NCBI GenBank assembly: GCA_045593845.1
Contig: JAZNXK010000004.1
Location: 78,296 to 142,295 of the forward strand
Length of the DNA: 64,000 nucleotides
Direction of reading: 5' to 3'
DNA from: Alphaproteobacteria bacterium
GTDB lineage: Bacteria > Pseudomonadota > Alphaproteobacteria > RF32 > CAG-239
Numbering within the stretch: the stretch's first letter is position 1; each line of letters opens with the position of its first letter. The translations under genes and the position numbers were made by a program. The notes beneath the pieces were generated by a model that had not been told where the DNA came from, ran no database searches, and saw nothing but the letters and a program-made list of their open reading frames with translations. Positions 1 through 64,000 of this stretch are shown here, in pieces.

Positions 1-1
1 T

Positions 2-886
2 CTCGAGATTATGGATGCAACCGAGTTTTTCCATAATTCCGGATTTGGCATATATGACAGCAAAGTCGAACAAGGCGAACATGTCAGAGCTATTGTAGTT
101 AAATCGATTGCCGACAAACCGCGCTCATTCTTTGATAAGCTCGATGCTTATGCCAAAGAAGAAGGCATGGGCGGCATGGCCTATATTGCACTTTCTGCAA
201 ACGGAGCAAAAGGAATTGCCAAATTATTCAGCGAAGAAAAATTGGCTCAAGCTAAAGAATTTTTCGGCCTTAATGAAGGTGATGCGGTATTATTGATGGT
301 CGGCGAAGTTGATAAATTGAACAAATTTGCCGGTCAAACCAGAACCAAATTGGGCATGGAACTTGATTTGATTGAAAAAAATGCTTTCCGCTTCTGCTGG
401 ATTGTAGATTTTCCGATGTTTGAAAAGAACGAAGAAACCGGCGCAATAGAGTTCTCGCACAACCCGTTCTCCATGCCACAAGGTGGAATGGACGCGCTTC
501 TCAACAAAAATCCTTTGGACATTTTGGCGTATCAATACGATATTGTCTGCAACGGAATAGAGCTTTCTTCCGGCGCAGTTCGCAATCACGAACCGGAGAT
601 TATGTATAAGGCCTTTGAAATTGCCGGCTATGACCATTCAGTCGTTGACAACAAATTCGGCGGCATGATTAGTGCATTCAAATACGGTGCTCCTCCGCAC
701 GCAGGTTGTGCTCCGGGGGTTGACCGCACAGTTATGCTTTTGGCTGACGAACCGAATATCAGAGAGGTTATCCTATTCCCGTTGAACGGTAAAGCTCAAG
801 ACCTCATGATGCAGGCTCCGAACTATGTTACCGACGAGCAACTCAACGAATTGCACATAAAAATTGTCGAAGACGAGAAAAAATAA
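2..886 (+). CDS. aspS: aspartate--tRNA ligase, C-terminal ~295 aa (5' end lies outside the window)
   Basis: Class II aaRS motifs are visible (FPMFE..FSHNPFSMP, GIELSSGAVRNH, GAPPHAGCAPGVDR). The ORF is open to the window edge. Confidence 0.93.
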   Translation, partial: LEIMDATEFFHNSGFGIYDSKVEQGEHVRAIVVKSIADKPRSFFDKLDAYAKEEGMGGMAYIALSANGAKGIAKLFSEEKLAQAKEFFGLNEGDAVLLMVGEVDKLNKFAGQTRTKLGMELDLIEKNAFRFCWIVDFPMFEKNEETGAIEFSHNPFSMPQGGMDALLNKNPLDILAYQYDIVCNGIELSSGAVRNHEPEIMYKAFEIAGYDHSVVDNKFGGMISAFKYGAPPHAGCAPGVDRTVMLLADEPNIREVILFPLNGKAQDLMMQAPNYVTDEQLNELHIKIVEDEKK

Positions 887-892
887 GGAAAT

Positions 893-921
893 AGGCGGTT
901 TATCATAACCGCCTTTTTTTA
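893..921 (+). terminator. intrinsic terminator after aspS
   Basis: Hairpin aggcggtt/aaccgcct followed by a T7 run. Confidence 0.7.
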
Positions 922-1014
922 TTATCCATAAACAGTGGACAAAATAACAAATATATGCTAGCATAAACTTATGTTTGGCAACAATTACCGGCCACACACA
1001 AGGAAGAAAAAACG

Positions 1015-2184
1015 ATGATTACCGATAAAAACCTAAATCGCAGATTAAATCAAGGACACACCCTAAAAGTTGTCACAACCGACGTAAAAAGGGTTATAAT
1101 TTCTCTTCCCCAAGGCATTAAAGGCACAGATATCAAATATACAAAGTGGAACGGCTCCCCTGCCCGAGGCAACGGCTTTCTTTTTCACAACGAAACAGAC
1201 AAACGAACCCAATTTATAGCCGCAGAAGGCGGAATTTTCATAGGTCATGAAGGAGAATGCCCCGAAGGTCCGAACGGCTCAATGATTATGCGCTCCGAAG
1301 CCGTAAAAAGATATTTAGCAGCTCACCCCGATGCCTTACAACCGAAAAATTTGGCAGAAACCATAAAATATATGCAAACAAAAGTTTTCAAACATGATTT
1401 AGAAGATTTGAGCAAATGGAACAATAACTGTCCGCCGGATATTTGGTCATCAGACGCAAAATGGCTGGAAAAAAGCTTTTACCCCAAAGATATATATGAC
1501 ACAAGCGGCAAAATTCTTCCGGTTATTTCCGCCTCAAAAAGAGAGGATATAGAAGCCGACGCCATCTATTTGGGGCCAAACACTCTGGTCGAAGGAAAAG
1601 GTAAAACCGGTGCAAGAGGTTCTTGGGCTGTCAGAAAAAACGACGGCACCACCAATTTATGCGTGGATGAAGTTTTTGTAAAAACCTACAAACATGCCAA
1701 CAAAACCGGACCGTCGCAAAGAATTTTTTCTAAAGCAGATAAGGAATATGCCAAATATTCACAAGAGCCGGATGCCTCACAAATATCAAATTCAGAGAGA
1801 AACAATATAGAAAATCTGCGAACCGCTTGTGCAGAACTAAAAACCCCCGCATATAGAGTTATCGGCTCGGCCTTGTGCGATTATCTCGAAAATATGAAAG
1901 GGAAAAAAATCAGAGTTCAATTGGAAATCAAGAGTTTAATTGCTTTGGACGGCAACGAGTTGTCCTCGATAAGCGAAAACCCGAAATCAAAGCCCCTCCA
2001 ACCGCTTCTTGAACAAAACATCATCAATGAAAAAGGCGGAATCATAAAACCGGAAGAATTTGCAAATTCCGAACTTGTCAAAAACTACAAGGGCAAAGGC
2101 ATTGACTTAAGTCAAACCGAGACCATAAAATCAATCTCACAAAAACAAGCAAATATACAAACCCCAACCGCCCAAAGAAGCTGA
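1015..2184 (+). CDS. hypothetical hydrophilic protein (389 aa)
   Basis: Long ORF with AAGGAAG upstream of the ATG. No motif recognised. Confidence 0.6.
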   Translation: MITDKNLNRRLNQGHTLKVVTTDVKRVIISLPQGIKGTDIKYTKWNGSPARGNGFLFHNETDKRTQFIAAEGGIFIGHEGECPEGPNGSMIMRSEAVKRYLAAHPDALQPKNLAETIKYMQTKVFKHDLEDLSKWNNNCPPDIWSSDAKWLEKSFYPKDIYDTSGKILPVISASKREDIEADAIYLGPNTLVEGKGKTGARGSWAVRKNDGTTNLCVDEVFVKTYKHANKTGPSQRIFSKADKEYAKYSQEPDASQISNSERNNIENLRTACAELKTPAYRVIGSALCDYLENMKGKKIRVQLEIKSLIALDGNELSSISENPKSKPLQPLLEQNIINEKGGIIKPEEFANSELVKNYKGKGIDLSQTETIKSISQKQANIQTPTAQRS

Positions 2185-2239
2185 ATAAACACTAAAAAAG
2201 AGGCAGAACTAAAAGTTCCGCCTCTTATAATTATTCCCG

Positions 2240-2584
2240 CTACCGAATGAAGCCCGGAACGGAAAGGATAAATCCCTTCTCGTCACGGACACAGTCTTTG
2301 TGTCCGGTGGCAGGAGCCACAACGTCGCTCCTTCCTTCCGCTTGTGCTCTTCCGAGCACCATGGCAGAGACAATATAAATTGTCCCTTCCTCAGGTGCGG
2401 AAAGCCCCGTCACCGCTCCGAATGACTGAACAGCAATGCTGTTCTCATCAAATTCGGAGATGCTCTGGCTCACGCGGGCGATAGTGCCGGATGGCTCAAA
2501 AACCCTACCGTCATTAAGACGGATGGGGTGCGGCGTGCAGTTCACGAAAGTGACGTTGTTGTTGCTATTTTTGCTTGTTGTCAT
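2240..2584 (-). CDS. conserved hypothetical protein (114 aa from internal ATG MTTSKNS..)
   Basis: ORF 2240..2689. The start at 2584 was chosen because the upstream part looks non-coding. Family not recognised. Confidence 0.5.
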   Translation of the reverse strand: MTTSKNSNNNVTFVNCTPHPIRLNDGRVFEPSGTIARVSQSISEFDENSIAVQSFGAVTGLSAPEEGTIYIVSAMVLGRAQAEGRSDVVAPATGHKDCVRDEKGFILSVPGFIR

Positions 2585-3194
2585 AACTAAAAGTTTTTGA
2601 CAACTTGAAAAATTTCCGACATCGCGACACAAATACCTACTAAATATCAACTTTTTATACTTCTGAAATAAATTTTCGCTGGGTTTCAAAATACCTCAAA
2701 TGCCTGGCATCGAGGCGGACTATTTGCAACATGTCCAACGATAAAAATCGCCGCAAGGTTAATTCCTCGCTCTCCAAACTACTCTCTTTATTTCTCCATA
2801 TAAATCGCTGATATCTTTCGATATTCAGTAGCTTATTCTTCCATTTTTCAAGGCTCATTTGTAAAGTAGCATAAAGTTTTACAAACGAGATGAAACATAA
2901 TTACCGCCAGAAGAAAACTTCTGTATGCTCGCGGGGCTATAATCCTTGTTTTAATGGAAATTAGTTTGAGATGCCACCCTCAAACCACAATAAAACATAT
3001 AGCCCGCTCGCGCGGTAGAGATAATAATAGTCTCTCTAATATGTTTAGACTTTCAATATACCACATTTTTAACCCTGATTCAACAAAAATCACCACTCAA
3101 CAATAAAAAATCGCCAAAAAATCATATTTTAATTGACAAAAAAATATATATATTATAGATTGGCACCAAGAAACTTATTATTCACCAAATTTTT

Positions 3195-3587
3195 ATGCAT
3201 ATGAAAGCTAAAACTGTTTTTCTGTTGAGCATGATTTGCGCTACCGTTGCAACAGCAATATGCGTAGCAAGTTTTTGCGTTTTGTGGCTTGGAAATGAAG
3301 TGGATGAGCCTCTGCACTCACTCACATCCGTTCTATCCATCGCCTTAACCCTTGCTCCCCTCGTTTTGGGAATTATTTTTTCTGGCGCCACAACCACCGG
3401 AAAAAGCGCAAAAGCAACACTTATCCCCATGGCCGCAGTGGCACTTACCGGAAACATTTTGGGATTAATTCTCTTGGAGTGCACGGGGTTGCCAAAGCCG
3501 TTTTTCACCGGCATGTATGGATTTTTAGCCCTTCTGAACGGCGCGCTACTTTGCATTTCGGAAGCATACATCGGCAGATTTCGCTAA
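3195..3587 (+). CDS. small integral membrane protein (about 4 TM)
   Basis: Hydrophobic segments throughout, followed by a plus-strand terminator. Preferred over the antisense ORF 3182..3571. Confidence 0.6.
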   Translation: MHMKAKTVFLLSMICATVATAICVASFCVLWLGNEVDEPLHSLTSVLSIALTLAPLVLGIIFSGATTTGKSAKATLIPMAAVALTGNILGLILLECTGLPKPFFTGMYGFLALLNGALLCISEAYIGRFR

Positions 3588-3602
3588 ACCGCGACAAAAA
3601 AA

Positions 3603-3634
3603 CTCCCTTGCAACATCATGCAAGGGAGTTTTTA
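3603..3634 (+). terminator. intrinsic terminator
   Basis: Hairpin ctcccttgca/tgcaagggag followed by a T-run. Confidence 0.7.
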
Positions 3635-3804
3635 TTTTAGGCTGCGCTGAGTGTACAATCTTCGAACTTTTAGAGCAACATAGCAAAGAAGTGGTAGCGG
3701 TTGAGGAACAGATACGATATGTGAGAGAAATACTCATAAAAAATACCCCACCGAAAAGATGAGGCATTAATTATAGGAAAGTAAACAATCAAATAAGTTA
3801 CCAA

Positions 3805-4944
3805 TTAAACTCTTTGTCTTATAAAAACAGATTTTAAATTATCCCTTTTTTCTTGTTCTGCTTTCTTAAATGATTTATCGGTATATTCACGTATATAATG
3901 TAAATGCGTTCCAAAAAAAGATTTTCCTTTTTGCTCTACGGTAGGCAATTTGAGGTCACTTTGACGAACTTCTACGCTACTTAATATATCTACAGGTTCT
4001 GAACCAACTAATGTTTTTCTACCATCAAGATGAATTTCTAACTTCCCTGTCGCCATATGAAAATTTATTTTTTTATCTTTACCATATGATACCGATACTA
4101 AATCATTAACTATTTTATTCCATAAGTCTTTATCAGGATCACTTCTATGACGTACACGCGTCATACGAGGGCTTTTTTCTTGCCATAAAAGTTCGCCTTT
4201 ATCAATATCTATGACAGACCCTCTTATTCCCCACCACCATTCTATACCATTATTTTGAACATCAATAGGATGGTTAACGTATTGATCATGTTCAAATACC
4301 TCTCCCAGTGCAACTTTGCCACTTTCTAAAACCACAACCTGTTTCATTTTAGGAATAAAATCACTTTGTTTGGAAATCAATCCACAATTTCCGTCTTGTC
4401 CTGTTATACGAGATTCAAATTCCGGTTTAACAGCAATACACTGGCACAAGCTTTCTAATACTTCGGTAGCTTTTTTCATATCGTTACAATCTAATAAAAA
4501 TTTCAATTTATTTTTTAAGGCTTGTGCATTTGGGTGTTTTTGATAAAAGTCACTAAAGTGCTCTATTTTTGCAACATTCTCATGTTCATCATAAAAACGA
4601 GTTCCATTACTTGTTATTTTTAATTTAAGCTTACCATTTTCGGCCCATTCTACATAATTTCCATCTTCATCAATAGTGGAATGCTTCGCCCCGCTACTAT
4701 AATAGCTATAATTTGGTGATTCTTGCTTATCTTCGGTATGACTATTTATTTCATTATGTTTATCAAGTATCTGTTGCAAGATAGATTTCATATTGTCATC
4801 ACTTCTAATTTCTGTGAAGAGGTTTTGCTTGTCTTCATTACTCAACGATTTGCAAACAGTACGTATTTCTTCAAATTTTTTATCGCTGTCGCTCAGAGCT
4901 ATAGATTTTACTCTATCTAAAATTTTATCATGTGTGTCGCTCAT
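3805..4944 (-). CDS. hypothetical protein (379 aa)
   Basis: Long ORF with GGAGAA before the ATG. No family recognised. Confidence 0.6.
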   Translation of the reverse strand: MSDTHDKILDRVKSIALSDSDKKFEEIRTVCKSLSNEDKQNLFTEIRSDDNMKSILQQILDKHNEINSHTEDKQESPNYSYYSSGAKHSTIDEDGNYVEWAENGKLKLKITSNGTRFYDEHENVAKIEHFSDFYQKHPNAQALKNKLKFLLDCNDMKKATEVLESLCQCIAVKPEFESRITGQDGNCGLISKQSDFIPKMKQVVVLESGKVALGEVFEHDQYVNHPIDVQNNGIEWWWGIRGSVIDIDKGELLWQEKSPRMTRVRHRSDPDKDLWNKIVNDLVSVSYGKDKKINFHMATGKLEIHLDGRKTLVGSEPVDILSSVEVRQSDLKLPTVEQKGKSFFGTHLHYIREYTDKSFKKAEQEKRDNLKSVFIRQRV

Positions 4945-5240
4945 CTCAATTCTCCTTACCTAAGTTTATCTAAAACAAAGTACCACTTCTTATAATTCCA
5001 TTTTACCCCCACCCCAATTTTTTTGTCAAGCATTTTCCTCTAAAAGATGAAGTTTTTTTATTTGATACAAAAAAGGGGTCTCGACGTGTTGTGAGAACCC
5101 TGTTCAACTTGGCTGCTTCACCTGGATGCATCGGGCATAAAGCCCGATAATCTAACCACTTCGCCACCACGCCATTCGGCGTGCGGCTCGTGATGCGATT
5201 CCGAACATTTGGTTCAAACCCAATGATAAAATAGCCAATA

Positions 5241-5262
5241 AAAAAAGCACCGCAAGGGTGCT
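5241..5262 (-). terminator. intrinsic terminator downstream of tRNA-Gln
   Basis: On the minus strand, hairpin agcacc/ggtgct is followed by a T7 run. Confidence 0.7.
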
Positions 5263-5270
5263 GTTTTTAT

Positions 5271-5344
5271 TGGCTGCTTCACCTGGATTCGAACCAAGAT
5301 TAACGGAGTCAGAGTCCGCTGTCCTACCATTAGACGATGAAGCA
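5271..5344 (-). tRNA. tRNA-Gln (anticodon CUG)
   Basis: Manual cloverleaf: acceptor TGCTTCA/TGAAGCA with U1-A72, T-arm CCTGG-TTCGAAT-CCAGG, anticodon loop CTCTGAC, encoded CCA end. Confidence 0.85.
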
Positions 5345-5417
5345 TTCGCCTTAACAAAAGCTCTTTTATGTCAGAATTCTTTCCTTGTCAATAAGATTTT
5401 GCAAAAGAACTTTCTGA

Positions 5418-6140
5418 CTACTTTTTATTGTGCTTCACAAAATATGTGCCATACACACAATAAAAATACCATTTCAGATAATGGCGCAGCCATTTAAACA
5501 GGTGAAAATTGGACACCCTACCCTCATCTTCCTGCCACTGTGACGGAACTTCGGTTATTTTATAGCCGTTAACCCAAGCCTTGGTCAAAATCTCCAACCC
5601 AATCTCAAATCCGCCGTTGCTCTCAATTTTGATATTCTTTATCAGTTTATCCGAATACATCTTAAAGCTGTTGGTGCAATCATGTGTCGGAATTCTCGTC
5701 AAAAGATTTAGCGACAAACCTGCCATTCTCGATAAAAAGCTCTTAAACTTCGGAGCCCCGACCTGACTGCCGCCCTTAACATAGCGCGAACCACAAACAA
5801 CATCATAACCTTCTTTAGCTTTGGCATACATTGTATCGACAACTTCCAAATTGTCGCTCAAATCGGCCATCATAATCAGTTTATATTCGGCGTTTGTATC
5901 TTGCAGACCGGTCAAAATCGCATTCAGTGCCCCACGTCCGTATTTATTTTTCATCAGTTCAATCGCATAAGGATACTCTCCGCTGGCAATACAATCTCTA
6001 ACCACCGGCAAAGTATTATCCTCGTCCTTGTCATATACGATATGCACCGTCATATCAACATGGACACAGCGCTTAATCTCATCCAAGGTGGCTTTGATAT
6101 ATTCTGCTTCGTTATAGACCGGAATAATTATATCAAGCAT
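5418..6140 (-). CDS. family 2 glycosyltransferase (polyprenyl-phosphate sugar synthase-like, Dpm1/ArnC/RgtE type)
   Basis: N-terminal IIIPVYNEAEYI motif, DxD-type region, and a C-terminal hydrophobic tail. Confidence 0.8.
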   Translation of the reverse strand: MLDIIIPVYNEAEYIKATLDEIKRCVHVDMTVHIVYDKDEDNTLPVVRDCIASGEYPYAIELMKNKYGRGALNAILTGLQDTNAEYKLIMMADLSDNLEVVDTMYAKAKEGYDVVCGSRYVKGGSQVGAPKFKSFLSRMAGLSLNLLTRIPTHDCTNSFKMYSDKLIKNIKIESNGGFEIGLEILTKAWVNGYKITEVPSQWQEDEGRVSNFHLFKWLRHYLKWYFYCVYGTYFVKHNKK

Positions 6141-7159
6141 TATATGTTCCCCAACTTAATTTGATCCGTAACCCAAGGAATAACCTCGTCCAAAATTGCA
6201 GACAAATCCGTATTTGCCTCAAACCCGAGCAAATCTTTCGCCTTTTGCACTGACGGAACGCGCTTTTGAACATCATAAGCAAATGCCGGATCAGAAACAA
6301 ATGACAACGGCTTATCACCATTAATCTTTTGCCAAATCAAAGTAGCCAATTCCTTAACAGTTGTCGAAACCGGCGTTGAGAGGTTAAAGTCCTCATTTAC
6401 GGCTTTCTCACTCTCAATACACATTCTTATACCTCTGGCCAAATCACCGCCATAAGTATAGTGTCTGATTTGATTGCCCGAACCCAAAATATGTAAAGGA
6501 TCTTGACCTTTTACAACTTTTTGAATCAAATCCGGAACCACGTGGCTCATTGCCAATTTTACATTACCGGACATAATTTCTTTTTCGTTCTTGGCTCTGC
6601 GTTCACCGACACCAACACAGTTAAACGGACGAATAACTGTATATGGCAACTTATACTGCTCCCAACCGCCTTGCGCAAAATACTCTGTTGCCAATTTTTG
6701 AAAACCATAAGTTGAAAGCGGAGGCGGACAGCTCTTTTGGTCTCCCTCCTCGCTGGGATAATGAGAAACAGCCTCATAAACCATAGAAGATGATAAAACA
6801 TTTATCTTTTGCAGATGTTTGTTTTGATGTGCCCAAATTGCCGCATCAAAAGTAGAAGCCGTAATCCTCTCGTTTTCGGCCAACAAATCATAAGCATAAG
6901 TATGAAAATATGTAATACCGCCGATCATGGCCGCAATCGCAACAACTTGGTCACAATCCTCAATCAGCTCTTTCATCAACTTGGTATCTTTTGCATCCCC
7001 TTTAACTAAGGTATAATTCGGGTGATGATCATAGCTTTTTTCCACAAAACCGTATTTACTGTAATTATCAATACCGATAACCTTATGTCCGCGGTTAAGC
7101 AGTTCTTCCACCAAATATCCGGCAATAAAACCTGCCGAACCCGTAACCAACAATTTCAT
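6140..7159 (-). CDS. NAD-dependent nucleotide-sugar epimerase/dehydratase (SDR family)
   Basis: N-terminal Rossmann motif VTGSAGFIAG and a YxxxK-type core. Confidence 0.85.
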   Translation of the reverse strand: MKLLVTGSAGFIAGYLVEELLNRGHKVIGIDNYSKYGFVEKSYDHHPNYTLVKGDAKDTKLMKELIEDCDQVVAIAAMIGGITYFHTYAYDLLAENERITASTFDAAIWAHQNKHLQKINVLSSSMVYEAVSHYPSEEGDQKSCPPPLSTYGFQKLATEYFAQGGWEQYKLPYTVIRPFNCVGVGERRAKNEKEIMSGNVKLAMSHVVPDLIQKVVKGQDPLHILGSGNQIRHYTYGGDLARGIRMCIESEKAVNEDFNLSTPVSTTVKELATLIWQKINGDKPLSFVSDPAFAYDVQKRVPSVQKAKDLLGFEANTDLSAILDEVIPWVTDQIKLGNI

Positions 7160-7160
7160 A

Positions 7161-8474
7161 TCAATTCTCCTTATTTATAATATTTATTGTTCCGATTGTA
7201 TCAATCTTTATATCTGGGTATTTATGCCAATTATCACAAACATTCCAAGCATCAAGAACCGTCTTTCCAGATAATGATGCATCATAAGGAAGTTGTGAAT
7301 AATATTCATGATTATTGAGCACCAACAACATTGATGAATTTTTGCATGCATCAAAAAGTCCATCTGCCAAATAACATTTTCCCAAGTTCAAAGCATGCAT
7401 ATCCTGCGGCAAGGCAACAAAATCGTGCAAATTAAGCTTATATCCCATTTCCGCCAACTTTTGTGCAATATAAACCGAAGACGAACCTCGCAAATCCGAC
7501 GTTGCCGGTCTTCCCTTAAATGCCATACCGCTCAACGTCAAAGTGTTATTCTGACTCGGCTTTCCGACTTTTCGCTTAACATAATCACAAACCGCATATT
7601 CAAGACTTTCATTTAATACTCTGGCAGAATATATAAAGTCCTTACTGCAGCATCCCGTCATATTATTCAGCAAAATATATGCATCTTTTTCCAAACAAGG
7701 ACCTGCAACAAAACCAGGTTTTGCAATATTTGAGCGCGGATAACGCATATTAGCGGTTTCAATCGCCTTAACTCCGTCAACTCCGAATTGTTGTGCCGCC
7801 AAACAAAAGGCATTTCCGAGAGCAAACGTAATATCCCTATATGTATTGCAATAGAGTTTTGCCAACTCTGCTTCTTCAATACATTCTGCCTCAACGACAT
7901 CGGGCGTAATTCTCAAAAACAAATCCTTAGCAATTTCAATACTTTCCGCATTGTTACCGGATATAATTTGTGGTAGAGTTGTCAACTCAACCAAAGCTTT
8001 CCCCTCAATGGTTCTCTCCGGACACATTCCGACCAAAATATCATCTTTTGGCTTGCCGCACATCGCTGACAATTGGGGCAAAACAATATTTCTTGTAGTT
8101 CCGACAGAAACCGTGCTTCGCAAAATTATCATCTGCGAGCCGTCATAAATACCCGTCAAAGATTTGAGAGCCGACAAAATATAATCAAAATTCGGTCTTT
8201 TGACATCATGTCCGATAAGCGGTGTTCCGACGGTTAAAATAAAGGCATCAAACTTAACATCCTTCGGAAAAGAATCAACCACATGAAAATTTTTATTATT
8301 ATGCTCCAAAATCAGATCATTGAGACCTTTTTCAAAAAAGTGCGCCCTATTATTTCTCAAAGCATTTTTTATAACCGGATTTATCTCCGAACCATAAACC
8401 CCTATTCCGCGACTTGCGGCAACAACACCCAATGTCAAACCGACATATCCGAGACCAATTATACCAACAATCAC
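7161..8474 (-). CDS. nucleotide-sugar dehydrogenase (UDP-glucose/GDP-mannose dehydrogenase family)
   Basis: N-terminal IIGLGYVGL Rossmann motif, ~437 aa, family-typical central GFVAGPCLxKD segment. Confidence 0.85.
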   Translation of the reverse strand: MIVGIIGLGYVGLTLGVVAASRGIGVYGSEINPVIKNALRNNRAHFFEKGLNDLILEHNNKNFHVVDSFPKDVKFDAFILTVGTPLIGHDVKRPNFDYILSALKSLTGIYDGSQMIILRSTVSVGTTRNIVLPQLSAMCGKPKDDILVGMCPERTIEGKALVELTTLPQIISGNNAESIEIAKDLFLRITPDVVEAECIEEAELAKLYCNTYRDITFALGNAFCLAAQQFGVDGVKAIETANMRYPRSNIAKPGFVAGPCLEKDAYILLNNMTGCCSKDFIYSARVLNESLEYAVCDYVKRKVGKPSQNNTLTLSGMAFKGRPATSDLRGSSSVYIAQKLAEMGYKLNLHDFVALPQDMHALNLGKCYLADGLFDACKNSSMLLVLNNHEYYSQLPYDASLSGKTVLDAWNVCDNWHKYPDIKIDTIGTINIINKEN

Positions 8475-9805
8475 TTTTCTTTTTCCTCATAAAATACCGA
8501 CAAATTAGCCTTCTCTACCCTCTCTATATGCTCCATTGCATCTTCCCTCGATGTAAAGTGAGGATACAAGAGAACTAACAACTGCTCATCAGTGGCCAAC
8601 TGATAATTTTTCAAAATCACAGACCTGAAAGACTTATCAAAATACCAATGGTCAACTTCATAAAAATATAAAGCACTCGTGCTCAAAGCATTATTAGCAA
8701 GAAAGAGAAAGCAGGCAAATAAAGCCATTTTACCTGTCTTTTGTTTCATTAAAAAATATCTTAATATCACCAAATTACCAATAACAATCAAAAGCGGAAA
8801 AGTCATATATCGCGATACCATAACCCCCCAGCCGCCACGTCCGACAGCAAGCACAGCTGCAAATCCCGCTCCGAAAATCATCAAACCCAAAGGAAAAATA
8901 TTTTCTTTAATCTGCTTATTTTTTAACAGCATTACAAACAACGTCAGAGATAAAATTATCTCTACCACGCCGAAAAACAACATCGGAATACCCAAATTAA
9001 AAAACGACAAAACACTTCCGATATTGGCTATCATAAAGATTATCACCTGAAAAACAGATGTAGCTCTGGCCATATCATGCTCGTAAACATGATGATACCC
9101 TATAAAATAAACAGCTATCGTCACAAGCATTACGGGCACAAGATAAAACCAAAATTTCTTATCAAATTTATGCTCCGCAATCTGATAAATTATTGCCAAA
9201 ATCACATAACAAGGCCAAATTATCAACCCGTGCAATGATGAAAAAGAAGCAATCACTCCAAAAAGCAATACGGAATACATATATTTTTTTGCGCCTGTCT
9301 TCACATACAAACTAAAAGCGGCCAACCCCATAACGGCACAAAATTCAATCAATATCCATGCCAGCTGAAAACTCCACAACACATTCTCATACTGACAACA
9401 ACTGAACAAACAAAAACCGATAATTAACACATATAAAACGTCATAATACTTAAAATCAGCGATTTTCTTTCCTGCTGTTTGACGAACAATAACACAATAT
9501 GCCACACACAGCAATAACGCGGAAATATAGACAATAACTTTTGTGTTCCAATGAGTTACAGCTCCGACAAGCAACATTATCACTCGTGGAATAACCATTC
9601 TGTGTTCATTTTGAAAAGCGGCAATCACTCCCCAATCTATCTTGCCGCTTGTCCTCATGCTTATATAATCCCAAATCGGCTCAAAATCATCCCAAAACAA
9701 TGTATTAACACTATATCCGCCAACCATCCACAGCAGAAATATTATCGGGAGTGCGACAAAAATTCGTTTTGTAAAATCAAGAGCTTTAGTTTTTAATGTT
9801 TCCAT
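8471..9805 (-). CDS. polytopic membrane protein, paralog 1 of 3 (possible GT-C-type glycosyltransferase)
   Basis: About 11-13 hydrophobic segments. Shares N-terminal and central blocks (NNEH..FPK, SFSSLHGL.IW.CY) with 9906..11228 and 11358..12689. Confidence 0.65.
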   Translation of the reverse strand: METLKTKALDFTKRIFVALPIIFLLWMVGGYSVNTLFWDDFEPIWDYISMRTSGKIDWGVIAAFQNEHRMVIPRVIMLLVGAVTHWNTKVIVYISALLLCVAYCVIVRQTAGKKIADFKYYDVLYVLIIGFCLFSCCQYENVLWSFQLAWILIEFCAVMGLAAFSLYVKTGAKKYMYSVLLFGVIASFSSLHGLIIWPCYVILAIIYQIAEHKFDKKFWFYLVPVMLVTIAVYFIGYHHVYEHDMARATSVFQVIIFMIANIGSVLSFFNLGIPMLFFGVVEIILSLTLFVMLLKNKQIKENIFPLGLMIFGAGFAAVLAVGRGGWGVMVSRYMTFPLLIVIGNLVILRYFLMKQKTGKMALFACFLFLANNALSTSALYFYEVDHWYFDKSFRSVILKNYQLATDEQLLVLLYPHFTSREDAMEHIERVEKANLSVFYEEKEK

Positions 9806-9905
9806 TTATTTACACCAATTATCCAACCATAATTGCTCTCATTTTAACCAAATTTAAACCTTTTTAAACAACAAAAAATTTTATACACAAAAATAATAAT
9901 AAACC

Positions 9906-11228
9906 CTATTCATGGAACACAGTCAGCTTATTTTGCTCAACTTTTTCAATCAAAGATATGCAATAATCTTTTTTGGGAGAATTGGGAAAATTAAGAATCT
10001 TAAAGCCGAAATCAGATATTTTCTTATAGTTCTTCAAAAACTTCACCCTTGCATTAAGAACAATACTCCAATCATTAAGTTCCTTTCTTTGATAAAACTC
10101 GGTAAAGACACAAAGACAACTCAAATAACAAAAGCAAATTATACAAATTGCACCCTTAAAATTTTTGTATGAACAAAATTGTCTCAAAATCGCAAGAACG
10201 GCAACGACAAACAAAAGTGGATACGTCATATATCGAGAATACAAAATATTCCAATTTGCACGTCCAAATCCTATCATAACAACAAAAATGCCGCCATAAG
10301 CCAACAACCCCAAAGGCAAAATATTTTGCTTTATTTTATTTGTCTTAAGCAACAAACAAAATAAGAATAGAGAAAAAACAACTATTGCAACACCCCAAAA
10401 CAGCTTACAAACAGGAAAGTTCAAAATAGAAATAACACTTCCCAAAATTGAAAGCGCATATTCCGACATTTGCCACAAAGTTTTTGCTTTTGCCCCATTT
10501 AAGAACATCAACTCGCGATAATTATAAAAATACAAAGCAAAAATAGGTATTGCTACCAAAATTATATCGCAATATATTACCCTATCAAAACGCCGATCCA
10601 CAAACTGATAAAGAGCAATAACAAACACGTAACAAAGCCAAATTGCCAAACCGTGCAATGAAGAAAAAGATGCTACCAATCCCAGTATAATTGCCATATA
10701 AAAATATTTTTTATCATTAGTATCCAAATACCTGTTCAGCACAATAAGGCCGGCAACCACACATAGTTCTATCATAAACCATGCCAGCTGAAAATTCCAT
10801 AATAAATTCTCATACTGCGATATATTAAAAAGACAAAAACCTACAATCACAGAGTATAAAACATCAACAAACGTAAAATCTTGAAGCTTCTTTTCCACCG
10901 TAAAACGGATAATAAGATAATAAATCGCTACCAAAGTCAGCCAAATTGCAATTATCATGACTTTATTATTATAATCCGATATATAAGCCAATAAAAATAT
11001 AACAATTTTCGGGAACAAAATTATGTGTTCATTGTTGAAAGCTACTAGTTTTAACCAATTTATATGCCCCGTATTTTTAATATCCATAAATTCAGCAATA
11101 AGATCAAAATCTTCACGCATTATAACATTAACGGCATAGCGATTCATAAACCATGCCAAAAAAACAACCGGAAGAACAAGTAAAATCCACTTGGCAAAAT
11201 AAATCATTCTGGCTTGTGACATTTTCAT
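9906..11228 (-). CDS. polytopic membrane protein, paralog 2 of 3
   Basis: Same architecture and conserved blocks as paralogs 1 and 3. Confidence 0.65.
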   Translation of the reverse strand: MKMSQARMIYFAKWILLVLPVVFLAWFMNRYAVNVIMREDFDLIAEFMDIKNTGHINWLKLVAFNNEHIILFPKIVIFLLAYISDYNNKVMIIAIWLTLVAIYYLIIRFTVEKKLQDFTFVDVLYSVIVGFCLFNISQYENLLWNFQLAWFMIELCVVAGLIVLNRYLDTNDKKYFYMAIILGLVASFSSLHGLAIWLCYVFVIALYQFVDRRFDRVIYCDIILVAIPIFALYFYNYRELMFLNGAKAKTLWQMSEYALSILGSVISILNFPVCKLFWGVAIVVFSLFLFCLLLKTNKIKQNILPLGLLAYGGIFVVMIGFGRANWNILYSRYMTYPLLFVVAVLAILRQFCSYKNFKGAICIICFCYLSCLCVFTEFYQRKELNDWSIVLNARVKFLKNYKKISDFGFKILNFPNSPKKDYCISLIEKVEQNKLTVFHE

Positions 11229-11357
11229 ATTTTTATATCCAAAACTATCCTCAATTTCGAGATATACTAATGTAATTTAAACATTTTACAAAACATCAAA
11301 AAATTTTATACACAAAAAAACTTTACAAAAAATCTCATCCGAAAAATTAATTATAAC

Positions 11358-12689
11358 TTACTTATTCTTATCATAAAATACCGACAAATTCGCTTTTTCA
11401 ATTTTTCCAAACCGATTTATTGCATATTCTCTTGTCGTCATCAGAAAATACACATAATGTTTCATATCCCAAAAAGAAGCTTGCTTATAGTTCAGCAATA
11501 TCTCCGCTCTTTGTTTTTCTTTCTCACAAAAGTTCTTTAATCTGTCAAAGTTATCACAGCTCGCATATATACACAATTCCGATAGCAATAAAAAGCAAAT
11601 AACCGCTACCCCTCCTCTATAAGTATCAAGCGACAGATATTGCCTTAAAATTGCCAAATCACCCACAATTATCAATAGCGGAAAGGTTAAATACCTTGAA
11701 AATAAATAATTTGACCCTGCCCTGCCGATACCCAACACCAAGAGCATACCAAAGCTGAATATTATCAACCCTAACGGAAACAAATTTTGTCTTACCTTAT
11801 CGCTTTTCCACAAGACAAAAAGCAAACATACGGTTATCAATGTTTCCAAAATTCCTATAACCGTTTGCCATATCCCAAAGTTTCCGAATAACATTGTGCT
11901 TCCCTGTATAATCATCATATAATTTATCATTTGCGAAAATGATTCAGTCTTCACTTCAGGAAAGACCTCGTGATAATCATAGAAATAAACGGCATAACAC
12001 AAAACCATGGAAACGAGAACAAATAAAGAAAGATTCCTCTCAAAACGACGATTATATATCTGATAAATTATAACAACAGAGAGATAGCAAGGCCAAATAA
12101 CAAGACCGTGCAGTGATGAGAAAGAGGATACGAATGCCGATATAAGCGCAAATACAATATATTTAGTCTTTAGTGTTTTAATATACAAACATAAAGCTGC
12201 CAGCCCGAAAACCGCACAAAGCTCTATCAAAAACCAAGCGATTTGAAAACCCCACAGCAAATTCTCAAACTGCACCGTGCTAAACAAACAAAAGCCTGTT
12301 ATCAACGCATATATAATGTCTGATGAAGAAAAGGCAAAAAGTTTTTTATTTACCGTTCGCTTTATAAAAATATAATAAATCACAGAGAGCATAAACAACG
12401 ACACAAACATAATCATTTTATTGTTGTAATGTGTCAAATACGCAACGGAAAATATAATAATTTTCGGAAAAACAATTATATGCTCGTTATTGTAGGCAAA
12501 AAAACGTTTCCAATCAATTTTACCGCTTGTAATAATATCAATAAACTCGTCTATTATATCCATATCTTCATTGGAAATGGCATTAACTCCGTATTTCATG
12601 CCTATCCAAAACAAAAAGACTACGGGAATAGAGATTATAATGATTTTAAATAGAGAAACTAATTTTTTTCTATCGTTTATAAATTGCAT
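11358..12689 (-). CDS. polytopic membrane protein, paralog 3 of 3
   Basis: Same architecture and conserved blocks as paralogs 1 and 2. Confidence 0.65.
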   Translation of the reverse strand: MQFINDRKKLVSLFKIIIISIPVVFLFWIGMKYGVNAISNEDMDIIDEFIDIITSGKIDWKRFFAYNNEHIIVFPKIIIFSVAYLTHYNNKMIMFVSLFMLSVIYYIFIKRTVNKKLFAFSSSDIIYALITGFCLFSTVQFENLLWGFQIAWFLIELCAVFGLAALCLYIKTLKTKYIVFALISAFVSSFSSLHGLVIWPCYLSVVIIYQIYNRRFERNLSLFVLVSMVLCYAVYFYDYHEVFPEVKTESFSQMINYMMIIQGSTMLFGNFGIWQTVIGILETLITVCLLFVLWKSDKVRQNLFPLGLIIFSFGMLLVLGIGRAGSNYLFSRYLTFPLLIIVGDLAILRQYLSLDTYRGGVAVICFLLLSELCIYASCDNFDRLKNFCEKEKQRAEILLNYKQASFWDMKHYVYFLMTTREYAINRFGKIEKANLSVFYDKNK

Positions 12690-12946
12690 TTACAATTCTC
12701 ACACACAGCACCTAAAATCAGGAGTATATGCTAACTTTTCCACACATTATGTCAACCACGAACATTTTTTTCTGCACAATATAAACCGAATTAAATTTTC
12801 GCATTCCAAGCTGCTATACATACAAAATACAAAATATCAACAAATGCGGAAACAATCAGAAATTTTTTGTGTTTTTACTTTTGAAAATCATATGTTTAAT
12901 CTCTAAACTAAAGTGTTTTAACTATCAAATTATAAGGATTATTAAA

Positions 12947-13774
12947 ATGAGTAAAATTCACCCTACCGCCGTCATTGAAGACGGAGCCCAAATTGCCGCA
13001 ACTGCAGAAATCGGACCTTTTTGCGTTATCAGTTCAAAAGCCAAAATCGGAGAAAATGTCCGTCTTTTATCAAATGTCACCGTTATGGGTGATACCACAA
13101 TTGGCGAAGGCACGGTTGTTTTCCCCGGCGCAGTATTAGGTGCAGGTCCTCAAGACCACGGCAACGAGTTTCAGGAAGGCGCCCGTTTGGTAATCGGCAA
13201 ACGTAACGTTATCAGAGAAAACGTCACCATGCAATGCGGAACCCCGAAAGGTCAAAACCCGATCCGTGGCGAAGAACCCGAAAAATTGGTTACTCGCGTC
13301 GGCGATGATGGAATGTTTATGGTCAACAGCCATATTGCCCACGATTGTGTTGTCGGCAACAACGTTATTATGACCAACAATGCCGTCATCGGCGGACACA
13401 CTCGCGTCGGCGACGGTGCCATTTTGGGCGGCAACTGTGCCGTTCACCAATTCTGCCGCATCGGACGAAAAGCTATGATTGGCGGCATGACCGGTGTCAC
13501 CCGTGACGTCATTCCTTTTGCTATGGTAACAGGTGACCGAGGAAGATTGCGCGGTTTGAATCTGATAGGTATGAAACGCAGCGGTATGGACGAAGCAACG
13601 GTCAAAAGCATTACCAGAGCTTATATGTATATTTTCAAATCAAAAGAAGACAATTTTGAAACCAGAGTAACCAAAGCCAAAGAAAAATATAAAGACAATG
13701 AATTGGTTATGGAAATTGTTACCTTTATTGAAGATGCAATGATCGGACGTCGCAATATTTTAACCGCGGAATAA
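12947..13774 (+). CDS. lpxA: acyl-ACP--UDP-N-acetylglucosamine O-acyltransferase
   Basis: Hexapeptide-repeat protein starting MSKIHPTAVIEDGAQI, with an LpxA-type C-terminal helical domain. AAGGA sits before the ATG at 12947. Confidence 0.93.
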   Translation: MSKIHPTAVIEDGAQIAATAEIGPFCVISSKAKIGENVRLLSNVTVMGDTTIGEGTVVFPGAVLGAGPQDHGNEFQEGARLVIGKRNVIRENVTMQCGTPKGQNPIRGEEPEKLVTRVGDDGMFMVNSHIAHDCVVGNNVIMTNNAVIGGHTRVGDGAILGGNCAVHQFCRIGRKAMIGGMTGVTRDVIPFAMVTGDRGRLRGLNLIGMKRSGMDEATVKSITRAYMYIFKSKEDNFETRVTKAKEKYKDNELVMEIVTFIEDAMIGRRNILTAE

Positions 13775-13775
13775 A

Positions 13776-14618
13776 ATGGAAAATTTGCAAAGAAAACTCG
13801 GTATAATCGCCGGCGGCGGAACTCTCCCCGCCCAGCTTATCAAACATTGTCAAACAATCGGCCGCCAGTTTTTTGTTTTGGCGGTTGAGGGAAATGCCCT
13901 TCCCGAATTGACCGAAGGAAATGTTCCTCATTTATGGATACGCATGGGACAAGCCGGCAGCGGCTTAAAAAGGTTAAAAGAAGAAAAAGTGGCAGAGCTG
14001 ATTATGATTGGCACCATCCGTCGCCCGTCTTTCAAAGACCTGATACCGGACCTTCGCACAACCGCCTTTTTTGCCAAAGTCGGAAGCAAAGCCTTGGGTG
14101 ATGACGGTTTATTGCGCGCCGTAATCAAAGAAATTGAGGGCGAAGGTATTAAAGTTGTCGGGATTCAAGAAGTCATGCCCGATTTGCTCGCACCTTCGGG
14201 ACTTTTAACCAAGAAAAAACCGTCAAAACAAGATCTGATTGACATAAAAAGAGGAGTTGGTGCCGCTTTCGAACTGGGCAAACTCGATATCGGACAATCG
14301 GTCATTGTGCAAGAAGGTATTGTCTTGGGAGTTGAAGGGATTGAAGGCACCGACGAGCTGATAAAACGTTGCGCCAACTACAAACGCAAAGGTTCGGGCG
14401 GAGTTTTGGTAAAATTGCGCAAACCCCAACAAGATATGCGTATAGACTTGCCGACAATAGGACAAAGAACCATTGATAATGCCAAGCAGAGCGGGCTTAA
14501 CGGTGTTGCTATCCATGCCGGTAATACTTTAATTGTTGACCAATCGGAACTTATCAGTTATGCTAACAAACAAGGTATGTTTGTAATAGGAATTGAGCCC
14601 GGAGATTATCTTGAATAA
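13776..14618 (+). CDS. lpxI: UDP-2,3-diacylglucosamine pyrophosphatase LpxI (DUF1009)
   Basis: GIIAGGGTLP N-terminus, ~280 aa, sandwiched between lpxA and lpxB. Confidence 0.85.
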   Translation: MENLQRKLGIIAGGGTLPAQLIKHCQTIGRQFFVLAVEGNALPELTEGNVPHLWIRMGQAGSGLKRLKEEKVAELIMIGTIRRPSFKDLIPDLRTTAFFAKVGSKALGDDGLLRAVIKEIEGEGIKVVGIQEVMPDLLAPSGLLTKKKPSKQDLIDIKRGVGAAFELGKLDIGQSVIVQEGIVLGVEGIEGTDELIKRCANYKRKGSGGVLVKLRKPQQDMRIDLPTIGQRTIDNAKQSGLNGVAIHAGNTLIVDQSELISYANKQGMFVIGIEPGDYLE

Positions 14619-15771
14619 AAAACTTAAAATCTATCTCATAGCCGGCGAACCTTCAGGTGATGCGCTGGGTGCACGTTTGATGTCCGCTCTAAAGAAAAAA
14701 ACTGCTAACAATGTTGAGTTTTTCGGTTTGGGCGGCGAAAATATGGAAAATGAGGGAATGAATTCCCTTTTTGATATATCCGAGCTTTCAATTATGGGGA
14801 TTGCTGAAATTATACCCAGCATCCCAAAAATTTTGCGCCGTATCAAACAAACCGTAAACGATATATTGCAAACCCAACCTGATATTGTAATAAGTATCGA
14901 TTCTTGGAGTTTTGCCAGCCGCGTGCAAAAACTTTTGCGTTCCAAACACCTGCCTATTCCGCAAGTTCACTATGTTGCGCCGCAAGTTTGGGCTTGGAAG
15001 AAAAAACGCGCCAAAACCATGCACAAATATGTTGATTGCCTCCTCACTCTCTTGCCATATGAAGCAAAATATTTTGTTCCCCACGGACTAAAAACTATTT
15101 TTGTCGGGCATCCGGTTATTGAAAGTCCGGTAGTGCAAGGTAATAAAGAAATTTTCAAAAAGCAATACAATATTGCCGACGATAAAAAAATTATTTGCAT
15201 ACTTCCCGGCTCTCGCCACAACGAAGTTGCCACTTTGTTGCCTATTTTCCTTGAATCTGCAAAAAAATTACTTGAAAAACACCCGGATTTGTTATTTGTA
15301 ATCCCGACCGTTCGCACGGTTGAAAAGCGTGTCAAAAAAATGACTTCCGATTGCAATTTACCAATACTTTTGGTTGAAAGCGGCAAAGATCGCCACAATG
15401 CCATGTGTGCAGCCGAAGCAGCAATTGCCGCCTCAGGAACCGTTGCACTTGAACTCGCCATTGCTAATGTTCCGCATATAATCGGCTATAAAGTATCGCC
15501 TTTAACCGCCTTTATTGTCGAACACCTTATGCACATCAAGTTCGTAAATCTGTCAAATATATTGCTCAATCGCGAGCTTGTACCTGAACTCTTGCAAAAA
15601 GATTGCAATACCGAAAACATTATCAAATATACCGAAATGTTTTTGCAAAAGGGTGATTTTTATCAAAAACAAATTTCAGGCTTTGCCGAGGTTAGAAAAG
15701 TATTGGGATTCGGAGAACAAACCCCAAGCGAAAAAGCCGCTGACGCAATATTTGAGATAATAAACAAATAA
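14593..15771 (+). CDS. lpxB: lipid-A-disaccharide synthase
   Basis: KIYLIAGEPSGD N-terminal motif and ~390 aa. The start is uncertain: TTG at 14593 or 14611, with no in-frame ATG nearby. Confidence 0.9.
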   Translation: MSPEIILNKKLKIYLIAGEPSGDALGARLMSALKKKTANNVEFFGLGGENMENEGMNSLFDISELSIMGIAEIIPSIPKILRRIKQTVNDILQTQPDIVISIDSWSFASRVQKLLRSKHLPIPQVHYVAPQVWAWKKKRAKTMHKYVDCLLTLLPYEAKYFVPHGLKTIFVGHPVIESPVVQGNKEIFKKQYNIADDKKIICILPGSRHNEVATLLPIFLESAKKLLEKHPDLLFVIPTVRTVEKRVKKMTSDCNLPILLVESGKDRHNAMCAAEAAIAASGTVALELAIANVPHIIGYKVSPLTAFIVEHLMHIKFVNLSNILLNRELVPELLQKDCNTENIIKYTEMFLQKGDFYQKQISGFAEVRKVLGFGEQTPSEKAADAIFEIINK

Positions 15772-15888
15772 TAATCTTGCAAATTTTGCAACATCTTGTA
15801 ATATTGATTTAGAATATGAAAATATATCGCGGGCACTACCCCGCCATTTATTAAACGTATTGGACTTTATTTAGCAGAATACTACAAA

Positions 15889-16608
15889 ATGACTAAAAAT
15901 ACTATTGACTTACTACACAAAAAATACGGCACAAAAACAAAAATTTATTCGCCAATTTTAGGAAAATGTAAAGAAGTTTATATCATTGAAAACCAAAAGC
16001 AGAAATTCGTAGTTCTGATTGATAGAAAAAATACCTACGAACATCAATATCGTTTCTTACGCTCTAACTACATGCAAAAATTTTTATATGATCAAAATCT
16101 GCCGGTAGCAGACGTTTCGGATATATTTTATCTAAATAACAAAAGAATTGCCGCGAAGCACACTTATCTTGATGGAAAAAATATTGAAGATCTCGACGAA
16201 GAAATTGCATATAAATTGGGAAAAACCATTGCAAAGTTTCACTTATGCTCAATCAAAAATTTTCACCCTGTTTATCCGTTAAAATACAAAATTTTTGACA
16301 TCATCCGCAAAATAAAAAACTTTTTCCGCATAAAGAAACTGACTTTTCAAAATAATAGCATAAAAAATCTTCCTTTGGGTATATGCCAGCGTGATCTGAA
16401 TCTGAACAATTTTATCATAACAAAAGACAAAATATTTTTAATTGACTTTGACCGTTGGAGATATTGGCCTTTAGCTTGCGAATTAGTTCGTTTTATCCAA
16501 CACAAAACTCTAAAACAAGAAATTATTAACGGATATCAGTCTGTTCGACCGTTAACAACAGAAGAAAAGCAATATTTAATCCAGAAATTACCTGAATTAA
16601 AATTATAA
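15889..16608 (+). CDS. protein-kinase-like fold phosphotransferase (APH/choline-kinase/Kdo-kinase-like)
   Basis: QRDLNLNNF plus LIDFD motifs resemble the catalytic loop and DFD of the APH family, with H replaced by Q. Confidence 0.6.
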   Translation: MTKNTIDLLHKKYGTKTKIYSPILGKCKEVYIIENQKQKFVVLIDRKNTYEHQYRFLRSNYMQKFLYDQNLPVADVSDIFYLNNKRIAAKHTYLDGKNIEDLDEEIAYKLGKTIAKFHLCSIKNFHPVYPLKYKIFDIIRKIKNFFRIKKLTFQNNSIKNLPLGICQRDLNLNNFIITKDKIFLIDFDRWRYWPLACELVRFIQHKTLKQEIINGYQSVRPLTTEEKQYLIQKLPELKL

Positions 16609-16610
16609 AT

Positions 16611-17681
16611 CTATCCCAAATATAATTCACTCTTTTTATATTTTTTGATGGCATAACGGATCAAAACACCGATAATTGCAGCTACCGGCACCGCTATCAT
16701 CAAACCTAAAAAGCCAAGCAAAACACCGCCGGCAAGCAACGCAAACATAATCCACACCGGATGCAATCCGACACTATTGCCGACCAATTTAGGGGTTAAA
16801 AAATTGCCCTCCAAAAATTGTCCGAGCAAAAATACTCCGACAACAGCGGCAAAAGGTTGCCAACTATCAAATTGAGCAATAGCCAAGCAGATACTTATAA
16901 CAAAACCAGATATTGAACCGACATAAGGAATAAAAGAAATCACTCCCGCCAAAAAACCGACCATCAATCCCAAATCAAGTCCGCATAAATACAACCCCAA
17001 GGCATAAAAACTGCCCAAAATCAAGCAAACACTCAACTGACCGCGAATAAATCCCGCCAAGGTGCGATCAATTTCTCTTGCTTGTTCTTCTATATCTTTT
17101 TTGGATTTTCTCGGCAATAGACTATCTATTTTGGCAATAAAACTGTCCCAATCGCGCAACATATAAAAAGCCACAACCGGAGTAATCAGCAAAAGCGATA
17201 TAAGATTTATAATCGCCATTCCTCCCGAAAGAATACTTTTTATAACTTTTCCCAAAATTTTCAAATTATTCGACATATTGGCATTAAGATAATCTTTGAT
17301 TTTATCGGCCTCAAGAGAGGGAAAATCCTCTTGCAGACGCAACAAAACCGGCTCAATTTTTTTCAACAATCTCGCAACATAAGTCGGCACCGCTCCGATA
17401 AAAGTGGTTATCTGATTATCGAGCATATTAACGAGCAAAATAAAAGCAGGAACCAGTATAATAAGTGTCAAAACCATAACCATAATCGTGGCAACGGTTC
17501 TGTTCATCCCCATTTTTTCAAAACGTACGGCAATCGGGTCAAGCAGATATCCAATAACAATACCTGTTGCAAAAGGCATCAAAACCGAGCGCAAAACATA
17601 CACCGCCGCGCAAAAAAACACAAACAAAGCCAACCAAAACACCTTGTTTGATTTTATGGTATTATTTTCTGCGGCAATCAT
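16611..17681 (-). CDS. AI-2E family transporter (PerM/UPF0118)
   Basis: About 8 TM, 356 aa, family-typical layout. Confidence 0.8.
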   Translation of the reverse strand: MIAAENNTIKSNKVFWLALFVFFCAAVYVLRSVLMPFATGIVIGYLLDPIAVRFEKMGMNRTVATIMVMVLTLIILVPAFILLVNMLDNQITTFIGAVPTYVARLLKKIEPVLLRLQEDFPSLEADKIKDYLNANMSNNLKILGKVIKSILSGGMAIINLISLLLITPVVAFYMLRDWDSFIAKIDSLLPRKSKKDIEEQAREIDRTLAGFIRGQLSVCLILGSFYALGLYLCGLDLGLMVGFLAGVISFIPYVGSISGFVISICLAIAQFDSWQPFAAVVGVFLLGQFLEGNFLTPKLVGNSVGLHPVWIMFALLAGGVLLGFLGLMIAVPVAAIIGVLIRYAIKKYKKSELYLG

Positions 17682-18307
17682 TCTTCCTCCGTTTCTTTAA
17701 TCGGGGCAGTCAAAATATATATATTACCGTTTCTCTGCATATTAAGATGCAACAATCTCATAGATTCTTCCAAATTCTCCAAACTTCCGGAGTATTCAAG
17801 CTTAAATTGAGCCTTGCGAAAGGTCATTCCGATAATTTTGATATTTTCAATCGCCGCAATAGTTTTCATCTTTTTTTCGGTTGCAATCCAATCAGAAAGA
17901 GTATCAAACAAATATATCACATTGATTTCCTGTGAATTCCCGTACTCAGAAAGTCCTTTTTCCTGCAAATACTGGCGCAAAACATCATTTTGCACCGTAA
18001 CTTTCAGTTGAGCAATATAACGAACATCAGAAGACTTTTCCTCCAAAACAGTGGCTTCTTTAATAAAATACATAATCTGCTCTCCGCTCAGACCATGCAC
18101 AACTTCCATCCCTTTAGAGTCGGTAAATTTTTCCGCAGCTTCATTAACAGCTCTTCTGTTCGCTTGCGCCATAGCTTTTTCACGCGCGACAGCGGCATTA
18201 ACATCCGTAACATCAACGTCCACAATCGAAAAATAATTATCAGCGGCCATTGCCGGAAAAGCAAACATAGTCAACAAAAACAAAAAGCAGCGAATTTTCA
18301 TTATCAA
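17678..18307 (-). CDS. secreted/periplasmic hypothetical protein
   Basis: Signal peptide ..MFAFPAMA/AD. Its stop overlaps the start of the downstream transporter gene. Confidence 0.6.
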   Translation of the reverse strand: MIMKIRCFLFLLTMFAFPAMAADNYFSIVDVDVTDVNAAVAREKAMAQANRRAVNEAAEKFTDSKGMEVVHGLSGEQIMYFIKEATVLEEKSSDVRYIAQLKVTVQNDVLRQYLQEKGLSEYGNSQEINVIYLFDTLSDWIATEKKMKTIAAIENIKIIGMTFRKAQFKLEYSGSLENLEESMRLLHLNMQRNGNIYILTAPIKETEEE

Positions 18308-18434
18308 TCTCCCGTTTTTTTCACATTGCCGTTATCTTAAATTAAAATATCTTAAAAAGCAAAAGTTTTTATAGACTTTTAAATTAAATGGTTGTTTATT
18401 GTAGCATAATCAAAACAAATCAAGGGGAAAAACC

Positions 18435-19439
18435 ATGGAATACACGGCTTTTTTAAACAACTTAATCACCAAAGCCAAGCAAAACGTCAAAACGATTGTT
18501 TTGCCCGAAGGTGAGGATAAACGCATTTTGCAAGCTGCACATATTGTGGCTGAACAAAATGCCGCTAAATTGATAATTTTGGGCAACCAAAAAGAAATAA
18601 ACGAATATTTTGCGCAAAATAACTGGAATATGGACAATATCACCGTTTTAGAACCGGAAAAATCCGAAAAGTTGGCACAATATGCCGAAATATTTTATGA
18701 AATGCGCAAAGAAAAAGGTATATCTAAAGAAGATGCCTATAAACAAGTTTCCAACTACAACTATTTCGGCACCATGATGATAAAAGCCGGTGATGCCGAC
18801 GGTATGGTTTCGGGAGCCAATCACTCCACCGCCGACACTGTCCGCCCTGCTCTGCAAATTATCAAATCCAAAAAGAAAGGTCGTTCAGTTTCTTCCGCGG
18901 TAGTAATCGTCTCTGACAATGAGCCTTTTGTTTTCTCGGACTGTGCCATCATCATTGACCCGACCGCACAAGAATTGGCCGATATTGCCATAGATGCGGC
19001 AGAAACCGCTATGTCATTCGGCATTGAGCCCAAAGTTGCATTGCTCTCTTTTTCCACCAAAGGTTCTGCCAAAGGCGAAAAAGTTGACAAGGTAACCGAA
19101 GCCCTAAAACTTGCCCAACAACAACTGCAAGCTCCCGAATATCAAAATTCTCCGATAAAAGTTGACGGAGAATTACAGCTTGATGCTGCCGTAGATAGCA
19201 TTGTTGCCGCCAAAAAAGCTCCAAACAGCGAAGTTGCCGGTTCTGCCCGCGTTCTTGTTTTTCCCGACATCAATGCCGGAAACATCGGCTACAAGCTCTG
19301 CCAACGTCTCGGCAAAAACGAGGCTTATGGCCCGATTTTGCAAGGTCTTAATGCTCCCGTAAATGATCTTTCCCGCGGTGCATTGGTTGAAGACATTGTC
19401 GGTATGATTGCCATTACTTGCCTGCAGGCTCAACAATAA
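18435..19439 (+). CDS. pta: phosphate acetyltransferase (short form)
   Basis: PTA_PTB motifs (VLPEGED.R.L.AA, SGANHSTADTVRPALQ), immediately upstream of ackA. Confidence 0.92.
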   Translation: MEYTAFLNNLITKAKQNVKTIVLPEGEDKRILQAAHIVAEQNAAKLIILGNQKEINEYFAQNNWNMDNITVLEPEKSEKLAQYAEIFYEMRKEKGISKEDAYKQVSNYNYFGTMMIKAGDADGMVSGANHSTADTVRPALQIIKSKKKGRSVSSAVVIVSDNEPFVFSDCAIIIDPTAQELADIAIDAAETAMSFGIEPKVALLSFSTKGSAKGEKVDKVTEALKLAQQQLQAPEYQNSPIKVDGELQLDAAVDSIVAAKKAPNSEVAGSARVLVFPDINAGNIGYKLCQRLGKNEAYGPILQGLNAPVNDLSRGALVEDIVGMIAITCLQAQQ

Positions 19440-19458
19440 ACACTAAATGAGGTAAAAT

Positions 19459-20646
19459 ATGAAACAAAAAATTTTGGTCTTAAATTCAGGCTCTTCTTCT
19501 CTCAAATACCAATTATTTGACGTTGACGGAGATAACTACACCGTTGTTGCCAAAGGTTTAGCCGAACGCATCGGTATTGAAGGAGCTTTTGTCAGCATCA
19601 AAATCGGCGACGGTGAAAAACAAATTAAAGAAATGCCTTTGCCAACCCACCAAGAAGCCATAAAAGAAGTTTTGGATTTGTTATTGAGCGGACCTCTTAA
19701 CAGCCTCGACGAGCTCTCCGGCGTAGGACACCGCGTTGTTCACGGTGGTGAATATTTCAGTCATTCAGTTCTCATCAACAACGACGTAATCAGCAAAATC
19801 GAAGAATTGTGCGCTTTGGCACCTCTTCATAATCCGGCAGCCATTTTGGGCATCAAAGCCATTCAAAATCTTTTGCCCAACATTGAACAAGTTGCAGTTT
19901 TTGATACCGCTTTTCACCAAACAATGCCCGAAGAAGCCTTTATGTATGCTTTGCCGAAGGAACAATATAAAAACTATCACATCAGACGCTATGGCATGCA
20001 CGGAACATCACACTTATACGTTTCCCGCCAAGCCATCAAACTTTTGGGCAATCCCGAGCATAGCAAAATCATCACCTGCCACATTGGTAACGGAGCTTCA
20101 ATTACCGCAGTAAAAGACGGCAAGTGTATAGATACATCCATGGGCTTTACTCCTTTGGCCGGTGTTGTAATGGGTACCCGCAGCGGTGATATTGACCCCT
20201 ATATTCCGCTATATATCATGAAAACCCAAAACAAGAGCATTGATGAAGTTGACAAGATGCTAAACAAACAATCAGGAATGTTCGGACTTTGCGGACTTTC
20301 CGATAATCGCGACGTTGAGGTCAAATACTTTGCCGGCGACCGTGATGCTATTGTTGCCATGCAGGTATATTCATACAGCATTGTCAAGTATATCGGCTCA
20401 TACATTGCCGCTATGGGCGGTGTAGATGCCATTGTATTTGCCGGCGGTGTCGGCGAAAACGGCTCTGAAGTGCGCAAACTTGTCTGCGACAGATTAGCAT
20501 ATTTGGGAATTTCTCTCGATGCCGAAGCCAACAAAAAGCGCGGACAAACAATTGCTATTTCTACTCCGGAATCAAAGGTAAAAGTTTTCGTCATTCCGAC
20601 CGACGAAGAATTGATTATCGCCCAAGATACGGTAAAACTTATATAG
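19459..20646 (+). CDS. ackA: acetate kinase
   Basis: ILVLNSGSSSLKYQLF N-terminus plus HRVVHGG and YGMHGTSH motifs. Confidence 0.95.
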   Translation: MKQKILVLNSGSSSLKYQLFDVDGDNYTVVAKGLAERIGIEGAFVSIKIGDGEKQIKEMPLPTHQEAIKEVLDLLLSGPLNSLDELSGVGHRVVHGGEYFSHSVLINNDVISKIEELCALAPLHNPAAILGIKAIQNLLPNIEQVAVFDTAFHQTMPEEAFMYALPKEQYKNYHIRRYGMHGTSHLYVSRQAIKLLGNPEHSKIITCHIGNGASITAVKDGKCIDTSMGFTPLAGVVMGTRSGDIDPYIPLYIMKTQNKSIDEVDKMLNKQSGMFGLCGLSDNRDVEVKYFAGDRDAIVAMQVYSYSIVKYIGSYIAAMGGVDAIVFAGGVGENGSEVRKLVCDRLAYLGISLDAEANKKRGQTIAISTPESKVKVFVIPTDEELIIAQDTVKLI

Positions 20647-20669
20647 ATATGGTTCAAAGCTTAAAAAAA

Positions 20670-20695
20670 CTCCGACTTCACAGTCGGAGTTTTTT
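20670..20695. terminator. bidirectional intrinsic terminator between ackA and the XRE gene
   Basis: Hairpin ctccgact/agtcggag flanked by an A-run and a T-run. Confidence 0.7.
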
Positions 20696-20697
20696 CT

Positions 20698-20931
20698 TTA
20701 ATAAAACTCGATTTTCACTTTCTTGTCATAGAATTTTGCCAATTTAAAAACAAACCCCAAAAGATGAAAATTACCCAATTCCATAGCTTTCAAACTCTCA
20801 ATACCGATACCGGTTTTCATTGATAGCTCGGCAAACGAAAGCTCGGTATTTTCGCGCAAAAGTCGCACCTGCCGGCCAAAATCGTATTTCAATTCCCAAT
20901 GATTTTTCTTAAAAGTTTTTTTATCCTGCAT
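20698..20931 (-). CDS. XRE-family helix-turn-helix protein (77 aa)
   Basis: Cro/C1-type HTH pattern: VRLLRENTELSFAELSMKTGIGIESLKAME.G. Confidence 0.7.
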   Translation of the reverse strand: MQDKKTFKKNHWELKYDFGRQVRLLRENTELSFAELSMKTGIGIESLKAMELGNFHLLGFVFKLAKFYDKKVKIEFY

Positions 20932-21190
20932 TTTTTATAACTCCTTTGATTTTGTTAAAACAAAACCGCCTTTATAAAAAAGGCGGAGGAGCTGAAAAAC
21001 TGTCACAAAGCAGCCGCTCTTATTCAATATATTCGAGCACTCCTCCTAAAGGAGGATATTTTTTGTGATGATGTTTTCAGACACCACAACCGACATTTCG
21101 GTTGCAAGCAAAAGATATAACACTATACAGATTTTAGCAAGCAAATTTTATAAAAATTAAAAAACGCCTCATTTCGAGGCGTTTTTTCTT

Positions 21191-22132
21191 TTAATTCTCA
21201 CTATCCGGCGGTACCAAATCAGGAAGAGTTCCCAAAGCCTTTTTACGTTTCAGTTTTCCGACAAACTTAATTGAACGTTGGGCATCCCATTTCTTTTTGC
21301 CCTCTTCCACATTAAATATTTGCTTATAGACATCAACCGCCTGATCAAACTCTGAAAGCTTGGTCAAACAACTCGCCATACCGTCATAAAGCTTGTGATG
21401 ATAACGACCGTTATTTATTGACAATGCTTTTTTGTAGCATTTCAGAGCATCTTGAAATTTCATCATTTTTTGATAAACAAAGCCGATACTGATCCAAGCC
21501 TGAATCTCGCGACTGTTAATATTTAAAATTTTTGTAAAACATTTGAGTGCAGAAGCATTATCTCCCATCAACTGATAAGTAACTCCGACTCCGTTCCAAG
21601 CCTTGATGTTTGTCTTATCAATCGACAACACTTTCTTAAAGAACGAAATGGCTCTTTCAAATTGTTTCAGCTTTTGCAACGTTACCGCAATACTCAACAA
21701 TGTCTGTGAATATTGAGGATCAATCTTGATAGCCTGCTCCAAAACATCTAACGCTTCTTTATACAAATACATGTGTTGCAATGCAATAGCTTTGCCGTTC
21801 AAAGCCTCCAAAGATGTAGGGTCAATAGAAGCCGCAATATCAAACTGCGCAATAGCATCTTTGTAAAGTCCTCTCATTGAGAGAGTAACTCCCTTGTTAT
21901 TGATAATCTCGACTGATTGAGGATTTTTTTCCAAGGCCTTATCAAAACACTCAACAGCTTCGGTATATCTGCTGAGTTTTTGCAGAGCGAATCCCTTAGA
22001 GTTGAGAGCTTTCCAAAAATCGGGTTGCTCGGCAATTGCCTTATCAAATTGTTCTATTGCATCTTTATAAAAGCCTTGGTCCAAAAGCTCTTGTCCGCGG
22101 CGATATGAGTTATTTTCGTTAGATTTTACCAT
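21191..22132 (-). CDS. tetratricopeptide (TPR) repeat protein
   Basis: About 8 consecutive 34-aa TPR units (W..G....G.Y..A...F.KAL..P). Confidence 0.85.
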   Translation of the reverse strand: MVKSNENNSYRRGQELLDQGFYKDAIEQFDKAIAEQPDFWKALNSKGFALQKLSRYTEAVECFDKALEKNPQSVEIINNKGVTLSMRGLYKDAIAQFDIAASIDPTSLEALNGKAIALQHMYLYKEALDVLEQAIKIDPQYSQTLLSIAVTLQKLKQFERAISFFKKVLSIDKTNIKAWNGVGVTYQLMGDNASALKCFTKILNINSREIQAWISIGFVYQKMMKFQDALKCYKKALSINNGRYHHKLYDGMASCLTKLSEFDQAVDVYKQIFNVEEGKKKWDAQRSIKFVGKLKRKKALGTLPDLVPPDSEN

Positions 22133-22229
22133 TTCACTCTCTCTAGTTATACAAAATAATTACATTTTCGGATGATAGCACTAAATATATTTTTTGTCAA
22201 TAATTTAATTTTTCTGTCCGAGAAAAAAA

Positions 22230-23177
22230 TTAAATCACCTTCATTTGCTGATTTATCGGGATATCCGAGCGCACTTCCAGCCATTTGCAATCAAAACGAC
22301 GGCAAAAATCGCGCATAATTTTTCGCTTATCAGCAAAAAACCTTGCATATTCCTCAACAAACCCCTTTCCTCTCGAATCAAAAACCAAACTTTTGCCTGA
22401 ATTTTCAATCATATATTCTCCGGCAGGAGGGGCATTTTCTTCCAAAACATCATATACATCAACGCAAAAAAGCTGTGATTTTTTAGCAACTGCAGCAAGC
22501 AGTTTCTTTTCTTCTTCACCAAAATTGGCAAAATCGCTCAGCAAAAACATCACTGCCTGACTTTTCATATTTTTCAAAACCCCGTGAAGTGTTTTTTGCC
22601 AATCAGGTTTAACATTCTGTCGGTTCAAAACCATATTTTGCGTCGCCTCAATTTTTTTCAAAATCGCCAACAAATTAGCCCTGTCATTCTGCGGTTTACA
22701 ATGCCAAATCTTCTCTCCGTCAAAAATAAAGGCTCCGAATCTGTCATTATTTTTTTGCGCCATCCAGCCTATCAAGGCGGCAATTTTACTCGCCGTAACT
22801 GATTTCAGCTCTTTTTTGGTCCCAAACAGCATCGACGGGGACAAATCTAAAAAGACATAAATTTCCCTATCCCTTTCTTCAGCATAAACCTTGGTATAAG
22901 GGGTGTTCTTGCGCGCCGTAACCCGCCAGTCAATATCTCTGACATCATCACCGAAAGAATATTCTCGTATCTCTTCCATTTCGATACCGCGCCCCTTAAA
23001 GGCAGATTTGACATCACCGGCTTTATCAGATGTTTTGAGTTTGTTTTTAATATGCAGAAAAACCACACCTTTCCTCTGCTCCATCAAATCCTCCAAATTC
23101 GCAACCAACGCGGAATTTGAATTTTGATTTTGCGAAGAACCCAAAATTTTGGCGGCAATTTTTCTTATTTCAACCAT
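22230..23177 (-). CDS. DUF58 (vWA-like) protein, MoxR partner
   Basis: REY..GDD.R.IDW..TAR motif, directly downstream of the MoxR ATPase. Confidence 0.8.
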   Translation of the reverse strand: MVEIRKIAAKILGSSQNQNSNSALVANLEDLMEQRKGVVFLHIKNKLKTSDKAGDVKSAFKGRGIEMEEIREYSFGDDVRDIDWRVTARKNTPYTKVYAEERDREIYVFLDLSPSMLFGTKKELKSVTASKIAALIGWMAQKNNDRFGAFIFDGEKIWHCKPQNDRANLLAILKKIEATQNMVLNRQNVKPDWQKTLHGVLKNMKSQAVMFLLSDFANFGEEEKKLLAAVAKKSQLFCVDVYDVLEENAPPAGEYMIENSGKSLVFDSRGKGFVEEYARFFADKRKIMRDFCRRFDCKWLEVRSDIPINQQMKVI

Positions 23178-23186
23178 ATTAAATCC

Positions 23187-24158
23187 TTACGGCAACGGCA
23201 CAACATTCAACAAAGCCGCAATCACATCATCGCTTGTTTTACCGTCTGCCTGCGCCTCAAAACTCAAAATAACTCTGTGACGCAAAATATCATAAACCAC
23301 GCCATGAATATCCTCCGGTGCCACAAAATCTCGTCCGTCAAGCCAAGCATTGATTTTTGCACATCTGTCAAGCGCAATCGTTGCGCGCGGACTTGCCCCG
23401 AACATAACCATTCCGGCCAAATTTTCATCATATTTTTCAGGTCTTCTGGTCGCCACAATCAACTGCACCAAATATTCTTCAAGCTCCGGACTCAAATATA
23501 CTCCCGACGCTTCGCGAGTCGCGGCCTCAACATCAGCAATATCCAACTTTTCAAAATTATTTTGCTTATCCGGTGCCGCAAAAGCTTGTTCACCGCGCAC
23601 CAAACGCAAAATTTTATGCTCATCGGCCGCCGTCGGCTGACCAATTTTAATATACATCAAAAACCTGTCCAACTGCGCTTCGGGCAAATTATAAGTTCCC
23701 TCGTGCTCAATCGGGTTTTGTGTTGCCATAACCATAAAGAGCCTCGGCAACTCAAAACGTTGTCCGCCGACACTGACTTGTTTTTCAGCCATTGCCTCCA
23801 ACAAAGCGGATTGCACTTTTGCCGGCGCACGGTTAATCTCATCTGCCAGCACCAAATTGGCAAAAATCGGACCTTTTCTAAACTCAAAAGCACCTTTTTG
23901 TGCCACATAAATCTCGCTTCCGGTAATATCCGACGGCAACAAATCCGGCGTAAACTGAATGCGGTTAAAACTTGCCGAAATACAATCGGCCAAAGTTCTT
24001 ATCGCCTTGGTTTTTGCCAAGCCCGGAGCTCCCTCAACCAAAGCATTTCCGCCGGCAAGCATGGTAATTATCATCTTTTTGACCAAATCTTTTTGTCCCA
24101 CGATTTTTGAGTTCATATATTCGGTCAAACCAATAATTTTTTGCAGATTTTCTGACAT
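23187..24158 (-). CDS. MoxR-like AAA+ ATPase
   Basis: Walker A (EGAPGLAKT), Walker B (LLADEINRAP) and ATQNP motif. Start placed at MSENLQ, which has an RBS. Confidence 0.9.
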   Translation of the reverse strand: MSENLQKIIGLTEYMNSKIVGQKDLVKKMIITMLAGGNALVEGAPGLAKTKAIRTLADCISASFNRIQFTPDLLPSDITGSEIYVAQKGAFEFRKGPIFANLVLADEINRAPAKVQSALLEAMAEKQVSVGGQRFELPRLFMVMATQNPIEHEGTYNLPEAQLDRFLMYIKIGQPTAADEHKILRLVRGEQAFAAPDKQNNFEKLDIADVEAATREASGVYLSPELEEYLVQLIVATRRPEKYDENLAGMVMFGASPRATIALDRCAKINAWLDGRDFVAPEDIHGVVYDILRHRVILSFEAQADGKTSDDVIAALLNVVPLP

Positions 24159-24257
24159 TTTTCCCTCTTTTGAGTATATTACAAAAAAATAGCTTTTACT
24201 TTTGCTATAATAATGTAATATAGGCGCCAGAAAACAAAAAAACAAGAAGTATCCACC

Positions 24258-26570
24258 ATGAATGATATATTTGAGCTAGAAAATTCAGAAATTGCCCCAG
24301 TTTATGACAACACATCCTCTCTGATGCAACAAGATCCTTGGCTCGAAGAGCTTAATCCGGAGCAAAAAGAAGCAGTCACCACCACCGAAGGACCACTTTT
24401 GGTGCTGTCCGGTGCCGGCACCGGCAAAACCCGAGTTTTGACCACACGTTTGGCATATATCTTGGCACATCATCTCGCCAACCCGTGGAACTGTCTTGTT
24501 GTAACCTTTACCAACCGCGCAGCCAAAGAAATGACCGAGCGCGCCAAAAATATGATTGGAGAAGCGGTAAATTCCGTATGGATGGGAACTTTTCACGGCA
24601 TTTGCGTCAAAATTCTGCGCCAAAATGCCGAACTTGTCGGATTGCAATCCAATTTTACCATTCTGGGTGAAGACGACCAAAAAAGGGTGATCAAGCAAAT
24701 ATCCCAAGAAATGGGTATTGACGACAAAAAATACCCTCCACAGGCCTTGCTCGAAAAAATCCAGCTATGGAAAGACAAAGGCTTGACCGCTGACAAACTC
24801 AATCCTGATTTTCACGGCAACACTCTGACCAAAATTTATCAACTCTACCAGCAAAGATTAACCGAGCAAAATTGCGTTGACTTCGGCGATATTTTGCTTC
24901 TGTCGCTGAAAATTTTGATGACCTACCCCGAAGTGGCGGAAAAATATCAGGATAGATTTCATTACATTATGGTTGACGAGTACCAAGATACTAATGTCAC
25001 CCAGTATCTCCTGTTGCGACTTTTGAGCCAAAAACACCGCAATATATGCTGTGTCGGTGATGATGACCAATCAATATATTCTTGGCGCGGCGCCGAAATA
25101 GAAAATATTTTGCGCTTTGAAAAAGACTTTGCCAATGCCAAAATCATCCGCTTGGAACGCAATTATCGCTCCACAGCCAATATTTTAGCCGCCGCTTCCG
25201 CATTGATAAGTCATAATCAAGGACGTTTGGGCAAAACTCTCATTGTCGCCGAAAACAGCCCTGCAACCGCAAAAGAAAATAATAAAATCAAGATAGTAAG
25301 CACATATTCCGGCAACGACGAAGCCTCTTATGTTGCTTCGGAAATAGAGAACTTGCACCGCTCCGGCTTGCCATACTCGGAAATTTCCGTTTTAGTTCGC
25401 ACAGCAGCACAAACCCGCGAGTTTGAAGAAAAATTTATTGCCGAGGCTTTACCTTATCAGGTAATCGGCGGCCCTAAATTCTACGAAAGAGCCGAAATCA
25501 GAGATATTTTGGCCTATCTGCGTGTGATAGTCCAACCGGCAGATAATTTGGCTCTTGAACGCATCATAAACAAACCGACGCGAGGCATCGGAGCTAAAAC
25601 AATAGAGAAATTACATACCGTCGCCAGAGAAAACCAAATCTCTATGTATAGCGCCATAAAGAAAAGTTTAGAAGAAAATATTTTTTCCGGAAAAACAAAG
25701 GACAATCTCTCAAATTTAATGCAAAACTTTAATTTATGGCAAGAAAATTCCATAGCTCTTTCACCTGACGAAATTGTGCTCCAAGTAATCGAAGATTCAG
25801 GCTATATGGAGATGTTGCAAAACGAAAAAACACCGGAATCTGAAGGTCGTATCGAGAACTTGAAAGAACTTGTAAATGTGATGAGCGACCGCAAATTATA
25901 CCCGACATTATCGGAATTTTTAGAACACGTAAGTCTGGTAATGGACAACGATACTTCTATTGACCGCAACAAAGTAACCTTGATGACACTTCACTCTGCC
26001 AAAGGACTTGAATTTGATGCGGTTTTTCTCCCCGGATGGGAAGAAGGTCTGTTTCCGCACCAGCGCTCACTTGATGAAGGGCAAAGCAGTGCCTTGGAAG
26101 AAGAACGCAGACTTGCTTATGTTGCCATAACCCGCGCCAAGCAAAAAGTATATATCTGCGTAGCTCTGAACCGCCGCATATACGGACAATGGCAGAGCAA
26201 TATTCCTTCGCGATTTATCAATGAAATTCCGCCGCAGAATATAGAAATTTGCAATTACAGCGCAACTTTCGGCGCACCATATAAAAAACAACAAAATTAC
26301 AATAAAACAAGTTATTACAATAAGAATTTAAACAATAACATTAACGAAAGCGATGACCGTTTTAGCTACGAACCGATTGACGACGGCTATAATTATTCTT
26401 ACCAATATACCCACCAAAAAGGTAATTCTCAATTTCCTGCCGGCAGCAGAGTATTCCACTCATCTTTCGGATATGGCAAAGTTATCGCCGCCGAAGGCAA
26501 CTCACTGGAAATATTCTTTGATAAATACGGACGTAAAAAAATTCTGCAGGACTACGTCTGCAAGGCTTAA
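24258..26570 (+). CDS. uvrD: UvrD/Rep/PcrA-family ATP-dependent DNA helicase
   Basis: Helicase motifs GAGTGKT, VDEYQDTN, YRS, LMTLHSAKGLEF, VAITRA. Low-complexity N/Y linker plus a C-terminal Tudor-like tail. Confidence 0.9.
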   Translation: MNDIFELENSEIAPVYDNTSSLMQQDPWLEELNPEQKEAVTTTEGPLLVLSGAGTGKTRVLTTRLAYILAHHLANPWNCLVVTFTNRAAKEMTERAKNMIGEAVNSVWMGTFHGICVKILRQNAELVGLQSNFTILGEDDQKRVIKQISQEMGIDDKKYPPQALLEKIQLWKDKGLTADKLNPDFHGNTLTKIYQLYQQRLTEQNCVDFGDILLLSLKILMTYPEVAEKYQDRFHYIMVDEYQDTNVTQYLLLRLLSQKHRNICCVGDDDQSIYSWRGAEIENILRFEKDFANAKIIRLERNYRSTANILAAASALISHNQGRLGKTLIVAENSPATAKENNKIKIVSTYSGNDEASYVASEIENLHRSGLPYSEISVLVRTAAQTREFEEKFIAEALPYQVIGGPKFYERAEIRDILAYLRVIVQPADNLALERIINKPTRGIGAKTIEKLHTVARENQISMYSAIKKSLEENIFSGKTKDNLSNLMQNFNLWQENSIALSPDEIVLQVIEDSGYMEMLQNEKTPESEGRIENLKELVNVMSDRKLYPTLSEFLEHVSLVMDNDTSIDRNKVTLMTLHSAKGLEFDAVFLPGWEEGLFPHQRSLDEGQSSALEEERRLAYVAITRAKQKVYICVALNRRIYGQWQSNIPSRFINEIPPQNIEICNYSATFGAPYKKQQNYNKTSYYNKNLNNNINESDDRFSYEPIDDGYNYSYQYTHQKGNSQFPAGSRVFHSSFGYGKVIAAEGNSLEIFFDKYGRKKILQDYVCKA

Positions 26571-27154
26571 TCATACCCCAAAAAATGCCTATATCTTGCT
26601 CTTGTAAAACCACTGGAAGTCCTCATTCTGGCTTCCAATATCTCTCTACGCAAAATATCTTCCATATAATTGCTTGGAGTTTCAAACAATTCCTCATCCG
26701 GAATACTGTCCCACAAAACCGCTTGTCGCTCTGCATCGGTAGTAACATCATCAAAGGTAGATGTTCTGTTTCTCTCCAAAAATCTGCTCGAAAACTTTGT
26801 ATGTTCAGCCAAAATACGAGATTTCATTTCATCAACTTTTTTGATATTTTCCTCGGTTTTGTCTCTATCGCTGGCAAAATGCACTGTTTTTGCACCGTTA
26901 ACCTTATTAACAGCAACAACCAACGGCGGCAACAAGTCCTTCAGGTTCTTTCTCTGTGCTTCCGGCAGCTGCTTAGCACGCAGACGTCGCAAACTCTCAT
27001 GAAGCATCACATTTCCTTCAGGAACAACCTTTACCCAATCAAAAAACTGCTCTCCTGTTTCCTGATTATAAGTTGCCATCAAACGATAAGCATCCTGCTT
27101 CCTCAAATCTACTTCTTGTAAATCTCTATCCAAAATACCCATCTCAATCTCCAT
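26567..27154 (-). CDS. hypothetical protein (195 aa)
   Basis: ORF convergent with uvrD and overlapping its stop by 4 nt. No family recognised. Confidence 0.5.
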   Translation of the reverse strand: MEIEMGILDRDLQEVDLRKQDAYRLMATYNQETGEQFFDWVKVVPEGNVMLHESLRRLRAKQLPEAQRKNLKDLLPPLVVAVNKVNGAKTVHFASDRDKTEENIKKVDEMKSRILAEHTKFSSRFLERNRTSTFDDVTTDAERQAVLWDSIPDEELFETPSNYMEDILRREILEARMRTSSGFTRARYRHFLGYD

Positions 27155-27240
27155 AAAAAACAGATTTACGATATTTAAGCCTTTTTAGCAGCAATGTCAA
27201 TAGGCATAGATATTATTTTTCTGCTCAAACTTGCAAAATT

Positions 27241-28749
27241 TTAATAATTTCCCCTACCCCTGTTACGCAACATTTTCATTTTTGACGCAATGTCCAAAGG
27301 TTTTTCAGGCGCTTGTGTTTCTGATGTTTTTTCTTGTTCAGAAACAACCAATTTACCATTTCTGGCATCAACAATGTTTGCCGGATTTTCCATAATCGCA
27401 CGAAAATAAGGATTTGACTTATTCGCACACACAATTGAATATATATTTGAAAGTTCCTCAAAGGCACCTGCAGCGCGAACATCAGTAGCCATCATGCCGA
27501 TACTATCATCAACTGCATACTTTCCCATCTTGCGCAGCATACCTTTCAAAAAATCATCAGCATTCACATAAAAAGATTTAGAGGCCAAAATTGATAACCT
27601 AGCTTGAATATACTGATAATCACTTACGGCCTGCTTCTGCGGATCATCATTTTTCTCCCGATGACTTGTCATTTTTTCCAGCAGTTTTATTTCTTTCTTT
27701 TTCAGCAGGCTGTGTCTGATTTTTTCAATCTTAATTTTGTCTTTTCCGAAAAAATTTATCACTTTTGCGGGAAGCGCTTTTCCCAACGCCGACAAAGTAT
27801 CTCTGCGCCAACCGTTTTCTTTCTCCGAGTGACCGTCAAGAACATTACCATCTATAAATGCCCGATAAGTGCGAGGAGAATAAGCTTTTTCAAAAACAAT
27901 TTTCTCACACAAATCTGAAAGTTTCTTTCCGTTCAAGCTACCGTCTGCATTAAAATACTCACCACGTTTTCCGTTCTTACGAATAGCGGCAACTTCGCGC
28001 GTAGCTGCATACATTGCCGCTCTGCAGGCATATAGCTTCTTAAAATCAGAACCTTCTATATGAAGTGCCCCCATAAGCACCCCCGTAGAATGTTCAACAT
28101 CACCTACACTTCTGGCATAAACAGCTTGTTTTAAGAAGTCCGCCCTTGTTTCTTGCCTCAACATCAATGCAGATTGCGCAAAAATCATTGCATGAGTTTC
28201 TTTCAGATAAAGCTTATATCTGTCAGGAGAAACAAATTTGCGCTTTTTATCTAGGGGATTTTCCAGCCCCTTTTCAGAAAGAGCATACATTTTATCAATT
28301 GTATCATCATCAAAAAGATTATATTTTCTTTGATATGAATGCGCCAATTCATGGTAACGAGTATCTTTACTATTATTACTAAAAGCGAAAAAAATCGTAC
28401 CATCATAATTTCTGCCACCGCCTGATCGTGTAGAATGCCCCACTTCAACGGAATATTCCCCATTCGGCATTGGCCTTAACACTCCCAATTTAAGCAATCT
28501 CTTCTCTGCATCAATCGGTGTTATTTCGTGCATTTGTGCATAACCGTCAATAACCATCTTATAATCATAATGAAGTTCATTATCGACTTTAGAATTATGA
28601 ATATCCCCATATGAAAAAGATGCTGTCCCTGTCTCTTTTGACATTATAACAATATCTTGCTCTATAGCCGCATTCACATCAACTGCCAGCACACTTTGCT
28701 CTCGAATATCTTCCATCCGATTTATGGCATCTTTCGTAGATTCAACCAC
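27241..28749 (-). CDS. hypothetical protein with HExxH motif (502 aa)
   Basis: Long ORF carrying YHELAHSYQ, a possible zincin signature. Confidence 0.55.
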   Translation of the reverse strand: MVESTKDAINRMEDIREQSVLAVDVNAAIEQDIVIMSKETGTASFSYGDIHNSKVDNELHYDYKMVIDGYAQMHEITPIDAEKRLLKLGVLRPMPNGEYSVEVGHSTRSGGGRNYDGTIFFAFSNNSKDTRYHELAHSYQRKYNLFDDDTIDKMYALSEKGLENPLDKKRKFVSPDRYKLYLKETHAMIFAQSALMLRQETRADFLKQAVYARSVGDVEHSTGVLMGALHIEGSDFKKLYACRAAMYAATREVAAIRKNGKRGEYFNADGSLNGKKLSDLCEKIVFEKAYSPRTYRAFIDGNVLDGHSEKENGWRRDTLSALGKALPAKVINFFGKDKIKIEKIRHSLLKKKEIKLLEKMTSHREKNDDPQKQAVSDYQYIQARLSILASKSFYVNADDFLKGMLRKMGKYAVDDSIGMMATDVRAAGAFEELSNIYSIVCANKSNPYFRAIMENPANIVDARNGKLVVSEQEKTSETQAPEKPLDIASKMKMLRNRGRGNY

Positions 28750-28860
28750 TGCAACTCTCCGTTACAAAAAAACAACTGTTTTTAGTATAACACATTTTTT
28801 GCAGAGTTTCATCAAGTTTTCATTACAATCTATACTTATCAGCAAATCTTGCTAACAAAT

Positions 28861-29310
28861 CTACTTGCTGTCAACTTTTCCTGCAATCAGCACCACTCCG
28901 TCGCGGACATCAGTAATCTTGACCAAATCCCCTGTTTTCAAATTATCAGGACATTCTACAATCCAAACCGTATCCCCGACCGCAACCTTGGCTCTTCCGT
29001 CAACAACATCTTGCACCAGCTTATAGCTGCGCCCGATATACTGTGCCGCCATATTATTCAAATTTTGAGCACTTCTCGGAGCTTTTACCATCAGCATAAT
29101 TTTGCGATAGACATACAGGCCCAAAACCGCAAAAATAGCCGAAATAATTGAAAACATCAGCAATTGCTTTGTCAACGTGAGTGTTACAAAAAATACCACC
29201 GCCCCGACAACACAAGCCGAAAAACCAAACCATATCAAATAAGTTCCGGGAACAAAAAACTCAAGCACAATAAGTATAATTCCAAGTGACAACCATTGTA
29301 TATAAGTCAT
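28861..29310 (-). CDS. NfeD-family membrane protein
   Basis: N-terminal TM segments plus a C-terminal OB-like soluble domain, immediately downstream of the SPFH gene. Confidence 0.75.
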   Translation of the reverse strand: MTYIQWLSLGIILIVLEFFVPGTYLIWFGFSACVVGAVVFFVTLTLTKQLLMFSIISAIFAVLGLYVYRKIMLMVKAPRSAQNLNNMAAQYIGRSYKLVQDVVDGRAKVAVGDTVWIVECPDNLKTGDLVKITDVRDGVVLIAGKVDSK

Positions 29311-29319
29311 TTTCGGCTC

Positions 29320-30237
29320 CTATTTCTTGCTATTTTTGTCTTTTACGACTTCTTTGGCAATCTCGGCGATTCCGGCCAGCGAGCTCATCAGATTTTGTGT
29401 CTCCATCGGCAACATCAACAATTTTTGATTTGGAGAGGTCACAATTCCCTGCAAAGCATCAACATATTTCAAGCCCAAAAAATAATTGAGCGCTTTAGCA
29501 TCACCTTTTACAATGGCTTCTGACATCATACGTGTAGCATTAGCCTCGGCCTCTGCAGTACGTTCTCTAGCCTCTGCGGCACGGAAAGCAGCTTCTTTTT
29601 CAGCTTCTGCCGCCAAAATACGAGATTGTTTCTCGCCTTCCGATTTCAAAATTTCGGACTGACGGATACCCTCCGCCTCAAGAATATTGGCGCGTTTTTC
29701 ACGCTCTGCCTTCATCTGTCTTGCCATTGAATCAATCAAATCACGCGGCGGAGTAATATCCTTGATTTCTACACGAGTAACCTTTACACCCCAAGGAATT
29801 GTCGCCTCATCCACCACTGCCAACAAACGATGATTGATTGAATCTCTCTGCGATAAAAGCTCATCAATCTCCATACCTCCGATAACCGTTCGAATATTTG
29901 TCATAATCAAATTCAATATTGCTTGGTCAAGATTTCGCACCTGATAGGCCGCATTTTCAGCCTTTTGAATCTGAAAAAACAGCACTCCGTCAACTTTAAC
30001 CATGGCATTATCTTTGGTAATAACTTCTTGCGGCGGAACATCCAAAACCTGCTCCATACGGTTAATTTTTGCACCTATACGCTCAAGAATCGGCACCAAA
30101 ATATGAAACCCCGGATCAAGCGAGCGAGTGTATTTTCCCAAAAACTCAACCGTATATTCGTATCCCTGACGGACAATCACCACAGACGAGGCAAGAGCCA
30201 CCAAAATCAATATCAACAAAACTATCGCAACTGCCAT
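29320..30237 (-). CDS. SPFH/band-7 (stomatin/QmcA-like) protein
   Basis: N-terminal TM, an SPFH core, then an Ala/Glu-rich coiled coil. Start placed at MAVAIVLL. Confidence 0.88.
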
Positions 30238-30357
30238 TGTTCTATCCTTTCGCAAAATGTAAACATACACCCAGTATAGCTATCATAAAAGCTATTACAA
30301 CGAAGAATTTAACAATATCCGCAATTTTAAGAGCTACAAATCCGCCGAATTTCAGAT

Positions 30358-31362
30358 TTATGTAACGGCTATTCTAATAATCGGTATTTCCAACTCATCT
30401 TTAGTAATGCCGGCATGATTACTTTTTAATAAATCTTGATTATTATTTTGCTTCATTTCATAATCACCCGTCGCCAAAGCAACATAATCCCCGACAAAGC
30501 GCACCGGCTCTTCGGCATGCAAATAATCCTTTTCAAATTCTGCTTTGGTAACCAACTTAAACTCACTGCCGAAATACTTGTCAAATATAACCGGAAATTC
30601 CTTGATATATTCAGGTTTTATAAAGAGCGAAACACAACGCGGCTCCAAAGAAATCGGATGCAATAAAGTTTCCGCAAAATCAGGATAATCCCCCACAAAG
30701 AAATATTTAACATCTCTATGCCCGTGATCAGCGGTTATTAAAATATCGGTTTTATTATGTATTTTCTGAAAGGCGAGCTCAATTTTTTGTTCCATTTCCC
30801 GCAACAACGCCTTTACCCTCGGCTCTTTAGACCCGAAATGATGCAATGCCGCATCCGGCTCATTCCAATATGCATATATATAAGCATCTGTCTCTTGATT
30901 GCACAATTCAACAACATGGTTCAACCACTCATCAAAAGTATCAAAGCCGTCAGGAGCAAAATTTGGCAGAACCTCAAAAGCACGCCTCCCCTCGCATACC
31001 ATTCTTTCAACAACCGTCTTGCAAGGCAATCTGTTTGTGTGTTGCGGCAACTTCGAAATTTCGCCGGTATAATAATTTCTATTGAGGAACACCTCTATCA
31101 CTTCATCCGTTTCCGAAAAATATTGTGCCCATCCGATAAAACCTGTTTTCCACGGCATTTCTCCGGTTCTGTATGCTGTTGTCGCGGCAACCGTAGTCGC
31201 AGGAATAAGGGCTTCTTCCACATCAGTTAGATGAGTATAAAAGAAACCTTTTTTATCGAGCATTTTATCCATTACTGACACACCCATACCGTCCAAAATC
31301 ATAACCAGACGGTTTTCACCGCGAGCATCTTGCATTTTTTTCAAACGTTCTAAAATAGCCAT
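30358..31362 (-). CDS. alkaline-phosphatase-superfamily protein (nucleotide pyrophosphatase/PglZ-like)
   Basis: ILDGMG near the N-terminus and a TADHGH metal-site motif. Start placed at MAILERL. Confidence 0.65.
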   Translation of the reverse strand: MAILERLKKMQDARGENRLVMILDGMGVSVMDKMLDKKGFFYTHLTDVEEALIPATTVAATTAYRTGEMPWKTGFIGWAQYFSETDEVIEVFLNRNYYTGEISKLPQHTNRLPCKTVVERMVCEGRRAFEVLPNFAPDGFDTFDEWLNHVVELCNQETDAYIYAYWNEPDAALHHFGSKEPRVKALLREMEQKIELAFQKIHNKTDILITADHGHRDVKYFFVGDYPDFAETLLHPISLEPRCVSLFIKPEYIKEFPVIFDKYFGSEFKLVTKAEFEKDYLHAEEPVRFVGDYVALATGDYEMKQNNNQDLLKSNHAGITKDELEIPIIRIAVT

Positions 31363-31473
31363 ACTCTTTTCCCTAAAAAAACCGATTTCAAGTATATTCC
31401 TAAAAAGCAAAATAGCAAGGAATTTATACACTATTCTGCCAACCTATACTATTTTATGCCCCTTGTTTTTGTC

Positions 31474-31552
31474 AGCCTTCTGCCTGAAACTTTCTTGCGC
31501 AATTCCCTGCCGCGCCATATCATTTGCCAACTCATTTTCTCTGTTTGTCCAT
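31474..31552 (-). pseudogene. chimeric scrap of the modular toxin family at the left edge of the element
   Basis: About 25 nt match the linker region of 36791..37423. These are joined to ~52 nt near-identical to the module-B region (ENELANDMARQGI) of 39001..39909. Confidence 0.6.
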
Positions 31553-31651
31553 AATGAAAGTCGAAATACCTCAAACAAAAAAAAATACTAAACTTTGTCT
31601 AGATTACAAACTTTGTTTGACATTTATATTTTTACGTCATAAAAAACAAAA

Positions 31652-32008
31652 TTACAGCAACCCTAGCCATCCCACATATAAGGGAAATAAAAATACTAAC
31701 TTAGCTAATCTGGGGTGATTTTTCATATTACTTGTTGCAATCAGAAAAAATAATGCAGAAATAATCAAACTATATTTACAACTTTGCATATACAGTTGTT
31801 GATTTTGGTAATTCCATGCCCCATTTGTAGCTTCACTTCCCCAAATCATATCGTTTATCGCCGGCGGATTGAAATATTCTGACAGTAATAAGGCAAAAAA
31901 TGCCATATCCAAAATAACGAACCATTTAAACTGCCATAGAAGTTTAATGATTTCTGCTATGTTTTGCTTTATATTTTGCATAAATTGACCTACTTGTTCT
32001 CGAAACAT
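31652..32008 (-). CDS. 4-TM membrane protein, paralog of 32066..32437 (candidate immunity protein)
   Basis: Shared blocks with its neighbour: KLLW.FKW, GAWNY.NQ, TSNM.NHP.LA. Confidence 0.6.
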   Translation of the reverse strand: MFREQVGQFMQNIKQNIAEIIKLLWQFKWFVILDMAFFALLLSEYFNPPAINDMIWGSEATNGAWNYQNQQLYMQSCKYSLIISALFFLIATSNMKNHPRLAKLVFLFPLYVGWLGLL

Positions 32009-32065
32009 TGTTTTATTTTAAAGATTGTAACTATGATTAATATTACAACAACATAAAATATCATC

Positions 32066-32437
32066 TTAACTAACCAAAGCAAATAACCACTCACATATTA
32101 TAATAAATGTTCCCAACAACATAACTATCCACGGAGATGCAAATATAATCCTTGCCAACAATGGATGATTGCGCATATTACTGGTACCAATAAGAAATAT
32201 AAGAGTATCAATAATAAAATATAATTTCATACTGCCAATATATACTTCCTGATTGATATAATTCCATGCGCCGCGTACATATTCGTAATGGAATATCGGA
32301 TCATTCTCGGCAGGAATAGCTATTAAAGTATATCCTGAAATAACATAATATATCAAATACAGTCCAACATACCACTTAAACGACCACAAGAGTTTGAAGG
32401 TATCTGATATCGCTTGCTTTACTTTATCTTGAAACAT
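32066..32437 (-). CDS. 4-TM membrane protein (candidate immunity protein)
   Basis: Paralog of 31652..32008, directly downstream of the YkuD-like toxin remnant. Confidence 0.6.
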   Translation of the reverse strand: MFQDKVKQAISDTFKLLWSFKWYVGLYLIYYVISGYTLIAIPAENDPIFHYEYVRGAWNYINQEVYIGSMKLYFIIDTLIFLIGTSNMRNHPLLARIIFASPWIVMLLGTFIIICEWLFALVS

Positions 32438-32516
32438 GTTGTTATCCTAAAGGTTGTAATTACTATATTATATCAACAAAAACAAAAGGCAAGGAATTTT
32501 TCCTTGCCTTACATTT

Positions 32517-32795
32517 TTACCATTCCTTCGGATATTTAACATATACCGGAACAGAATCTTGACAATCATCCAAGTAATTACTTAATTTTCCGGTTTGCCA
32601 CGGAATATCTATACATCCGGCTGAACCTTTACTCCAGCCGCCATGAATGAAAAATCCATTACGCTCATAAGTATTGGTCGCAAAGTTTGGTATTGCAACT
32701 CATCTTGAGCTGTAAATCCGCTTTGGTCAACACCATAGCTATCTATCTCCGTTTTGATACCCGAACGGTGATTGATATTTCCCGAAAAAATCCAT
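32517..32795 (-). pseudogene. degenerate modular toxin: N-module with a frameshifting deletion plus a C-terminal YkuD/Tlde1-like fragment
   Basis: ATG at 32795 gives MDFFGKYQSPFGYQNGDR-stop. A shifted frame gives DSYGVDQSGFTAQDELQYQTLR. A third frame gives NGFFIHGGWSKGSAGCIDIPW..VYVKYPKEW-stop. A minus-strand terminator follows at 32487-32511. Confidence 0.65.
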
Positions 32796-32870
32796 CTTAT
32801 TTTCTCCTTTCCGTAAAAAGACAAAAAAGAGCCGCTAAAAAAAATTCTCAACGGCTCCGCTCCAACGATA

Positions 32871-33689
32871 TTAGCTTGCACTTTCCGGCTTTGCTTTAAT
32901 AAAATAGTTTATTGCCTGATTTATCGGTGTAACATGTTGACTGTTACCATATATCGCACTTGTCGGCGCAACCGCCCCTGTTTTTCCCAAAGTAGGTGCC
33001 GTTGTTGTTCCGTTCAAGCGATAAGAAACAGCTGCCGTAGCACTTGATCCTCCTTCAACTGTCAAATAATTTGAAGCCGTCAAACTGACAAGGTTAGATC
33101 TTCCGTTTTCGTTTGCAGCCAAATAGTGATAGTGAGAAGGAACTGCCGGAATACCCTCTGCCTGCGTCGTATAAATATTTGCGGCCGAATTTCCGCCCAA
33201 ACCACGCAAAAACTTTCCTCTATAATCCGGCACATTAAAAGTTGTAACTCCGTTACCGCTGCCAAAATGAGTACCGATCAAAGCATACAAATCACTATAT
33301 GTCGTTCTGCTAACAGCTTGTCCGTTGCACAAAAGCCAATTACCATGATTTGCCGTTTTTACCGAGGCTTTTATATCTCCCACCGGCTGCAACAAATTCA
33401 AAACCTGCATAATTGCTTCATTAACCCCAACATTCAAGCTGTCCAATTGAGATTTATTTACGGCATCTCCCGACAAAACCCCGTTTGCCAAATTACACAC
33501 CCTGAAGCCGCCGGCATTAACATTTCCTTTCATCGGCACACGCCCGTCGCGCAAAAAAGTCTCATTTAAGGCCTGTGCAAAATTATCATCTTCTTCATCC
33601 GCATGGTCGGTAACAATATCTATATTGTTTATTCTATCCTGCTCCCAGTTATGCATTCTCGTAAATTTTCCTTGTGAATCAAAAGGCAT
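32871..33689 (-). CDS. tail fibre protein with phage tail-collar domain
   Basis: WLLCNGQAVSRTTYSDLYALIG..FNVPDYRGKFLRG is the tail-collar signature. Start at MPFDSQGKF has an AGGAGA RBS. Confidence 0.8.
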   Translation of the reverse strand: MPFDSQGKFTRMHNWEQDRINNIDIVTDHADEEDDNFAQALNETFLRDGRVPMKGNVNAGGFRVCNLANGVLSGDAVNKSQLDSLNVGVNEAIMQVLNLLQPVGDIKASVKTANHGNWLLCNGQAVSRTTYSDLYALIGTHFGSGNGVTTFNVPDYRGKFLRGLGGNSAANIYTTQAEGIPAVPSHYHYLAANENGRSNLVSLTASNYLTVEGGSSATAAVSYRLNGTTTAPTLGKTGAVAPTSAIYGNSQHVTPINQAINYFIKAKPESAS

Positions 33690-33752
33690 TATTTTTCTCC
33701 TAAAAAAGTTATAAAAAAACGGCAAACCTTTTGCCGCACCAAAATTTATTTT

Positions 33753-33983
33753 TTAATTTCTGCAAAGTTCTAATTCTTCGCGTAATTTATTTACCCGCCC
33801 CATCCATTCCCAAAAATTTGCAGCCTCGGCAAGTTCAGCTTTTTCAAGTTCATCTGCCACTTTTTTGCCGGCTATCGGATACATCGGGCAAAAGTCATAA
33901 CTTTCCCTCACGCATGAGCACAAGCAAAGCAGAACGCTCAAGATTAGGCTTGCTGTAAATAGCCGCTTTTTTCTTTTCAACAT
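33753..33983 (-). CDS. candidate o-spanin (outer-membrane lipoprotein)
   Basis: Basic N-terminus, hydrophobic stretch and lipobox-like LCSC. It overlaps the 3' end of the preceding TM-protein gene in another frame. Confidence 0.5.
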   Translation of the reverse strand: MLKRKKRLFTASLILSVLLCLCSCVRESYDFCPMYPIAGKKVADELEKAELAEAANFWEWMGRVNKLREELELCRN

Positions 33984-34101
33984 ATTTAATAACCTCCACC
34001 CTTTTGGTAATAACCTCTGTTTTCGCATGAGAGCGCCCCAAATAATATGCTCCGAAAACCAAAGCACAAACTGCAACCGCAATCACAATTATCTTTGTCA
34101 T
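33895..34101 (-). CDS. candidate i-spanin (N-terminal TM plus charged helix, 68 aa)
   Basis: MTKIIVIAVAVCALVFGAYYLG is a TM segment. The ATG overlaps the stop of the upstream small ORF (TAATG). Confidence 0.5.
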   Translation of the reverse strand: MTKIIVIAVAVCALVFGAYYLGRSHAKTEVITKRVEVIKYVEKKKAAIYSKPNLERSALLVLMREGKL

Positions 34102-34244
34102 TATCCCAACTCGGCAATATTTATACCCAAAGCGCAGATTGCCGCCAAAATTCCCCACAGCAACCAATAAATTTTTCGATGCTGTAAAGATTTTGTAATC
34201 AACCACCGCCAAAACAAATATCGGCAATTTTTATGCTTTTTCAT
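34101..34244 (-). CDS. small single-TM protein (47 aa), possible holin/antiholin-like lysis component
   Basis: Not in the ORF track because it is under 60 aa. AAAGGAG RBS, sequence MKKHKNCRYLFWRWLITKSLQHRKIYWLLWGILAAICALGINIAELG, translationally coupled to the i-spanin candidate. Confidence 0.4.
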   Translation of the reverse strand: MKKHKNCRYLFWRWLITKSLQHRKIYWLLWGILAAICALGINIAELG

Positions 34245-34261
34245 TTTACACTCCTTTCATA

Positions 34262-34291
34262 AAAAATTATAAAAAAAGGAGCCCAAAAGGC
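34262..34291 (-). terminator. intrinsic terminator after the N-module stub
   Basis: On the minus strand, hairpin ggagcc/ggctcc is followed by a T7 run. Confidence 0.65.
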
Positions 34292-34372
34292 TCCGGAATA
34301 AATTTCAATACATCAAACCAGAAAAACTATTCAGCATCTTTTTTCTCTCTATCATCTTTCTTGTTTTGCCAA

Positions 34373-34588
34373 TCATCGAAGAACCAATCCATACTGCGGA
34401 TAATCGTTTTGCGCAATCCCCTGCCGCGCCATATCATTTGCCAGCTCATTTTCTCTGCTTAATCGCAATGTTTGATATTGCAACTCATCTTGTGTTGAAA
34501 ATCCGCTATGGTCAACTCCATAGCTGTCAACCCCATTGTCACCGTTTTGATACCCGAACGGAGATTGATACTTCCCGAAAAAATCCAT
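34373..34588 (-). pseudogene. N-terminal-module-only stub of the modular toxin family (71 aa)
   Basis: MDFFGKYQ...YPQYG followed by LVLR-stop. There is no cargo domain. Confidence 0.7.
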
Positions 34589-34647
34589 TTTATTTATCCC
34601 ATATAAAAAATTTATAAACTTTACTACATACAAATTTCGACATTTTA

Positions 34648-34797
34648 TTGACTTTTTTCCATTAATACGCTATATACAAAGTACCTTAAGGTACTTTTCC
34701 AATAGGAATGAAAACCGAAATCGCCTATTGCGTATCTTACATAGGGTTGACAGCCCTGTGCAAGGAAAAAAGGAAGGCTCTCACAAGAGAGCCTTTT
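34648..34797 (+). ncRNA. candidate small RNA, copy 1 (promoter, structured ~115 nt, terminator), convergent with 34801..35181
   Basis: TTGACT-N17-TATATA at 34648-34676. A CCTTAAGG box starts 8 nt after the -10. Conserved hairpin caatagg/cctattg, a second hairpin, then ggctctc/gagagcc plus TTTT. Confidence 0.55.
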
Positions 34798-34800
34798 AAT

Positions 34801-35181
34801 TTATCTTTTAGGATAATATGTAGTAGAGATAAAATTCTTATCATCTTTCAGCGATGTTACAACTCTTAAATCTCCATTTTTACCCTGCGACATATAAACA
34901 TTTTGACCAAATTGATTTGTTTCTACAGGTTCTTGCTTAATTATTCCTGGTATCCTTTTGACATCACTTCTATTAACACCATGCTTATATATTCCCTTAT
35001 TCAAACCAAAATTTCTAACCGTTCCTGTTTCTCGCCCCAAAGCTTTTCCATGTACAATCACATTTCCGTCTTCCCCTGCTATTGCCTCTCCTCGTTGTAA
35101 CACGACAGGTTCTCCGTTATGGTTTTTCATTTTTGCAATTACATCTGTAGCATTACCTGCAACATAAAAAAATTCTGTCAT
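34801..35181 (-). CDS. stand-alone KHGV-type cargo domain (orphan cassette with its own RBS and ATG, 126 aa)
   Basis: Homologous to the C-terminal ~120 aa of 35357..36400. The first part includes a 96-nt identical tract. Confidence 0.65.
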   Translation of the reverse strand: MTEFFYVAGNATDVIAKMKNHNGEPVVLQRGEAIAGEDGNVIVHGKALGRETGTVRNFGLNKGIYKHGVNRSDVKRIPGIIKQEPVETNQFGQNVYMSQGKNGDLRVVTSLKDDKNFISTTYYPKR

Positions 35182-35185
35182 TTCC

Positions 35186-35343
35186 TTGACTTTTACACCT
35201 TAATATAATATATATGAACTGCCTTAAGGTATTCCTTGCCAATAGGAATGAAATCGAAATCGCCTATTGTGTATCCTATACCCGCCAGATAAGCGGTTAT
35301 AGAGAACAAGGAAGAGGAGTTCTTGAACAAAGAACTCCTTTTA
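35186..35343 (+). ncRNA. candidate small RNA, copy 2, convergent with 35357..36400
   Basis: TTGACT-N17-TATATA at 35186-35214, with the same CCTTAAGG box and conserved hairpin. Hairpin 2 and the terminator (ggagttctt/aagaactcc plus TTTT) keep structure but not sequence. Confidence 0.55.
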
Positions 35344-35356
35344 TATATTTATTGTC

Positions 35357-36400
35357 TTACTTTTCAGGAATATATTTATACATTGAAGATATAGTCCTAT
35401 AATCATCAATAGGAGTTGTAGACAACTTAATTTTTTCATTATTACCAAGAAATCTATAAATGTGTTGATTTCTATTATTTATTTCCAACGGTTCATTTTT
35501 AATATATCTTGGAATTTTTACAACTTCATCTCTTGGAACCCCATGTTTATAAATAATTTTATTTAGTCCATAGTTTCTAGCTGTTCCTGTCGCATGTTGC
35601 AAAGGTCTTCCGCTAACAATCACATTTCCGTCTTCCCCTGCTATTGCCTCTCCTCGTTGTAACACGACAGGTTCTCCGTTATGGTTTTTCATTTTTGCAA
35701 TTACATCTGTACCATTTCCCTCAAAAGGATTTTGGCTCAATTTATCATAAGCTCGCCCTATCTTATATCCTTGATACATCATATTTACAGGCTCATATGT
35801 TGCCGCGCCTATCGTTCCTCCGCTCAACATTCCTCCGCCAAATTCTGCAAGTTTTCCAGTTCCATCTGCTAATGTCCGACTATTTTCGTCCTTTAGATTA
35901 AGATAATCATTCATTTTTGTATCAACTCCGAGTTTATTGCCCAACCAGTCCAAACCTCCGAAAGTCATTCCATTTATGGCTCTGTTCATACCATATAATG
36001 TATCCATACCGCTCATCAACAAACCGTTTTCCATATTCCTATTTTGTTGCTGTGTAAACATATTGCTTTCCTGTTCTTGAGACTGTTGATTCTGTACTGG
36101 CATATTTCTTGCCAAGTTCAGCGCGTTTTGTACTGTCGGACTAAGCTTTGAAATATCATAATTCGTAGCATTTGAGAGATTACTACCCCAAAAATTTGCT
36201 CCATACTGCGGATAATTGTTTTGCGGAATTCCCTGCCGCGCCATATCATTTGCCAGCTCATTTTCTCTGCTTAATCGCAAAGTTTGGTATTGCAGCTCAT
36301 CTTGTGTTGAAAATCCGCTATGATCAACTCCATAGCTGTCAACTCCATTGTCACCGTTTTGATACCCGAACGGCGATTGATACTTTCCGAAAAAATCCAT
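35357..36400 (-). CDS. modular toxin-family protein: N-module plus Q/N-rich linker plus Gly-rich region plus KHGV-type C-terminal domain
   Basis: Full N-module and the ISKLSPTVQNALNLAR linker. Start placed at MDFFGKY (36400). Confidence 0.75.
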   Translation of the reverse strand: MDFFGKYQSPFGYQNGDNGVDSYGVDHSGFSTQDELQYQTLRLSRENELANDMARQGIPQNNYPQYGANFWGSNLSNATNYDISKLSPTVQNALNLARNMPVQNQQSQEQESNMFTQQQNRNMENGLLMSGMDTLYGMNRAINGMTFGGLDWLGNKLGVDTKMNDYLNLKDENSRTLADGTGKLAEFGGGMLSGGTIGAATYEPVNMMYQGYKIGRAYDKLSQNPFEGNGTDVIAKMKNHNGEPVVLQRGEAIAGEDGNVIVSGRPLQHATGTARNYGLNKIIYKHGVPRDEVVKIPRYIKNEPLEINNRNQHIYRFLGNNEKIKLSTTPIDDYRTISSMYKYIPEK

Positions 36401-36452
36401 CTTATTTTTCCCTTCCATAAAAAAAAGAGCCTTAAAAGCTCTTTAATGTATA

Positions 36453-36779
36453 TCAAAATGACTTAATAATCATTATCGTTTCGCTCGGATAATAAAGCAT
36501 AACCAAAACTTCCATAATGAGACAAGGTATTGTAATATATTGCAAGCGAAGTTTATCATCATGTATGCACACACTCCACTTTTTTTGTAACACATAACAC
36601 AAAAACAAAGGATGTACTACCCAGAAACATATATCAAAAATAAATAACACCGGAAAAAATGGTACATAAGCATGCAACCCTATCATAACAGAAAAAGCTA
36701 CAGCAACAAAAAAGGCTACTATAAAATCTAGTACTTTAATTATTGTTTTGTTTTCAGTTGTCTTATTTATATTGTACAT
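36453..36779 (-). CDS. 3-TM membrane protein (candidate immunity protein for 36791..37423)
   Basis: Lies immediately downstream of, and adjacent to, the cassette. Hydrophobic throughout. Confidence 0.55.
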   Translation of the reverse strand: MYNINKTTENKTIIKVLDFIVAFFVAVAFSVMIGLHAYVPFFPVLFIFDICFWVVHPLFLCYVLQKKWSVCIHDDKLRLQYITIPCLIMEVLVMLYYPSETIMIIKSF

Positions 36780-36790
36780 AAATAAACCAC

Positions 36791-37423
36791 TTACCAATCT
36801 TTATTATTCACAGCATCACTAATCTTGTTAGTAATATAATTAACACCTTGTGTCAACACTTTTCGCGTTCCAACACCTGCTCCCCTCGTAAGCGGTAATT
36901 GATTAATTTTCACGCCTACTGTATTTGCAATCCCATTAGCAATCAAATTCGTCCCGAAATCTTTCCAATTTTCGGCATATCCGGCAGAAGCAATACCGGT
37001 ATTTGCGACTGCATTAAGAGCATTATCCATTACTTTCGCACCCTTAAACAACCGCAGCGGCGACATCACTGCACCAGCAAATTCTGCCCCACCATATAAA
37101 TACGGATAGTTTGTGCTCAAGTTATTTTGCAATTGTCTGGCTACATCTCTACCTTTGGTATAGTTGTCGCTATTTCCTGTCAACAAAGCCGATACTCCTC
37201 CAAAAGTTTCATCAAAATTTCCTAACGTTAAACCTGTCGTATATCCAACCGCCGCTGCTTGCGTTGCATCAGCAAAATTTTCTCCCCAATTTTTTACCGT
37301 ATTCCAAGTATTATTTTGCTGTTCTTGCGGCTGGCGGCTTTCTGCCGGAAACTTTCTTGCTAAATTAAGTGCATTTTGCACTGTCGGACTAATACTCGCA
37401 ATATCAATCCCGCCTCCTCTCAA
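36791..37423 (-). CDS. orphan cargo cassette starting at the conserved linker (LRGGGIDIASISPTVQNALNLAR), Gly-rich C-terminal domain
   Basis: No N-module. There is an in-frame stop 11 codons upstream, and only a TTG start at the linker. Confidence 0.55.
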   Translation of the reverse strand: MRGGGIDIASISPTVQNALNLARKFPAESRQPQEQQNNTWNTVKNWGENFADATQAAAVGYTTGLTLGNFDETFGGVSALLTGNSDNYTKGRDVARQLQNNLSTNYPYLYGGAEFAGAVMSPLRLFKGAKVMDNALNAVANTGIASAGYAENWKDFGTNLIANGIANTVGVKINQLPLTRGAGVGTRKVLTQGVNYITNKISDAVNNKDW

Positions 37424-37496
37424 ACTCGCATATTGATAATACCATTGACATCATGATTGTTTATCGCCTCATAAAGCCTAGTCCAATTTTGTTTAT

Positions 37497-37979
37497 TTAA
37501 TCCACCGGTGTTATATTGTAGAGAAATATCAAATATAACATCAAGATTATAATTGGTATTGCAATTATTGCATAAAAAACTTGCAAAAATCTGAAAAAAT
37601 AATACAAAATTTTATTTTTATTCTCAAATAAATAGCTATTCCACAAGTAGAGAATAGCAAAAAAGAATAACAATCTGTTAAATATAATCAATATGAGTGT
37701 AAACAAATCAATTTCTGTTGCATTGTTTATTAAGCCTCCCATTTCTAAAAAGATATTTATTCCAAAAGAAGATAAGATAAAAAATATCGAAAATAAAATA
37801 TTAAAGCAAAAATTTTTATAATCACTATAATTTATCCAATATCCGAACCATATCTTTTGAAATAATAGTGGAACAATTATTCCTACATATACAACCTCTT
37901 CTATAAAACCGACAAAAGCAAAAGGCTCAATTAGAATTGTTAAAAATAAAAGTAAAGAAAGCAAATATTTAACAAACAC
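37497..37979 (-). CDS. 5-TM membrane protein (candidate immunity protein for 38063..38476)
   Basis: Very hydrophobic 160-aa ORF with a GTG start, downstream of the glycine-zipper toxin. Confidence 0.55.
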   Translation of the reverse strand: MFVKYLLSLLLFLTILIEPFAFVGFIEEVVYVGIIVPLLFQKIWFGYWINYSDYKNFCFNILFSIFFILSSFGINIFLEMGGLINNATEIDLFTLILIIFNRLLFFFAILYLWNSYLFENKNKILYYFFRFLQVFYAIIAIPIIILMLYLIFLYNITPVD

Positions 37980-38062
37980 TTATTATCCTCCATAATATAG
38001 ATCAAGATAATAAATGAAAAGGTACAAACAGTCAACTTATTTATACATTTCTCATAGATATG

Positions 38063-38476
38063 TTATTTTTCAAATTTTATTGGATTACTTAATAATAAAT
38101 TGCAAGTTTCAGGAACATTATATCTACCAGCAATATATCCTGCCGTAGCTCCGATAAAATCATTTTTCAAATCTTTTTTAGCATCCCCGAGTACCCCTAA
38201 TATACCTCCATATGCCACCCTTTTTTGAGGATCAGCAATTTTATCTTTAGTATCTTGCATTTCTTTATACAACCCTCCTGCTAAAGTTTCTGCAGTAGCC
38301 AATAATCCATCTGTTGAGCCAATACAACTTACATACTGATGTTTATTCACATCCGATATATCAAATTGCAGCTCATCTTGTGTTGAAAATCCGCTATGAT
38401 CAACTCCATAGCTGTCAACTCCATTGTCACCGTTTTGATACCCGAACGGCGATTGATACTTTCCGAAAAAATCCAT
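38063..38476 (-). CDS. modular toxin-family protein: 36-aa N-module fused directly to a glycine-zipper-rich C-terminal domain (137 aa)
   Basis: MDFFGKY..STQDELQ followed by AGGLY..AYGGILGVLGDA..IGATAGYIAG. Confidence 0.7.
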   Translation of the reverse strand: MDFFGKYQSPFGYQNGDNGVDSYGVDHSGFSTQDELQFDISDVNKHQYVSCIGSTDGLLATAETLAGGLYKEMQDTKDKIADPQKRVAYGGILGVLGDAKKDLKNDFIGATAGYIAGRYNVPETCNLLLSNPIKFEK

Positions 38477-38554
38477 CTTGTTTTTCCTTATATAAAAAGT
38501 TTGACAATGTTCGAAAATAAATTTAACCTCTCTTTGTTCTAAAGGAGATAATTC

Positions 38555-39004
38555 ATGAAGAAAATTTTAGTGCTTGTCATTTTACCTTTAATCTATTGCC
38601 TTAATGTTTCTGCTGCAGAAAAAAATATTGATATCCTTGAAAAGGAATTTATAGATTGCGCAGATAGTTGGGAAAAACATGAACAAAAATGTCCGGAATC
38701 ATGGAGTATGAAATGTTATAATCACTTAATGACTGCTCATAAAAATACTCAACAATGCTTTCAAAAAGTTGCAGTAAAATTGTTCACAAATTTCTACGAG
38801 TTATCTGAAAAAGAAGCAAATAAAAAGATTGATGATTTTCTCAAATTCACCTATGACCAATATTTCTTCATTTTTGCCGAAACCGATTTTTGCAAAAAGA
38901 ATAATTGCGGCCTCTCAATATATTTATATAGCGAATATGTAACCACTGACCAATTACGATATTATGTAAACAAAATAATTAGGTCTATATCTGCCAGAAA
39001 TTAA
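38555..39004 (+). CDS. secreted Cys-containing helical protein, possible LprI/DUF1311-like lysozyme inhibitor (candidate immunity protein)
   Basis: AAGGAG RBS and signal peptide ..LNVSA/AE. Convergent with the GH108 cargo gene, overlapping it by 4 nt. Confidence 0.6.
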   Translation: MKKILVLVILPLIYCLNVSAAEKNIDILEKEFIDCADSWEKHEQKCPESWSMKCYNHLMTAHKNTQQCFQKVAVKLFTNFYELSEKEANKKIDDFLKFTYDQYFFIFAETDFCKKNNCGLSIYLYSEYVTTDQLRYYVNKIIRSISARN

Positions 39005-39909
39005 TATTCATTATACCTTTTTCTGTGCCCTCTTTCAAATATTATTTGTGATGGGTCTTTTTTCAGATATTCATCTTCTGCTCGGTTTACATTATTTATA
39101 AAATCTGTTCTTATAGCTTTATAATTTGTATTTCTGACAGCTCCCAAAGTATCTGAACCTATTATACCATCTGCCTTAACTCCGAGAGCTTTTTGCAAAT
39201 TCATAATTGCTGTCGGTTGCCCTTGCACAACACCATCATCAAAAACTATACCTGCCAATTCGTCAGGAAGTTGATTTATTTTGGGTTTTAACCAATAATC
39301 TCGATAATATATTGCATCAGCTCTTTCTCTTGTCATATTTTCTATATCTTCATCCGGATAAATACGCGAACTTATACCATAATTTGTAGCTCCACCTCTA
39401 TCATTCGGATGATTAACATACCCGCCCTCATTTGCTCTGGTTCTATTCATTGCTTGTTGAAAGCGATTATCAGCTAACATTTGATCAATAAATGATTGAC
39501 TAAAATCATTTCCATACAAAGAATAATCAATATTAGCTTCTTGATTACCATCATTCATAACCGTCGACAATACATTTTGAGCATATTGAATAGCCGATTC
39601 ATTTGTTGGATTATTCTTTGCCAAATTTAATGCTGCTTGCACAGTCGGACTAATACTCGCAATATCAAGCCCGCCTCCGCGCAAACTTGCATTCTGCCAA
39701 AAGTTTGCTACATACTGCGGATAATCGCACTGCGCAATTCCCTGCCGCACCATATCATTTGCCAGCTCATTTTCTCTGTTTGTACGCAATGTTTGATATT
39801 GCAACTCATCTTGCGTTGAAAATCCGCTATGATCAACTCCATAACTGTCAACCCCATTGTCACCGTTTTGATACCCAAACGGCGATTGATATTTCCCGAA
39901 AAAATTCAT
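39001..39909 (-). CDS. modular toxin-family protein: N-module plus GH108 lysozyme plus peptidoglycan-binding domain
   Basis: EGGYVNHPNDRGGATNYGI is the GH108 signature. It is followed by a PG_binding_3-like LQKALGVKADGIIGSDTL. Confidence 0.8.
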   Translation of the reverse strand: MNFFGKYQSPFGYQNGDNGVDSYGVDHSGFSTQDELQYQTLRTNRENELANDMVRQGIAQCDYPQYVANFWQNASLRGGGLDIASISPTVQAALNLAKNNPTNESAIQYAQNVLSTVMNDGNQEANIDYSLYGNDFSQSFIDQMLADNRFQQAMNRTRANEGGYVNHPNDRGGATNYGISSRIYPDEDIENMTRERADAIYYRDYWLKPKINQLPDELAGIVFDDGVVQGQPTAIMNLQKALGVKADGIIGSDTLGAVRNTNYKAIRTDFINNVNRAEDEYLKKDPSQIIFERGHRKRYNEY

Positions 39910-40000
39910 CTTGTTTTCTCCTTTACATAAAAAAAAGAGCCATAACGGCTCCTGTAAAAAAATTTTGAAAATTTCAAGTAAACATAAACAACAAAAAATC

Positions 40001-40237
40001 CTAAAAAGGTAAACCTTTCTGCTTTTTCAAGATATTTTCTTTAGTTATAGGTACACATCCTATTTTTTCATCCCAAGTTAAACAATCTGATCGGCATATT
40101 TTTTGCTCAGGGTCATAAATTTTTCCCCCATCAAGGCAAACCATTTTCATATCTAGTTCAAAATAACAATAAATAGCAATTATCATAATTACAAAAAAAC
40201 AAACCAGATATTTTATAATTTTTTTAATACTTTTCAT
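40001..40237 (-). CDS. membrane-anchored Cys-rich small protein (candidate immunity protein for the SAA-like cargo)
   Basis: N-terminal TM plus CLDGGKIYDPEQKICRSDCLTWDEKIGCV. Overlaps the upstream gene by 14 nt. Homologues lie at 56346..56528 and 56476..56874. Confidence 0.65.
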   Translation of the reverse strand: MKSIKKIIKYLVCFFVIMIIAIYCYFELDMKMVCLDGGKIYDPEQKICRSDCLTWDEKIGCVPITKENILKKQKGLPF

Positions 40238-40907
40238 TAATGCCCTCCACTCTCTGATAACGACAGGCTTCTTTAGAGTCAGAATAAAAAGGATTATCCA
40301 CTAATTCTCTCGCCTGAAAATTTACATCCCTATCATGCCAATAATCAGCCAAAGCATCAGGATACGACATTCCTTTGTAATATCTATTCTTGAAATAGTC
40401 AAATACTTCTTTTTCATTTCCTAAAACTTTCGCTGCTAGTTTACCATACATTCCTCTTTGTGCAGCCTCATAATTGCCTTTACAATGAAAATAATCATCT
40501 CCACCAATAGTATTGTCAGATTTCATATCAAAATAATTGCGCACCATATCCATGGTACCACCAAGAACTTGTCGCATTGGAGATTGCTGAGTTTGTTGTT
40601 GTGCAGGCAAACTTCTTGCTAAATTCAGTGCTGCTTGCACTGTCGGGCTCAACCTTGAAATATCATAATTTGTTCCATTTGACAAATTATTACCCCAAAA
40701 ACCCGTGCCATACTGCGGATAATCGCACTGCGCAATCCCCTGCCGCGCCATATCATTTGCCAGCTCATTTTCTCTGCTTAATCGCAAATTTTGATATTGC
40801 AGCTCATCTTGTGTTGAAAATCCGCTATGATCAACTCCATAGCTGTCAACTCCGTTATCTCCGTTTTGATACCCGAACGGTGATTGATACTTTCCGAAAA
40901 AATCCAT
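40224..40907 (-). CDS. modular toxin-family protein: N-module plus serum-amyloid-A-like C-terminal domain
   Basis: DDYFHCKGNYEAAQRG aligns with the vertebrate SAA core [16 protein letters not shown]. The gene starts 12 nt after the endolysin stop. Confidence 0.75.
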   Translation of the reverse strand: MDFFGKYQSPFGYQNGDNGVDSYGVDHSGFSTQDELQYQNLRLSRENELANDMARQGIAQCDYPQYGTGFWGNNLSNGTNYDISRLSPTVQAALNLARSLPAQQQTQQSPMRQVLGGTMDMVRNYFDMKSDNTIGGDDYFHCKGNYEAAQRGMYGKLAAKVLGNEKEVFDYFKNRYYKGMSYPDALADYWHDRDVNFQARELVDNPFYSDSKEACRYQRVEGINEKY

Positions 40908-40919
40908 CTTATTTCCCTC

Positions 40920-41354
40920 TCATTTTATATCATTATAAAAAAAATGTCCTTTTGTTTCATAACAAGGAGCATGATGCAAAGCCCACTTCGGTTTTATATT
41001 TTTGGTATGATAAAAAGTAGCATTATTGGTAAAATCCGTCATTTTACCCGCAATCGCCTTTTTTGCCACATTCAAACATCTGACAAAACTTGCATCATTT
41101 TCATCAACTCGCAAAAGTTTTTGATAATTAGGATCATTTTTATTCCAGCAGCTAAATTGAAATCTCTTTTGACATGTCTCCCTGATTCCGGCAATTTTGA
41201 CACCGTTTTCCATTTTGTAACCGGTAAACCATTTTTTTGCCCTAAATCTGTTCATTATAACGCAAGCAACCGCCTCAATTCCCTCCAAACCATCACCTCT
41301 GGCCTCACCCCACAAGGTTTGTGCCAAAACCCAAACATCATCATCTCGCAGCAT
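40920..41354 (-). CDS. endolysin, SleB/CwlJ-type cell-wall hydrolase (Hydrolase_2)
   Basis: LAQTLWGEARGDGLEGIEAVACVIMNR motif. Confidence 0.8.
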   Translation of the reverse strand: MLRDDDVWVLAQTLWGEARGDGLEGIEAVACVIMNRFRAKKWFTGYKMENGVKIAGIRETCQKRFQFSCWNKNDPNYQKLLRVDENDASFVRCLNVAKKAIAGKMTDFTNNATFYHTKNIKPKWALHHAPCYETKGHFFYNDIK

Positions 41355-41628
41355 TTTTACCTGCCTTATTTTTGCAGTTTAGTAACAAATCCAACTTTCC
41401 CTCAAAACTGTCAAATTTACTCTCAAGTTTTGCCAACATAATATTTTGCTGATTTTGCATAACAATAATTGAGGCCGTTTCTTTATCTGTCTTATCAATT
41501 CGCAGCAAAACCCCGCAAATTTTCTCCTCCATACACCCTTTCCATGCCCCGATTTTTATCAGGTTCAAAATCATCCCTGCCAGAGCGGTAATTCCTGCCG
41601 CACCGCCAACCAAATTTATCAGTTCCAT
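41341..41628 (-). CDS. small N-terminal-TM protein, possible holin
   Basis: A single TM (GGAAGITALAGMILNLI) followed by a charged coiled tail. Overlaps the endolysin start. Confidence 0.45.
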   Translation of the reverse strand: MELINLVGGAAGITALAGMILNLIKIGAWKGCMEEKICGVLLRIDKTDKETASIIVMQNQQNIMLAKLESKFDSFEGKLDLLLNCKNKAGKNAAR

Positions 41629-41668
41629 ATTTTTCTCTCCCTTAAAAAAGGGGCTTTTTCAAGCCCCT

Positions 41669-43177
41669 CTATTCTACTGCCGTCCAAACAGGAGTTACCG
41701 TATGAGCTGTGACAGACATTTCAGCAACAGCAAAACTCGTTGCGCTCGCTGACAAAACTTTAAGTCGATAATATTTATGAGCTCCGGAATTAGTAACATC
41801 AAATCCCCATTCATCAGTTGCACCTGCCGTACTGGTACCCGAAGTCAACACACTCCAAGCCGCACCATCGTCCGAATATTGAAATTCCCATCCTTGGATA
41901 AAATAATCGCTTGCATTAGTAATATCCACTCTCGTAACAACAACTGCGGTCTGACTATAAAATTCAAGCCACTTATTAGCATCATTTGTTGAACTTCTGA
42001 AATATGTACTTGAATTACTATCAAAAGCCTTCCAAGCAGGATAATTTGATGAGCTTTCCGTACTCGCAGCGACAGCAAAGCTATCTCCTCCGATTGTACC
42101 GTTTGCACTCAATACCGATTGTGTCCAAGTTCCTATCGTTTCCGAATAACTATAAACCGTATGAGCCGGAATACTAACCGTCCCTAATAAATATCCGTTT
42201 GTGTAGCTGTTATCTTGAGTTAGAACAATAGTTTCATCATTATTGACAACAAAAGCATTTAAGGTAACAGCCGAACCGTCATCAGTATAGTTATAGGTAC
42301 AACCTTGTCTTGCAATAGGGGTATAATCAACAGCTTTCCACCAACTTGCACCATCTATATTTATATATATTTCACCTAAATATATTGTTCCGTTCAGCGG
42401 ATTATCGAGCGATCCTCCGGCACTTCCCACACCAAAGGTAATTACATTACCACCAAGATTTTTATCACCCACAACAGCAATTTCTGTTGTTTCTTCACCG
42501 GCAAAAGCTCCTGTAGTTGAAAGTTTCACACTATATGTGGTACCGTCATAAGAAGCTTTTACCCAGTATTGAGTATTGGTCTGAATAGTAGTCGTACCCG
42601 ATACGCCGCTTGCAACATTTTGAGATGTCCCATTTGAAGAAATATTGACTTTTAATTTTGCATTCTCAATAAACAACTTCATTCCTGTCATCAATTTATG
42701 ACATAATACGGACTGATAACCTATTCCTTTTACCGAAAAAGAAACCATAATATCCCAAGTTGTAAAATTTGAAGGTAAAACATCAATTGTCTCAAGGTAT
42801 TTTGAAGTAGTAAATCCGCTTACTTCATAATTGCTGTCAATAGTCAGACTTCCTCTTTCAACAATATTAAGCCCCAATTCAGCCACCCCGCTGTACCATT
42901 GTCCGGCAGGCATAAAGCAATATTTATTTTCCAACAAATAATTATAATAATCCCACTTCCATGGCAGAACGGTAGCAGAAAAATTCAAAGGTAAAGCAGA
43001 TGATTGTTGAGTTTCAGCAGTCATACTCAAACCATCATAATTTTGCATTGCAATATCAAGGACTTGTGAAGAATTAAAAAATTGATTTTCCTGTAAATAA
43101 TCCCATTTGCCCATTGCTCTTGCATAAACACTATAAGGCAAGGTCTTATACACCATAAAATTTTGACTTGAACTCAT
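41669..43177 (-). CDS. tail fibre/receptor-binding protein with lectin-like and C-terminal discoidin (F5/8 type C)-like domains
   Basis: NYPAWKAFDSNSSTYFRS...WLEF...GWEFQYSDDGAAW pattern. Confidence 0.7.
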   Translation of the reverse strand: MSSSQNFMVYKTLPYSVYARAMGKWDYLQENQFFNSSQVLDIAMQNYDGLSMTAETQQSSALPLNFSATVLPWKWDYYNYLLENKYCFMPAGQWYSGVAELGLNIVERGSLTIDSNYEVSGFTTSKYLETIDVLPSNFTTWDIMVSFSVKGIGYQSVLCHKLMTGMKLFIENAKLKVNISSNGTSQNVASGVSGTTTIQTNTQYWVKASYDGTTYSVKLSTTGAFAGEETTEIAVVGDKNLGGNVITFGVGSAGGSLDNPLNGTIYLGEIYINIDGASWWKAVDYTPIARQGCTYNYTDDGSAVTLNAFVVNNDETIVLTQDNSYTNGYLLGTVSIPAHTVYSYSETIGTWTQSVLSANGTIGGDSFAVAASTESSSNYPAWKAFDSNSSTYFRSSTNDANKWLEFYSQTAVVVTRVDITNASDYFIQGWEFQYSDDGAAWSVLTSGTSTAGATDEWGFDVTNSGAHKYYRLKVLSASATSFAVAEMSVTAHTVTPVWTAVE

Positions 43178-43179
43178 TT

Positions 43180-43866
43180 TTACCTCACATTCAAATAAGC
43201 ATTATTTTCCGTTGTTGAAAGTGTAATTGCCAAACTATCAGGCATAATTACATTTGCAGTTATCTCCGCACCATTTGCACCGCTTGAAGCCGCAAATCCC
43301 GTAAAGGAATTTTGGTTTATATAAGTAAAAGTACGCAAATAAAACATACTGTCGCCGCTATCCTTACAAATCCAAACTTTATTCCCTAAATCTATGCTTG
43401 CTCCCGTATTATTTTTTGCTGTAATAATATCAATATCACCTCCGCCGGCATCATAAGTACCCGTTACTCCAAGAATTGTAACATCTTTTTTAATATTTTC
43501 CGCAATAATATTGCTATCGATAGAGGAAGTAACCGCATCAACACTAACTTCATCATATCCGTTATAAGGATTTGAGGGAGTATGCATTTGGGCAGATGTT
43601 GACGGAGTAATCGAAAGCACAGTTGTATTTTTTTCAATAACACTTCCGCTAACACCCAAAATACTGACCCCGCTTTTGATATTTTCTGATATTATATTAT
43701 TATCAATACTCGAAGTAACCGCAGAAACACTAATCGGCGAATATCCGTCCACACCTCCACTTGCAGTTATTGTCTGCGACGAGGTTGTCGGCATAATACT
43801 CAAGCTTTCAATCACAGACGAACTTCCCCCATTGGAATTATATCCATAATCAAATATCAATGTCAT
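43180..43866 (-). CDS. tail-associated protein with internal ~55-aa tandem repeat
   Basis: Repeats carry VSAVTSSIDNNIISENIKSGVSILGVSG and VDAVTSSIDSNIIAENIKKDVTILGVTG. Confidence 0.6.
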   Translation of the reverse strand: MTLIFDYGYNSNGGSSSVIESLSIMPTTSSQTITASGGVDGYSPISVSAVTSSIDNNIISENIKSGVSILGVSGSVIEKNTTVLSITPSTSAQMHTPSNPYNGYDEVSVDAVTSSIDSNIIAENIKKDVTILGVTGTYDAGGGDIDIITAKNNTGASIDLGNKVWICKDSGDSMFYLRTFTYINQNSFTGFAASSGANGAEITANVIMPDSLAITLSTTENNAYLNVR

Positions 43867-43870
43867 CGTC

Positions 43871-44131
43871 TTAATCCGCTATATTGATTGTTGAAACAGC
43901 ATTTTGCAAAGATTTAACCCAAAGCTTTCCACCGGTTGAAATCCATTGAAAAGGCTCTGCATTTGTTTTGTAGAAACCTCCTTTTGTCGGCTTGTTTTCC
44001 GCTTCACAAATCAGCAACTGTCCGTTTACTTGCAAAACATAAGTTTTATCAGCCGTAAAAGTAACACCGGATAATGTTTCCAAATCTTGATAATCATCAT
44101 TTGGATTTACTGTAATAAAAGCTAAATTCAT
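43871..44131 (-). CDS. small phage structural-module protein (86 aa)
   Basis: ORF packed tightly within the fibre module. Confidence 0.5.
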   Translation of the reverse strand: MNLAFITVNPNDDYQDLETLSGVTFTADKTYVLQVNGQLLICEAENKPTKGGFYKTNAEPFQWISTGGKLWVKSLQNAVSTINIAD

Positions 44132-44166
44132 TTTTCATCTCCTAAAAAAATTAAAAAAAAAGAGCA

Positions 44167-44490
44167 TTACTGCTCCAACTCATTTATTCTTTCTCGCCAT
44201 TGTTGCCGTTGTGCAATAACATCAGCATATTGTTCCGCAGTTGCCACCCCTTCGGCAATCTTAATCACAACATAATCCGTTGCCGCAAGATAGGCTTTCA
44301 GCTGTTCGATTTCCTCTCTGTGGCTAGGCTTATAATCAGGATTTTCTACCACACTAGTGCCGTTCCACATATATCGTTCCAAATCATTATAAACCGCCTC
44401 GGATATTTCATAATTGATAACACCTTGTGTTAATTGTCGGCACTCACCTTTGCCGTCAATTTTTCCATTTTTTATAAATGCATAATACAT
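44167..44490 (-). CDS. tail-fibre assembly/chaperone-like protein
   Basis: Lies directly after the fibre gene. C-terminal pattern ATDYVVIK..W..R..I..L resembles Caudovirales tail-fibre assembly proteins. Confidence 0.5.
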   Translation of the reverse strand: MYYAFIKNGKIDGKGECRQLTQGVINYEISEAVYNDLERYMWNGTSVVENPDYKPSHREEIEQLKAYLAATDYVVIKIAEGVATAEQYADVIAQRQQWRERINELEQ

Positions 44491-44499
44491 AACTTTCTC

Positions 44500-45603
44500 C
44501 TAGCTGTTTGTTCCAATCCGACGATACCCTCGAAGGTTCAAATTATATTTTCCTGTATTGTTTGCATCTGCGTGAACTTGAATTATCCGTCCTTGCCCTA
44601 CCGGCAAAACACCTGTTCCTCTTGCAACATTTGTAAAACTTCCTCTTGTAATCGCCCTACACAACCATAATCCATAATTTGGCAATATATCAGAATAAAC
44701 TGTCAGTTGCGAACTATCGCCACTATTACTTCCTGTTTCAACTGACCCAACAACAATAACTTCATATTTATAATTGTCATCAGGAAGATAATTTGATATA
44801 TCGTATTCATCTACGTCCAAAGTTGGTAAACTTACATAATTGGCTATTTGTAATTGACTAGCGACCCATTGTCCGTCTAAATTCTTGCTTGCAGAGGTTG
44901 CTAAATTAGATAAATCATATTTTGCATAATTTTGACTGTTTACAAAAGCAGTTGTTGCAATTTGAGTTGAATTATCAGATGTTGCAGGTGTCGGCGCAGA
45001 TGTATAAACATCACCATTTTCATCATAACCGATTACAATTTCAACACTATCTGTTGCCTCCAAATTACTGCAACTCAAGTTTGATGCAACACTGGCATCG
45101 GCACAAACTTTGTGCTGTGCCGCACCTAATATTGCTCCCGTACTATCCGCAAAATTGATACTGCTTACCTGATCTTCAATCGGAGCAGTTCCTATCAAAG
45201 TAGAAGTATTTTGTATTATCAAAGCCGGAGCCTCATTTTTTGATATAAGCGGATTTTGCACAAAAGTTTTTACGGCATCTATACTCTGCTCATCAGCAAG
45301 AGTAACACATTTTTCTGAAAAAGGAAAATTATTCAAATCAACCGAAGATGTAACAACATCAGTTCCTTCCAAACTCAAAATATTATCATTCAAATCAATA
45401 TGATAAGTTATCAGCTTTGATGTTTCTCGCGCAACATATTCATCAATTTCCGGCTTGGCAACCTGATTAACATAATTTTCAATCTCATCCTCTCCATATT
45501 TCAAATATTGCATATCGATATTTGCTTCCAATGTAGCATCTTTTTGAAAATAAACGTCGAAATCCTTTGCAACATACGGCTCAAAAATATTTATTCCGCT
45601 CAT
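44500..45603 (-). CDS. tail fibre protein
   Basis: 367 aa. The STQIATTAFV motif is typical of fibre proteins. Lies in the tail module. Confidence 0.65.
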   Translation of the reverse strand: MSGINIFEPYVAKDFDVYFQKDATLEANIDMQYLKYGEDEIENYVNQVAKPEIDEYVARETSKLITYHIDLNDNILSLEGTDVVTSSVDLNNFPFSEKCVTLADEQSIDAVKTFVQNPLISKNEAPALIIQNTSTLIGTAPIEDQVSSINFADSTGAILGAAQHKVCADASVASNLSCSNLEATDSVEIVIGYDENGDVYTSAPTPATSDNSTQIATTAFVNSQNYAKYDLSNLATSASKNLDGQWVASQLQIANYVSLPTLDVDEYDISNYLPDDNYKYEVIVVGSVETGSNSGDSSQLTVYSDILPNYGLWLCRAITRGSFTNVARGTGVLPVGQGRIIQVHADANNTGKYNLNLRGYRRIGTNS

Positions 45604-45604
45604 C

Positions 45605-45961
45605 TCAAACTCCTTTTACTATTTCAAAAACTGCATTTTTGGTAATATCCTGCGGAAAAATCGTATGCACATCACCATTGGCAAAAACCACTCTGATATT
45701 TGCCTCATAAACACCGACATCAATAGCCGTATGCAGAGGAGTTATTTTAATCACTGCCATCCCTTTTAGGGGCTCGACAATTTCTCCGTTAACACTCAAA
45801 ACACTACCTTCTTCATTCTTCACACTCAAGGTAATAATTGCCCCGGTAATATCCAAATCTTTACCGCACTTATCCTTAAAATGCATAACAATATCATAAC
45901 TGTCACCTTGTTTAATCAAGATTCCTTCGTGTGTCATAATTCCTGTCATTTCAATCTCCAT
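45605..45961 (-). CDS. small beta-rich (Ig-like) tail-module protein
   Basis: ORF translationally coupled on both sides. Confidence 0.5.
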   Translation of the reverse strand: MEIEMTGIMTHEGILIKQGDSYDIVMHFKDKCGKDLDITGAIITLSVKNEEGSVLSVNGEIVEPLKGMAVIKITPLHTAIDVGVYEANIRVVFANGDVHTIFPQDITKNAVFEIVKGV

Positions 45962-46887
45962 TATTTTGCATTTTTAAGAGAATTATCGGCAATATCTTCT
46001 ACCGCCAAATCATAACAAACCATCAAATACCCGTTATCATCTCTGAATACAGCTTCAGGTTTTACCTCGGCAACCTCTTGCGCCAACAAGCCTAACTGCG
46101 AAACTTTTGACCCTGCAAAATTAAAGCAATAAACCGTCAAACCATTATCAAGTTTTCCGACCGGTCTGATATTTTCTTTCAATCTGACATCCGAAAACAT
46201 TGCCAATCCGGCCGAGCTGATTAAATTGCTCAAAAACTGCTTTCCTGCCTCGGTTTGTGCGTTGTTATTAGCCTGTTTTGTCGCATCAATTCTTGCATCT
46301 GAACTACGCTGTGCATTATAAATATTTAGTGCATTATCATAACCGGAATAAGAGTTTTGCAACTGCGACAAAATTTGGCTCAAATAGTTGTTTTGAGCGC
46401 TATTTGCAAAGGTTCCGGCACTAATTGCATTATTCAAACTTTGATTATAAGCATTTTGCCCCGCCAAAACCGAACGATAAGCCGCCTCATTATAAGCATT
46501 GTTTTGATTTTTTAGCAAATTATCCATTGCATTGTTATAAGCCGCACTGCCTACACCAATTCCCTGATTTTGTAATCTTGTTTCCAAATTATTAGTCTGT
46601 TGCTCGAACTCCGGTGTCAAGAGGTTTGTATATGCTTGATAAGTTGCATTTTCAGCTCTTTGGCGAGCTTCATCGGAACCGTCAACATTAAAAACATAAC
46701 TTCCCGTATTGTCAAGATTTTGACTCATGCTGTATGCATTATTCAACAAATTCTGCAAAGTATTGTCATAAGTCGAAGTATCATAATTTTGCAAATAATT
46801 TAGTATATTATTTTCCGAAGTATATCTGTTTGTACTTGCACCTCCGGCACCCAACAATTTGCCCACAGCCTTAAATCCGCTAGACAT
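45961..46887 (-). CDS. N/Q-rich fibre-like protein with C-terminal intramolecular chaperone (peptidase S74-like) domain
   Basis: SDVRLKENIRPVG...LLAQEV..V.PEAV motif at the C-terminus. Confidence 0.7.
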   Translation of the reverse strand: MSSGFKAVGKLLGAGGASTNRYTSENNILNYLQNYDTSTYDNTLQNLLNNAYSMSQNLDNTGSYVFNVDGSDEARQRAENATYQAYTNLLTPEFEQQTNNLETRLQNQGIGVGSAAYNNAMDNLLKNQNNAYNEAAYRSVLAGQNAYNQSLNNAISAGTFANSAQNNYLSQILSQLQNSYSGYDNALNIYNAQRSSDARIDATKQANNNAQTEAGKQFLSNLISSAGLAMFSDVRLKENIRPVGKLDNGLTVYCFNFAGSKVSQLGLLAQEVAEVKPEAVFRDDNGYLMVCYDLAVEDIADNSLKNAK

Positions 46888-46899
46888 TTTTTTCTCCTT

Positions 46900-47334
46900 T
46901 CATACAAATTTACAATCCTCGCGCAACATCCCCAAGACAAAGGCATCTTTGCCATCGGGATAATAAGCACGCATTTTTCCCTCTTTCACAAAGCCGCATC
47001 TCATAGCCAACGATACAGAAGCTTTATTATCCTCACAAATAAGCGCATTAATTCTTCTGCATTTCAAAGCATTAAAAGCCACACCGAAAATTTGGCGCAA
47101 AACTTTTGCCGTGCACCATTTTTTATCCCAAGTGCAAATACTTATCCATGCAGAATCATTTTCGCGATAATCACTATACGCAACCATCCCCAGACACTTA
47201 TCTTCTCGCAAAATCTCAAAAACAAATCCTTGAACAAACTCCATTTCATCCAAATTAAGCTTTTGCGCAATCTGTCTGGCAGCGGCCATACCTGTTTTAT
47301 AAACAATCTCAACCAAGTCCTTCTCCTTGTTCAA
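46900..47334 (-). CDS. GNAT-family N-acetyltransferase
   Basis: RimJ/L-like pattern (..NKASVSLAMRCGFVKEG..). Confidence 0.7.
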   Translation of the reverse strand: MNKEKDLVEIVYKTGMAAARQIAQKLNLDEMEFVQGFVFEILREDKCLGMVAYSDYRENDSAWISICTWDKKWCTAKVLRQIFGVAFNALKCRRINALICEDNKASVSLAMRCGFVKEGKMRAYYPDGKDAFVLGMLREDCKFV

Positions 47335-48856
47335 AGCGCAAACCGGTATTATACCACTCTATTGCGGTGCCGCTTGTCTTGGTCCTAAAAACAACAGAAG
47401 CCTTAAAACCAAGCGCATTATTACCGATCCACTGGCTTTGAATTTTAGTTTTCAAACTTCCCCATTTTGTTCCTATCGGTTGCGCCAGACAGCTCCACTT
47501 GCTGAAATTCCACCTGCTGCCGCTTGCACTTCCGATATTTTCGGCATATTCTTTATCTTGATCATCAAAATCCATATTGGTATAGATATTTAATGCAAAA
47601 GACGTATTGCTTTTTATCCTGGGGTTTAACATCAAAATTTTCTTAAAACTTGCACTACCCAAAGCACAATATGCCTGATGCACAGAGCCGGCAATCGGCA
47701 TACCGTCATCCGATTGTCCTTCATCAAACAAATAAACTCCGCTTTCCGAACCAAAAAACAAGCGACCTTCAAACAAACACCAACACAATGAGTTAATTCC
47801 CACAAAACGGCACCAAGCACCGGAACTCATATTGATTACATGTTGCTCAAACTGCGCTCCGATAGGCACATTAAAAAGTGCATATCCTCCTCGCGGATAA
47901 ATAATTCCCTGCCAACCGAATAAATTTTTTCCGTTTTTAACTCGGCTCAAAAACAGGCCTCTTATCTTGTCACTGTAAGCAACGGAATTTACATTACTGC
48001 CGGCAAGTTTCAGCACCGCACTCAACGGCAAATATCCTTCTTCGCAAATCAGAACTATGTCGCCTTGATATTGCAAAACGCAGTTATCTCCGATAGGCCG
48101 GCTGACAAAATATTTTCCGCGCATTTTCCAATCATCAGGGTCAGAAGGATTACTGCCGGAATAAACCAATACTTCACCTTCCGAGGTTATAAAAACCGTC
48201 AAATCATCAATTCCCTGTCCCCCATCCAAAGTCCAAGAAGCAATTGCTGCCAAATATCCGCCTTTGGTGGTCAAAAATGATAAATCAACTTTGTTTAACG
48301 TGCCTTGAACCTCACCAACTCCATCCGCATACCAATAGCAAAGAGAATTTTTCTCCACATAGAAGACTCTTTGTTTTGAGATAGTCGGCTTACATAAATG
48401 CTTTTTTACCAATTCTGTTCCGCTCAAAACTGTATCTTCCCAAACAAATACCCCCTGCCCGTTTTCATAATAGGAAAGCGGATTATCAACCCCGTTGGCA
48501 AGCAACAATCTATCTCTGAATTGCACATATTGCCAAACATTGCAATCCAGTTCATCAACCATAACATCATCAGAACCGCTGGTCACATCAATAATTTTAC
48601 CGGCAGTTGCTGCAAACAAACGACTATGTTGCGGATTGCAAAATTTTATCAAAGTTTCAATACTTGTATCTGCATCTTGTAAGGCATAGGCCTTATATCC
48701 GTTTCGAAGACAAACACTGCTTTCCGAAGGATAATAATTATCCATTAAAATTGCATCCGTATCTTCCATGGCATCAATACTGTCACGCATATTAAGCCCG
48801 CCAATCGGCGATGGCAAAATATAGTTAATTGAGCGATTAACATTCCTTCTTAACAT
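47309..48856 (-). CDS. large tail/nozzle-type structural protein (515 aa)
   Basis: Its position between the head-completion genes and the fibres. No motif recognised. Confidence 0.5.
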   Translation of the reverse strand: MLRRNVNRSINYILPSPIGGLNMRDSIDAMEDTDAILMDNYYPSESSVCLRNGYKAYALQDADTSIETLIKFCNPQHSRLFAATAGKIIDVTSGSDDVMVDELDCNVWQYVQFRDRLLLANGVDNPLSYYENGQGVFVWEDTVLSGTELVKKHLCKPTISKQRVFYVEKNSLCYWYADGVGEVQGTLNKVDLSFLTTKGGYLAAIASWTLDGGQGIDDLTVFITSEGEVLVYSGSNPSDPDDWKMRGKYFVSRPIGDNCVLQYQGDIVLICEEGYLPLSAVLKLAGSNVNSVAYSDKIRGLFLSRVKNGKNLFGWQGIIYPRGGYALFNVPIGAQFEQHVINMSSGAWCRFVGINSLCWCLFEGRLFFGSESGVYLFDEGQSDDGMPIAGSVHQAYCALGSASFKKILMLNPRIKSNTSFALNIYTNMDFDDQDKEYAENIGSASGSRWNFSKWSCLAQPIGTKWGSLKTKIQSQWIGNNALGFKASVVFRTKTSGTAIEWYNTGLRFEQGEGLG

Positions 48857-49544
48857 AAACTATCCCCCCGTCTGAAACAGTTTTTTGCTCTCCCGACAGC
48901 ACAATATCAGAACTTGCCAATCCGGCACCGAAACGTTTTTTGCACTCCTGCTGATATTCCAAATATTCCTCTGAATAATCCAAACCGTTACGCGCCTGCA
49001 AACGCCATCTGATTGCCAATTTTACCAAATATTCATCAAAAACGGGAATATCGCTATCCGCCGTAACTTCTGTTTTTTCAGTAAACATTCCACCGTCAAA
49101 AACCACATTTGCTGAACGATATTGGAATACAATTTTTACTCTCTCCGGCGGCTCTTGCAAAAATCTGAACATCGAATTCTGAATCTTAAACTTAATTCCG
49201 CAACTTGCATCACCGAAAAATTTCTCACGTTGCCACTGTTCGGGAGTTATTGCGCCTATTACTTTTTCTTCGGCATTTTTTATATAAACCGTATTATTCA
49301 AAAGCTGAAAAAAATCCGGACAAAACGTTTTGATTAAATAATCTTTTTTTCCTTTTAAGGTCACCAAATATCCGTCTTTTGTAAGCTCTTGCCAATCACC
49401 GACACGCAACAAACCATTCAACGCATCTTTTGCTACACTCAAAAAAATTCTTGCATTTTGGCTTGATTTATCAAACAATGTTGTCGGTGCCTGAACACAA
49501 GCCACATCAGCGACGTCTTGACATATTTCGAGAATACTTTTCAT
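48837..49544 (-). CDS. head-tail adaptor/structural protein (235 aa)
   Basis: Call rests on position only. Confidence 0.45.
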   Translation of the reverse strand: MKSILEICQDVADVACVQAPTTLFDKSSQNARIFLSVAKDALNGLLRVGDWQELTKDGYLVTLKGKKDYLIKTFCPDFFQLLNNTVYIKNAEEKVIGAITPEQWQREKFFGDASCGIKFKIQNSMFRFLQEPPERVKIVFQYRSANVVFDGGMFTEKTEVTADSDIPVFDEYLVKLAIRWRLQARNGLDYSEEYLEYQQECKKRFGAGLASSDIVLSGEQKTVSDGGIVYVKKEC

Positions 49545-50091
49545 TTCTGTTCCCCACTCTTATCTGTTGTTGCAAATCTTCAATTCTGCTTTCCAATAAT
49601 TTTATCTTCTGCAAATATTCCTCTTCTTTCTTCTGCCACTTTGCCAAAGACAAATTTCCCTTTGCTTGCTGAACAAATTTATAAGCCAACTCCTTTTCTT
49701 TGGCCAAACCCAACTCTTCAGCTCTTTGCTCTGAAAGTTCGGCCAAATTTTCTACCGTAAAAATTCCTCTCAATTTCAAAGTCTCAATCTCCGCAGCATC
49801 CAAAAAAGCAAATTGCTCCAAAGGTGTCCCTTCTTTTATCTTTTTTTTAGACATCTGATAAAGGGCATATTCTTTCGGAAAACGTCGTATTTTATCTTTT
49901 GTTGCTTGTTGGTCATAGACCTCGGAATTATTATCCTTAATTCTAATTTCACAAAAACAAACCAGCTTAAATTTTGGTAGACCATCATCCGTCAATTTAT
50001 CTGTCTTAATCACACGATCATAAAAACGCGCAATTACTCCTTCTTCGGAATAACTGTTATTGGCAATTTTTTCAAAAGTTGCAAAATCCAT
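49507..50091 (-). CDS. phage structural-module protein (194 aa)
   Basis: Call rests on its position downstream of the capsid gene. Confidence 0.45.
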   Translation of the reverse strand: MDFATFEKIANNSYSEEGVIARFYDRVIKTDKLTDDGLPKFKLVCFCEIRIKDNNSEVYDQQATKDKIRRFPKEYALYQMSKKKIKEGTPLEQFAFLDAAEIETLKLRGIFTVENLAELSEQRAEELGLAKEKELAYKFVQQAKGNLSLAKWQKKEEEYLQKIKLLESRIEDLQQQIRVGNRNEKYSRNMSRRR

Positions 50092-50160
50092 TGGCTTATC
50101 CTTTTTTCTAATTGTTTCTGAAAAGGCGGCTCAAAAGAGCCGCCTGATATACACTTGCGA

Positions 50161-51180
50161 CTATTCAGTGCCGCCTTCGCCTTCAGTTTCGGTTTCTGTT
50201 TCAGCTTCTTCTGCACTGGCATTAATCAAAACACCTTGCAATTGAGCATTGCTCATAGTCATATTACCTGCCCAACCGATAATCTTATAAATGGCATCTT
50301 GATTAACTGCCAATCTCTCTCCGCCAATAACCTTCATATTGCGGTCTTGATGAGAACGCAGATATAAATAATTGGTATTCAAGAAATACATCTTATCATC
50401 AGGGCAGCATCCGCCTTGACCGCCGTCACAAACAACATCGGCACCTTTATAGCGCAAAGCCTCAAAACCAACCTCAGCAAGTTTGTTATCACAAAAACGC
50501 TGTTGAGAAGTCAAAGATTCCTCAAACAAAGCATAAAGATCACTGCCGGTAACAATCAAATCCGGCTTGTCGGTTCCGCGTGTCAAAGACATATACATCT
50601 TATCCATTGCCGGACGAATGGTGTCTTTTGTAAAAACAGATGCGGCAGTAGTAGATTTGTTGCGCCAAAATTCATTTCCGGAAGTAGCACGGTTAATACC
50701 TCCGACTGTGCCCGTTGTAGGAGTATCAGCAACCAACAAACTTAATCCGCCGATAGATTTTCCGCTTGCCTCTGTTCCGTCACCATAAACAGCTTCAGCC
50801 ATTTTATTACTCATTGTCTTAACTGCATTTTCAATTCTTTTTTCGAACAAATCCATCATCTGAAATTGGCCGGAATTTTTGAGTAAGTCTTCGCCCGAAA
50901 TAGCTACCGGAACTGCACAAAGTTTCAAAGAATATTCAGCCGCACTGAACAAATCTTTCGGACTGTATTGAATTGTATCATAACCGGAATACCAAGTCAT
51001 ATCTCCTTGTCCGTATTCCAACTCTTCGACAATTTTTGAACCACCGCTTACAGTGCGATTATGCCCTTTTTCTTGCAAACGGTTAAGCAAAGCATTGTTC
51101 TTGGAAACAACGTCGGCAAGCTGACCGCTACGATTTTCTAGAGTGCTGGTAAAAATATCACTATAATTAGAATTTGCCAT
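50161..51180 (-). CDS. major capsid protein
   Basis: 339 aa, directly after the scaffold-like gene, with a strong RBS. The C-terminus is an acidic ETETETEGEGG tail. Confidence 0.7.
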   Translation of the reverse strand: MANSNYSDIFTSTLENRSGQLADVVSKNNALLNRLQEKGHNRTVSGGSKIVEELEYGQGDMTWYSGYDTIQYSPKDLFSAAEYSLKLCAVPVAISGEDLLKNSGQFQMMDLFEKRIENAVKTMSNKMAEAVYGDGTEASGKSIGGLSLLVADTPTTGTVGGINRATSGNEFWRNKSTTAASVFTKDTIRPAMDKMYMSLTRGTDKPDLIVTGSDLYALFEESLTSQQRFCDNKLAEVGFEALRYKGADVVCDGGQGGCCPDDKMYFLNTNYLYLRSHQDRNMKVIGGERLAVNQDAIYKIIGWAGNMTMSNAQLQGVLINASAEEAETETETEGEGGTE

Positions 51181-51205
51181 CTTCTTTTCCTTTTATAAAA
51201 TTAAC

Positions 51206-51916
51206 CTAATCATTATTCAAATTTGCAAATTGACGCTCCAGCATTTCTCTGGTTGTCAATCCGCTGTTCATTTCATCGCTTCTGCGATGTCCCGAGACAT
51301 TAAAAGCGGCATCTTGCGCCGCTTTTGCCTCTTCTGCCTTAGCCAAAATTTCTGCATCTCGCCTCATCTTGGCCTCAAAATTCAAACGCAAAGAAGCAAC
51401 TTCTGCCAAAACACGGTTAAGATCATTCATCAAAACATTTGTTTTGGCACCGAGAGCCGCACAAATCTGCAAAACTCTGTTATCGTCTTGCGAATTACCT
51501 ATGTTAATGCCATAAACTTTTCCCAAAAACTGCAAAACCTCGGCCGGTTTTTGTTCGATAAGATCTTCTGCCAAAATCAAATGCTCAATCCAATCTCTTG
51601 CGGTTTTAAAACCTCTTTTAGAGCCTTTAGTATTAAAAGCATCATCAATAAAACGTCTGGCATTTACTTCTTCTTTGAGTTGAGAAATTGTCTTTTCAAT
51701 TTCTCCCTCTCTTTCACAAATATATTTGCGCATCTCAAGCGGCAACCCGTGAAAAGTGTTTCTGATTTCGCCGACATAAGCTGTCGGAGCCTCGGCAAAA
51801 CTGTCATCAGGCATAATTGCCGCCACAACTTCATTTTGCTCAACTATTTCACTTTTAGGATTGTCGTTGTGCTTTGCAAACTCTTGTTCCAGTATTTCTC
51901 TGGTTGTCTTTTGCAT
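51206..51916 (-). CDS. scaffolding-like protein
   Basis: Helical, charged, about 236 aa, lying between portal and capsid. Start at MQKTTREI has an AAGGAG RBS. Confidence 0.6.
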   Translation of the reverse strand: MQKTTREILEQEFAKHNDNPKSEIVEQNEVVAAIMPDDSFAEAPTAYVGEIRNTFHGLPLEMRKYICEREGEIEKTISQLKEEVNARRFIDDAFNTKGSKRGFKTARDWIEHLILAEDLIEQKPAEVLQFLGKVYGINIGNSQDDNRVLQICAALGAKTNVLMNDLNRVLAEVASLRLNFEAKMRRDAEILAKAEEAKAAQDAAFNVSGHRRSDEMNSGLTTREMLERQFANLNND

Positions 51917-52139
51917 TCCATATTCTCCTTTTATAATTATTGATAAATTCCGCAAAAAATTCTTTGCGAACAGCCTGCTCCCGAGAAAATTTCACTTCTC
52001 GACGATAGGCATCCGAAAAATCGCCGACCGGGCTAAGATTGTTTGCCTTCAAATATCTGTCCACATCTTGCACACACTCGGCGACACTCCCGTCCGGAAG
52101 CACTAAAGCCTCCGTCCATTGTTTTGAAAAATAAGTCAT
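51855..52139 (-). CDS. small phage protein (94 aa)
   Basis: ATG lies just after the portal stop. Its 3' end overlaps the scaffold start. Confidence 0.4.
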   Translation of the reverse strand: MTYFSKQWTEALVLPDGSVAECVQDVDRYLKANNLSPVGDFSDAYRREVKFSREQAVRKEFFAEFINNYKRRIWNAKDNQRNTGTRVCKAQRQS

Positions 52140-52141
52140 TT

Positions 52142-53971
52142 TCAATTTACCTTTTCTTTTGAATTATCCTGCTGTTTCTGTGCAGTTTGCACCGCAAGTT
52201 CTTTATTGGCAAAAGCCAATTTTTCAGCCTCAATTTTTGCCTTAATATCAAGTTCCTTATTTTTTAGGGCATTTTTCTGCAGTTCTATAATTTGCTTGAT
52301 ATTCGGACTATTATCATCATCTTTTTTATTTTGTTCTGGCAATATTGCTTGTGCATTCGGTATTTCAGAAACATTTTCATCCAGCAATAACTCTCGTTCA
52401 ATAGAATTAAACACTCCCTCAAGTACCGTATCAAAAGATCTTGCTCGCGGCATGGTGGATATAATTGCCTCAACCATACATCTGTATAAAGGAAGTAATT
52501 TAGGCTGCGTGGAAACGGTAAGCAAAGCCTCTTGCACCGTTTTTCCTAGATTGGAAACCGCCGCAATCATACTCGCATTTTCTTCGGCCTTGTTAATCAC
52601 GCTACCGGTCTCAACCGTAAACAACATTCCGCGAAGTTTTTCGGTTTTAAGCAAGCGCACCGCCATCTCCGCCAGTCCTTTTTCCTGCTTTTGTTCTTCA
52701 GGCAAAAAAGAAGCCAATTTTTCATCGCTGAAATATTCGCAGATAATTTCTGCCTTAATTCTCAACAAATCCCTGATAAATCTTTGCATATCATTTTGTC
52801 TGTCCTGATTGCGCAAAGTTCCAAAATTTGTCTTTTTGATAATTGCCGTCGCCGTGTCAGCACTGTTGGAATTTCCACGCATAATATCCGAAACACCGGT
52901 AATCTCAAAAATATTATTGATAACATCTTGTCTGCGTTTTGAAAGTTGCTCCAATGCCGCAATATATTGTTCCAAAGGTACAAAGTCGATAACCGACCTA
53001 ATTCCGCCACTCTCACGCAATTTTGTAAAATCTGAAACCGAAACCAAAGTCACGTCTTTACTCAAAATATCTGCCAATTCCGGAAAAGAATTGTCATAAG
53101 CCCCGCTGACTTTTAAGGCCTGCATGGTAAGCTTCATGCGATTATTTATCCCATTTAGCTCATTCAGCATTTCTTTTATCAAACAATAATCCGGCGCCGG
53201 AATAAGGCTGTCATTGGTCTGGGTAGCCCAAATCGGCTTCGGACAAGGAAAGAAATTTTGCATTCCGCAAACATTGGCGCTGATTTTCAAAAATCTGTCA
53301 GAACAAGCTTTTGAAAGCCAATAAACACGACGGCTTTTCTTATCCCACACCTCATACACCAAAATATCGCCTTTAATTTTTATATTATCGACCGCAAAAT
53401 TTTGCTTTACTTCATCAGCAGTCATATAAATTTTTCGCGCTACCCAATCGACTTCTTCCCAAACACCTTTTTTCATGCAATCGGCAATAAAATCTTTTGG
53501 ATCAACATAGATTGACTCAACTTTCTCATCTTTTTTTACAGTCAATTTTTCCAACGGATTTATAGGATTTGGAACTTCTGTAAATTCCGGTTTATATTGT
53601 TCCCAAAGCACTCCTGTTCCCGAAATCAAAAAGTCGTTGCGGGCATATTTTATAACACTGTCAAAATCAAATTGCGCCAAATCCCACTCCAAAGCTTTTT
53701 CCAAAATAGTGCAAGCCGCGCGCTCCGCCCTATTGGCGCTTTTGTTTTGCCGCTCAATATAAAATTGCGGTTGCTTAAAATATAAAAAAGGCTTCAATGT
53801 TTCTATTGTTGACCAAAAAATATTATATTTTCCGCCGTCATATTTTCGTTCATCTTTATAAACCTTTCTTGTCTCGTCAACCAATTGATAATAAGCATCA
53901 TACTCCTTTTCGGCAGAGGCAATTTTTGCAAACCACTCCTTAAGCAAGGATTTTTCTTCTGTTTCATTCAT
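52142..53971 (-). CDS. portal protein
   Basis: About 610 aa, lying between the large terminase/GroES genes and the scaffold and capsid genes. Confidence 0.7.
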   Translation of the reverse strand: MNETEEKSLLKEWFAKIASAEKEYDAYYQLVDETRKVYKDERKYDGGKYNIFWSTIETLKPFLYFKQPQFYIERQNKSANRAERAACTILEKALEWDLAQFDFDSVIKYARNDFLISGTGVLWEQYKPEFTEVPNPINPLEKLTVKKDEKVESIYVDPKDFIADCMKKGVWEEVDWVARKIYMTADEVKQNFAVDNIKIKGDILVYEVWDKKSRRVYWLSKACSDRFLKISANVCGMQNFFPCPKPIWATQTNDSLIPAPDYCLIKEMLNELNGINNRMKLTMQALKVSGAYDNSFPELADILSKDVTLVSVSDFTKLRESGGIRSVIDFVPLEQYIAALEQLSKRRQDVINNIFEITGVSDIMRGNSNSADTATAIIKKTNFGTLRNQDRQNDMQRFIRDLLRIKAEIICEYFSDEKLASFLPEEQKQEKGLAEMAVRLLKTEKLRGMLFTVETGSVINKAEENASMIAAVSNLGKTVQEALLTVSTQPKLLPLYRCMVEAIISTMPRARSFDTVLEGVFNSIERELLLDENVSEIPNAQAILPEQNKKDDDNSPNIKQIIELQKNALKNKELDIKAKIEAEKLAFANKELAVQTAQKQQDNSKEKVN

Positions 53972-54221
53972 CTTCAAAAACTCCCAAAATACTGTTTTCT
54001 CTCAAAGCTACAACGTCTTTTTCCGGCATAGGCAAATCATCAAAAACATGAAACAACACCCTGTCACCGACCTTAACCGACCTCACATCTTTGCCCACCG
54101 AAACAACTTCTCCCGTCGTTCGCTGATTTGCAAAGCCATCGCATAAAAATATTCCCCCGTCTGTAGTTGCCTTTTCTTCAGGCAGCTTAACAAACACCCT
54201 GTCCATTATCGCCTGTATCAT
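53964..54221 (-). CDS. GroES/Cpn10-like co-chaperonin (85 aa)
   Basis: GroES pattern: DRVFVK..E....T.GGI.L.......G.VV.VG......V.VGD.V.F. Confidence 0.7.
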   Translation of the reverse strand: MIQAIMDRVFVKLPEEKATTDGGIFLCDGFANQRTTGEVVSVGKDVRSVKVGDRVLFHVFDDLPMPEKDVVALRENSILGVFEDE

Positions 54222-54308
54222 TTTTCTCCTTTCTGATAAAAACCGCTTGCCAGCGGAATATTGCCAACAAAAAAGGCCGCTAAAAGCAGCCTCGTTTTTC
54301 ATAAAATT

Positions 54309-55661
54309 TTACCACCCTATTTTCGTTTTGGCGGCATCACAGAAAATATCTTCAACACAAATATTTCCTTTTGCATAAATTTTCGGCACACCTTTATCAA
54401 AAACCGGTTCGGCAAACGTAAGTGCCAAAGCATCTGCCATATCCGGAGATCTTCCCAATCTTTTCTTCATCTCCGCTTTACCTTCCAGCTTCAAACGTCC
54501 TCTGCTATCAAAATCTTTTCTTACCGCTGTCAGTTCATCAAACAAGCCTTCTTGCTGCGGTAACTTTGGAAAAGGGCTTTCTTCCAGCCACTCCAAAATT
54601 TCGCCCCACATTTCTGCTCTGCGATTATAATACCGCTCATCTTTAATAGCTTTTTCGCCAAAATAAACTCCGCGGATAATTTCCCCGAAACCTCTGTCTT
54701 TCAAAATATCAAAAACTCCGGCCCCCTGCCCGCCGATATCCATAAACAAACGCTTCGGATGACAGTTGCAAATAAAATTGGTGGCCAAATTTGCCACCTC
54801 TACATTACTTTTATTCTCATAGCTTTCAAAACGGTAACACAAGCGCCCTTTTCTGAAACAAAAAACAGTTTTATCATCCCCGAAACGCGCAATATCAAGC
54901 CCGATTATCAAAGGCGACGTTGTTGACAATATCTCTTGCGCAAAAGCCCTGCGCACAAGCAGAGAGCTTATAAGACAATTATTGCCCTGTTTCATTGGCT
55001 CTCCGAGCCAAATATGTTCATATTTTTCCAAGCTCCGTTTTTTGCATTTTTCCGCCTGCATAATCATTTCTTGCGGACAGAAAGGATTGTCATAATAATT
55101 TACTTTTTTTACCAAAGTTCGCTCATCGGGATTTGCCGCCACCGCAACCCATAAAGGATCGTTTTCGTATCGTCTGTTCATAGATATCCAAATCTCGGAA
55201 CCGTCCTTTCTGATTGTCGGCTCCAAAATTTCCCACGACATTGCTGATATTGTTTGCGCTTCTTCTATCCATGCAATATCAACACCTTCCAAAGATTTTA
55301 TCTTTTGTGCATCTTGATCTCTTAACCCCTTAAAAATAAAACAAGTTCCGGTAATTTTGTTTTCAATTTTTTCAGCACAGATATTATAATCGGTCAAACC
55401 ATAAAACTTAATTCTATCGCACAAAAGCTTATAAACGGAATCTTTTATGCTATCCTGTATCTCTCGCAAACATGCTATAAACAGCTTTTTCTTCCGCCCC
55501 AAAAAAAGCAAACTATCTGCAAAAGCATAACTTTTTCCGCCGGATCTTCCTCCATAAAAAAACTTAATCCGGCATTTCTCCGTCATCAAAGATGAAAATA
55601 TTGCCGGAATCTTCGCTGTGATCCTTTTCAAATTTCTTTTCCTTTCCTCTGACAAACTCAA
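54309..55661 (-). CDS. terL: terminase large subunit
   Basis: Walker A FFYGGRSGGKS and a C-terminal nuclease-type region. A TTG start is assumed. Confidence 0.88.
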   Translation of the reverse strand: MSLSEERKRNLKRITAKIPAIFSSLMTEKCRIKFFYGGRSGGKSYAFADSLLFLGRKKKLFIACLREIQDSIKDSVYKLLCDRIKFYGLTDYNICAEKIENKITGTCFIFKGLRDQDAQKIKSLEGVDIAWIEEAQTISAMSWEILEPTIRKDGSEIWISMNRRYENDPLWVAVAANPDERTLVKKVNYYDNPFCPQEMIMQAEKCKKRSLEKYEHIWLGEPMKQGNNCLISSLLVRRAFAQEILSTTSPLIIGLDIARFGDDKTVFCFRKGRLCYRFESYENKSNVEVANLATNFICNCHPKRLFMDIGGQGAGVFDILKDRGFGEIIRGVYFGEKAIKDERYYNRRAEMWGEILEWLEESPFPKLPQQEGLFDELTAVRKDFDSRGRLKLEGKAEMKKRLGRSPDMADALALTFAEPVFDKGVPKIYAKGNICVEDIFCDAAKTKIGW

Positions 55662-56076
55662 CCAATACCTGCTTCAACTCATCTTTCAACGGCTGTCTGT
55701 CATTTTTTTCGGACCAACCGTGATTGGCCTTGAGGGCCGTTATGGACATTGAAGAATTATAAAACCCCAACCCCGCTGCGTTCATCAGCCATTCTTCCTG
55801 AAAACGCATTGCCTGCTCATACGCATCTCTAAATTCCTTAATAGTATCGCGCCAAGCAAACACCCTGTCTATCGTAACCCCTATATTTTCTGCAAAACGC
55901 ACAACCGTTGGGCAAGGTGCCGCAATTTTGTTGCTGACCACATCAAACTTTTCCGTTTTTTTATTAAAAACCTCCTTCGGCTCATCAATAAAAAGCGGCG
56001 CATCCCTAAACCACCCAATTATTTGTTTTGCATATTCTGTTTTATAATCCTTCGCAATCCTCATCTTTTTTCCCAT
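55564..56076 (-). CDS. terS: terminase small subunit
   Basis: 170 aa, immediately upstream of terL and overlapping it. Has an HTH-like N-terminal region. Confidence 0.65.
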   Translation of the reverse strand: MGKKMRIAKDYKTEYAKQIIGWFRDAPLFIDEPKEVFNKKTEKFDVVSNKIAAPCPTVVRFAENIGVTIDRVFAWRDTIKEFRDAYEQAMRFQEEWLMNAAGLGFYNSSMSITALKANHGWSEKNDRQPLKDELKQVLVEFVRGKEKKFEKDHSEDSGNIFIFDDGEMPD

Positions 56077-56153
56077 AAAAAAAGAGCCACAAAGGCTCTA
56101 TCAGTAAATAAACTTTTTATTAGACGCCGTCTGCACGCCACATCAAGCCTGCC

Positions 56154-56282
56154 TCAGCGCAAACCTGCATATTGCAGTTCATCCTGTATTGAAAATCCGC
56201 TATGGTCAACTCCATAGCTGTCAACTCCGTTATCCCCGTTCTCATACCCGAATGGCGATTGATATTTCCCGAAAAAATTCAT
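56154..56282 (-). pseudogene. N-module stub (42 codons) ending at an in-frame TGA inside the linker
   Basis: MNFFGKYQSPFGYENGDNGVDSYGVDHSGFSIQDELQYAGLR-stop, followed by remnants of GRLDVA. Confidence 0.65.
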
Positions 56283-56345
56283 CTCCTTCTCCCACAAAAA
56301 AAGGAGCCTCAAATGCTCCTGCAAAAAATCCCGTAATTCAAACCA

Positions 56346-56528
56346 CTAAAAAGGCAAACCTTGTTGCTTCTTAAAGATATTTTCTTTAGTTATAGGTACA
56401 CATCCTATTTTTTCATCCCATGTTAGACAATCCGAACGGCATATTTTTTGCTCCGGATCATAAATTTCTCCGCCATCAAGACAAACCATTTTCATTACAA
56501 ACATCAGGATAAATCCAGTCTTTTCCAT
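56346..56528 (-). pseudogene. N-terminally truncated copy of the Cys-rich immunity-like gene 40001..40237
   Basis: About 88% nucleotide identity by eye to 40001-40150. The TM anchor is missing. Confidence 0.55.
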
Positions 56529-56874
56529 GTTTATAGCATTTATCTAAAGTAAATTCTGCATCACATTCGCCGGTTGTTGGATTAAATGGTAAGTTATTTT
56601 GCATGCAAATAGCTATTATAACATCATTAGAAATACATCCTACTGGTTTATGACGACACTTTTCAAACAATTTAACTTGGTCATATGTCATCATAACACA
56701 ACCGTTAATTTTATTCCATACCAAACAGTCATCACGGCAACGTTTTTCTTTATAATCCCAAACATTACCGGCATCCAAACAACTGTTTTGCATAAGAAAA
56801 ACAAAGCATTTCCAAGCAACAAAACATAAAATTACCAAGAAAATAGTAATTCTTATAGCCTTCAAATTACGCAT
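56476..56874 (-). CDS. membrane-anchored Cys-rich protein (candidate immunity protein, 132 aa)
   Basis: N-terminal TM. CLDAGNVWDYKEKRCRDDCLVWNKINGCV is homologous to 40001..40237. Lies directly downstream of the SAA-like cargo. Confidence 0.65.
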   Translation of the reverse strand: MRNLKAIRITIFLVILCFVAWKCFVFLMQNSCLDAGNVWDYKEKRCRDDCLVWNKINGCVMMTYDQVKLFEKCRHKPVGCISNDVIIAICMQNNLPFNPTTGECDAEFTLDKCYKHGKDWIYPDVCNENGLS

Positions 56875-56886
56875 AATATCCTCACT

Positions 56887-57463
56887 CTACCAATACTCTT
56901 TAGGAAACGCCGGATTTTTTGTTCGATAATCCGCACATGCTTCTTCAGCATTATCGTACAGTCCGGAATCTCCACGCAACCGTCCCACAATATTCACATT
57001 CAAATCATGTGCTTTATCATCTTGAGCTTCTTCCTCGCTTTTCCTTTTGTATGCCTGATTCCAATAAAAGTCAAATTTTTCTTTTGCATCACCAAGCATT
57101 TTAGCAGTATTATACCCTAATGGACCGCGTGATGCTGCATTGTAATTAGCCTTACAATGATGGTAATCATCTAAATTTTTATAATTATGCTTTTTCATCT
57201 TAAAATATTCAGACACCATATCTTTTGTTGCACCAACAATTTGTTGAAGTGGAGATTGCTGGTTCTGCTGAATTTGCTCAGGCATATTTCTAACAAAATT
57301 GAGAGCATTTTGCACAGTCGGACTTATACTCGCCACATCAAGCCTGCCTTCGCGCATACCCGCATTGCGTTGAAAATCCGCTATGATCAACTCCATAGCT
57401 GTCAACTCCGTTATCCCCGCTCATATACCCGAATGGCGATTGATATTTCCCGAAAAAATCCAT
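56887..57463 (-). pseudogene. frameshifted modular toxin gene: N-module (33 aa) out of frame with linker plus SAA-like domain
   Basis: Frame 1 gives MDFFGKYQSPFGYMSGDNGVDSYGVDHSGFSTQ then a stop. The next frame gives ..NAGMREGRLDVASISPTVQNAL..DDYHHCKANYNAASRGP..FPKEYW. An internal ATG at MREGRL is possible. Confidence 0.65.
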
Positions 57464-57659
57464 CTCCTTCTCCCACAAAAAAAGGAGCCTAAAAGCTCCC
57501 ATCAAAAATTCAAACCAAACAACCTTATCACGCAAAAAAACAAGAGGCGGCATCTCATCGACCCACCTCTCGCATTATGGAAAAAAATATAACACAGAAT
57601 GACAGAAAAGTCAATTTTAGATTGTTCACCCTGTGGATAACTTTTTTACCTCCCTTATT

Positions 57660-57956
57660 CTACCGATAATATCGCGGCATATTTAACTCATCATACAAAG
57701 TTTGTTTTTGCAACTTTATAATCTCTCTGCGCATAATCGATTCGTCTTTCTCCAAATCTGCCAATAAAATTGTCTCACGGCAACAGGTTTCATAACGACG
57801 CAACAAAATATTTACCCCACACAAAATGCAATAAACATAAAAGAAACTATCGCCGGCAGCATTTGCCCTCACCATCATATCCGTAATATTTTGCAGACAA
57901 TCTCTGATAATTTGCGGCGACACCCTCTGATTATCAGATATAATTAGTTTAATCAT
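57660..57956 (-). CDS. small phage early-region protein (98 aa)
   Basis: ORF with an RBS. No family recognised. Confidence 0.5.
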   Translation of the reverse strand: MIKLIISDNQRVSPQIIRDCLQNITDMMVRANAAGDSFFYVYCILCGVNILLRRYETCCRETILLADLEKDESIMRREIIKLQKQTLYDELNMPRYYR

Positions 57957-58043
57957 ATTAAGTCTCCTTTTTCATAATCATACTTTACAACTTAAAATAA
58001 TAAAATTTAATTTTATCTATTATTAACAGAAAATTGTATTTTA

Positions 58044-58544
58044 CTATTTTAGGCAACCTTTAGTTGTTTTAAGTCCGCAATAATATTCTATCAACCGATC
58101 CAATCCTCGACACAAATCGCAATAAAGCAAATATGCCTGTTCCGAACGCCGCCTCAAAGGCATATCCTCATCAAACTCCGGCAACTTATTTTCAATACAC
58201 ACCAAACGCACAATCGGCCAAAATTCATGCGGCACAACTTTTGCCGCCATCAAATACGGTTGTTGCTTTTGCATAATGATATCAACAGTTTGATTTTTTA
58301 TACTCCCGTCAATCCTGACATCTCTCCATACCGAAGACAAAAGTCCGGCATTAGCCCTCGCCCAATCACCGGCCAAACGATTACCGGCCGCATATCGCTC
58401 CGATGCCATATATTTCTTGTCGCCCAAATCAAGTCTTCCCTTTGTATAGAGCTTCTCCAATGCCGAAAATTTATACACCCCTTTTTTAGTTTTTATAAAT
58501 CCGGAATTTATACATTCTTTCTTGCTCACATATATTTCTTTCAT
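58044..58544 (-). CDS. phage early-region protein (166 aa)
   Basis: GGAGG RBS before the ATG at 58544. Divergent from the repressor gene. Confidence 0.55.
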   Translation of the reverse strand: MKEIYVSKKECINSGFIKTKKGVYKFSALEKLYTKGRLDLGDKKYMASERYAAGNRLAGDWARANAGLLSSVWRDVRIDGSIKNQTVDIIMQKQQPYLMAAKVVPHEFWPIVRLVCIENKLPEFDEDMPLRRRSEQAYLLYCDLCRGLDRLIEYYCGLKTTKGCLK

Positions 58545-58700
58545 ATTAGCACCTCCATACAAAAAATACATTTACTGTATTTTAAGTCAATACATTTTTT
58601 GTAACAATGTGGATTTTTTGCTATATTTGCAACATTGGCTTGATTTTATGATAAAATTATTATATCAATAAATTAGAGTATTACATATTTGGTAAAAAAC

Positions 58701-59372
58701 ATGAATGAACAAAAATGGAAATGGCTTCGCGATTATATGCAGAAGCATGGCATAAATCAGCAACAGGTTGCCGAGGCTTTACAATGGAAAAAACCTAGAG
58801 TTTCGGAACTTTTGGCCGGAAAAAGAGACCTCCCTGTCACCAAAGTTTTTTTGGCGGCACGTTTTTTTAACCTCGACCTTGAAGAACTGACAAAATACAA
58901 TACAGGTCTTTCAAACAAGGTTCCTTCTTACAAAGGACAACTTCCGGCACATAACAAAACAAACGATATTTCATATATTGATGTCATAGATTCGGCAAAT
59001 ATCAAGGGAAAATCGTTAAAAAATACCGTTATTGACCAAGTTCCATTCAGTAACGCACTTGCCAAACAACTAAATCTGCCGAGCACACTATCCCTAAAAA
59101 TCATTATCGCCAGCGGAGATGCCATGAGCCCGACAATCAATGACCGCGATATAGTATTGGTTGACACCTCGGTAAACACACCGCAAAATAACGGATTATA
59201 TCTGTTCAATATCCAAGATGAATTGTTTATCAAACGATTATCACTGGATAAGTTTTCCGGCAGTGCTGATATCATTTCGGACAATAAACTCTACCCCATA
59301 ATCAAGATAAACAACATCAAAAAACTTTCCTGTCTTGGCAAAATAGTTTACGTTTGCAAACATTTTGCATGA
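58701..59372 (+). CDS. CI/LexA-like repressor (HTH plus S24 peptidase-like domain)
   Basis: N-terminal XRE HTH (INQQQVAEALQWKKPRVSELLAGKR). The C-terminal S24 fold carries ..GDAMSPTI.. and ..LFIKRL.. Confidence 0.8.
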   Translation: MNEQKWKWLRDYMQKHGINQQQVAEALQWKKPRVSELLAGKRDLPVTKVFLAARFFNLDLEELTKYNTGLSNKVPSYKGQLPAHNKTNDISYIDVIDSANIKGKSLKNTVIDQVPFSNALAKQLNLPSTLSLKIIIASGDAMSPTINDRDIVLVDTSVNTPQNNGLYLFNIQDELFIKRLSLDKFSGSADIISDNKLYPIIKINNIKKLSCLGKIVYVCKHFA

Positions 59373-59388
59373 AATTTAATACAAAAAA

Positions 59389-59414
59389 AGCGCCTCACTA
59401 AAGAGGCGCTTTTC
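59389..59414. terminator. bidirectional intrinsic terminator at the right edge of the element
   Basis: Hairpin agcgcctc/gaggcgct flanked by an A-run and a T-run. Confidence 0.7.
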
Positions 59415-59430
59415 TTATGGTTTTGCAATA

Positions 59431-60105
59431 TTAGTATGCAACGTTCAACTCCAACGGAGCCGGAATATCTTTAAGTCTGTTAGCAAAATCAGCCACATCC
59501 TTACCCATATTTACGCCCCAAGGAGTTCCCTCTTTGGTTCCGCCGTGCAAAACAAAACCGCGACGTCCTTCCATAGATGTATCTTGTTCCGGAACCAACC
59601 ATATGCGATAATTACCCCACATAGCATAATTTCCCGGCCATTCACCGCGACCGAACCAACCTTTAATCTTCATCATCAAAGATTGATCATCATAAGATTC
59701 CATCATTTGATTACTTACCAACCATTTTCCGGCAGGAATTCGGCTGTTATCAACACCGTCAGCAGTCAAATATTTTGCAAATTCCTGATTTCTGGTATAA
59801 TTTGGAGCATACATATTGGCAAAAGACAAGAAAGCAACCAAAAGCAACGGTAATAAAACCTTCTTTTGCTCACCTCTCCATCTCCAAGCCATATACATAA
59901 CAACAGCCAATACCAACAAATAAACAATGTTAAACCACATGAAAAATTCCGGAGTTGAATACAATCTTCCCCATTGAGGATATCCCCAATAAAAGAATTT
60001 ATCCATAAGCGATTCCGTAACAAAGCTGTTTGCAATCACAAAAATATAGAATAAATCCCAAATTGCTAAGCAAATAACCAGACCGGCTAATATATTTTTC
60101 TTCAT
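59431..60105 (-). CDS. membrane protein with C-terminal YkuD-like (HGG) domain lacking the Cys
   Basis: Three N-terminal TM segments. The C-terminus RGFVLHGGTKEGTPWGVNMG..LELNVAY aligns with the toxin remnant at 32.5 kb. Confidence 0.55.
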   Translation of the reverse strand: MKKNILAGLVICLAIWDLFYIFVIANSFVTESLMDKFFYWGYPQWGRLYSTPEFFMWFNIVYLLVLAVVMYMAWRWRGEQKKVLLPLLLVAFLSFANMYAPNYTRNQEFAKYLTADGVDNSRIPAGKWLVSNQMMESYDDQSLMMKIKGWFGRGEWPGNYAMWGNYRIWLVPEQDTSMEGRRGFVLHGGTKEGTPWGVNMGKDVADFANRLKDIPAPLELNVAY

Positions 60106-60827
60106 TTATCTATCTCCAAAAAAAAGTACTCATATGCTTTTGCCAGAGCAACGTTGCCGACAACAACCAAAACGGAACCCAAGCCGATATTCAGCCATCC
60201 GTCTGCATTGCTCCAAGCATCAATACGCTCTACCAATAAATAAGCAGAATTAAAAACTATCGTCAATAATAAAAATTTAATATAACAACCTTTTGTGCGT
60301 GAAAACGCCGTTGACAACATGCCACTGCGCCCGATTACCGAGCCAATCCAAGCCATCATGGGGCGATAATAAATCAGTGGAAAAATCAGTGTAAAAATCA
60401 CTATTGTCGCAAAATTTACCGCTTCAGAGTCTTCCATATATTTCTGCAACTCCACCAAATATTTTTCTAACCATTCGGTATAGCCGAACAACAACGGAAC
60501 AATCGGTAACAACAGCAAGATTGTCAAAGCCAAAAGCATCAAAACAAATATTTTTGCCGTCGGCAACAAAGTGTCAAAAATTTTTCTGGTACCGAACAAA
60601 GGTTTGCGACCGAAATAAAAACGGAAAAACACAAACCAATAAATATAATACAAGGCAAGCCACGGCAAAAACAAAACTTCATGCCAACCATCTAAAGCCT
60701 TAAAACCAATCGCAAAAAAAACAGCATTGATAAGCGCAAACAAAGCCATTGACTTAATATTTTTAGAACAATAATCAAACGTGTCGACAAACAGCTTTCC
60801 CAGCAAAAACTTTGAACATGTTGACAT
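60102..60827 (-). CDS. polytopic membrane protein (241 aa)
   Basis: About 6 TM. Translationally coupled to its neighbours. Confidence 0.55.
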   Translation of the reverse strand: MSTCSKFLLGKLFVDTFDYCSKNIKSMALFALINAVFFAIGFKALDGWHEVLFLPWLALYYIYWFVFFRFYFGRKPLFGTRKIFDTLLPTAKIFVLMLLALTILLLLPIVPLLFGYTEWLEKYLVELQKYMEDSEAVNFATIVIFTLIFPLIYYRPMMAWIGSVIGRSGMLSTAFSRTKGCYIKFLLLTIVFNSAYLLVERIDAWSNADGWLNIGLGSVLVVVGNVALAKAYEYFFLEIDK

Positions 60828-60837
60828 ATTTATTCTC

Positions 60838-61794
60838 CTAATTTACCGTATGACTAATCGGATTAAAGCGCAAAAGCATGGTCTTCCACATATCATATTT
60901 CTGCGGATATTTCTCCGCTAAAATATTATACGGCTGACAAACAAAAACCGCTCTTCTTGCACTATCGGCAACCGACCTGAAATGGCTGTCACTGTTATAT
61001 CTCGCCTTGTCCAAAATATCAACCGAACGCACTGTTCCGTCTTGGTTAAGATATGCCCTGACCTCAATAATCATATCTTCAATACCCATTGCTCCGGGAT
61101 CCAAATTCCAACAAGCACGCAATCTTCCGGCAATAGCATCCGCCTCCGATATTGACAAGTCACTAAAATACGACCCACCGACACCGCCGGCAATACCCAT
61201 ATTATTGACCTGTGTTCCGTGCTTTATGGTAGCATTAGCACTTTGTTCACCGAGTTTTTTCTCCATATTATCAACCGATGCCAGCAAATCCTTCAACGGA
61301 TTATCCAAAACCGGCTGACTCTTTTGTTTTTTCGGCTCTTCTTTTTTGGGCTCCGGCTTTTTGGGAGGAGTAGGCTTTTTTGGTTGAATAGAACGGCTCG
61401 GGCGCTTCGGCTCCGGCTTTTTATCCTCTTTTTCGGGCTTACTCGGCTGCGGTGGCACCACAAAATCCTGTTTCGGCTCTACCGGAGTTTCTTCCTCGGG
61501 AGCTGTATCTTCTTTATCGTCTGCATCATCAGGACTAACTTCCTTCGGTCTTTCATCATCTTTAGATTTTTGCTCTTCCATTTTTTCTCTTGTTGCCGGA
61601 GAGTCTTCATCCGCAAACTCTGCTTTGGAGGGCAAATTTGTTATTTCCGAAATTTTTACGTCATTCAAATCTACAATAATCGGCACTTGATCAAGTGTCA
61701 TATTTTTGCGCCACAAAAACGGCAAATCAATCATTACCATCAAGATAACGATTCCATGCAGCGCCAAAGATTTATATAAGGACGAATTTCTCAA
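60838..61794 (-). CDS. tolA: TolA-like cell-envelope integrity protein
   Basis: N-terminal TM, long Pro/Lys/Glu-rich spacer, and a TolA-type C-terminal domain (..RLRACWN.DPG..). Follows tolQ-tolR. Confidence 0.75.
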   Translation of the reverse strand: MRNSSLYKSLALHGIVILMVMIDLPFLWRKNMTLDQVPIIVDLNDVKISEITNLPSKAEFADEDSPATREKMEEQKSKDDERPKEVSPDDADDKEDTAPEEETPVEPKQDFVVPPQPSKPEKEDKKPEPKRPSRSIQPKKPTPPKKPEPKKEEPKKQKSQPVLDNPLKDLLASVDNMEKKLGEQSANATIKHGTQVNNMGIAGGVGGSYFSDLSISEADAIAGRLRACWNLDPGAMGIEDMIIEVRAYLNQDGTVRSVDILDKARYNSDSHFRSVADSARRAVFVCQPYNILAEKYPQKYDMWKTMLLRFNPISHTVN

Positions 61795-61800
61795 TTTCTG

Positions 61801-62244
61801 TTACTTCTTTTTCTCAACATTTTGATTTGGAGCAGGATCGGTTTTCAACCCCACTTTTTCAAAACCGGCATTTTTCAACAACGCCATCAAACCCAAAACT
61901 CTTCCGTATTGTGCCGTTGTATCACCAGAAATAACGACACTGATATCAGGATTAGACTCTCTCACCGCCGAAACTTTTGCCACAATCTGATCGGCAGGAA
62001 TTTCTTCTTTGCCGATATAATAATATCCTTGTTCATCAACACTGATATTCAAACTTGTTTCTTTTCCGGTCAGATTTTTTCCTCCTACCTTCGGCAAATC
62101 TATTGCAATACCCGAAGTCATTAGGGGCGCAGCCACCATAAACACAACCAACAAAACCATCATAACATCCATTAGGTTGGTAATATTTACATCAGCATTA
62201 CGGCGACTGGAGCGACGCGAAGATTTTTGCATAATTTTCGGCAT
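61801..62244 (-). CDS. tolR: TolR/ExbD-family protein
   Basis: INITNLMDVMMVLLVVFM motif, 147 aa. Confidence 0.85.
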   Translation of the reverse strand: MPKIMQKSSRRSSRRNADVNITNLMDVMMVLLVVFMVAAPLMTSGIAIDLPKVGGKNLTGKETSLNISVDEQGYYYIGKEEIPADQIVAKVSAVRESNPDISVVISGDTTAQYGRVLGLMALLKNAGFEKVGLKTDPAPNQNVEKKK

Positions 62245-62987
62245 TATTCACCTGCCATTTCGGCCCTTATGGCTGTATCATCAATTTCTCGCGACAAAAT
62301 ACTTGAAAATTCCGTAGCAAAATTTTCCAATCTGTTGGCATAGCGATCAATATCCGAAGATATTTTGTTATAAGCCACCACCGCAGGAATAGCCGCAATC
62401 AGACCGAAAGCGGTTGTAAACAAAGCCTCGGCAATACCGGGAGCGATCGCCGCCAAAGAATTACTTTGTGTCGCCGCAATCGCATTAAAGCTGTTAATAA
62501 TACCCCAAACAGTTCCAAACAAACCAACCAACGGTGCAACCGAGCCGGTAGAAGCCAAAAATCCCATTCTGGTATCCAAACTGTCAACCTCTTTATCCAT
62601 AGAAACAGCCATGGCTTTTTCAATACGTTGTTGCAGTGAGACACCTCTCAAACCTCTGTCGGTTTTGGATTTCATAATATTGGTGCGTTTCCACTCGCGC
62701 ATAGCAGCCACAAACATTGCCGACATCGGGTCTGCCGGTTTATTACCTATACTCTCATATAGTTTGTCAAGAGAACCTCCCGACCAAAATTTTGACTCAA
62801 AACTGCGCGAACGTTGCTTTACCTCACGTAAAGTGGCAATTTTATCAATGATAATTGCCCACGACCAAATTGATGCCAAAAGCAAACCTATCATTACCAC
62901 TTTGGTAACACTGTCAGAGCTCCAAATCATGCTCCACATAGACATTGAACTGCCGTTGGCAACATCTGCTAAAGTTTGTGTATCCAT
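62244..62987 (-). CDS. tolQ: TolQ/ExbB/MotA-family proton channel
   Basis: Three TM and the GLFGTVWGII / IAPGIAEALFTTAFGL motifs. Start placed at MDTQTLAD. Confidence 0.88.
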   Translation of the reverse strand: MDTQTLADVANGSSMSMWSMIWSSDSVTKVVMIGLLLASIWSWAIIIDKIATLREVKQRSRSFESKFWSGGSLDKLYESIGNKPADPMSAMFVAAMREWKRTNIMKSKTDRGLRGVSLQQRIEKAMAVSMDKEVDSLDTRMGFLASTGSVAPLVGLFGTVWGIINSFNAIAATQSNSLAAIAPGIAEALFTTAFGLIAAIPAVVAYNKISSDIDRYANRLENFATEFSSILSREIDDTAIRAEMAGE

Positions 62988-63233
62988 TTTTACCTCATAA
63001 ATTACACTAAAACGATATTTTGGCACAACATACAACAAAAACCTAAATAATCAATTAATTTTCGCACAAATTCAGCAATATTTTTCATAAAAAAACACTC
63101 TCAAAAACCACACAATTTTGTTGAAAAAAATCACCAAATGTTCTTTCAATTAAACACAAAAAAACGCCGATTTTCCACATAAAAAAGGAAATATCGGCGT
63201 CAACTTTCATTTAAGATAAAAATGTCAATTCAT

Positions 63234-63530
63234 TCAATCTTCTGTAGGATAGCGCAGAGCATATAGCCTAACAAGTGGTGGCTCTTTCAACTTTACAAGT
63301 TCTTTTTGTGCCTCAGTACACAAGGTATAACGATTGATATACAGTTCAATAAGTGAAATATACCCAAGTTTAACAAACTCTGTTTCCGCTTGCGCCCCAA
63401 AATAACTGAGGTTAATATCTCGGCTTATGTATTGCCTGATAAGCTCCATGTCAGCAGATTTCACCAGCTTCACCTGCTCTTCTTCAGACAACCGCTCTCA
63501 GGCTCTGATTTTTTGTTTTATTTTTTCCAT
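63234..63530 (-). pseudogene. small helical-repeat protein gene, copy 1, interrupted by an in-frame TGA at codon 11
   Basis: MEKIKQKIRA-stop-ERLSEEEQVKLVK.. The paralog 63658..63900 has GGA at the position of the TGA. Confidence 0.5.
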
Positions 63531-63657
63531 AATGATATTTTTTAATAATAAATTTCAGCGTCACAATAAAAACATATTTCTTAAACTTGTCAAGTTCTTA
63601 AAACCTGCAAAAAAAATGCCGGCTTTTTCCATAACAGAAAACGTCGGCGTTAATTTT

Positions 63658-63900
63658 TTATTTGTCTCTGACAGATTCATATGCCATGTAGGCCTCGGGA
63701 TTCATCTGATAACGTTGACAATACAGCTCTATCAACTCAACATCATGAATTTTAACAAGTTCCATCTCAGCCTCAAGACAAAACTTGCAGAACATCAAAT
63801 GATGTTTTATCAACTCTCTGTTGCCGGATTTTACCAGCTTAATTTGTTCATCTTCAGACAACCGCTCTCCTGCTCTGATTTTTTGTTTTATCTTTTCCAT
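63658..63900 (-). CDS. small helical-repeat protein, copy 2 (80 aa)
   Basis: Intact paralog with a repeated E.ELVK....LIELY..RY motif. Confidence 0.55.
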   Translation of the reverse strand: MEKIKQKIRAGERLSEDEQIKLVKSGNRELIKHHLMFCKFCLEAEMELVKIHDVELIELYCQRYQMNPEAYMAYESVRDK

Positions 63901-64000
63901 AATGATATTTTTTTTATAATAATAAATTTTAGTATCACAATAAAAGCATACTTCTCAAATTTGTCAAGTTTTAAACCACAAAAAACGCCGATATTCTTTA

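Follow-up and report, generated by a model that had tools for sequence, protein, structure and literature searches.

A covarying RNA gene occupies the immunity position beside a BECR-like toxin domain and may act as its antidote

Two plus-strand genes for a structured RNA, each complete from promoter to terminator, lie directly beyond the stop codons of two convergent toxin genes with a BECR-like C-terminal domain in the 64-kb stretch of alphaproteobacterial DNA analyzed here (the window). Copy 1 extends over positions 34648-34797 and copy 2 over 35186-35342. According to the reading favored here, which is assigned a probability of roughly 0.55 as a whole, each element would encode a non-coding RNA, about 115-125 nt long, whose transcription in vivo starts at a dedicated sigma-70-type promoter and runs opposite to the toxin gene. 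This RNA would be the dedicated partner of the BECR-fold ('KH') RNase domain, located in the usual slot of an immunity gene, and it would act as an immunity factor or antitoxin that binds and neutralizes the RNase by a type III-like logic. Judged from sequence, RNA rather than protein probably keeps the toxin in check, because an RNA gene stands in the immunity slot twice and the same pairing recurs across gut, rumen, and phage sequences. The RNA family itself is new, strongly covarying, and outside Rfam.

The initial annotation had described two promoter-to-terminator elements convergent with toxin genes, and every feature was recovered at its position. The promoter TTGACT-N17-TATATA is present at 34648-34676 in copy 1 (TTGACT at 34648-34653, a 17-nt spacer, TATATA at 34671-34676) and at 35186-35214 in copy 2 (TTGACT at 35186-35191, a 17-nt spacer, TATATA at 35209-35214). 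These -10 boxes are without the canonical final T; at most homologous loci the -10 is TATATT, TACATT, or TATAAT, often with an extended TG. The CCTTAAGG box begins 8 nt past the -10 in both copies, at 34684-34691 and at 35222-35229 (the CCUUAAGG box ahead of the copy 2 unit). In copy 1 it lies within a 5'-terminal mini-hairpin, ACC-UUAA-GGU (34683-34692), and transcription is predicted to start near A34683. The same position reads ACC-GAAA-GGU in other lineages, and the mini-hairpin is absent in some.

The three-way-junction unit covers 34689-34781 in copy 1 and 35229-35320 in copy 2. With a covariance model built from homologues, these units score 82 bits (E ~1e-23) and 86 bits (E ~1e-24), respectively, and the two copies are therefore far beyond chance; the next-best score in the window, with filters off, is at most 12.3 bits. 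The closing helix P1 is formed by 34695-34700/34764-34769 (UUUUCC/GGAAAA) in copy 1 and by 35232-35238/35307-35313 (UUCCUUG/CAAGGAA) in copy 2, so that it covaries between the copies. P2 spans 34701-34706/34724-34729, with an AA bulge and a UGA/UCG extension, and 35239-35246/35263-35269. It is followed by the junction J2/3 (GCGUAUC, 34730-34736; UGUAUC, 35270-35275) and by P3 (34737-34746/34754-34763 and 35276-35285/35293-35302). Two hairpins had been recognized earlier: a conserved one of the form caatagg-N17/N16-cctattg (34700-34730 and 35239-35269) and a second one that differs in sequence and is the same in structure (34737-34763 and 35276-35302). Both are real, but the third helix, P1, which closes them into a three-way junction, had been overlooked.

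Each copy ends in an intrinsic terminator found by a terminator scan, with an 11-bp hairpin and U-run at 34772-34797 in copy 1 and a 13-bp hairpin and U-run at 35312-35342 in copy 2. The distance to the stop codon of the convergent toxin gene is 4 nt for copy 1, as previously given, and 15 nt for copy 2, where 14 had been counted. Scanned on both strands, the hairpins are bidirectional and are also called on the toxin strand. There, the copy 1 terminator is followed by CCTTTTTTCC, 4 nt past the stop of the orphan toxin, and the copy 2 terminator is weak, with a CTTCCTTGTT tail. The two copies are 81% identical; in the conserved half they differ by indels of 1 nt and 2 nt.

The core of the RNA is a three-way junction of about 85 nt. 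P1 closes it; P2 is conserved and bears the AA bulge and a loop of the form yGAAA...AAUCG; the GUAUC of the junction is invariant; and P3 is variable, often with a 7-nt YUGNNAA loop. The covariation analysis across homologous loci that the initial annotation had proposed was carried out on a MAFFT alignment of 31 homologous units, and compensatory changes were found at 21 of 25 base pairs. Paired cells amount to 91.7% in these units versus 72.2% in shuffles, none of 500 shuffles being as high, and they fall to 38-55% when the partners are slid. Loop and junction bases are invariant across lineages spanning 30-68% G+C. On the strand opposite the toxin, G.U exceeds A.C by 73:19, an asymmetry that points to selection on one RNA strand. 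A sigma-70-type promoter is located upstream of 40 of 68 arrays, compared with 3 of 68 on the control strand, and a terminator follows 57 of 70 arrays. A search of Rfam, also proposed earlier, gave no relevant match on the window at the gathering threshold or on the region at E<=10, and none on the homologous loci at gathering and permissive thresholds. ARAGORN and Rfam together returned only unrelated tRNAs on the window and the homologous loci.

Loop-loop pairing between P2 and P3, inspected by eye, is not general. An 18-nt motif, AATCGCC-N6-GTATC, occurs both in the core of the RNA and in the 5' part of the coding sequence of every gene with the N-terminal domain described below; this sharing is probably a coincidence, since the coding-side copies are one homologous YQSPFGYQ motif with synonymous variation.

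The element could in principle encode a very small immunity protein instead of an RNA. Short open reading frames do occur on both strands (a 45-aa candidate on the minus strand at 35193-35330, and plus-strand candidates at 34708-34869 and 35214-35402), and at least one frame on the toxin strand is open across the 84-nt core in 28 of 31 units. However, the indels between the window copies break any common frame, and the loop in the most conserved segment measures 5 nt in 26, 6 nt in 9, and 7 nt in 33 of 82 distinct units, so no reading frame is kept. The substitutions are, moreover, compensatory for base pairing, and copy 1 lacks an equivalent of the minus-strand frame of copy 2. A conserved small ORF was looked for in homologues and not found. 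The argument of the initial annotation for RNA over peptide thus holds; the peptide reading was rejected on the frame-breaking indels and is the least probable of all those considered.

The full-length toxin gene (35357-36418, minus strand) encodes 353 aa and has 120 homologues. Its C-terminal BECR-like RNase domain (about 35360-35728, minus strand) carries K57 and H62 of the KHGV motif; all 41 diverse homologues keep H62 and K57, and K61 is frequent among them. AlphaFold2 run with 27 close sequences gave a pLDDT of 59.8 and a fold search that was not significant, while the alignment of the 41 diverse sequences raised the pLDDT of the domain to 95.8. The best Foldseek match of this model is the CdiA-CT toxin 7m5f_C (E 1.5e-3, probability 1.00), with a TM score of 0.46/0.48 that denotes moderate similarity, and RelE, MqsR, and ParE appear among the tail matches. 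The 7M5F toxin has been described as a BECR fold (PMC8616854). Weak Pfam matches in family members include PBECR1 (5 of 41, best E 0.0024), PBECR3 (2 of 41), DUF4258, and HigB. On the basis of this moderate structural match (TM 0.46-0.48) and the sub-threshold Pfam matches, the KHGV domain models as a BECR-fold, RNase-like domain. In a 2026 survey of BECR domains, colicin-like members have a Lys ahead of the catalytic His, and the K/H pattern found here fits such RNases; RNase activity is putative. As sequence similarity is under every curated Pfam threshold, the domain is at best a new BECR family. Neither toxin ORF of the window matches a Pfam family at E<=0.01, PADLOC gave no model match for the toxin, and PDB sequence searches with two profiles found nothing.

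The N-terminal domain of the 353-aa protein (MDFFGKYQSPFGY...) is shared with other proteins. The C-termini joined to it within the window are BECR-like, GH108, SAA, and others, and in homologues also PF16754 and PF10908 domains. A conserved N-terminus joined to variable C-terminal toxin domains is a defining property of polymorphic toxins. Against PHROGs the N-terminal domain found nothing. In a cultured-phage database there was no homologue of the C-terminal (CT) domain, and one unannotated faecal phage fragment matched the N-terminal domain only. The window also holds a podovirus-like prophage with terminase, portal, and capsid genes, and the phage polyvalent proteins of distant homologues carry LPD38.

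The association between the RNA and the KHGV domain was examined from both sides. The covariance model detects 98 units in 59 sources from gut, rumen, and phage, and all 98 are on the strand opposite a KHGV-domain homologue. Starting from the toxin, the RNA is found just beyond the stop codon at 32 of 33 genome loci, the 33rd having a variant unit; starting from the RNA, the domain adjoins it at 21 of 25 loci. A variant class with GGUAUA is represented at L010/L022. At the homologous loci the slot beyond the toxin domain always holds an RNA gene and never a protein gene, as the initial annotation had noted for the window, and the layout is the same in essentially all of them. Counted with the covariance model, 55 of 70 distinct arrays consist of a single unit, 14 of two units, and one (L040) of five; tandem units are divergent. 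No RNA unit was detected beside three distant internal-domain homologues (L079, L080, L081). On viral contigs, an exact-pattern scan with the hairpin of the window found nothing, and a looser pattern gave five matches, of which one (L036) is a real viral match.

CT tails that are more alike tend to go with RNAs whose variable regions are more alike (Spearman correlation of the two identities 0.28), a value reached in none of 2000 permutations. This co-divergence is not taken as proof of specificity, because it is inseparable from physical linkage; linkage alone would also produce co-inheritance of the cassette and co-divergence of CT and RNA. The linkage could likewise reflect a function at the level of DNA or transcription, with a functionless RNA: an attC-like cassette boundary or recombination site, or a bidirectional terminator combined with an outward promoter. 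The element indeed marks the 3' boundary of every CT cassette, cassettes swap between loci, and the terminators are bidirectional. Nevertheless, cassette junctions fall within the conserved 5' half of the CT coding region and not at the RNA element, the excess of G.U over A.C indicates selection on one RNA strand, and a three-way junction with invariant unpaired bases, promoter, and terminator is not attC-like, no integrase being located nearby. Strand asymmetry and junction position led to rejection of the attC-like or pure-terminator reading, which is very improbable.

The RNA gene also persists where the toxin gene is incomplete. The module at 34801-35181 (minus strand) is an orphan, a 126-aa ORF with the BECR-like KHGV C-terminal domain only; its CT profile match covers 34804-35160 (E 2e-60), and homology to the full gene starts at GN.TDVIAKMKNHNGEPVV. 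At locus L074, this CT type forms part of a full-length gene and is followed by the same RNA type. Two or three truncated CT fragments occur at L001, L012, and L017, each fragment with an RNA gene. Such 5'-truncated fragments each retain the full RNA gene and its promoter, even where the fragment has no start codon, and the RNAs score 71.8 and 83.6 bits at L001, 83-95 bits at L012, and 82 bits in the window. Orphan CT/immunity modules downstream of a main gene, as found here, are typical of polymorphic toxins. RNA arrays without any toxin occur at L043/L057 and L055. At four further loci (L032, L036, L075, and L077) the domain is internal to phage proteins of 794-1585 aa, and the RNA gene lies antisense within the ORF, directly after the domain, with a promoter of the form TTGACx-N17-TAxxxT. 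Beside these cassettes in the window, the neighboring GH108 cassette carries, in the corresponding slot, a convergent ORF with a signal peptide (38555-39004).

These arrangements bear on the possibility that the RNA is a cis-antisense, type I-like regulator or an agent of transcriptional interference, the RNA itself or the transcription driven by its strong promoter repressing the toxin gene by RNA polymerase collision or by pairing with the toxin mRNA, either at the 3' end or in the coding region where the RNA is embedded. All 98 units converge on a toxin domain, and the terminator hairpin is common to both strands. The RNA is fully complementary to the ORF mRNA at the four embedded loci, and the weak copy 2 terminator on the toxin strand makes read-through overlap possible. 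This type I reading nevertheless fits poorly. A conserved fold is unnecessary for perfect cis-antisense pairing, yet 21 of 25 pairs show covariation and the bases of loops and junction do not vary. The stretch shared with the toxin mRNA is probably no longer than the common terminator hairpin. Extra divergent array units and toxin-less orphan arrays have no complementary toxin mRNA, CT fragments without a start codon retain the RNA gene, and the toxin is a 353-aa RNase-like protein rather than a small hydrophobic membrane peptide. Such antisense control is considered unlikely. Of the two mechanisms offered by the initial annotation, type I or type III-like, the latter fits best, although outside the known type III families.

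Slightly less probable still is a role of the RNA as substrate, cofactor, or cargo of the domain in place of its inhibitor, for instance as an RNA that the BECR domain binds or processes into a virion-packaged ribonucleoprotein, or as a guide or activator RNA. The strict adjacency of RNA and domain across architectures would agree with such a role, as would the phage setting of the prophage genes and of LPD38 on polyvalent proteins. Iyer et al. 2017 (PMC5512222) predicted RNA binding as the mode of action of some PBECR domains, which also favors this role. On the other hand, orphan RNA genes without a functional partner and divergent arrays beside one toxin are typical of immunity repertoires and not of cofactors, and, instead of being co-transcribed with the protein, the RNA is equipped with a separate, constitutive-type promoter on the opposite strand.

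Under the favored immunity reading, each RNA module would bind one RNase domain and block its RNase activity. The conserved RNA core would provide a common docking surface, and the variable parts, the P3 hairpin and the apical loop of P2, would be fitted to the last ~40 residues of the cognate toxin, which are hypervariable. Being expressed constitutively from its own promoter, the RNA would protect the producer or lysogen, as well as cells with orphan copies, against RNase made in the cell or delivered from outside. A broader claim, at somewhat less than even odds, is that a class of immunity not described before is at work, in which a polymorphic, probably phage-delivered BECR RNase effector has a structured RNA, not a protein, as its cognate antidote. 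On this view, RNA immunity genes would resemble immunity proteins in their behavior: they would travel with cassettes, persist as orphans, and build multi-specific arrays, and they could even be encoded antisense within the effector's own ORF. In a sharper version of this claim, P3 with its frequent 7-nt YUGNNAA loop might be an anticodon-stem-loop-like decoy that sets specificity for a tRNase.

Immunity to polymorphic or injected toxins is described only for proteins in the literature searched, and it would be extended to RNA if this reading is true. It would also account for the missing immunity protein of a widespread BECR-like effector family of gut and rumen Alphaproteobacteria and their phages. 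If the RNA neutralizes the RNase, this would be a fourth, structurally unrelated family of RNA-inhibited RNase toxins. The system is compact, with a domain of ~120 aa and an RNA of ~90 nt, and natural cognate and non-cognate pairs make RNA-protein specificity and co-evolution directly testable. Whatever the function, an RNA gene of this family can sit antisense within protein-coding sequence and still be complete, from the promoter through the fold to a terminator-like end, which is an unusual property.

Among known systems, the domain resembles the PBECR (Iyer et al. 2017, PMC5512222) and colicin-like BECR domains. It shares with them helices followed by an antiparallel sheet, an invariant His after a Lys, weak PBECR1 and PBECR3 profile matches, and distant homologues internal to large phage proteins with LPD38. 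It differs in that it falls under every curated Pfam threshold and hence outside the curated families. No RNA partner of PBECR or BECR domains is described in the literature searched, nor was an RNA immunity factor of polymorphic toxins found there.

Type I toxins are small, usually hydrophobic peptides of <60 aa that act on membranes. The txpA/RatA and bsrG/SR4 pairs resemble the present arrangement in that a convergent small RNA gene ends a few nucleotides from the toxin stop and the terminator region is common to both genes. In contrast, the toxin ORFs described here encode 353 aa and 126 aa with a predicted soluble alpha/beta RNase-like domain. The overlap expected in the window is the bidirectional terminator hairpin (~25-30 nt), the four polyvalent-protein loci being fully antisense. 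The fold and unpaired bases of the RNA are conserved here, and tandem and orphan units occur without a complementary target.

In type III systems (ToxIN, CptIN, and TenpIN), the RNA antitoxin consists of co-directional tandem direct repeats of 34-45 nt upstream of the toxin in the same operon, with a terminator between them. The RNA binds and inhibits the toxin protein, an endoribonuclease of the ToxN/AbiQ, CptN, or TenpN families, and the toxin processes the RNA precursor. The present system is similar in combining an endoribonuclease-type toxin with a dedicated structured non-coding RNA instead of a protein antidote, in RNA units that may be tandem (one to five here), and in its phage-related context; inhibition of the RNase through RNA binding would be a further likeness, here a proposed one. 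It differs in that the toxin has a predicted BECR fold and is no relative of ToxN, CptN, or TenpN, and in that the units are three-way junctions of ~85-90 nt, mostly single, rather than pseudoknot repeats of 34-45 nt. Moreover, in 98 of 98 units the RNA gene follows the toxin on the opposite strand and has a promoter to itself. The toxin in turn is either one module of a polymorphic protein that is probably delivered or a domain inside a phage polyvalent protein.

The CdiA-CT/CdiI, Rhs, and MafB systems differ from the present one in the nature of the antidote slot, which here holds an RNA gene on the opposite strand, and in setting, because the N-terminal domain here lies beside a podovirus-like prophage and not in a CDI, T6SS, or T7SS locus. 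Their architecture is nevertheless matched. A conserved N-terminal delivery region is combined with swappable C-terminal toxin domains, and a gene in antidote position, here a putative antidote, directly follows the toxin. In arrays of orphan CT fragments that are truncated at the 5' end, every fragment retains an intact putative antidote gene, and one CT and putative antidote module is an orphan in the window and part of a full-gene fusion at L074.

Both RNA copies in the window, at 34648-34797 (+) and 35186-35342 (+), are convergent with a gene for the 'KHGV' toxin domain. At the coordinates given in the initial annotation, each contains the promoter TTGACT-N17-TATATA, a CCTTAAGG box 8 nt past the -10, the conserved hairpin caatagg...cctattg, a second hairpin of differing sequence, and a terminator. 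The hairpin and T-run of the terminator end 4 and 15 nt from the respective toxin stop codons. A third helix, P1, was overlooked at that stage; it turns the pair of hairpins into a three-way junction and covaries between the copies, which are 81% identical and differ by 1-nt and 2-nt indels. Relative to shuffled controls, the predicted folds of both are much more stable (z -5.5 and -6.1). When the window was searched with R1, a covariance model built from homologous units, only these two copies were found (82 bits for the first and 86 for the second; the next best scored 12 bits with filters off).

The family was sampled in 33 genome loci, each with a gene for a homologous C-terminal domain (CT). 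In essentially all of them, the DNA just 3' of the toxin stop holds this element on the other strand, in some as tandem units. Covariation across homologous loci, an early suggestion for checking the element, was found: in a MAFFT alignment of 31 units, which yields a three-way junction of 25 pairs, 21 pairs show compensatory double changes. Paired cells amount to 91.7%, compared with 72.2% in column shuffles (0/500 as high as observed) and 38-55% in a slid-partner control. The bases G..GAAA, AAU.GC and GUAUC are invariant in the units, and G.U pairs outnumber A.C pairs by 73:19, which argues that the structure is under selection on the strand opposite the toxin. Within the most conserved segment, the loop is 5, 6 or 7 nt long in 26, 9 and 33 of 82 distinct units, respectively. 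This variation excludes a conserved reading frame and with it a conserved peptide, in line with the earlier preference for RNA. The proposed comparison with Rfam 15 returned no matching family for the window or the homologous loci. A variant unit class, missed by R1, has GGUAUA for GUAUC and another P2 loop; it comprises the element past the toxin stop in locus L010 and the second unit of locus L022.

A sigma-70-type promoter lies at most 75 nt upstream in 40/68 distinct arrays, as opposed to 3/68 on the control strand. Across the family it reads TTGACx, a spacer of 16-18 nt and TAxxxT, in many cases with an extended TG, and a G+C hairpin with a U-run stands 3' of 57/70 arrays. The CCTTAAGG box folds as a mini-hairpin at the 5' end (stem and loop, ACC-UUAA-GGU), which in other lineages is ACC-GAAA-GGU or missing. 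For this hairpin, a role as 5'-end stabilizer would fit better than one as operator.

The minus-strand cassette cluster containing the region adjoins a podovirus-like prophage with a large terminase (54309-55661), portal (52142-53977), SU10-type capsid protein (50161-51180) and tail proteins (41669-48856). The cassettes have in common an N-terminal domain, M(D/N)FFGKYQSPFGY..GDNGVDSYGVDHSGFSTQDELQYQ, which has no match in Pfam or PHROG, and differ in their C-termini: GH108 lysozyme (39001-39909, -), serum-amyloid-A-like (SAA-like; 40224-40907, -) and KHGV (35357-36418, -). A second, orphan KHGV domain lies at 34801-35181 (-), and its homology to the full gene begins within the conserved GN.TDVIAKMKNHNGEPVV segment. 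Uncultured gut and rumen Alphaproteobacteria/Rhodospirillales MAGs are the source of the homologues. At least ten genes or fragments with the N-terminal domain occur in the window (31444-40907 and 56154-57553, -), with GH108, SAA-like, BECR-like or unknown C-termini; two, including a frameshifted one (57338-57553 into 56887-57405), lie upstream of the terminase. The last cassette fragment is followed by small overlapping membrane-protein ORFs (33753-34244, -), one of which has a weak Rz-like spanin match and could belong to a phage lysis module, and then by a tail-collar/YadA-stalk protein (32871-33725). A tRNA-Gln(CTG) gene (5271-5344, -) is distant from the cluster. A signal-peptide-bearing ORF of 149 aa (38555-39004, +) is convergent with the GH108 cassette, with a 4-nt overlap of its stop; it probably encodes a periplasmic immunity protein, in the convergent slot that elsewhere holds the RNA.

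Searches of Pfam, PDB sequences, PADLOC and PHROG found no match for the window's toxin proteins. An AlphaFold2 model from a diverse 41-sequence alignment (pLDDT 95.8) is structurally closest to CdiA-CT of Serratia marcescens BWH57 (7m5f_C; E 1.5e-3, probability 1.00, TM 0.46/0.48), which has a BECR RNase fold (PMC8616854); RelE, MqsR and ParE are lower matches. Some family members match PBECR1, PBECR3, DUF4258 and HigB weakly. The invariant residues are G26, G40, G54, K57 and H62, and colicin-like BECR RNases, PBECR3 among them, are reported to have a His that follows a semi-conserved Lys (2026 BECR survey). Based on the fold match, the weak family matches and the Lys-His pattern, the domain is most likely a new BECR-family RNase of putative activity.

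Linkage of RNA and domain was found from both directions. In total, R1 detects 98 units in 59 sources, 98/98 on the strand opposite the domain. Starting from the toxin, a unit is present in 32/33 loci, the remaining locus being L010 with its variant. A degenerate pattern scan of viral and metagenome contigs, followed by an R1 filter, gave 25 loci with real units, and the domain adjoins the unit in 21. Exceptions are L042, which is a short contig, and orphan arrays lacking a toxin domain in their vicinity, in L043 (2385-2585, +; the same as L057) and L055 (13871-13961, +). These orphan arrays have good promoters; that of L055 lies beside a phage terminase, and the other is chromosomal. CT fragments truncated at the 5' end each still have a complete RNA gene that scores highly, promoter included, in the window and in loci L001, L012 and L017. 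L001 also has a tRNA gene (1121-1194, +) less than 1 kb upstream of the toxin CT. The orphan CT type of the window recurs in locus L074 as the C-terminal part of a full-length gene, followed by a copy-1-type RNA (83 bits), which implies that CT and RNA travel as a single module, like toxin/immunity pairs. The more identical two hypervariable CT tails are, the more identical the RNA variable parts tend to be (Spearman 0.28; 0/2000 permutations as high), which could be explained by linkage alone. Tandem arrays within one promoter-terminator include five divergent units in L040 (1881-2393, -) and, by eye, about four in L029 (3330-3760, -); no obvious conserved cleavage motif was seen in their 2-6 nt linkers.

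In the best-supported reading, the RNA would be an antidote of the RNase domain, acting through direct binding to it; its expression, binding and neutralizing effect are inferred. Several features argue for this reading. The RNA sits in the immunity slot, in the same orientation as the probable protein immunity gene 38555-39004 of the GH108 neighbor, and has an independent promoter. It is kept with orphan CT fragments and also where no toxin is present, the units within an array diverge from one another, and the partner is a predicted nucleic-acid-binding enzyme. Alternatively, the RNA may be a cofactor or cargo of the domain.

A profile search of 1.84 billion proteins found distant homologues in which the domain lies within large LPD38-containing phage 'polyvalent' proteins. 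Four such genes carry RNA antisense inside the ORF, directly after the domain-coding segment, with a consensus-like promoter of its own (TTGACx-N17-TAxxxT): L077 (4133-4227, -; 1200-aa ORF; 49.6 bits; TTGACT-N17-TATATT), L036 (6411-6499, -; 794-aa ORF; 46.6 bits), L032 (three units at 3391-4005, -; 892-aa ORF) and L075 (4386-4481, -; 1585-aa ORF; 21.7 bits). Here the coding sequence is in dual use. These units indicate that RNA and domain are coupled irrespective of gene architecture in a large subclade. The coupling is not universal, as no unit is detectable in three more distant internal-domain homologues. The main rival explanation, cis-antisense control of the toxin by the RNA, is favored to some degree by the embedded copies, but it leaves the conserved fold and invariant unpaired bases unexplained, as well as the arrays and orphans.

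In single-unit MFE folds, the P3 loop has 7 nt in 27/81 units and 6 nt in 28/81, and the 31-unit consensus has 7 loop columns. The window loops are UUGACAG (34747-34753) and CAGAUAA (35286-35292). Many 7-nt loops read YUGNNAA (CUGAUAA, CUGCAAA, CUGCUAA, CUGCCAA) and resemble anticodon loops; a tRNA-decoy specificity element is a speculative interpretation. The RNA cores contain AATCGCC-N6-GTATC (34719-34736 and 35258-35275, +), which every N-terminal-domain gene repeats, in equal sense and spacing, in the 5' part of its coding sequence (YQSPFGYQ; 32756, 34549, 36361, 38437, 39870, 40868, 56243 and 57424, -). With at most one mismatch, 11 sites occur against 0.24 expected; ten are these RNA and coding sites, and one (15480-15497, +) is unrelated. 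The sharing is probably coincidental, since the eight coding sites represent one homologous motif with synonymous variation.

The initial annotation had proposed a type I or type III-like antitoxin. The locus does not qualify as type I, since its toxin is no small peptide. Type III systems are the nearest in logic, and to that extent the proposal stands, but the locus departs from them in toxin family, repeat size and gene order. Inhibition of an RNase toxin by RNA is a known principle; the RNA family is new, and no account of such a partner was found in the searchable literature. If the RNA is an antidote, toxin immunity would come to include RNA; the antisense location of RNA genes inside ORFs is a further point of interest. 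The architecture is that of polymorphic toxin systems, save that an RNA gene occupies the immunity slot.

Follow-up and report, generated by a model that had tools for sequence, protein, structure and literature searches.

The putative muramidase gene of family GH108 described here, together with the small convergent gene that overlaps its 3' end, probably forms one toxin-immunity cassette within a polymorphic toxin system, the carrier being a temperate phage. The pair lies within a prophage in the 64,000-nucleotide stretch of alphaproteobacterial DNA that was analysed (the window), and in our judgement it belongs to a known type of system, that of polymorphic peptidoglycan-hydrolase toxins accompanied by periplasmic immunity proteins. 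On the evidence of comparative genomics and gene neighbourhood the toxin-immunity reading is strongly supported, and the product of the small gene, designated Imm149, most likely neutralises the enzyme. The relevant features are collected in Table 1.

Table 1. Features of the GH108/Imm149 pair and of the surrounding prophage arrays, in window coordinates.
Feature	Coordinates	Strand	Basis or remark
Secreted 149-aa Imm149, putative periplasmic immunity protein/GH108 inhibitor	38555..39004	+	ORF, homologues, AF2
Imm149 signal peptide, about aa 1-20	38555..38614	+	Cleavage after NVSA, before AE
Promoter-like element: TTGACA 38501..38506, 17 nt, TAACCT 38524..38529	38501..38529	+	Read from sequence; function inferred
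N-module-linker-GH108 gene, putative muramidase toxin	39001..39909	-	302 aa; no signal peptide, no TM segment
Shared N-terminal module, aa 1-99	39613..39909	-	Alignments of window copies; AF2 model; no Pfam match
Low-complexity linker, aa 100-127	39529..39612	-	Predicted disordered; pLDDT 24-33; alignment breaks here
GH108 catalytic + PG_binding_3-like C-terminal domain, aa 128-302	39004..39528	-	Pfam, PDB, Foldseek
Catalytic codons E161; D170; T175	39427..39429; 39400..39402; 39385..39387	-	SagA equivalents E17/D26/T31
Terminator-like hairpin between SAA/78-aa cassette and GH108 gene	39935..39953	-	Terminator scan
78-aa membrane-anchored Cys-rich protein, candidate immunity for SAA-like toxin	40001..40237	-	Adjacency
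SAA-like cassette: same N-module + serum-amyloid-A-like domain	40224..40907	-	Pfam SAA E 3e-20
Phage endolysin, Hydrolase_2/SleB type, upstream array boundary	40920..41354	-	Pfam E 7e-14, PHROG endolysin
95-aa ORF, possible holin by position only	41341..41628	-	No family match
Rest of array	34373..38476	-	Further N-module genes/fragments, small multi-TM proteins, orphan C-terminal copy
N-module genes/fragments	38063..38476, 36791..37423, 35357..36418, 34373..34633	-	Rest of array
Small multi-TM proteins	37497..37979, 36453..36797	-	Rest of array
Orphan toxin C-terminal copy	34801..35181	-	Rest of array
Two overlapping ORFs, spanin-like, downstream array boundary	33753..34227	-	N-terminal TM helix; lipobox LCSC; inference
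Second mini-array between terminase and early genes	56154..57553	-	Frameshifted N-module+SAA-like gene, Cys-rich small proteins, N-module fragment

Judged by its sequence, the 302-aa protein includes an entire GH108 muramidase domain in which the catalytic triad of Glu, Asp and Thr is preserved. The protein contains RANEGGYVNHPNDRGGATNYGI, and the GH108 signature reported by a first-pass annotation of the DNA was borne out by a Pfam match to Glyco_hydro_108 (PF05838; E 3e-23, 82.5 bits against a cut-off of 21.2, aa 155-230). As for the accompanying suggestion of a PG_binding_3-like C-terminus, the protein's own score against PF09374 (22.5 bits, aa 234-263 only) fell short of the cut-off of 24.6, although close homologues such as P0037 do carry PF09374, and Foldseek aligned the model with Brucella SagA over 164 columns of a 174-residue chain, an extent which indicates that both domains are covered. 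SagA (7DNP; E 6e-9, TM(target) 0.76) was the best fold match, with NMB1012 and TtsA (6V40) also returned, and sequence matches in the PDB comprised 2IS5, 2IKB, 7DNP, 6V3Z and 6V40. The glutamate of the EGGY motif, E161, is followed at spacings of +9 and +5 by D170 and T175, and this triad proved nearly invariant (>=90%) in the A4 alignment of 36 homologues. The roles of these residues are taken from their SagA equivalents, SagA and TtsA both being active muramidases (PMC8334348).

That the enzyme stands behind a common N-terminal module, as had also been proposed, was evident from alignments of the same ~100 aa in several window genes: it is shared with the genes at 40224..40907, 35357..36418 and 38063..38476, and further copies or fragments occur at 34588, 32795, 56282 and 57463. 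The conserved motif of this N-module reads G-Y-x7-D-x-YGVDH-x2-F-x3-DE-x2-YQ ... YPQ-x4-FW, and its AF2 model, of moderate confidence, consists of a coil (1-31) and two helices (32-55 and 88-99). Searches of Pfam and IMG/VR with the module gave no match, and the single match among phage records was an unannotated faecal-virome contig. The C-termini which follow it include GH108, SAA-like, Gly-rich and other domains of unassigned type, and the linker at aa 100-127 marks where the constant part gives way to the variable one. For the N-module proteins no apparatus for export or uptake was identified, nor could a receptor or a Tol/TonB box be established; a resemblance of the N-module element 'DHSGF' to a colicin-type TolB box (DGSGW) was considered but given no weight.

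The description of the partner as a protein with a signal peptide, conserved cysteines and a helical pattern was upheld. Imm149 has an N-terminal signal peptide without a lipobox, six cysteines (C35, C46, C54, C68, C113 and C118) invariant both in 12 homologues and in 16 partnered homologues, and an all-helical, four-helix AF2 model with a pLDDT of 86. Its gene and that of the enzyme lie at the coordinates first given and are indeed arranged tail to tail, the 4-nt overlap at 39001..39004 interlocking their stop codons. Homologues at 40-76% identity in many assemblies indicate a real gene rather than a chance open reading frame, and Imm149 belongs to a small family, hitherto undescribed, that comprises 59 clusters. 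This family has no relative in Pfam, NCBIfam or the PDB, and Imm149 gave no match among 50,697 phage records or in IMG/VR. A TTGAC(A/T) box recurs ~50 nt 5' of Imm149-type ATG codons (L001, L004, L014, L024, L093 and, twice, L095), a recurrence which counts for a toxin-immunity reading in which the partner gene may have its own promoter; the element at 38501..38529 escaped a consensus promoter scan because its -10 is weak. Promoter-like matches were not enriched (31 against 33.7 expected), and for this reason a strong TTGAAA-17-TATAAT sequence at 39038..39010, inside the 3' end of the GH108 gene, was given no weight.

Likeness to known periplasmic lysozyme inhibitors is the single part of the earlier description that failed, profile and fold searches alike being negative. 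Like the proposed LprI/DUF1311 proteins, Imm149 is a small exported protein of helical type in which cysteines are conserved, but it is not a lipoprotein and shares no profile similarity with them: PF07007, which recognised the verified LprI protein YecT of E. coli at E 1e-17 as a positive control, matched none of 12 family members at E <= 10 and none of 42 at E <= 1, and hhalign of the partner alignments A1 and A3 with YecT returned probabilities of 2.1% and 0.8% respectively, with the signal peptide alone aligned. Comparisons with DUF1311/LprI, PliC, PliI and MliC profiles likewise left every member of the family unmatched. PliC, MliC and PhiA are eight-stranded beta-barrels with an SGxxY loop (PMC8334348); the all-helical model of Imm149 argues against this type, and the protein offers neither an SG dipeptide for such a loop nor a Pfam match. 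PliI, PliG and Ivy gave no Pfam match in 42 members and no PDB sequence or fold match, other lysozyme-inhibitor families gave none in Pfam with 12 members (E <= 10) or 42 (E <= 1), and hhalign of A3 with Pim of pPCP1 returned a probability of 0.2%. Membership of the LprI/DUF1311, PliC/MliC, PliI or Pim families was accordingly rejected by Pfam, hhalign, PDB profile search and Foldseek, the last of which retrieved generic helical bundles only. A Peptidase_M13 match (E 0.004, below the cut-off, in 2-3 members only) was treated as noise. The absence of likeness to any known inhibitor or immunity protein counts against the toxin-immunity reading.

The distribution of the two genes ties them closely together. 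A convergent Imm149 homologue stands beside every intact GH108 gene of the subclade examined, amounting to about 20 independent loci within and outside prophages; the gene-neighbourhood evidence as a whole is drawn from about 25. Sixteen distinct loci with a full GH108 C-domain were found via the partner, and a sister prophage with two pairs (L095) was added; in all 16 and in L095 the partner is convergent, with an overlap of 4 nt in most cases and up to ~13 nt. At GH108 loci of <=54% identity the partner was found in 0 of 63, of which 47 have >=500 bp of downstream sequence. The possibility that the enzyme is a second prophage endolysin, paired with an unrelated neighbour through a coincidence of phage gene order, has to be set against these figures. 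PHROG and database annotations do label GH108 proteins as endolysins, and the gene lies ~1 kb from the lysis genes; but a pairing that recurs in ~20 loci, non-phage contexts included, yet is seen at none of 63 ordinary GH108 loci effectively refutes coincidence. The 127-aa N-terminal extension is, moreover, absent from phage endolysins, phage matches covering aa 135-301 only, and the separate SleB-type endolysin noted in the first-pass annotation is present as a Hydrolase_2 gene directly after the putative holin. On the grounds of the clade-specific partner, the extension and that separate endolysin, the reading of the GH108 gene as a second endolysin was rejected as very improbable.

The cassette is also mobile between contexts. 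In addition to the prophages of the window and L095, it occurs beside ligA/infC (L001), Mfd/RecG (L004, L096), an autotransporter (L007) and UvrD (L093), and the N-termini that stand ahead of the GH108-partner unit number at least four, namely the N-module of the window, the module of L020, the N-terminus of L007 and, at L091, a MuF head-morphogenesis domain (P0099, P0102). Three marks of a polymorphic toxin system are present: paralogues combine a constant N-terminal module with variable C-terminal domains, a small gene adjoins the C-terminal domain and is inherited with it, and one and the same cassette appears behind different N-terminal trafficking domains or as an orphan. Decayed states also occur, the partner being kept where GH108 is truncated upstream of the catalytic Glu (L004), cut down to its last 40 aa (L012, L013) or gone altogether (L003, L021-L023); an orphan GH108 C-domain occurs at L095 11508..12116. 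Divergence is faster in the partner (mean distance 0.52) than in the enzyme (0.36), the two distance matrices are correlated (Mantel r 0.88, 0 of 5000 permutations), and the C-terminal tails of the two proteins co-vary, correlations for which physical linkage alone could suffice.

Within the window the array lies inside the prophage lysis cassette, which it splits, and contains 13 terminator-like sites where 3.7 were expected. The two open reading frames at its downstream boundary matched no family, and their spanin label derives from sequence features only. Other warheads of the array, in sibling cassettes, likewise have a secreted or membrane protein as partner: the SAA-like gene and a small gene of the 78-aa type are again adjacent at L001, L002 and L010, while L095 holds full-length versions of the pair 36791..37423/36453..36797 and, in the slot occupied here by the second mini-array, two GH108/Imm cassettes.

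These observations bear on an alternative in which the N-module, in the manner of MuF, targets the enzyme to the phage particle, GH108 opens the peptidoglycan at DNA entry, and the periplasmic Imm149 made by a lysogen blocks this lysin, thereby excluding related phages. The prophage is P22/Sf6-like and its arrays share the strand of the late genes, the MuF fusions place the same cassette on a head-morphogenesis domain, the warheads of L020 are nearly all peptidoglycan hydrolases, and orphan partner genes would fit anti-phage defence. Such a particle-borne lysin is nevertheless unlikely, since the N-module also bears non-lysin warheads (SAA-like, Gly-rich hydrophobic), each with a membrane or secreted partner; each prophage carries several paralogous copies together with truncated cassettes; intact pairs occur far from phage genes (L001, L093, L096); the window's structural proteins lack the N-module; and hydrolase-like genes associated with the tail are already present in the prophage (PHROG amidase, 47309..48856).

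A housekeeping role, in which a muramidase restrained by its partner would locally remodel the wall of its producer for secretion or assembly, as proposed for SagA/PhiA or TtsA, is suggested by the closest solved structures, namely SagA, a T4SS-associated autolysin, and TtsA, the muramidase of typhoid-toxin secretion. The Brucella abortus pair resembles ours in combining an alphaproteobacterial muramidase of GH108 fold, with the same catalytic triad, and an adjacent gene whose periplasmic product, endowed with a signal peptide and disulfide bonding, has been put forward as the inhibitor (PMC8334348). SagA is, however, a membrane-anchored autolysin serving the VirB T4SS rather than a modular toxin, with a C-terminal TM region (PMC8334348), whereas the window protein lacks both a signal peptide and a TM anchor and is without a holin of its own beside it; PhiA is a beta-barrel of MliC/PliC type, unrelated to the predicted all-alpha Imm149. 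A match to the NCBIfam holin-associated muramidase is weak (65 bits against a cut-off of 240), the N-module is swappable and common to unrelated warheads, and the multi-copy, often truncated cassettes, variable between sister prophages, are typical of conflict systems and not of housekeeping genes. We therefore regard an autolysin with its regulator as distinctly improbable. The precedent is instructive all the same: PhiA neither bound nor inhibited SagA in vitro (PMC8334348), and adjacency alone is thus no proof of inhibition.

Among described toxin-immunity systems, pesticin and Pim of Yersinia pestis pPCP1, to which the first-pass annotation had likened the pair, offer the nearest parallel in organisation. 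A muramidase warhead derived from phage lysozyme stands behind a non-catalytic N-terminal part, the toxin has no signal peptide, a small periplasmic immunity protein is specific for the toxin's own warhead (PMC3390615), and pim and pst are convergent, tail to tail, on pPCP1. The gene-neighbourhood evidence and the convergence sustain the comparison; the assignment of the partner to a known inhibitor family is not supported, and the label 'bacteriocin' presupposes a delivery route. Several differences remain: the pesticin warhead is T4-lysozyme-like (GH24 type) rather than GH108, Pim is not homologous to Imm149, import of pesticin is served by a defined N-terminal domain that binds FyuA and depends on TonB, in place of the uncharacterised N-module, and a single plasmid gene pair corresponds here to a multi-cassette prophage array.

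The T6SS effectors of Tge/Tgi type, for example Tse3-Tsi3 and VgrG3-TsiV3, are likewise peptidoglycan glycoside hydrolases encoded alongside cognate periplasmic immunity proteins, with orphan immunity genes also known. A T6SS effector with a pesticin domain, TssI2, has TsiI2 as its immunity protein (PMC9620997). The present system differs in effector family, immunity fold and gene orientation (convergent and overlapping instead of co-directional), and no T6SS component, PAAR, VgrG, MIX or similar marker was seen in the window or in any examined locus. The prophage polymorphic toxins MuF (PMC5576092) and Bxa (PMC11699363) share with it a constant N-terminus, variable toxic C-termini, adjacent immunity genes and carriage by temperate phages, and some relatives of the window cassette are themselves MuF fusions. 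The window protein, by contrast, gave no match to Phage_Mu_F (PF04233) and has a different, undescribed N-module; the immunity proteins described for MuF and Bxa act in the cytoplasm, whereas Imm149 is predicted to be periplasmic; and the main text of the MuF survey makes no mention of a lysozyme, peptidoglycan or periplasm-acting warhead (PMC5576092).

The toxin having no signal peptide and Imm149 having one, the two proteins reside in different compartments of the producer, and a periplasmic Imm149 makes sense only against an enzyme arriving in the periplasm. Under the toxin-immunity reading, the 302-aa protein would be made in the cytoplasm, where it would be harmless, and its constant N-module would direct export, release or uptake; on reaching the periplasm of a neighbouring cell, the C-terminal GH108 N-acetylmuramidase would cut peptidoglycan. 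Imm149, probably transcribed from a promoter of its own that does not depend on the phage late genes, would be exported by Sec, stabilised by three disulfides, and would bind and block the incoming cognate GH108 domain, such that lysogens and other carriers would be protected when sibling cells release the toxin. The location of the array within the lysis cassette leads us to favour release at prophage lysis, after which the N-module would take the protein across the outer membrane of the target, a route resembling those of pesticin and colicin M. This position, together with the conserved and partly unstructured N-terminus, is compatible with colicin-like, imported bacteriocins; arrays on the chromosome, L001 for example, lack lysis genes in their vicinity, which speaks against the proposal. 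A more specific version may be offered tentatively: the phage lysis cassette might serve as a release device for polymorphic periplasm-acting bacteriocins (GH108 muramidase, SAA-like and Gly-rich membrane toxins) which share a hitherto undescribed uptake module of ~100 aa, each with a lysogen-expressed periplasmic or membrane immunity protein.

If the pair works in this manner, GH108 muramidases, which to our knowledge have so far been known only from endolysins and secretion-associated autolysins, would join the warheads of interbacterial toxins; no paper linking GH108 to toxin-immunity or effector systems was found in the literature searched. Imm149 would then be the first protein shown to inhibit a GH108 enzyme specifically, and its relatives a new immunity or inhibitor family, the only earlier GH108 candidate, PhiA, having failed to bind in vitro (PMC8334348). 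The N-module would represent a new trafficking module, and the prophage would house toxin arrays at two variable sites, the lysis cassette being split by one of these, an arrangement that would make a link between phage lysis and toxin release open to experiment. The hosts concerned are uncultured Alphaproteobacteria of gut and rumen, and the finding would bear on how these bacteria compete with one another, a scarcely explored side of their biology.

The 302-aa product of the minus-strand ORF was found to comprise the ~100-aa N-terminal module common to several proteins in the window (N-module; residues 1–99), a low-complexity linker (residues 100–127) that was disordered in the AlphaFold2 model (pLDDT 24–33), and a full GH108-type muramidase (residues 128–302) recognised by both sequence and fold. 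Relevant matches included Pfam Glyco_hydro_108 (E 3e-23), a PHROG endolysin (E 3e-41), the PDB sequences NMB1012, Brucella SagA and Salmonella TtsA/Sen1395, and, as top Foldseek match for the model, SagA 7DNP (E 6e-9). [quoted passage not shown] PG_binding_3 scored slightly below threshold in the window copy; close homologues do receive the call. The N-module shares 76–100% identity with the N-termini of a serum-amyloid-A (SAA)-like and a 353-aa protein, confirming the first-pass annotation of a GH108 enzyme behind a common module, and further copies or fragments are scattered through the window, one ORF sharing its first 38 residues.

Features of the window
Feature	Coordinates	Strand	Remarks
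GH108 protein ORF	39001..39909	-	302 aa
Partner ORF	38555..39004	+	149 aa
Interlocked stop codons	39000..39004		ATTAA
TTGAC(A/T) box	38501..38506
Sigma-70-like match	39010..39038	-
Co-varying GH108 C-terminus	39004..39150
Co-varying partner C-terminus	38915..39001
353-aa N-module protein	35357..36418	-
126-aa ORF	34801..35181
ORF with 38 N-module residues	38063..38476
Other N-module copies/fragments	starts 34588, 32795, 56282, 57463	-
SAA-like genes	40224..40907; 56887..57553	-	E 3e-20; E 4e-18
Cys-rich membrane-anchored proteins	40001..40237; 56476..56874
Prophage	~31.5–59.4 kb
Main toxin array	34.3–40.9 kb
Hydrolase_2 endolysin	40920..41354		array boundary; with putative holin region, to 41628
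Two overlapping spanin-like ORFs	33753..34227		array boundary
Second array	56154..57553 (56.1–57.5 kb)		between terminase and early genes; partly decayed
Cpn10-equivalent ORF	53964..54302		terminase–portal interval
GNAT acetyltransferase-like gene	46900..47334		tail-gene region
PHROG 'amidase' gene	47309..48856		515 aa; tail-gene region

The two members of the pair obey a simple compartment logic: the GH108 protein has neither a signal peptide nor a hydrophobic segment, and the 149-aa product of the convergent gene (the partner) opens with a Sec signal peptide of typical build (KK, hydrophobic core, NVSA|AE), without a lipobox. Six partner cysteines never vary among homologues and the model is a confidently predicted four-helix bundle (pLDDT 86), in agreement with the signal peptide, conserved Cys residues and helical pattern first read from the sequence. 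Only 59 clusters, nearly all of 140–165 aa, were recovered when 1.84 billion cluster representatives were searched exhaustively with an HMM; members matched no Pfam or NCBIfam family and no PDB sequence, and Foldseek returned only designed or generic helical bundles from the PDB and nothing significant from BFVD.

The suggested resemblance of the partner to periplasmic lysozyme inhibitors (LprI/DUF1311, PliC, MliC) was not borne out. Against E. coli YecT, the positive control and a confirmed LprI/DUF1311 member (E 1e-17), hhalign probabilities were 2% and 0.8% (12- and 42-sequence alignments), the signal peptides alone being aligned, and the value for Pim, encoded on Yersinia pestis pPCP1, was 0.2%. 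PliC, MliC and PhiA share a beta-barrel fold and an SGxxY loop (PMC8334348); the partner is predicted to be all-alpha and lacks the motif. These comparisons give no support for a likeness to known lysozyme inhibitors and place the partner in a new family. A TTGAC(A/T) box ~50 nt upstream of its start in at least seven loci suggests that the gene has a promoter of its own. The best sigma-70-like match of the array (TTGAAA-17-TATAAT, 11/12), located within the 3' end of the GH108 gene and directed antisense through the partner gene, may be due to chance, since promoter-like matches were not enriched overall.

Loci gathered via the partner, the GH108 domain and GH108 homologues yielded ~24 distinct loci with a partner, 16 of which carry a full-length GH108 C-domain of the window clade (59–82% identity to the window). 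The tail-to-tail overlap seen at the outset recurred in 16/16, by 4 nt in most and up to ~13 nt, and a sister prophage (L095) contributed two further convergent pairs. At distant GH108 loci (≤54% identity), tblastn and HMM searches detected the partner in 0/63, 47 of which extended 500 bp or more downstream. The pair is co-inherited and also mobile: its settings are unrelated to one another (prophage in the window and L095; ligA/infC in L001; Mfd/RecG in L004 and L096; an autotransporter in L007; UvrD in L093), and the cassette follows at least four N-termini, namely the window N-module, a different module in L020 (MSNLIQYIIQEDPEEERRRQ...), the L007 N-terminus and MuF (L091). Within the L020 array (5995..12378), that module carries two GH108 domains, an SLT-like domain and a lysozyme domain whose similarity to pesticin is weak and below cut-off (E 0.002). 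The second of these GH108 domains is divergent and is paired with a convergent gene for a secreted protein of 162 aa, a distant homologue that the partner HMM picks up only weakly. The partner is also retained beside GH108 genes that break off shortly past the catalytic Glu (L004 family) or are reduced to the last 40 residues (L012, L013), and without any GH108 (L003, L021–L023), a pattern of decay that matches that of immunity genes.

Of the two proteins, the partner is the faster-evolving (mean distance 0.52, versus 0.36 for the enzyme). A Mantel test gives r 0.88 between their distance matrices, a correlation compatible with pairing but one that linkage by itself would produce. Co-variation of the C-termini (~45 aa in GH108, ~25 aa in the partner) defines two types: GH(R/K)xR...Y in the enzyme goes with ...SISARN in the partner, and GWxNRxNxY goes with ...Y(I/V)(K/E)NQ. 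This division fits 18/18 pairs listed (the window plus 17 others), the divergent L025 being assigned by eye to the second type; it may stem either from interacting C-terminal helices or from recombination of the overlapping junction as a unit.

The pair resides in a P22/Sf6-like prophage (terminase, portal, SU10-type capsid protein, tail genes, cI/S24 repressor) adjoining tolQ/tolR. The main array sits between the spanin-like ORFs on one side and the endolysin with its putative holin on the other, so that ~6.5 kb of cargo splits the lysis cassette of the phage; this endolysin bears out the separate SleB-type enzyme noted earlier. Terminator-like hairpins separate the toxin-plus-partner cassettes (13 observed versus 3.7 expected). 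L095 occupies the same tolQR-adjacent chromosomal site with 70–98% protein identity, yet its pre-terminase slot (7475..12559) holds two GH108/partner and two Gly-rich-toxin/115-aa membrane-protein cassettes in place of the second array of the window; cargo turnover is therefore rapid among phages that are nearly identical in other respects. In two genes the N-module is joined to a C-terminal serum-amyloid-A domain (PF00277), a warhead that is probably a toxin; each is followed by a gene for a small protein that is Cys-rich and membrane-anchored, and the second copy has a frameshift within the N-module. The 126-aa ORF repeats, as an orphan, the C-terminal domain of the 353-aa protein encoded just upstream, a domain that matches no family. 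Elsewhere, the small ORF in the terminase–portal interval has a Cpn10 (GroES-like) gene as its counterpart in L095. In the L004 remnant, a gene with weak likeness to Cpn10 lies ahead of a large ORF that lacks annotation, and in the prophage of the window the tail-gene region includes GNAT-like and 'amidase' genes. Relatives of the phage and its cargo occur in virome-derived sequence, since human faecal virome contigs MT838567.1 (4474..4686) and MT835830.1 encode an N-module (identity 61%) and a terminase (identity to that of the window, 71%).

The GH108/partner pair is best explained as a toxin-immunity cassette, in which a muramidase made in the producer's cytoplasm would kill from outside and the partner would bind and inhibit it in the periplasm. 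All array partners are secreted or membrane proteins, which suggests that delivery ends at the inner membrane or in the periplasm. The loci examined showed no secretion system. Packaging into virions is a possible route, to which the L091 fusions (6001..7481; P0099, P0102) point, the same GH108 domain being joined there to Phage_Mu_F with the convergent partner gene kept. The favoured route is release at phage-induced lysis followed by N-module-dependent uptake, as for pesticin (PMC3390615). The parallel first drawn with pesticin and Pim holds for toxin-immunity logic and for convergence, pst and pim being similarly arranged, but not for family kinship. Brucella SagA/PhiA offers a caution against equating adjacency with inhibition: PhiA, the adjacent periplasmic protein proposed as inhibitor, did not bind in vitro (PMC8334348).

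Peptidoglycan-hydrolase toxins with periplasmic immunity are already known in kind, as are prophage-borne polymorphic toxins (PMC5576092, PMC11699363). No paper linking GH108 to toxin-immunity systems was found in the literature searched, and warheads aimed at the cell wall or peptidoglycan go unmentioned in the main text of the survey of MuF polymorphic toxins (PMC5576092). What is new is the GH108 family as a putative toxin warhead, the partner's putative immunity family, the N-module, and the placement of a toxin array inside a lysis cassette.

Follow-up and report, generated by a model that had tools for sequence, protein, structure and literature searches.

Vertebrate serum amyloid A (SAA) has been reported to bind Gram-negative outer membranes and to form membrane channels, and a first-pass annotation had proposed that two open reading frames (ORFs) of an uncultured rumen bacterium end in domains of this type, each accompanied by a small Cys-rich membrane protein as its immunity protein. 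Both ORFs lie in the stretch of 64,000 nt that was analysed here (the window; Table 1), where a toxin array is carried by an Mx8-like prophage. The locus raises the question of whether the domain is related to the animal protein, what the small neighbour does for it, and why such a pair stands directly behind the lysis genes of a phage.

Table 1. Features of the window; 'toxin' and 'immunity' denote predicted roles here and in the text
Feature	Position	Strand	Basis or remark
Toxin gene, intact, 227 aa	40224..40907	-	Pfam SAA match, SAA fold, conserved pocket
Conserved N-terminal domain of 227-aa toxin (residues 1-72)	40692-40907	-
Low-confidence linker of 227-aa toxin (residues 73-107)	40587-40691	-
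SAA/Lipocone toxin domain of 227-aa toxin (residues 108-227)	40227-40586	-
Short-type Imm-SAA-like immunity candidate, 78 aa	40001..40237	-	N-terminal membrane helix, periplasmic four-Cys domain
Endolysin (Hydrolase_2, SleB-like)	40920..41354	-	PF07486, E=7e-14; PHROG lysis families
Holin-like small protein	41341..41628	-	Assigned only by its position and a single hydrophobic segment at the N-terminus
Terminator-like hairpin with T-run	39935..39953	-	Ends holin-endolysin-toxin-immunity unit; directly upstream of next toxin gene
Paralogous toxin: same N-domain, GH108 muramidase, PG_binding_3	39001..39909	-	PF05838, E=3e-23
Secreted Cys-containing protein, candidate immunity	38555..39004	+	Signal-peptide-like N-terminus; convergent with GH108 toxin gene
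Paralogous toxin: shortened N-domain, unknown C-terminal domain	38063..38476	-	Followed by multi-TM ORF 37497..37979
N-terminally truncated paralogue, unknown cargo	36791..37423	-	Followed by TM ORF 36453..36797
Paralogous toxin, 353 aa, unknown cargo	35357..36418	-
Orphan copy of the C-terminal domain of 35357..36418	34801..35181
N-domain fragment	34373..34588	-
Further N-domain fragment	32687-32795
Second SAA toxin gene, decayed	56887..57463	-	Three-frame translation; DNA alignment to intact paralogues; Pfam SAA, E=4e-18
Long-type Imm-SAA-like immunity gene, intact, 132 aa	56476..56874	-	Four-Cys core, Cys-rich C-terminal extension
Short-type immunity gene remnant without membrane helix	56346..56528	-	Nucleotide identity, translation
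N-domain fragment, ~42 aa, then stop codon	56154..56282	-

The bacterial domain is related to vertebrate SAA

The 227-aa protein matches the Pfam SAA profile (PF00277) over residues 110-191 with 72.9 bits (E=3e-20), and ORF 56887..57405 of the same strand matches it over residues 53-149 with 66 bits (E=4e-18), both far above the curated cut-off of 30.8 bits. In phmmer searches of PDB sequences the two ORFs found vertebrate SAA chains only (best E=1.4e-12 and 2.9e-10). The AlphaFold2 model of the toxin has a pLDDT of 84-96 across the SAA part, with helices at residues 110-130, 137-149, 153-177, 182-202 and 211-214 that make up a four-helix core and a short fifth helix. The significant fold matches of this model in the PDB were SAA1 and SAA3 only (seven matches, E at most 1.1e-3), and the first match beyond SAA was non-significant at E=2.5. 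When superposed on the SAA structures 4ip8, 4q5g, 6pxz and 6py0, the model gave TM-scores of 0.80-0.87 (on target) and rmsd values of 2.4-3.2 Å at 30-33% identity. Animal serum amyloid A and the SAA domain of the window are truly related, and the likeness claimed earlier for both ORFs by eye stands. Beyond the shared sequence and fold the bacterial proteins differ from vertebrate SAA in having a putative trafficking domain, a linked immunity gene and two nearly invariant Cys residues (C142 and C215; 20 homologues).

Burroughs, Nicastro and Aravind (eLife 2025; PMC12419801) described 'prok-SAA' toxin tips together with a four-cysteine immunity protein, 'TM+Imm-SAA', and reported that animal SAA derives from this bacterial family with its dedicated immunity protein. 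They define the Lipocone/SAA family by a pocket of His (helix H2), Glu (H3) and Asp (H4) and by an sNxxGR motif in H4 (PMC12419801). Residues H141, E167, D192, N196 and R200 of the window toxin occupy these positions; among 20 SAA homologues H141, D192 and N196 are invariant, and E167 and R200 are conserved in at least 90%. The toxin deviates from the motif in having A199 at the place of Gly, and the SAA domain of the second locus reads VNIVGR there. Because these pocket positions are kept, the domain is probably an enzyme with lipid-linked head groups as its substrate; that prok-SAA cleaves or transfers such head groups is a prediction only in the literature as well (PMC12419801). Moreover, none of 80 toxins of the family has a hydrophobic segment (17-residue window, mean Kyte-Doolittle hydropathy of at least 1.8), as expected of a soluble domain of low hydrophobicity. 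To judge from these features a periplasmic enzyme on lipid head groups is more likely than a pore.

The partner protein follows the SAA subtype

The gene of the 78-aa partner overlaps the toxin gene by 14 nt. Its AlphaFold2 model (pLDDT 88) consists of a helix (residues 2-36), four strands (40-42, 47-49, 52-56 and 60-63) and a short helix, and the hydrophobic N-terminal helix with its Lys-rich N-terminus is taken as a membrane anchor. In an alignment of 23 partner sequences residues C34, L35, D42, C48, R49, D51, C52, L53, G60 and C61 are invariant, and the four cysteines C34, C48, C52 and C61 are absolutely conserved in short and long types alike; the alignment confirmed the motif and the membrane helix that had been claimed as common to the 78-aa and 132-aa proteins. 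The partner matched nothing in Pfam, NCBIfam or the PDB by sequence, and nothing in the PDB by fold. Its architecture of membrane anchor, helix, four strands and four conserved Cys is that published for Imm-SAA (PMC12419801); these shared features, compared with the published description, suggest that the partners belong to Imm-SAA.

In the window, and likewise in 11 related loci, a four-Cys partner lies directly downstream of the SAA toxin. Among 33 SAA gene pairs of related loci seven SAA subtypes could be told apart, each of which mapped to one downstream family without exception: SAA domains ending in ..GINEKY always have the short four-Cys partner next downstream and those ending in ..FPKKYW always the long one, and four further subtypes have a different membrane-protein family each, the NMRK.. 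and QRYI.K.. subtypes having one in common. Thus, the co-variation of cargo and partner that the first-pass annotation had seen at two window loci extends well beyond them, and so strict a mapping supports toxin-immunity pairing. A spanin or antiholin was also considered for the partner and was rejected, because the protein is present in non-phage loci and pairs by SAA subtype. A strongly hydrophobic segment was found in 61 of 75 genes 3' of toxins compared with 42% of control ORFs and none of the toxins, suggesting that the envelope or periplasm is where the toxins would act. A search for a promoter that would express the immunity gene constitutively gave no convincing candidate; sites resembling promoters were no commoner than in shuffled sequence.

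The second SAA locus is a remnant with an intact partner

The SAA match of ORF 56887..57405 stands, but the ORF is not an intact gene and proved to be part of a frameshifted remnant. The true start of this gene is the N-domain ATG at 57463, from which N-domain residues 1-33 are encoded; an internal deletion of ~120 nt and a frameshift follow, beyond which a type-2 SAA domain is encoded completely but in a different frame. Because the frame is shifted after residue 33, the SAA part of this locus is a decayed or orphan module, and the gene of the 132-aa protein next to it is effectively an orphan among the predicted immunity genes, its toxin partner being decayed. The reading frame at 56346 had been taken for a truncated partner, which agrees with our finding that its DNA is 91% identical to 40001-40150, so that it is a remnant of the short type whose membrane helix is missing.

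A common N-terminal domain carries envelope-directed cargos

The N-terminal domain of the toxin (N-domain) has ~70-95 residues and the consensus MDFFGKYxSPFGY..DSYGVDHSGFS..DELxYQ..RE..YPQYG.NFWG, and it was found, always N-terminal, in 193 protein clusters (50% identity) of uncultured gut Alphaproteobacteria; the genomes that have it number roughly 250. At least nine cargo families were recognised behind it, namely GH108, Tlde1, SAA, a VgrG3-like C-terminus, pesticin, YkuD, SLT, GH46 and phage lysozyme. Every one of these is directed at peptidoglycan or the envelope, and no cytoplasm-acting cargo was among them. A common N-terminus with variable C-termini and a cognate membrane-anchored Cys-rich partner is the cargo architecture that the first-pass annotation had assumed. 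Together with adjoining immunity genes and orphan modules, this is the signature expected of polymorphic toxins, as far as gene sequences can tell.

The N-domain had no match in Pfam, PHROGs, NCBIfam or a PDB profile search, and profiles detected in it no recognised trafficking domain such as PAAR, RHS, LXG, MuF or CdiA. Homology to the uptake domains of colicins, pesticin or ferredoxin was not detectable, and a TonB or Tol box could not be made out; the N-domain resembles the regions of the TolB and TonB boxes in colicins over short stretches, which we take to be too short to rely on. The 'broken-hairpin' domain of Burroughs et al. (PMC12419801) does not apply, because that domain is C-terminal and occurs without immunity genes. 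Among 2.9 million IMG/VR contigs there was no match to the N-domain, though the Mx8-like phage lineage is present there, and INPHARED gave one weak match in a 5-kb record. About 72 of 80 related N-domain loci (~90%) have an ordinary chromosomal context with no phage gene within 10 kb, which rules out lysis by the Mx8-like prophage as the release route of the family at large. When 1436 neighbour ORFs were clustered, the families obtained were small membrane or secreted proteins, apart from a single unannotated cytoplasmic one of 155 aa. Neither VgrG, Hcp, PAAR or adaptor genes nor other genes for secretion were seen among the recurrent neighbours of 87 loci, in the flanks of the window or among those large neighbours that were checked, which proved to be housekeeping genes or an adhesin.

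The array follows the lysis genes of an Mx8-like prophage

The ATG of the SAA toxin gene lies 12 nt past the stop codon of the endolysin gene. The holin-like ORF upstream had no family match; with it as tblastn query a match was obtained in a related locus (L004), where a 95-aa ORF precedes Hydrolase_2. The order holin-like gene, endolysin, toxin, immunity gene and terminator is common to the window and L004, and is not seen in most other loci. No spanin gene was recognised.

Further along the array an opposite-strand gene follows the GH108 toxin, as it does in each of three other loci (L005, L006 and L047), and the GH108 partners of L006, L044 and L047 cluster as one family (fam 4). The C-terminus of the toxin at 38063 is that of a 287-aa protein (P0015), and the truncated paralogue at 36791 matches the C-terminus of another (P0042). 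The window contains tandem arrays as well as orphans, both of C-terminal modules and of immunity genes. The prophage has a second array site between the repressor region and terS, and its Mx8-type head, portal and terminase module is full. Arrays inside an Mx8-like element were found in the window and in L004, L005, L008 and L009; moreover, a related viral contig has an SAA toxin-partner pair within its structural module, with an N-terminus that differs from the N-domain. The host carries LPS synthesis genes, and therefore has an outer membrane, and the window flank is otherwise housekeeping. Of known RNA families the window contains one tRNA only.

Model for the toxin-immunity pair and its alternatives

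The locus probably encodes a toxin-immunity pair of the polymorphic type, with a periplasm-acting prok-SAA enzyme, a membrane-anchored immunity protein, release linked to lysis, and uptake or export through the N-domain. The 227-aa toxin would consist of an N-terminal trafficking domain, a disordered linker and a C-terminal prok-SAA (Lipocone) toxin domain, and its gene is the first of a paralogue array with other cell-wall-directed cargos. Because this gene starts so close behind the endolysin gene, the toxin is most likely produced along with the late gene products and set free at lysis of the induced cell, while lysogens would survive by the immunity genes that they carry. The N-domain would mediate crossing of the outer membrane of the target, as in colicin M, pesticin and pectocins, or alternatively serve as the recognition tag of an export system of the producer. 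Once the toxin has reached the periplasm of a competitor that is closely related to the producer, the His-Glu-Asp pocket would remove the head group from a lipid-linked precursor of the cell envelope, the likely target by analogy with TelC being lipid II or another undecaprenyl-linked intermediate. The 78-aa partner, held in the inner membrane by one helix, would bind and block the cognate toxin with its disulfide-stabilised periplasmic domain. A more specific form of this model, which we hold tentatively, is that the N-domain is a self-sufficient trafficking module, undescribed so far, with which uncultured Alphaproteobacteria of gut and rumen carry periplasm-acting cargos only, and that the Mx8-like prophage captured arrays of such toxins behind its lysis cassette, so that induction doubles as bacteriocin release and kills non-lysogenic relatives while immunity genes, orphans included, protect the lysogens.

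The same pair might be secreted by the producer in a contact-dependent way (e.g. by a T6SS), in which case the N-domain would be a loading marker like MIX, FIX and RIX and the position at the lysis genes incidental. Conservation of the N-domain is very high from its first residue onwards, and many paralogues per genome have it in common, as is typical of domains fitting the producer's own machinery; Tlde1 and VgrG3-like C-terminal cargos are known from T6SS effectors, and most N-domain loci are chromosomal and outside phages. However, the neighbours of 87 loci and the window flanks yielded none of the T6SS genes named above, and a lack of recognised cytoplasm-acting cargos is unusual for a T6SS marker family, and we regard this route as rather unlikely. 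Delivery in the phage particle, where the N-domain would pack the toxins in a MuF-like logic for injection into the periplasm on adsorption, is improbable. The arrays inside Mx8-like elements and the viral contig with a pair in its structural module agree with it, as do the published MuF-linked prok-SAA toxins (PMC12419801), but the N-domain is absent from IMG/VR despite the presence of the phage lineage, most of its loci have no phage gene nearby, the SAA protein of the viral contig has another N-terminus, and no MuF match was found in the toxins.

Since the pair stands immediately behind the holin-like gene and the endolysin gene, and spanin genes were not recognised, the SAA protein could also be imagined to assist the phage in lysis or entry by acting on the envelope of its own host, with the small membrane protein as an antiholin- or spanin-like regulator. 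Many non-phage loci contain pairs of the same kind, the arrays are polymorphic with orphan modules and orphan partners, and subtype-specific pairing is expected for immunity and not for lysis regulation, all of which makes such a role highly improbable. Killing by membrane channels or amyloid-like membrane disruption in place of enzymatic activity would extend to bacteria what has been reported of the animal protein. Human SAA is reported to bind E. coli OmpA (PMC12419801). The first-pass annotation had thought a membrane-directed activity conceivable, and we do not favour channels: the toxins have no hydrophobic segment, the polar pocket residues are invariant or nearly so and match the catalytic site found across the superfamily, and the sole toxin of this superfamily that has been characterised works as an enzyme (PMC12419801), so that a channel is very improbable.

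Relation to known toxin systems

The toxin-immunity reading as such was published in 2025 (PMC12419801), and the present locus is a further example with an unnamed delivery domain. Toxin family, pocket, sNxxGR motif and the order of toxin before immunity gene are the same here as there. The delivery contexts of prok-SAA given in the accessible part of that article are T6SS, RHS, MuF and PGBD fusions, and the N-domain is not named in that part; the position after a prophage holin-endolysin pair, found here, is not described in it. What the locus adds is an independent and very clean example, in which one genome combines two subtypes of SAA with two of the immunity protein and pairing by subtype holds strictly across species, and it is therefore a convenient start for a first experimental test of a prok-SAA toxin. 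Less expected are a lineage-restricted toxin family that is defined by an unnamed N-domain and whose recognisable cargos all attack the cell wall, and toxin arrays that can ride on a prophage beside its lysis genes.

The mechanistic template for the window locus is TelC of Streptococcus intermedius, which cleaves lipid II, is active only outside the cytoplasm and is blocked there by TipC (PMC12419801). TelC is likewise a toxin of the Lipocone superfamily with extracytoplasmic immunity, but it belongs to another Lipocone family and to a Gram-positive bacterium and is exported by a T7SS via its LXG domain, and the fold of TipC is unrelated. In colicin M/Cmi, pesticin/Pim and the pectocins an N-terminal uptake module precedes a domain active in the periplasm, where it degrades lipid II or peptidoglycan, and the immunity protein is periplasmic or membrane-anchored; we predict an analogous layout here, with a membrane-anchored candidate for immunity. 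Pectocins use one uptake domain for both ColM-like and pesticin-like cargos, and a pesticin-like domain is among the cargos of the N-domain as well, whereas the catalytic domain of ColM has no homology to the SAA domain. Should the N-domain turn out to be a module for import through the outer membrane or a new tag for secretion, it would offer a useful way into the study of competition between little-known gut Alphaproteobacteria.

Colicin M-like bacteriocins also occur as cargo of tailocin clusters, and tailocin- or prophage-borne bacteriocins are released by a lysis cassette, behind which the present array stands too. Tailocin clusters differ in that the element here is not headless, and its cargo is a multi-gene polymorphic array. 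MuF-fused toxins of temperate phages are likewise phage-borne polymorphic toxins with immunity genes, and MuF-prok-SAA combinations are on record (PMC12419801); the toxins described here differ in having no MuF domain, and most members of their family lie outside phages. The dataset of Burroughs et al. (PMC12419801) contains domains that are 54% and 64% identical to the two SAA domains of the window, and one that is 96% identical to the domain of P0010, a member of the N-domain clade.

Predicted SAA toxin and four-cysteine partner

The first-pass annotation had aligned the C-terminal halves of two window ORFs with vertebrate serum amyloid A (SAA) by eye, and profile searches confirmed this homology. 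The C-terminal 120 residues of 40224..40907(-) matched Pfam SAA with E=3e-20 and 72.9 bits (threshold 30.8), the C-terminal part of 56887..57405(-) matched with E=4e-18, and both ORFs retrieved only vertebrate SAA chains among PDB sequences (best E=1.4e-12 and 2.9e-10). The SAA part of an AlphaFold2 model of the first protein, built on 20 homologues, had a pLDDT of 84-96 and comprised five helices, of which the last is short and the others long. Foldseek superposed it on the helix bundle of seven SAA1/SAA3 chains (TM 0.80-0.87, rmsd 2.4-3.2 A, 30-33% identity), and no other PDB entry gave an E-value below 1. Residues D137, H141, N145, G152, D192 and N196 are invariant in the SAA alignment, and E167, D170, R200, C142 and C215 are nearly so.

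The proposed family of small Cys-rich partners with an N-terminal membrane segment also held up. In both window partners a hydrophobic helix at the N-terminus precedes the motif C-L-D-x-G..(Y/W)D..C-R-x-D-C-L..G-C, and the four cysteines are invariant across 23 partner sequences. In the partner model (pLDDT 88) a long helix leads into four short strands, after which comes a short helix; the partner has no Pfam or NCBIfam family and the model no fold match in the PDB.

Features of the SAA loci, the phage-type block and the terminator-like hairpins
Feature	Position	Strand	Remark
SAA toxin ORF	40224..40907	-	start 12 nt past endolysin stop codon
Short partner, 78 aa	40001..40237	-	14-nt overlap with toxin gene
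Long partner, 132 aa	56476..56874	-	start 12 nt past second SAA ORF
Short-partner remnant without membrane helix	56346-56528		91% DNA identity to 40001-40150
N-domain stub	56154-56282		second SAA locus
S24/HTH repressor	58689-59372	+	first in listed order of phage-type block
Two small genes			next after repressor in listed order
Terminase small and large, portal, SU10/Mx8-type capsid protein			phage-type block
Tail proteins including S74 chaperone protein and F5/8-type-C fibre			phage-type block
Holin-like ORF and Hydrolase_2 endolysin			last in listed order of phage-type block
Hairpin and T-run	39935-39953, 36424-36444, 32828-32858, 57483-57500, 56302-56320, 56083-56099	-	

The Lipocone superfamily, as defined by Burroughs, Nicastro and Aravind (eLife 2025; preprint January 2025; PMC12419801), counts Wnt, SAA, TelC, VanZ and phosphatidylserine synthases among its members. 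The ancestral pocket is formed by His (H2), Glu (H3) and Asp (H4), with an sNxxGR motif added in the SAA-Wnt clade (PMC12419801); the window residues H141, E167, D192 and N196..R200 agree with this pocket, except that Ala replaces the motif Gly. The same paper describes prok-SAA as a toxin tip in polymorphic toxins, and couples Min-Wnt and prok-SAA to a membrane-anchored immunity protein of one alpha-helix and four beta-strands with four absolutely conserved cysteines, tabulated as 'TM+Imm-SAA'. Its network file places Prok-SAA upstream of Imm-SAA 75 times, the only other named upstream contexts being RHS (17), MuF (14) and Imm-SAA itself (10). One entry of its Prok-SAA sequence file, MBE6454550.1, shares 96% identity with the SAA domain of P0010, in which SAA cargo is joined to the N-terminal module treated below (N-domain), and other domains in the file share 54% and 64% identity with the two SAA domains of the window. 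PAAR-Rhs proteins of enterohaemorrhagic E. coli were noted in 2020 to carry an SAA motif at their tips. Because PMC12419801 reports both the toxin tips and the four-cysteine immunity protein, the claim of a bacterial SAA toxin with an immunity partner is correct yet already described, and the window pair is a new, unusually clear member of this published kind. What remains novel is the N-domain, which goes unnamed in the text of PMC12419801 and in its supplements compared, its set of cargos directed only at the envelope, and the setting in a prophage lysis cassette.

Pairing of SAA subtype and partner type

Co-variation of cargo and partner had been read from two loci. We surveyed every SAA gene in 87 related loci (L-numbers denote such loci in other assemblies or contigs) with profiles of the SAA domain and the four-Cys partner, which greatly strengthened the argument, as no exception was found among 33 pairs. 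The loci are mostly different species representatives, while three ..GINEKY loci are contigs with one same protein. Such strict pairing is the pattern expected for cognate toxin-immunity pairs.

SAA tail types and the partner families encoded downstream of them
SAA tail	Partner	Loci
..GINEKY	short four-Cys protein, 78-88 aa	4 + window
..FPKKYW	long four-Cys protein, 132-140 aa	7 + window
..IVKKYIDK	170-aa multi-TM family	3
..RYI(N/D)QYYK	152-aa multi-TM family	3
..QRYI.K.. and ..NMRK..	small TM protein, two or three Cys	13
..PDDY.DIF	123-aa multi-TM family	2

SAA modules have been picked up repeatedly by phages of the window's lineage. Within the structural module of two viral contigs lie genes for a 389-aa SAA protein, whose N-terminus is of another type, and for a multi-TM partner of 244 aa that ends in a Cys-rich tail; they are placed between a homologue of the window's 515-aa structural-module protein and an acetyltransferase. 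That 515-aa protein (47309-48856(-)) matches a PHROG labelled 'amidase' with E=7e-70 yet has no Pfam domain, and the label may be unreliable. The N-terminal region of these 389-aa proteins (..GK.PVKR.NP..G.S.YYY..) is a second type that heads SAA toxins, at L096:10368-12356 (an IMG/VR contig), L097 and L047:8814-9911.

The second SAA gene of the window, listed in the first pass as 56887..57405, is not intact. From its conserved start at 57463 it runs for 33 residues to an internal deletion of ~120 nt, which shifts the frame and leaves the SAA part in another frame. Because this gene is frameshifted and accompanied by a partner remnant and an N-domain stub, the locus reads as a graveyard of modules plus one intact, orphan immunity gene. 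In L005 the equivalent site, the gap between repressor region and terS, is occupied by four toxin-partner pairs that form a live array. An IMG/VR contig (L089:671-1242) carries a 51-aa SAA-tail remnant and an intact long four-Cys gene just 5' of the terminase gene terL, suggesting that phages of the window's lineage carry orphan immunity genes.

N-domain and its cargos

The N-domain (MDFFGKYQSPFGYQNGDNGVDSYGVDHSGFSTQDELQYQ...), ~90 residues long, occurs in at least nine full or partial window copies, including the SAA protein, with differing C-termini. In a search of 1.84 billion representative proteins it formed 193 clusters and was always extreme N-terminal; in a sample of 21 sequences fourteen of its positions do not vary, and Pfam, PHROGs, NCBIfam and PDB gave no match. 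Its moderately confident model is an extended segment and one helix, followed by a disordered linker. In the window array, the SAA pair is followed 3' by a GH108 muramidase, whose secreted partner is encoded convergently, and by three cargos of no recognised type, two of which precede membrane proteins; one orphan C-terminal module and several fragments complete the array. Two tandem paralogous membrane proteins of ~120 aa (31652-32437(-)) adjoin an N-domain fragment and are probably further orphan immunity genes; their homologues (family 8 of the clustering) come after N-domain toxins in L059 and L025.

Among the 105 longer N-domain members, over half lack a Pfam match. The recognised cargos are GH108 (12), Tlde1 (6), SAA (4), VgrG3-like C-terminus (3), pesticin (3), YkuD (2), SLT (2), GH46 (1) and phage lysozyme (1), every one directed at peptidoglycan or envelope; there is no recognised nuclease among them, nor any other toxin of the cytoplasm. 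A strongly hydrophobic segment is present in 61/75 of the 3' neighbours of full-length toxins vs 42% of control ORFs, several of the remaining neighbours have signal or lipoprotein-like N-termini, and a segment of this kind is missing from all 80 toxins. Thus the family looks like soluble toxins active beyond the cytoplasmic membrane and opposed by membrane or periplasmic partners.

At 19 loci (for example L012:9364-9888, L013:9425-9901, L015:4014-4475, L001:8290-8757 and L073:9111-9887), N-domain toxin genes have just 5' of them a family of cytoplasmic, helical proteins of ~155 aa, absent from the window. This family has no Pfam match over threshold (best E=0.009, chance level) and may be a regulator or accessory factor.

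Phage element and host

A minus-strand phage-type gene block runs from ~59.4 kb down to ~31.5 kb of the window. Its capsid protein shares 49% identity with the capsid protein of Myxococcus phage Mx8 and also matches short-tailed phages of Brucella and Bradyrhizobium. The flanks are chromosomal, with ExbB and ExbD on one side and Band_7/NfeD, lipid A synthesis and other housekeeping genes on the other, and this site is shared by the element in two other assemblies. No integrase or replication genes were found in the element (~31500-59400), which may be a domesticated or defective prophage. In the window, L004, L005, L008 and L009, toxin arrays occupy two alternative sites, after the lysis genes or in the repressor region-terS gap. 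The host is a diderm from uncultured rumen and gut Alphaproteobacteria, and the closest assembly is a MAG from yak rumen. A phage tail collar and YadA-stalk protein (32871-33725(-)) lies at the array's far end, so that the array stands between it and the tail genes, as with L004:13177-13995. The sole Rfam match in the window is a tRNA gene (5274-5344(-)).

Mechanism, release and delivery

TelC, the sole characterised Lipocone toxin, acts outside the cytoplasm, where it cuts lipid II at its undecaprenyl carrier and where TipC blocks it (PMC12419801). From pocket homology and partner location we infer that the SAA domain would cleave a lipid-linked envelope precursor in the periplasm, where the four-Cys domain would block it. 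Membrane-channel activity had been thought conceivable; a pore now seems unlikely, since the toxins lack hydrophobic segments and the pocket is conserved.

The holin-endolysin unit of the window ends with the toxin and its partner and is closed by a terminator-like hairpin at 39953-39935, and the simplest reading in the window is that the SAA toxin would be made with the late genes and released at lysis. A precedent is given by Pseudomonas tailocin clusters, which carry colicin M-like and lectin-like bacteriocins as cargo. Pectocins use a single small uptake domain to deliver a colicin M-like or pesticin-like periplasmic toxin, and self-mediated uptake after lysis release is a reasonable, still tentative, reading for the N-domain toxins. 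About 72 of 80 N-domain loci in species-representative genomes sit among housekeeping genes, with no homologue of the window phage genes within 10 kb. Delivery by an export system of the producer is more doubtful; no secretion-system genes recur among the neighbours of N-domain loci or in the window flank. Packaging of the toxins into particles is improbable here, as IMG/VR, which does contain the phage lineage, gave no N-domain.

Terminator-like hairpins

Most N-domain toxin genes, and likewise terS, have a terminator-like hairpin and T-run 15-25 nt 5' of their start codon. Such hairpins also precede N-domain genes in L005, L006, L010, L011, L020, L021, L027, L030, L044, L047, L049 and L059, among others, and a T-run occupies this position in 77/118 N-domain genes of other species. 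The stems vary by clade (GGAGCC/GGCTCC, AACGCCTTGGGC/GCCCAAGGCGTT, GAGTCAT/ATGGCTC) while the position is kept. The hairpin could be the preceding cassette's terminator, travelling within the mobile unit, or could serve as a control point for read-through or antitermination. Between 32.0 and 41.8 kb, 17 terminator-like sites were observed vs 5.3 +/- 2.5 in shuffled sequence.
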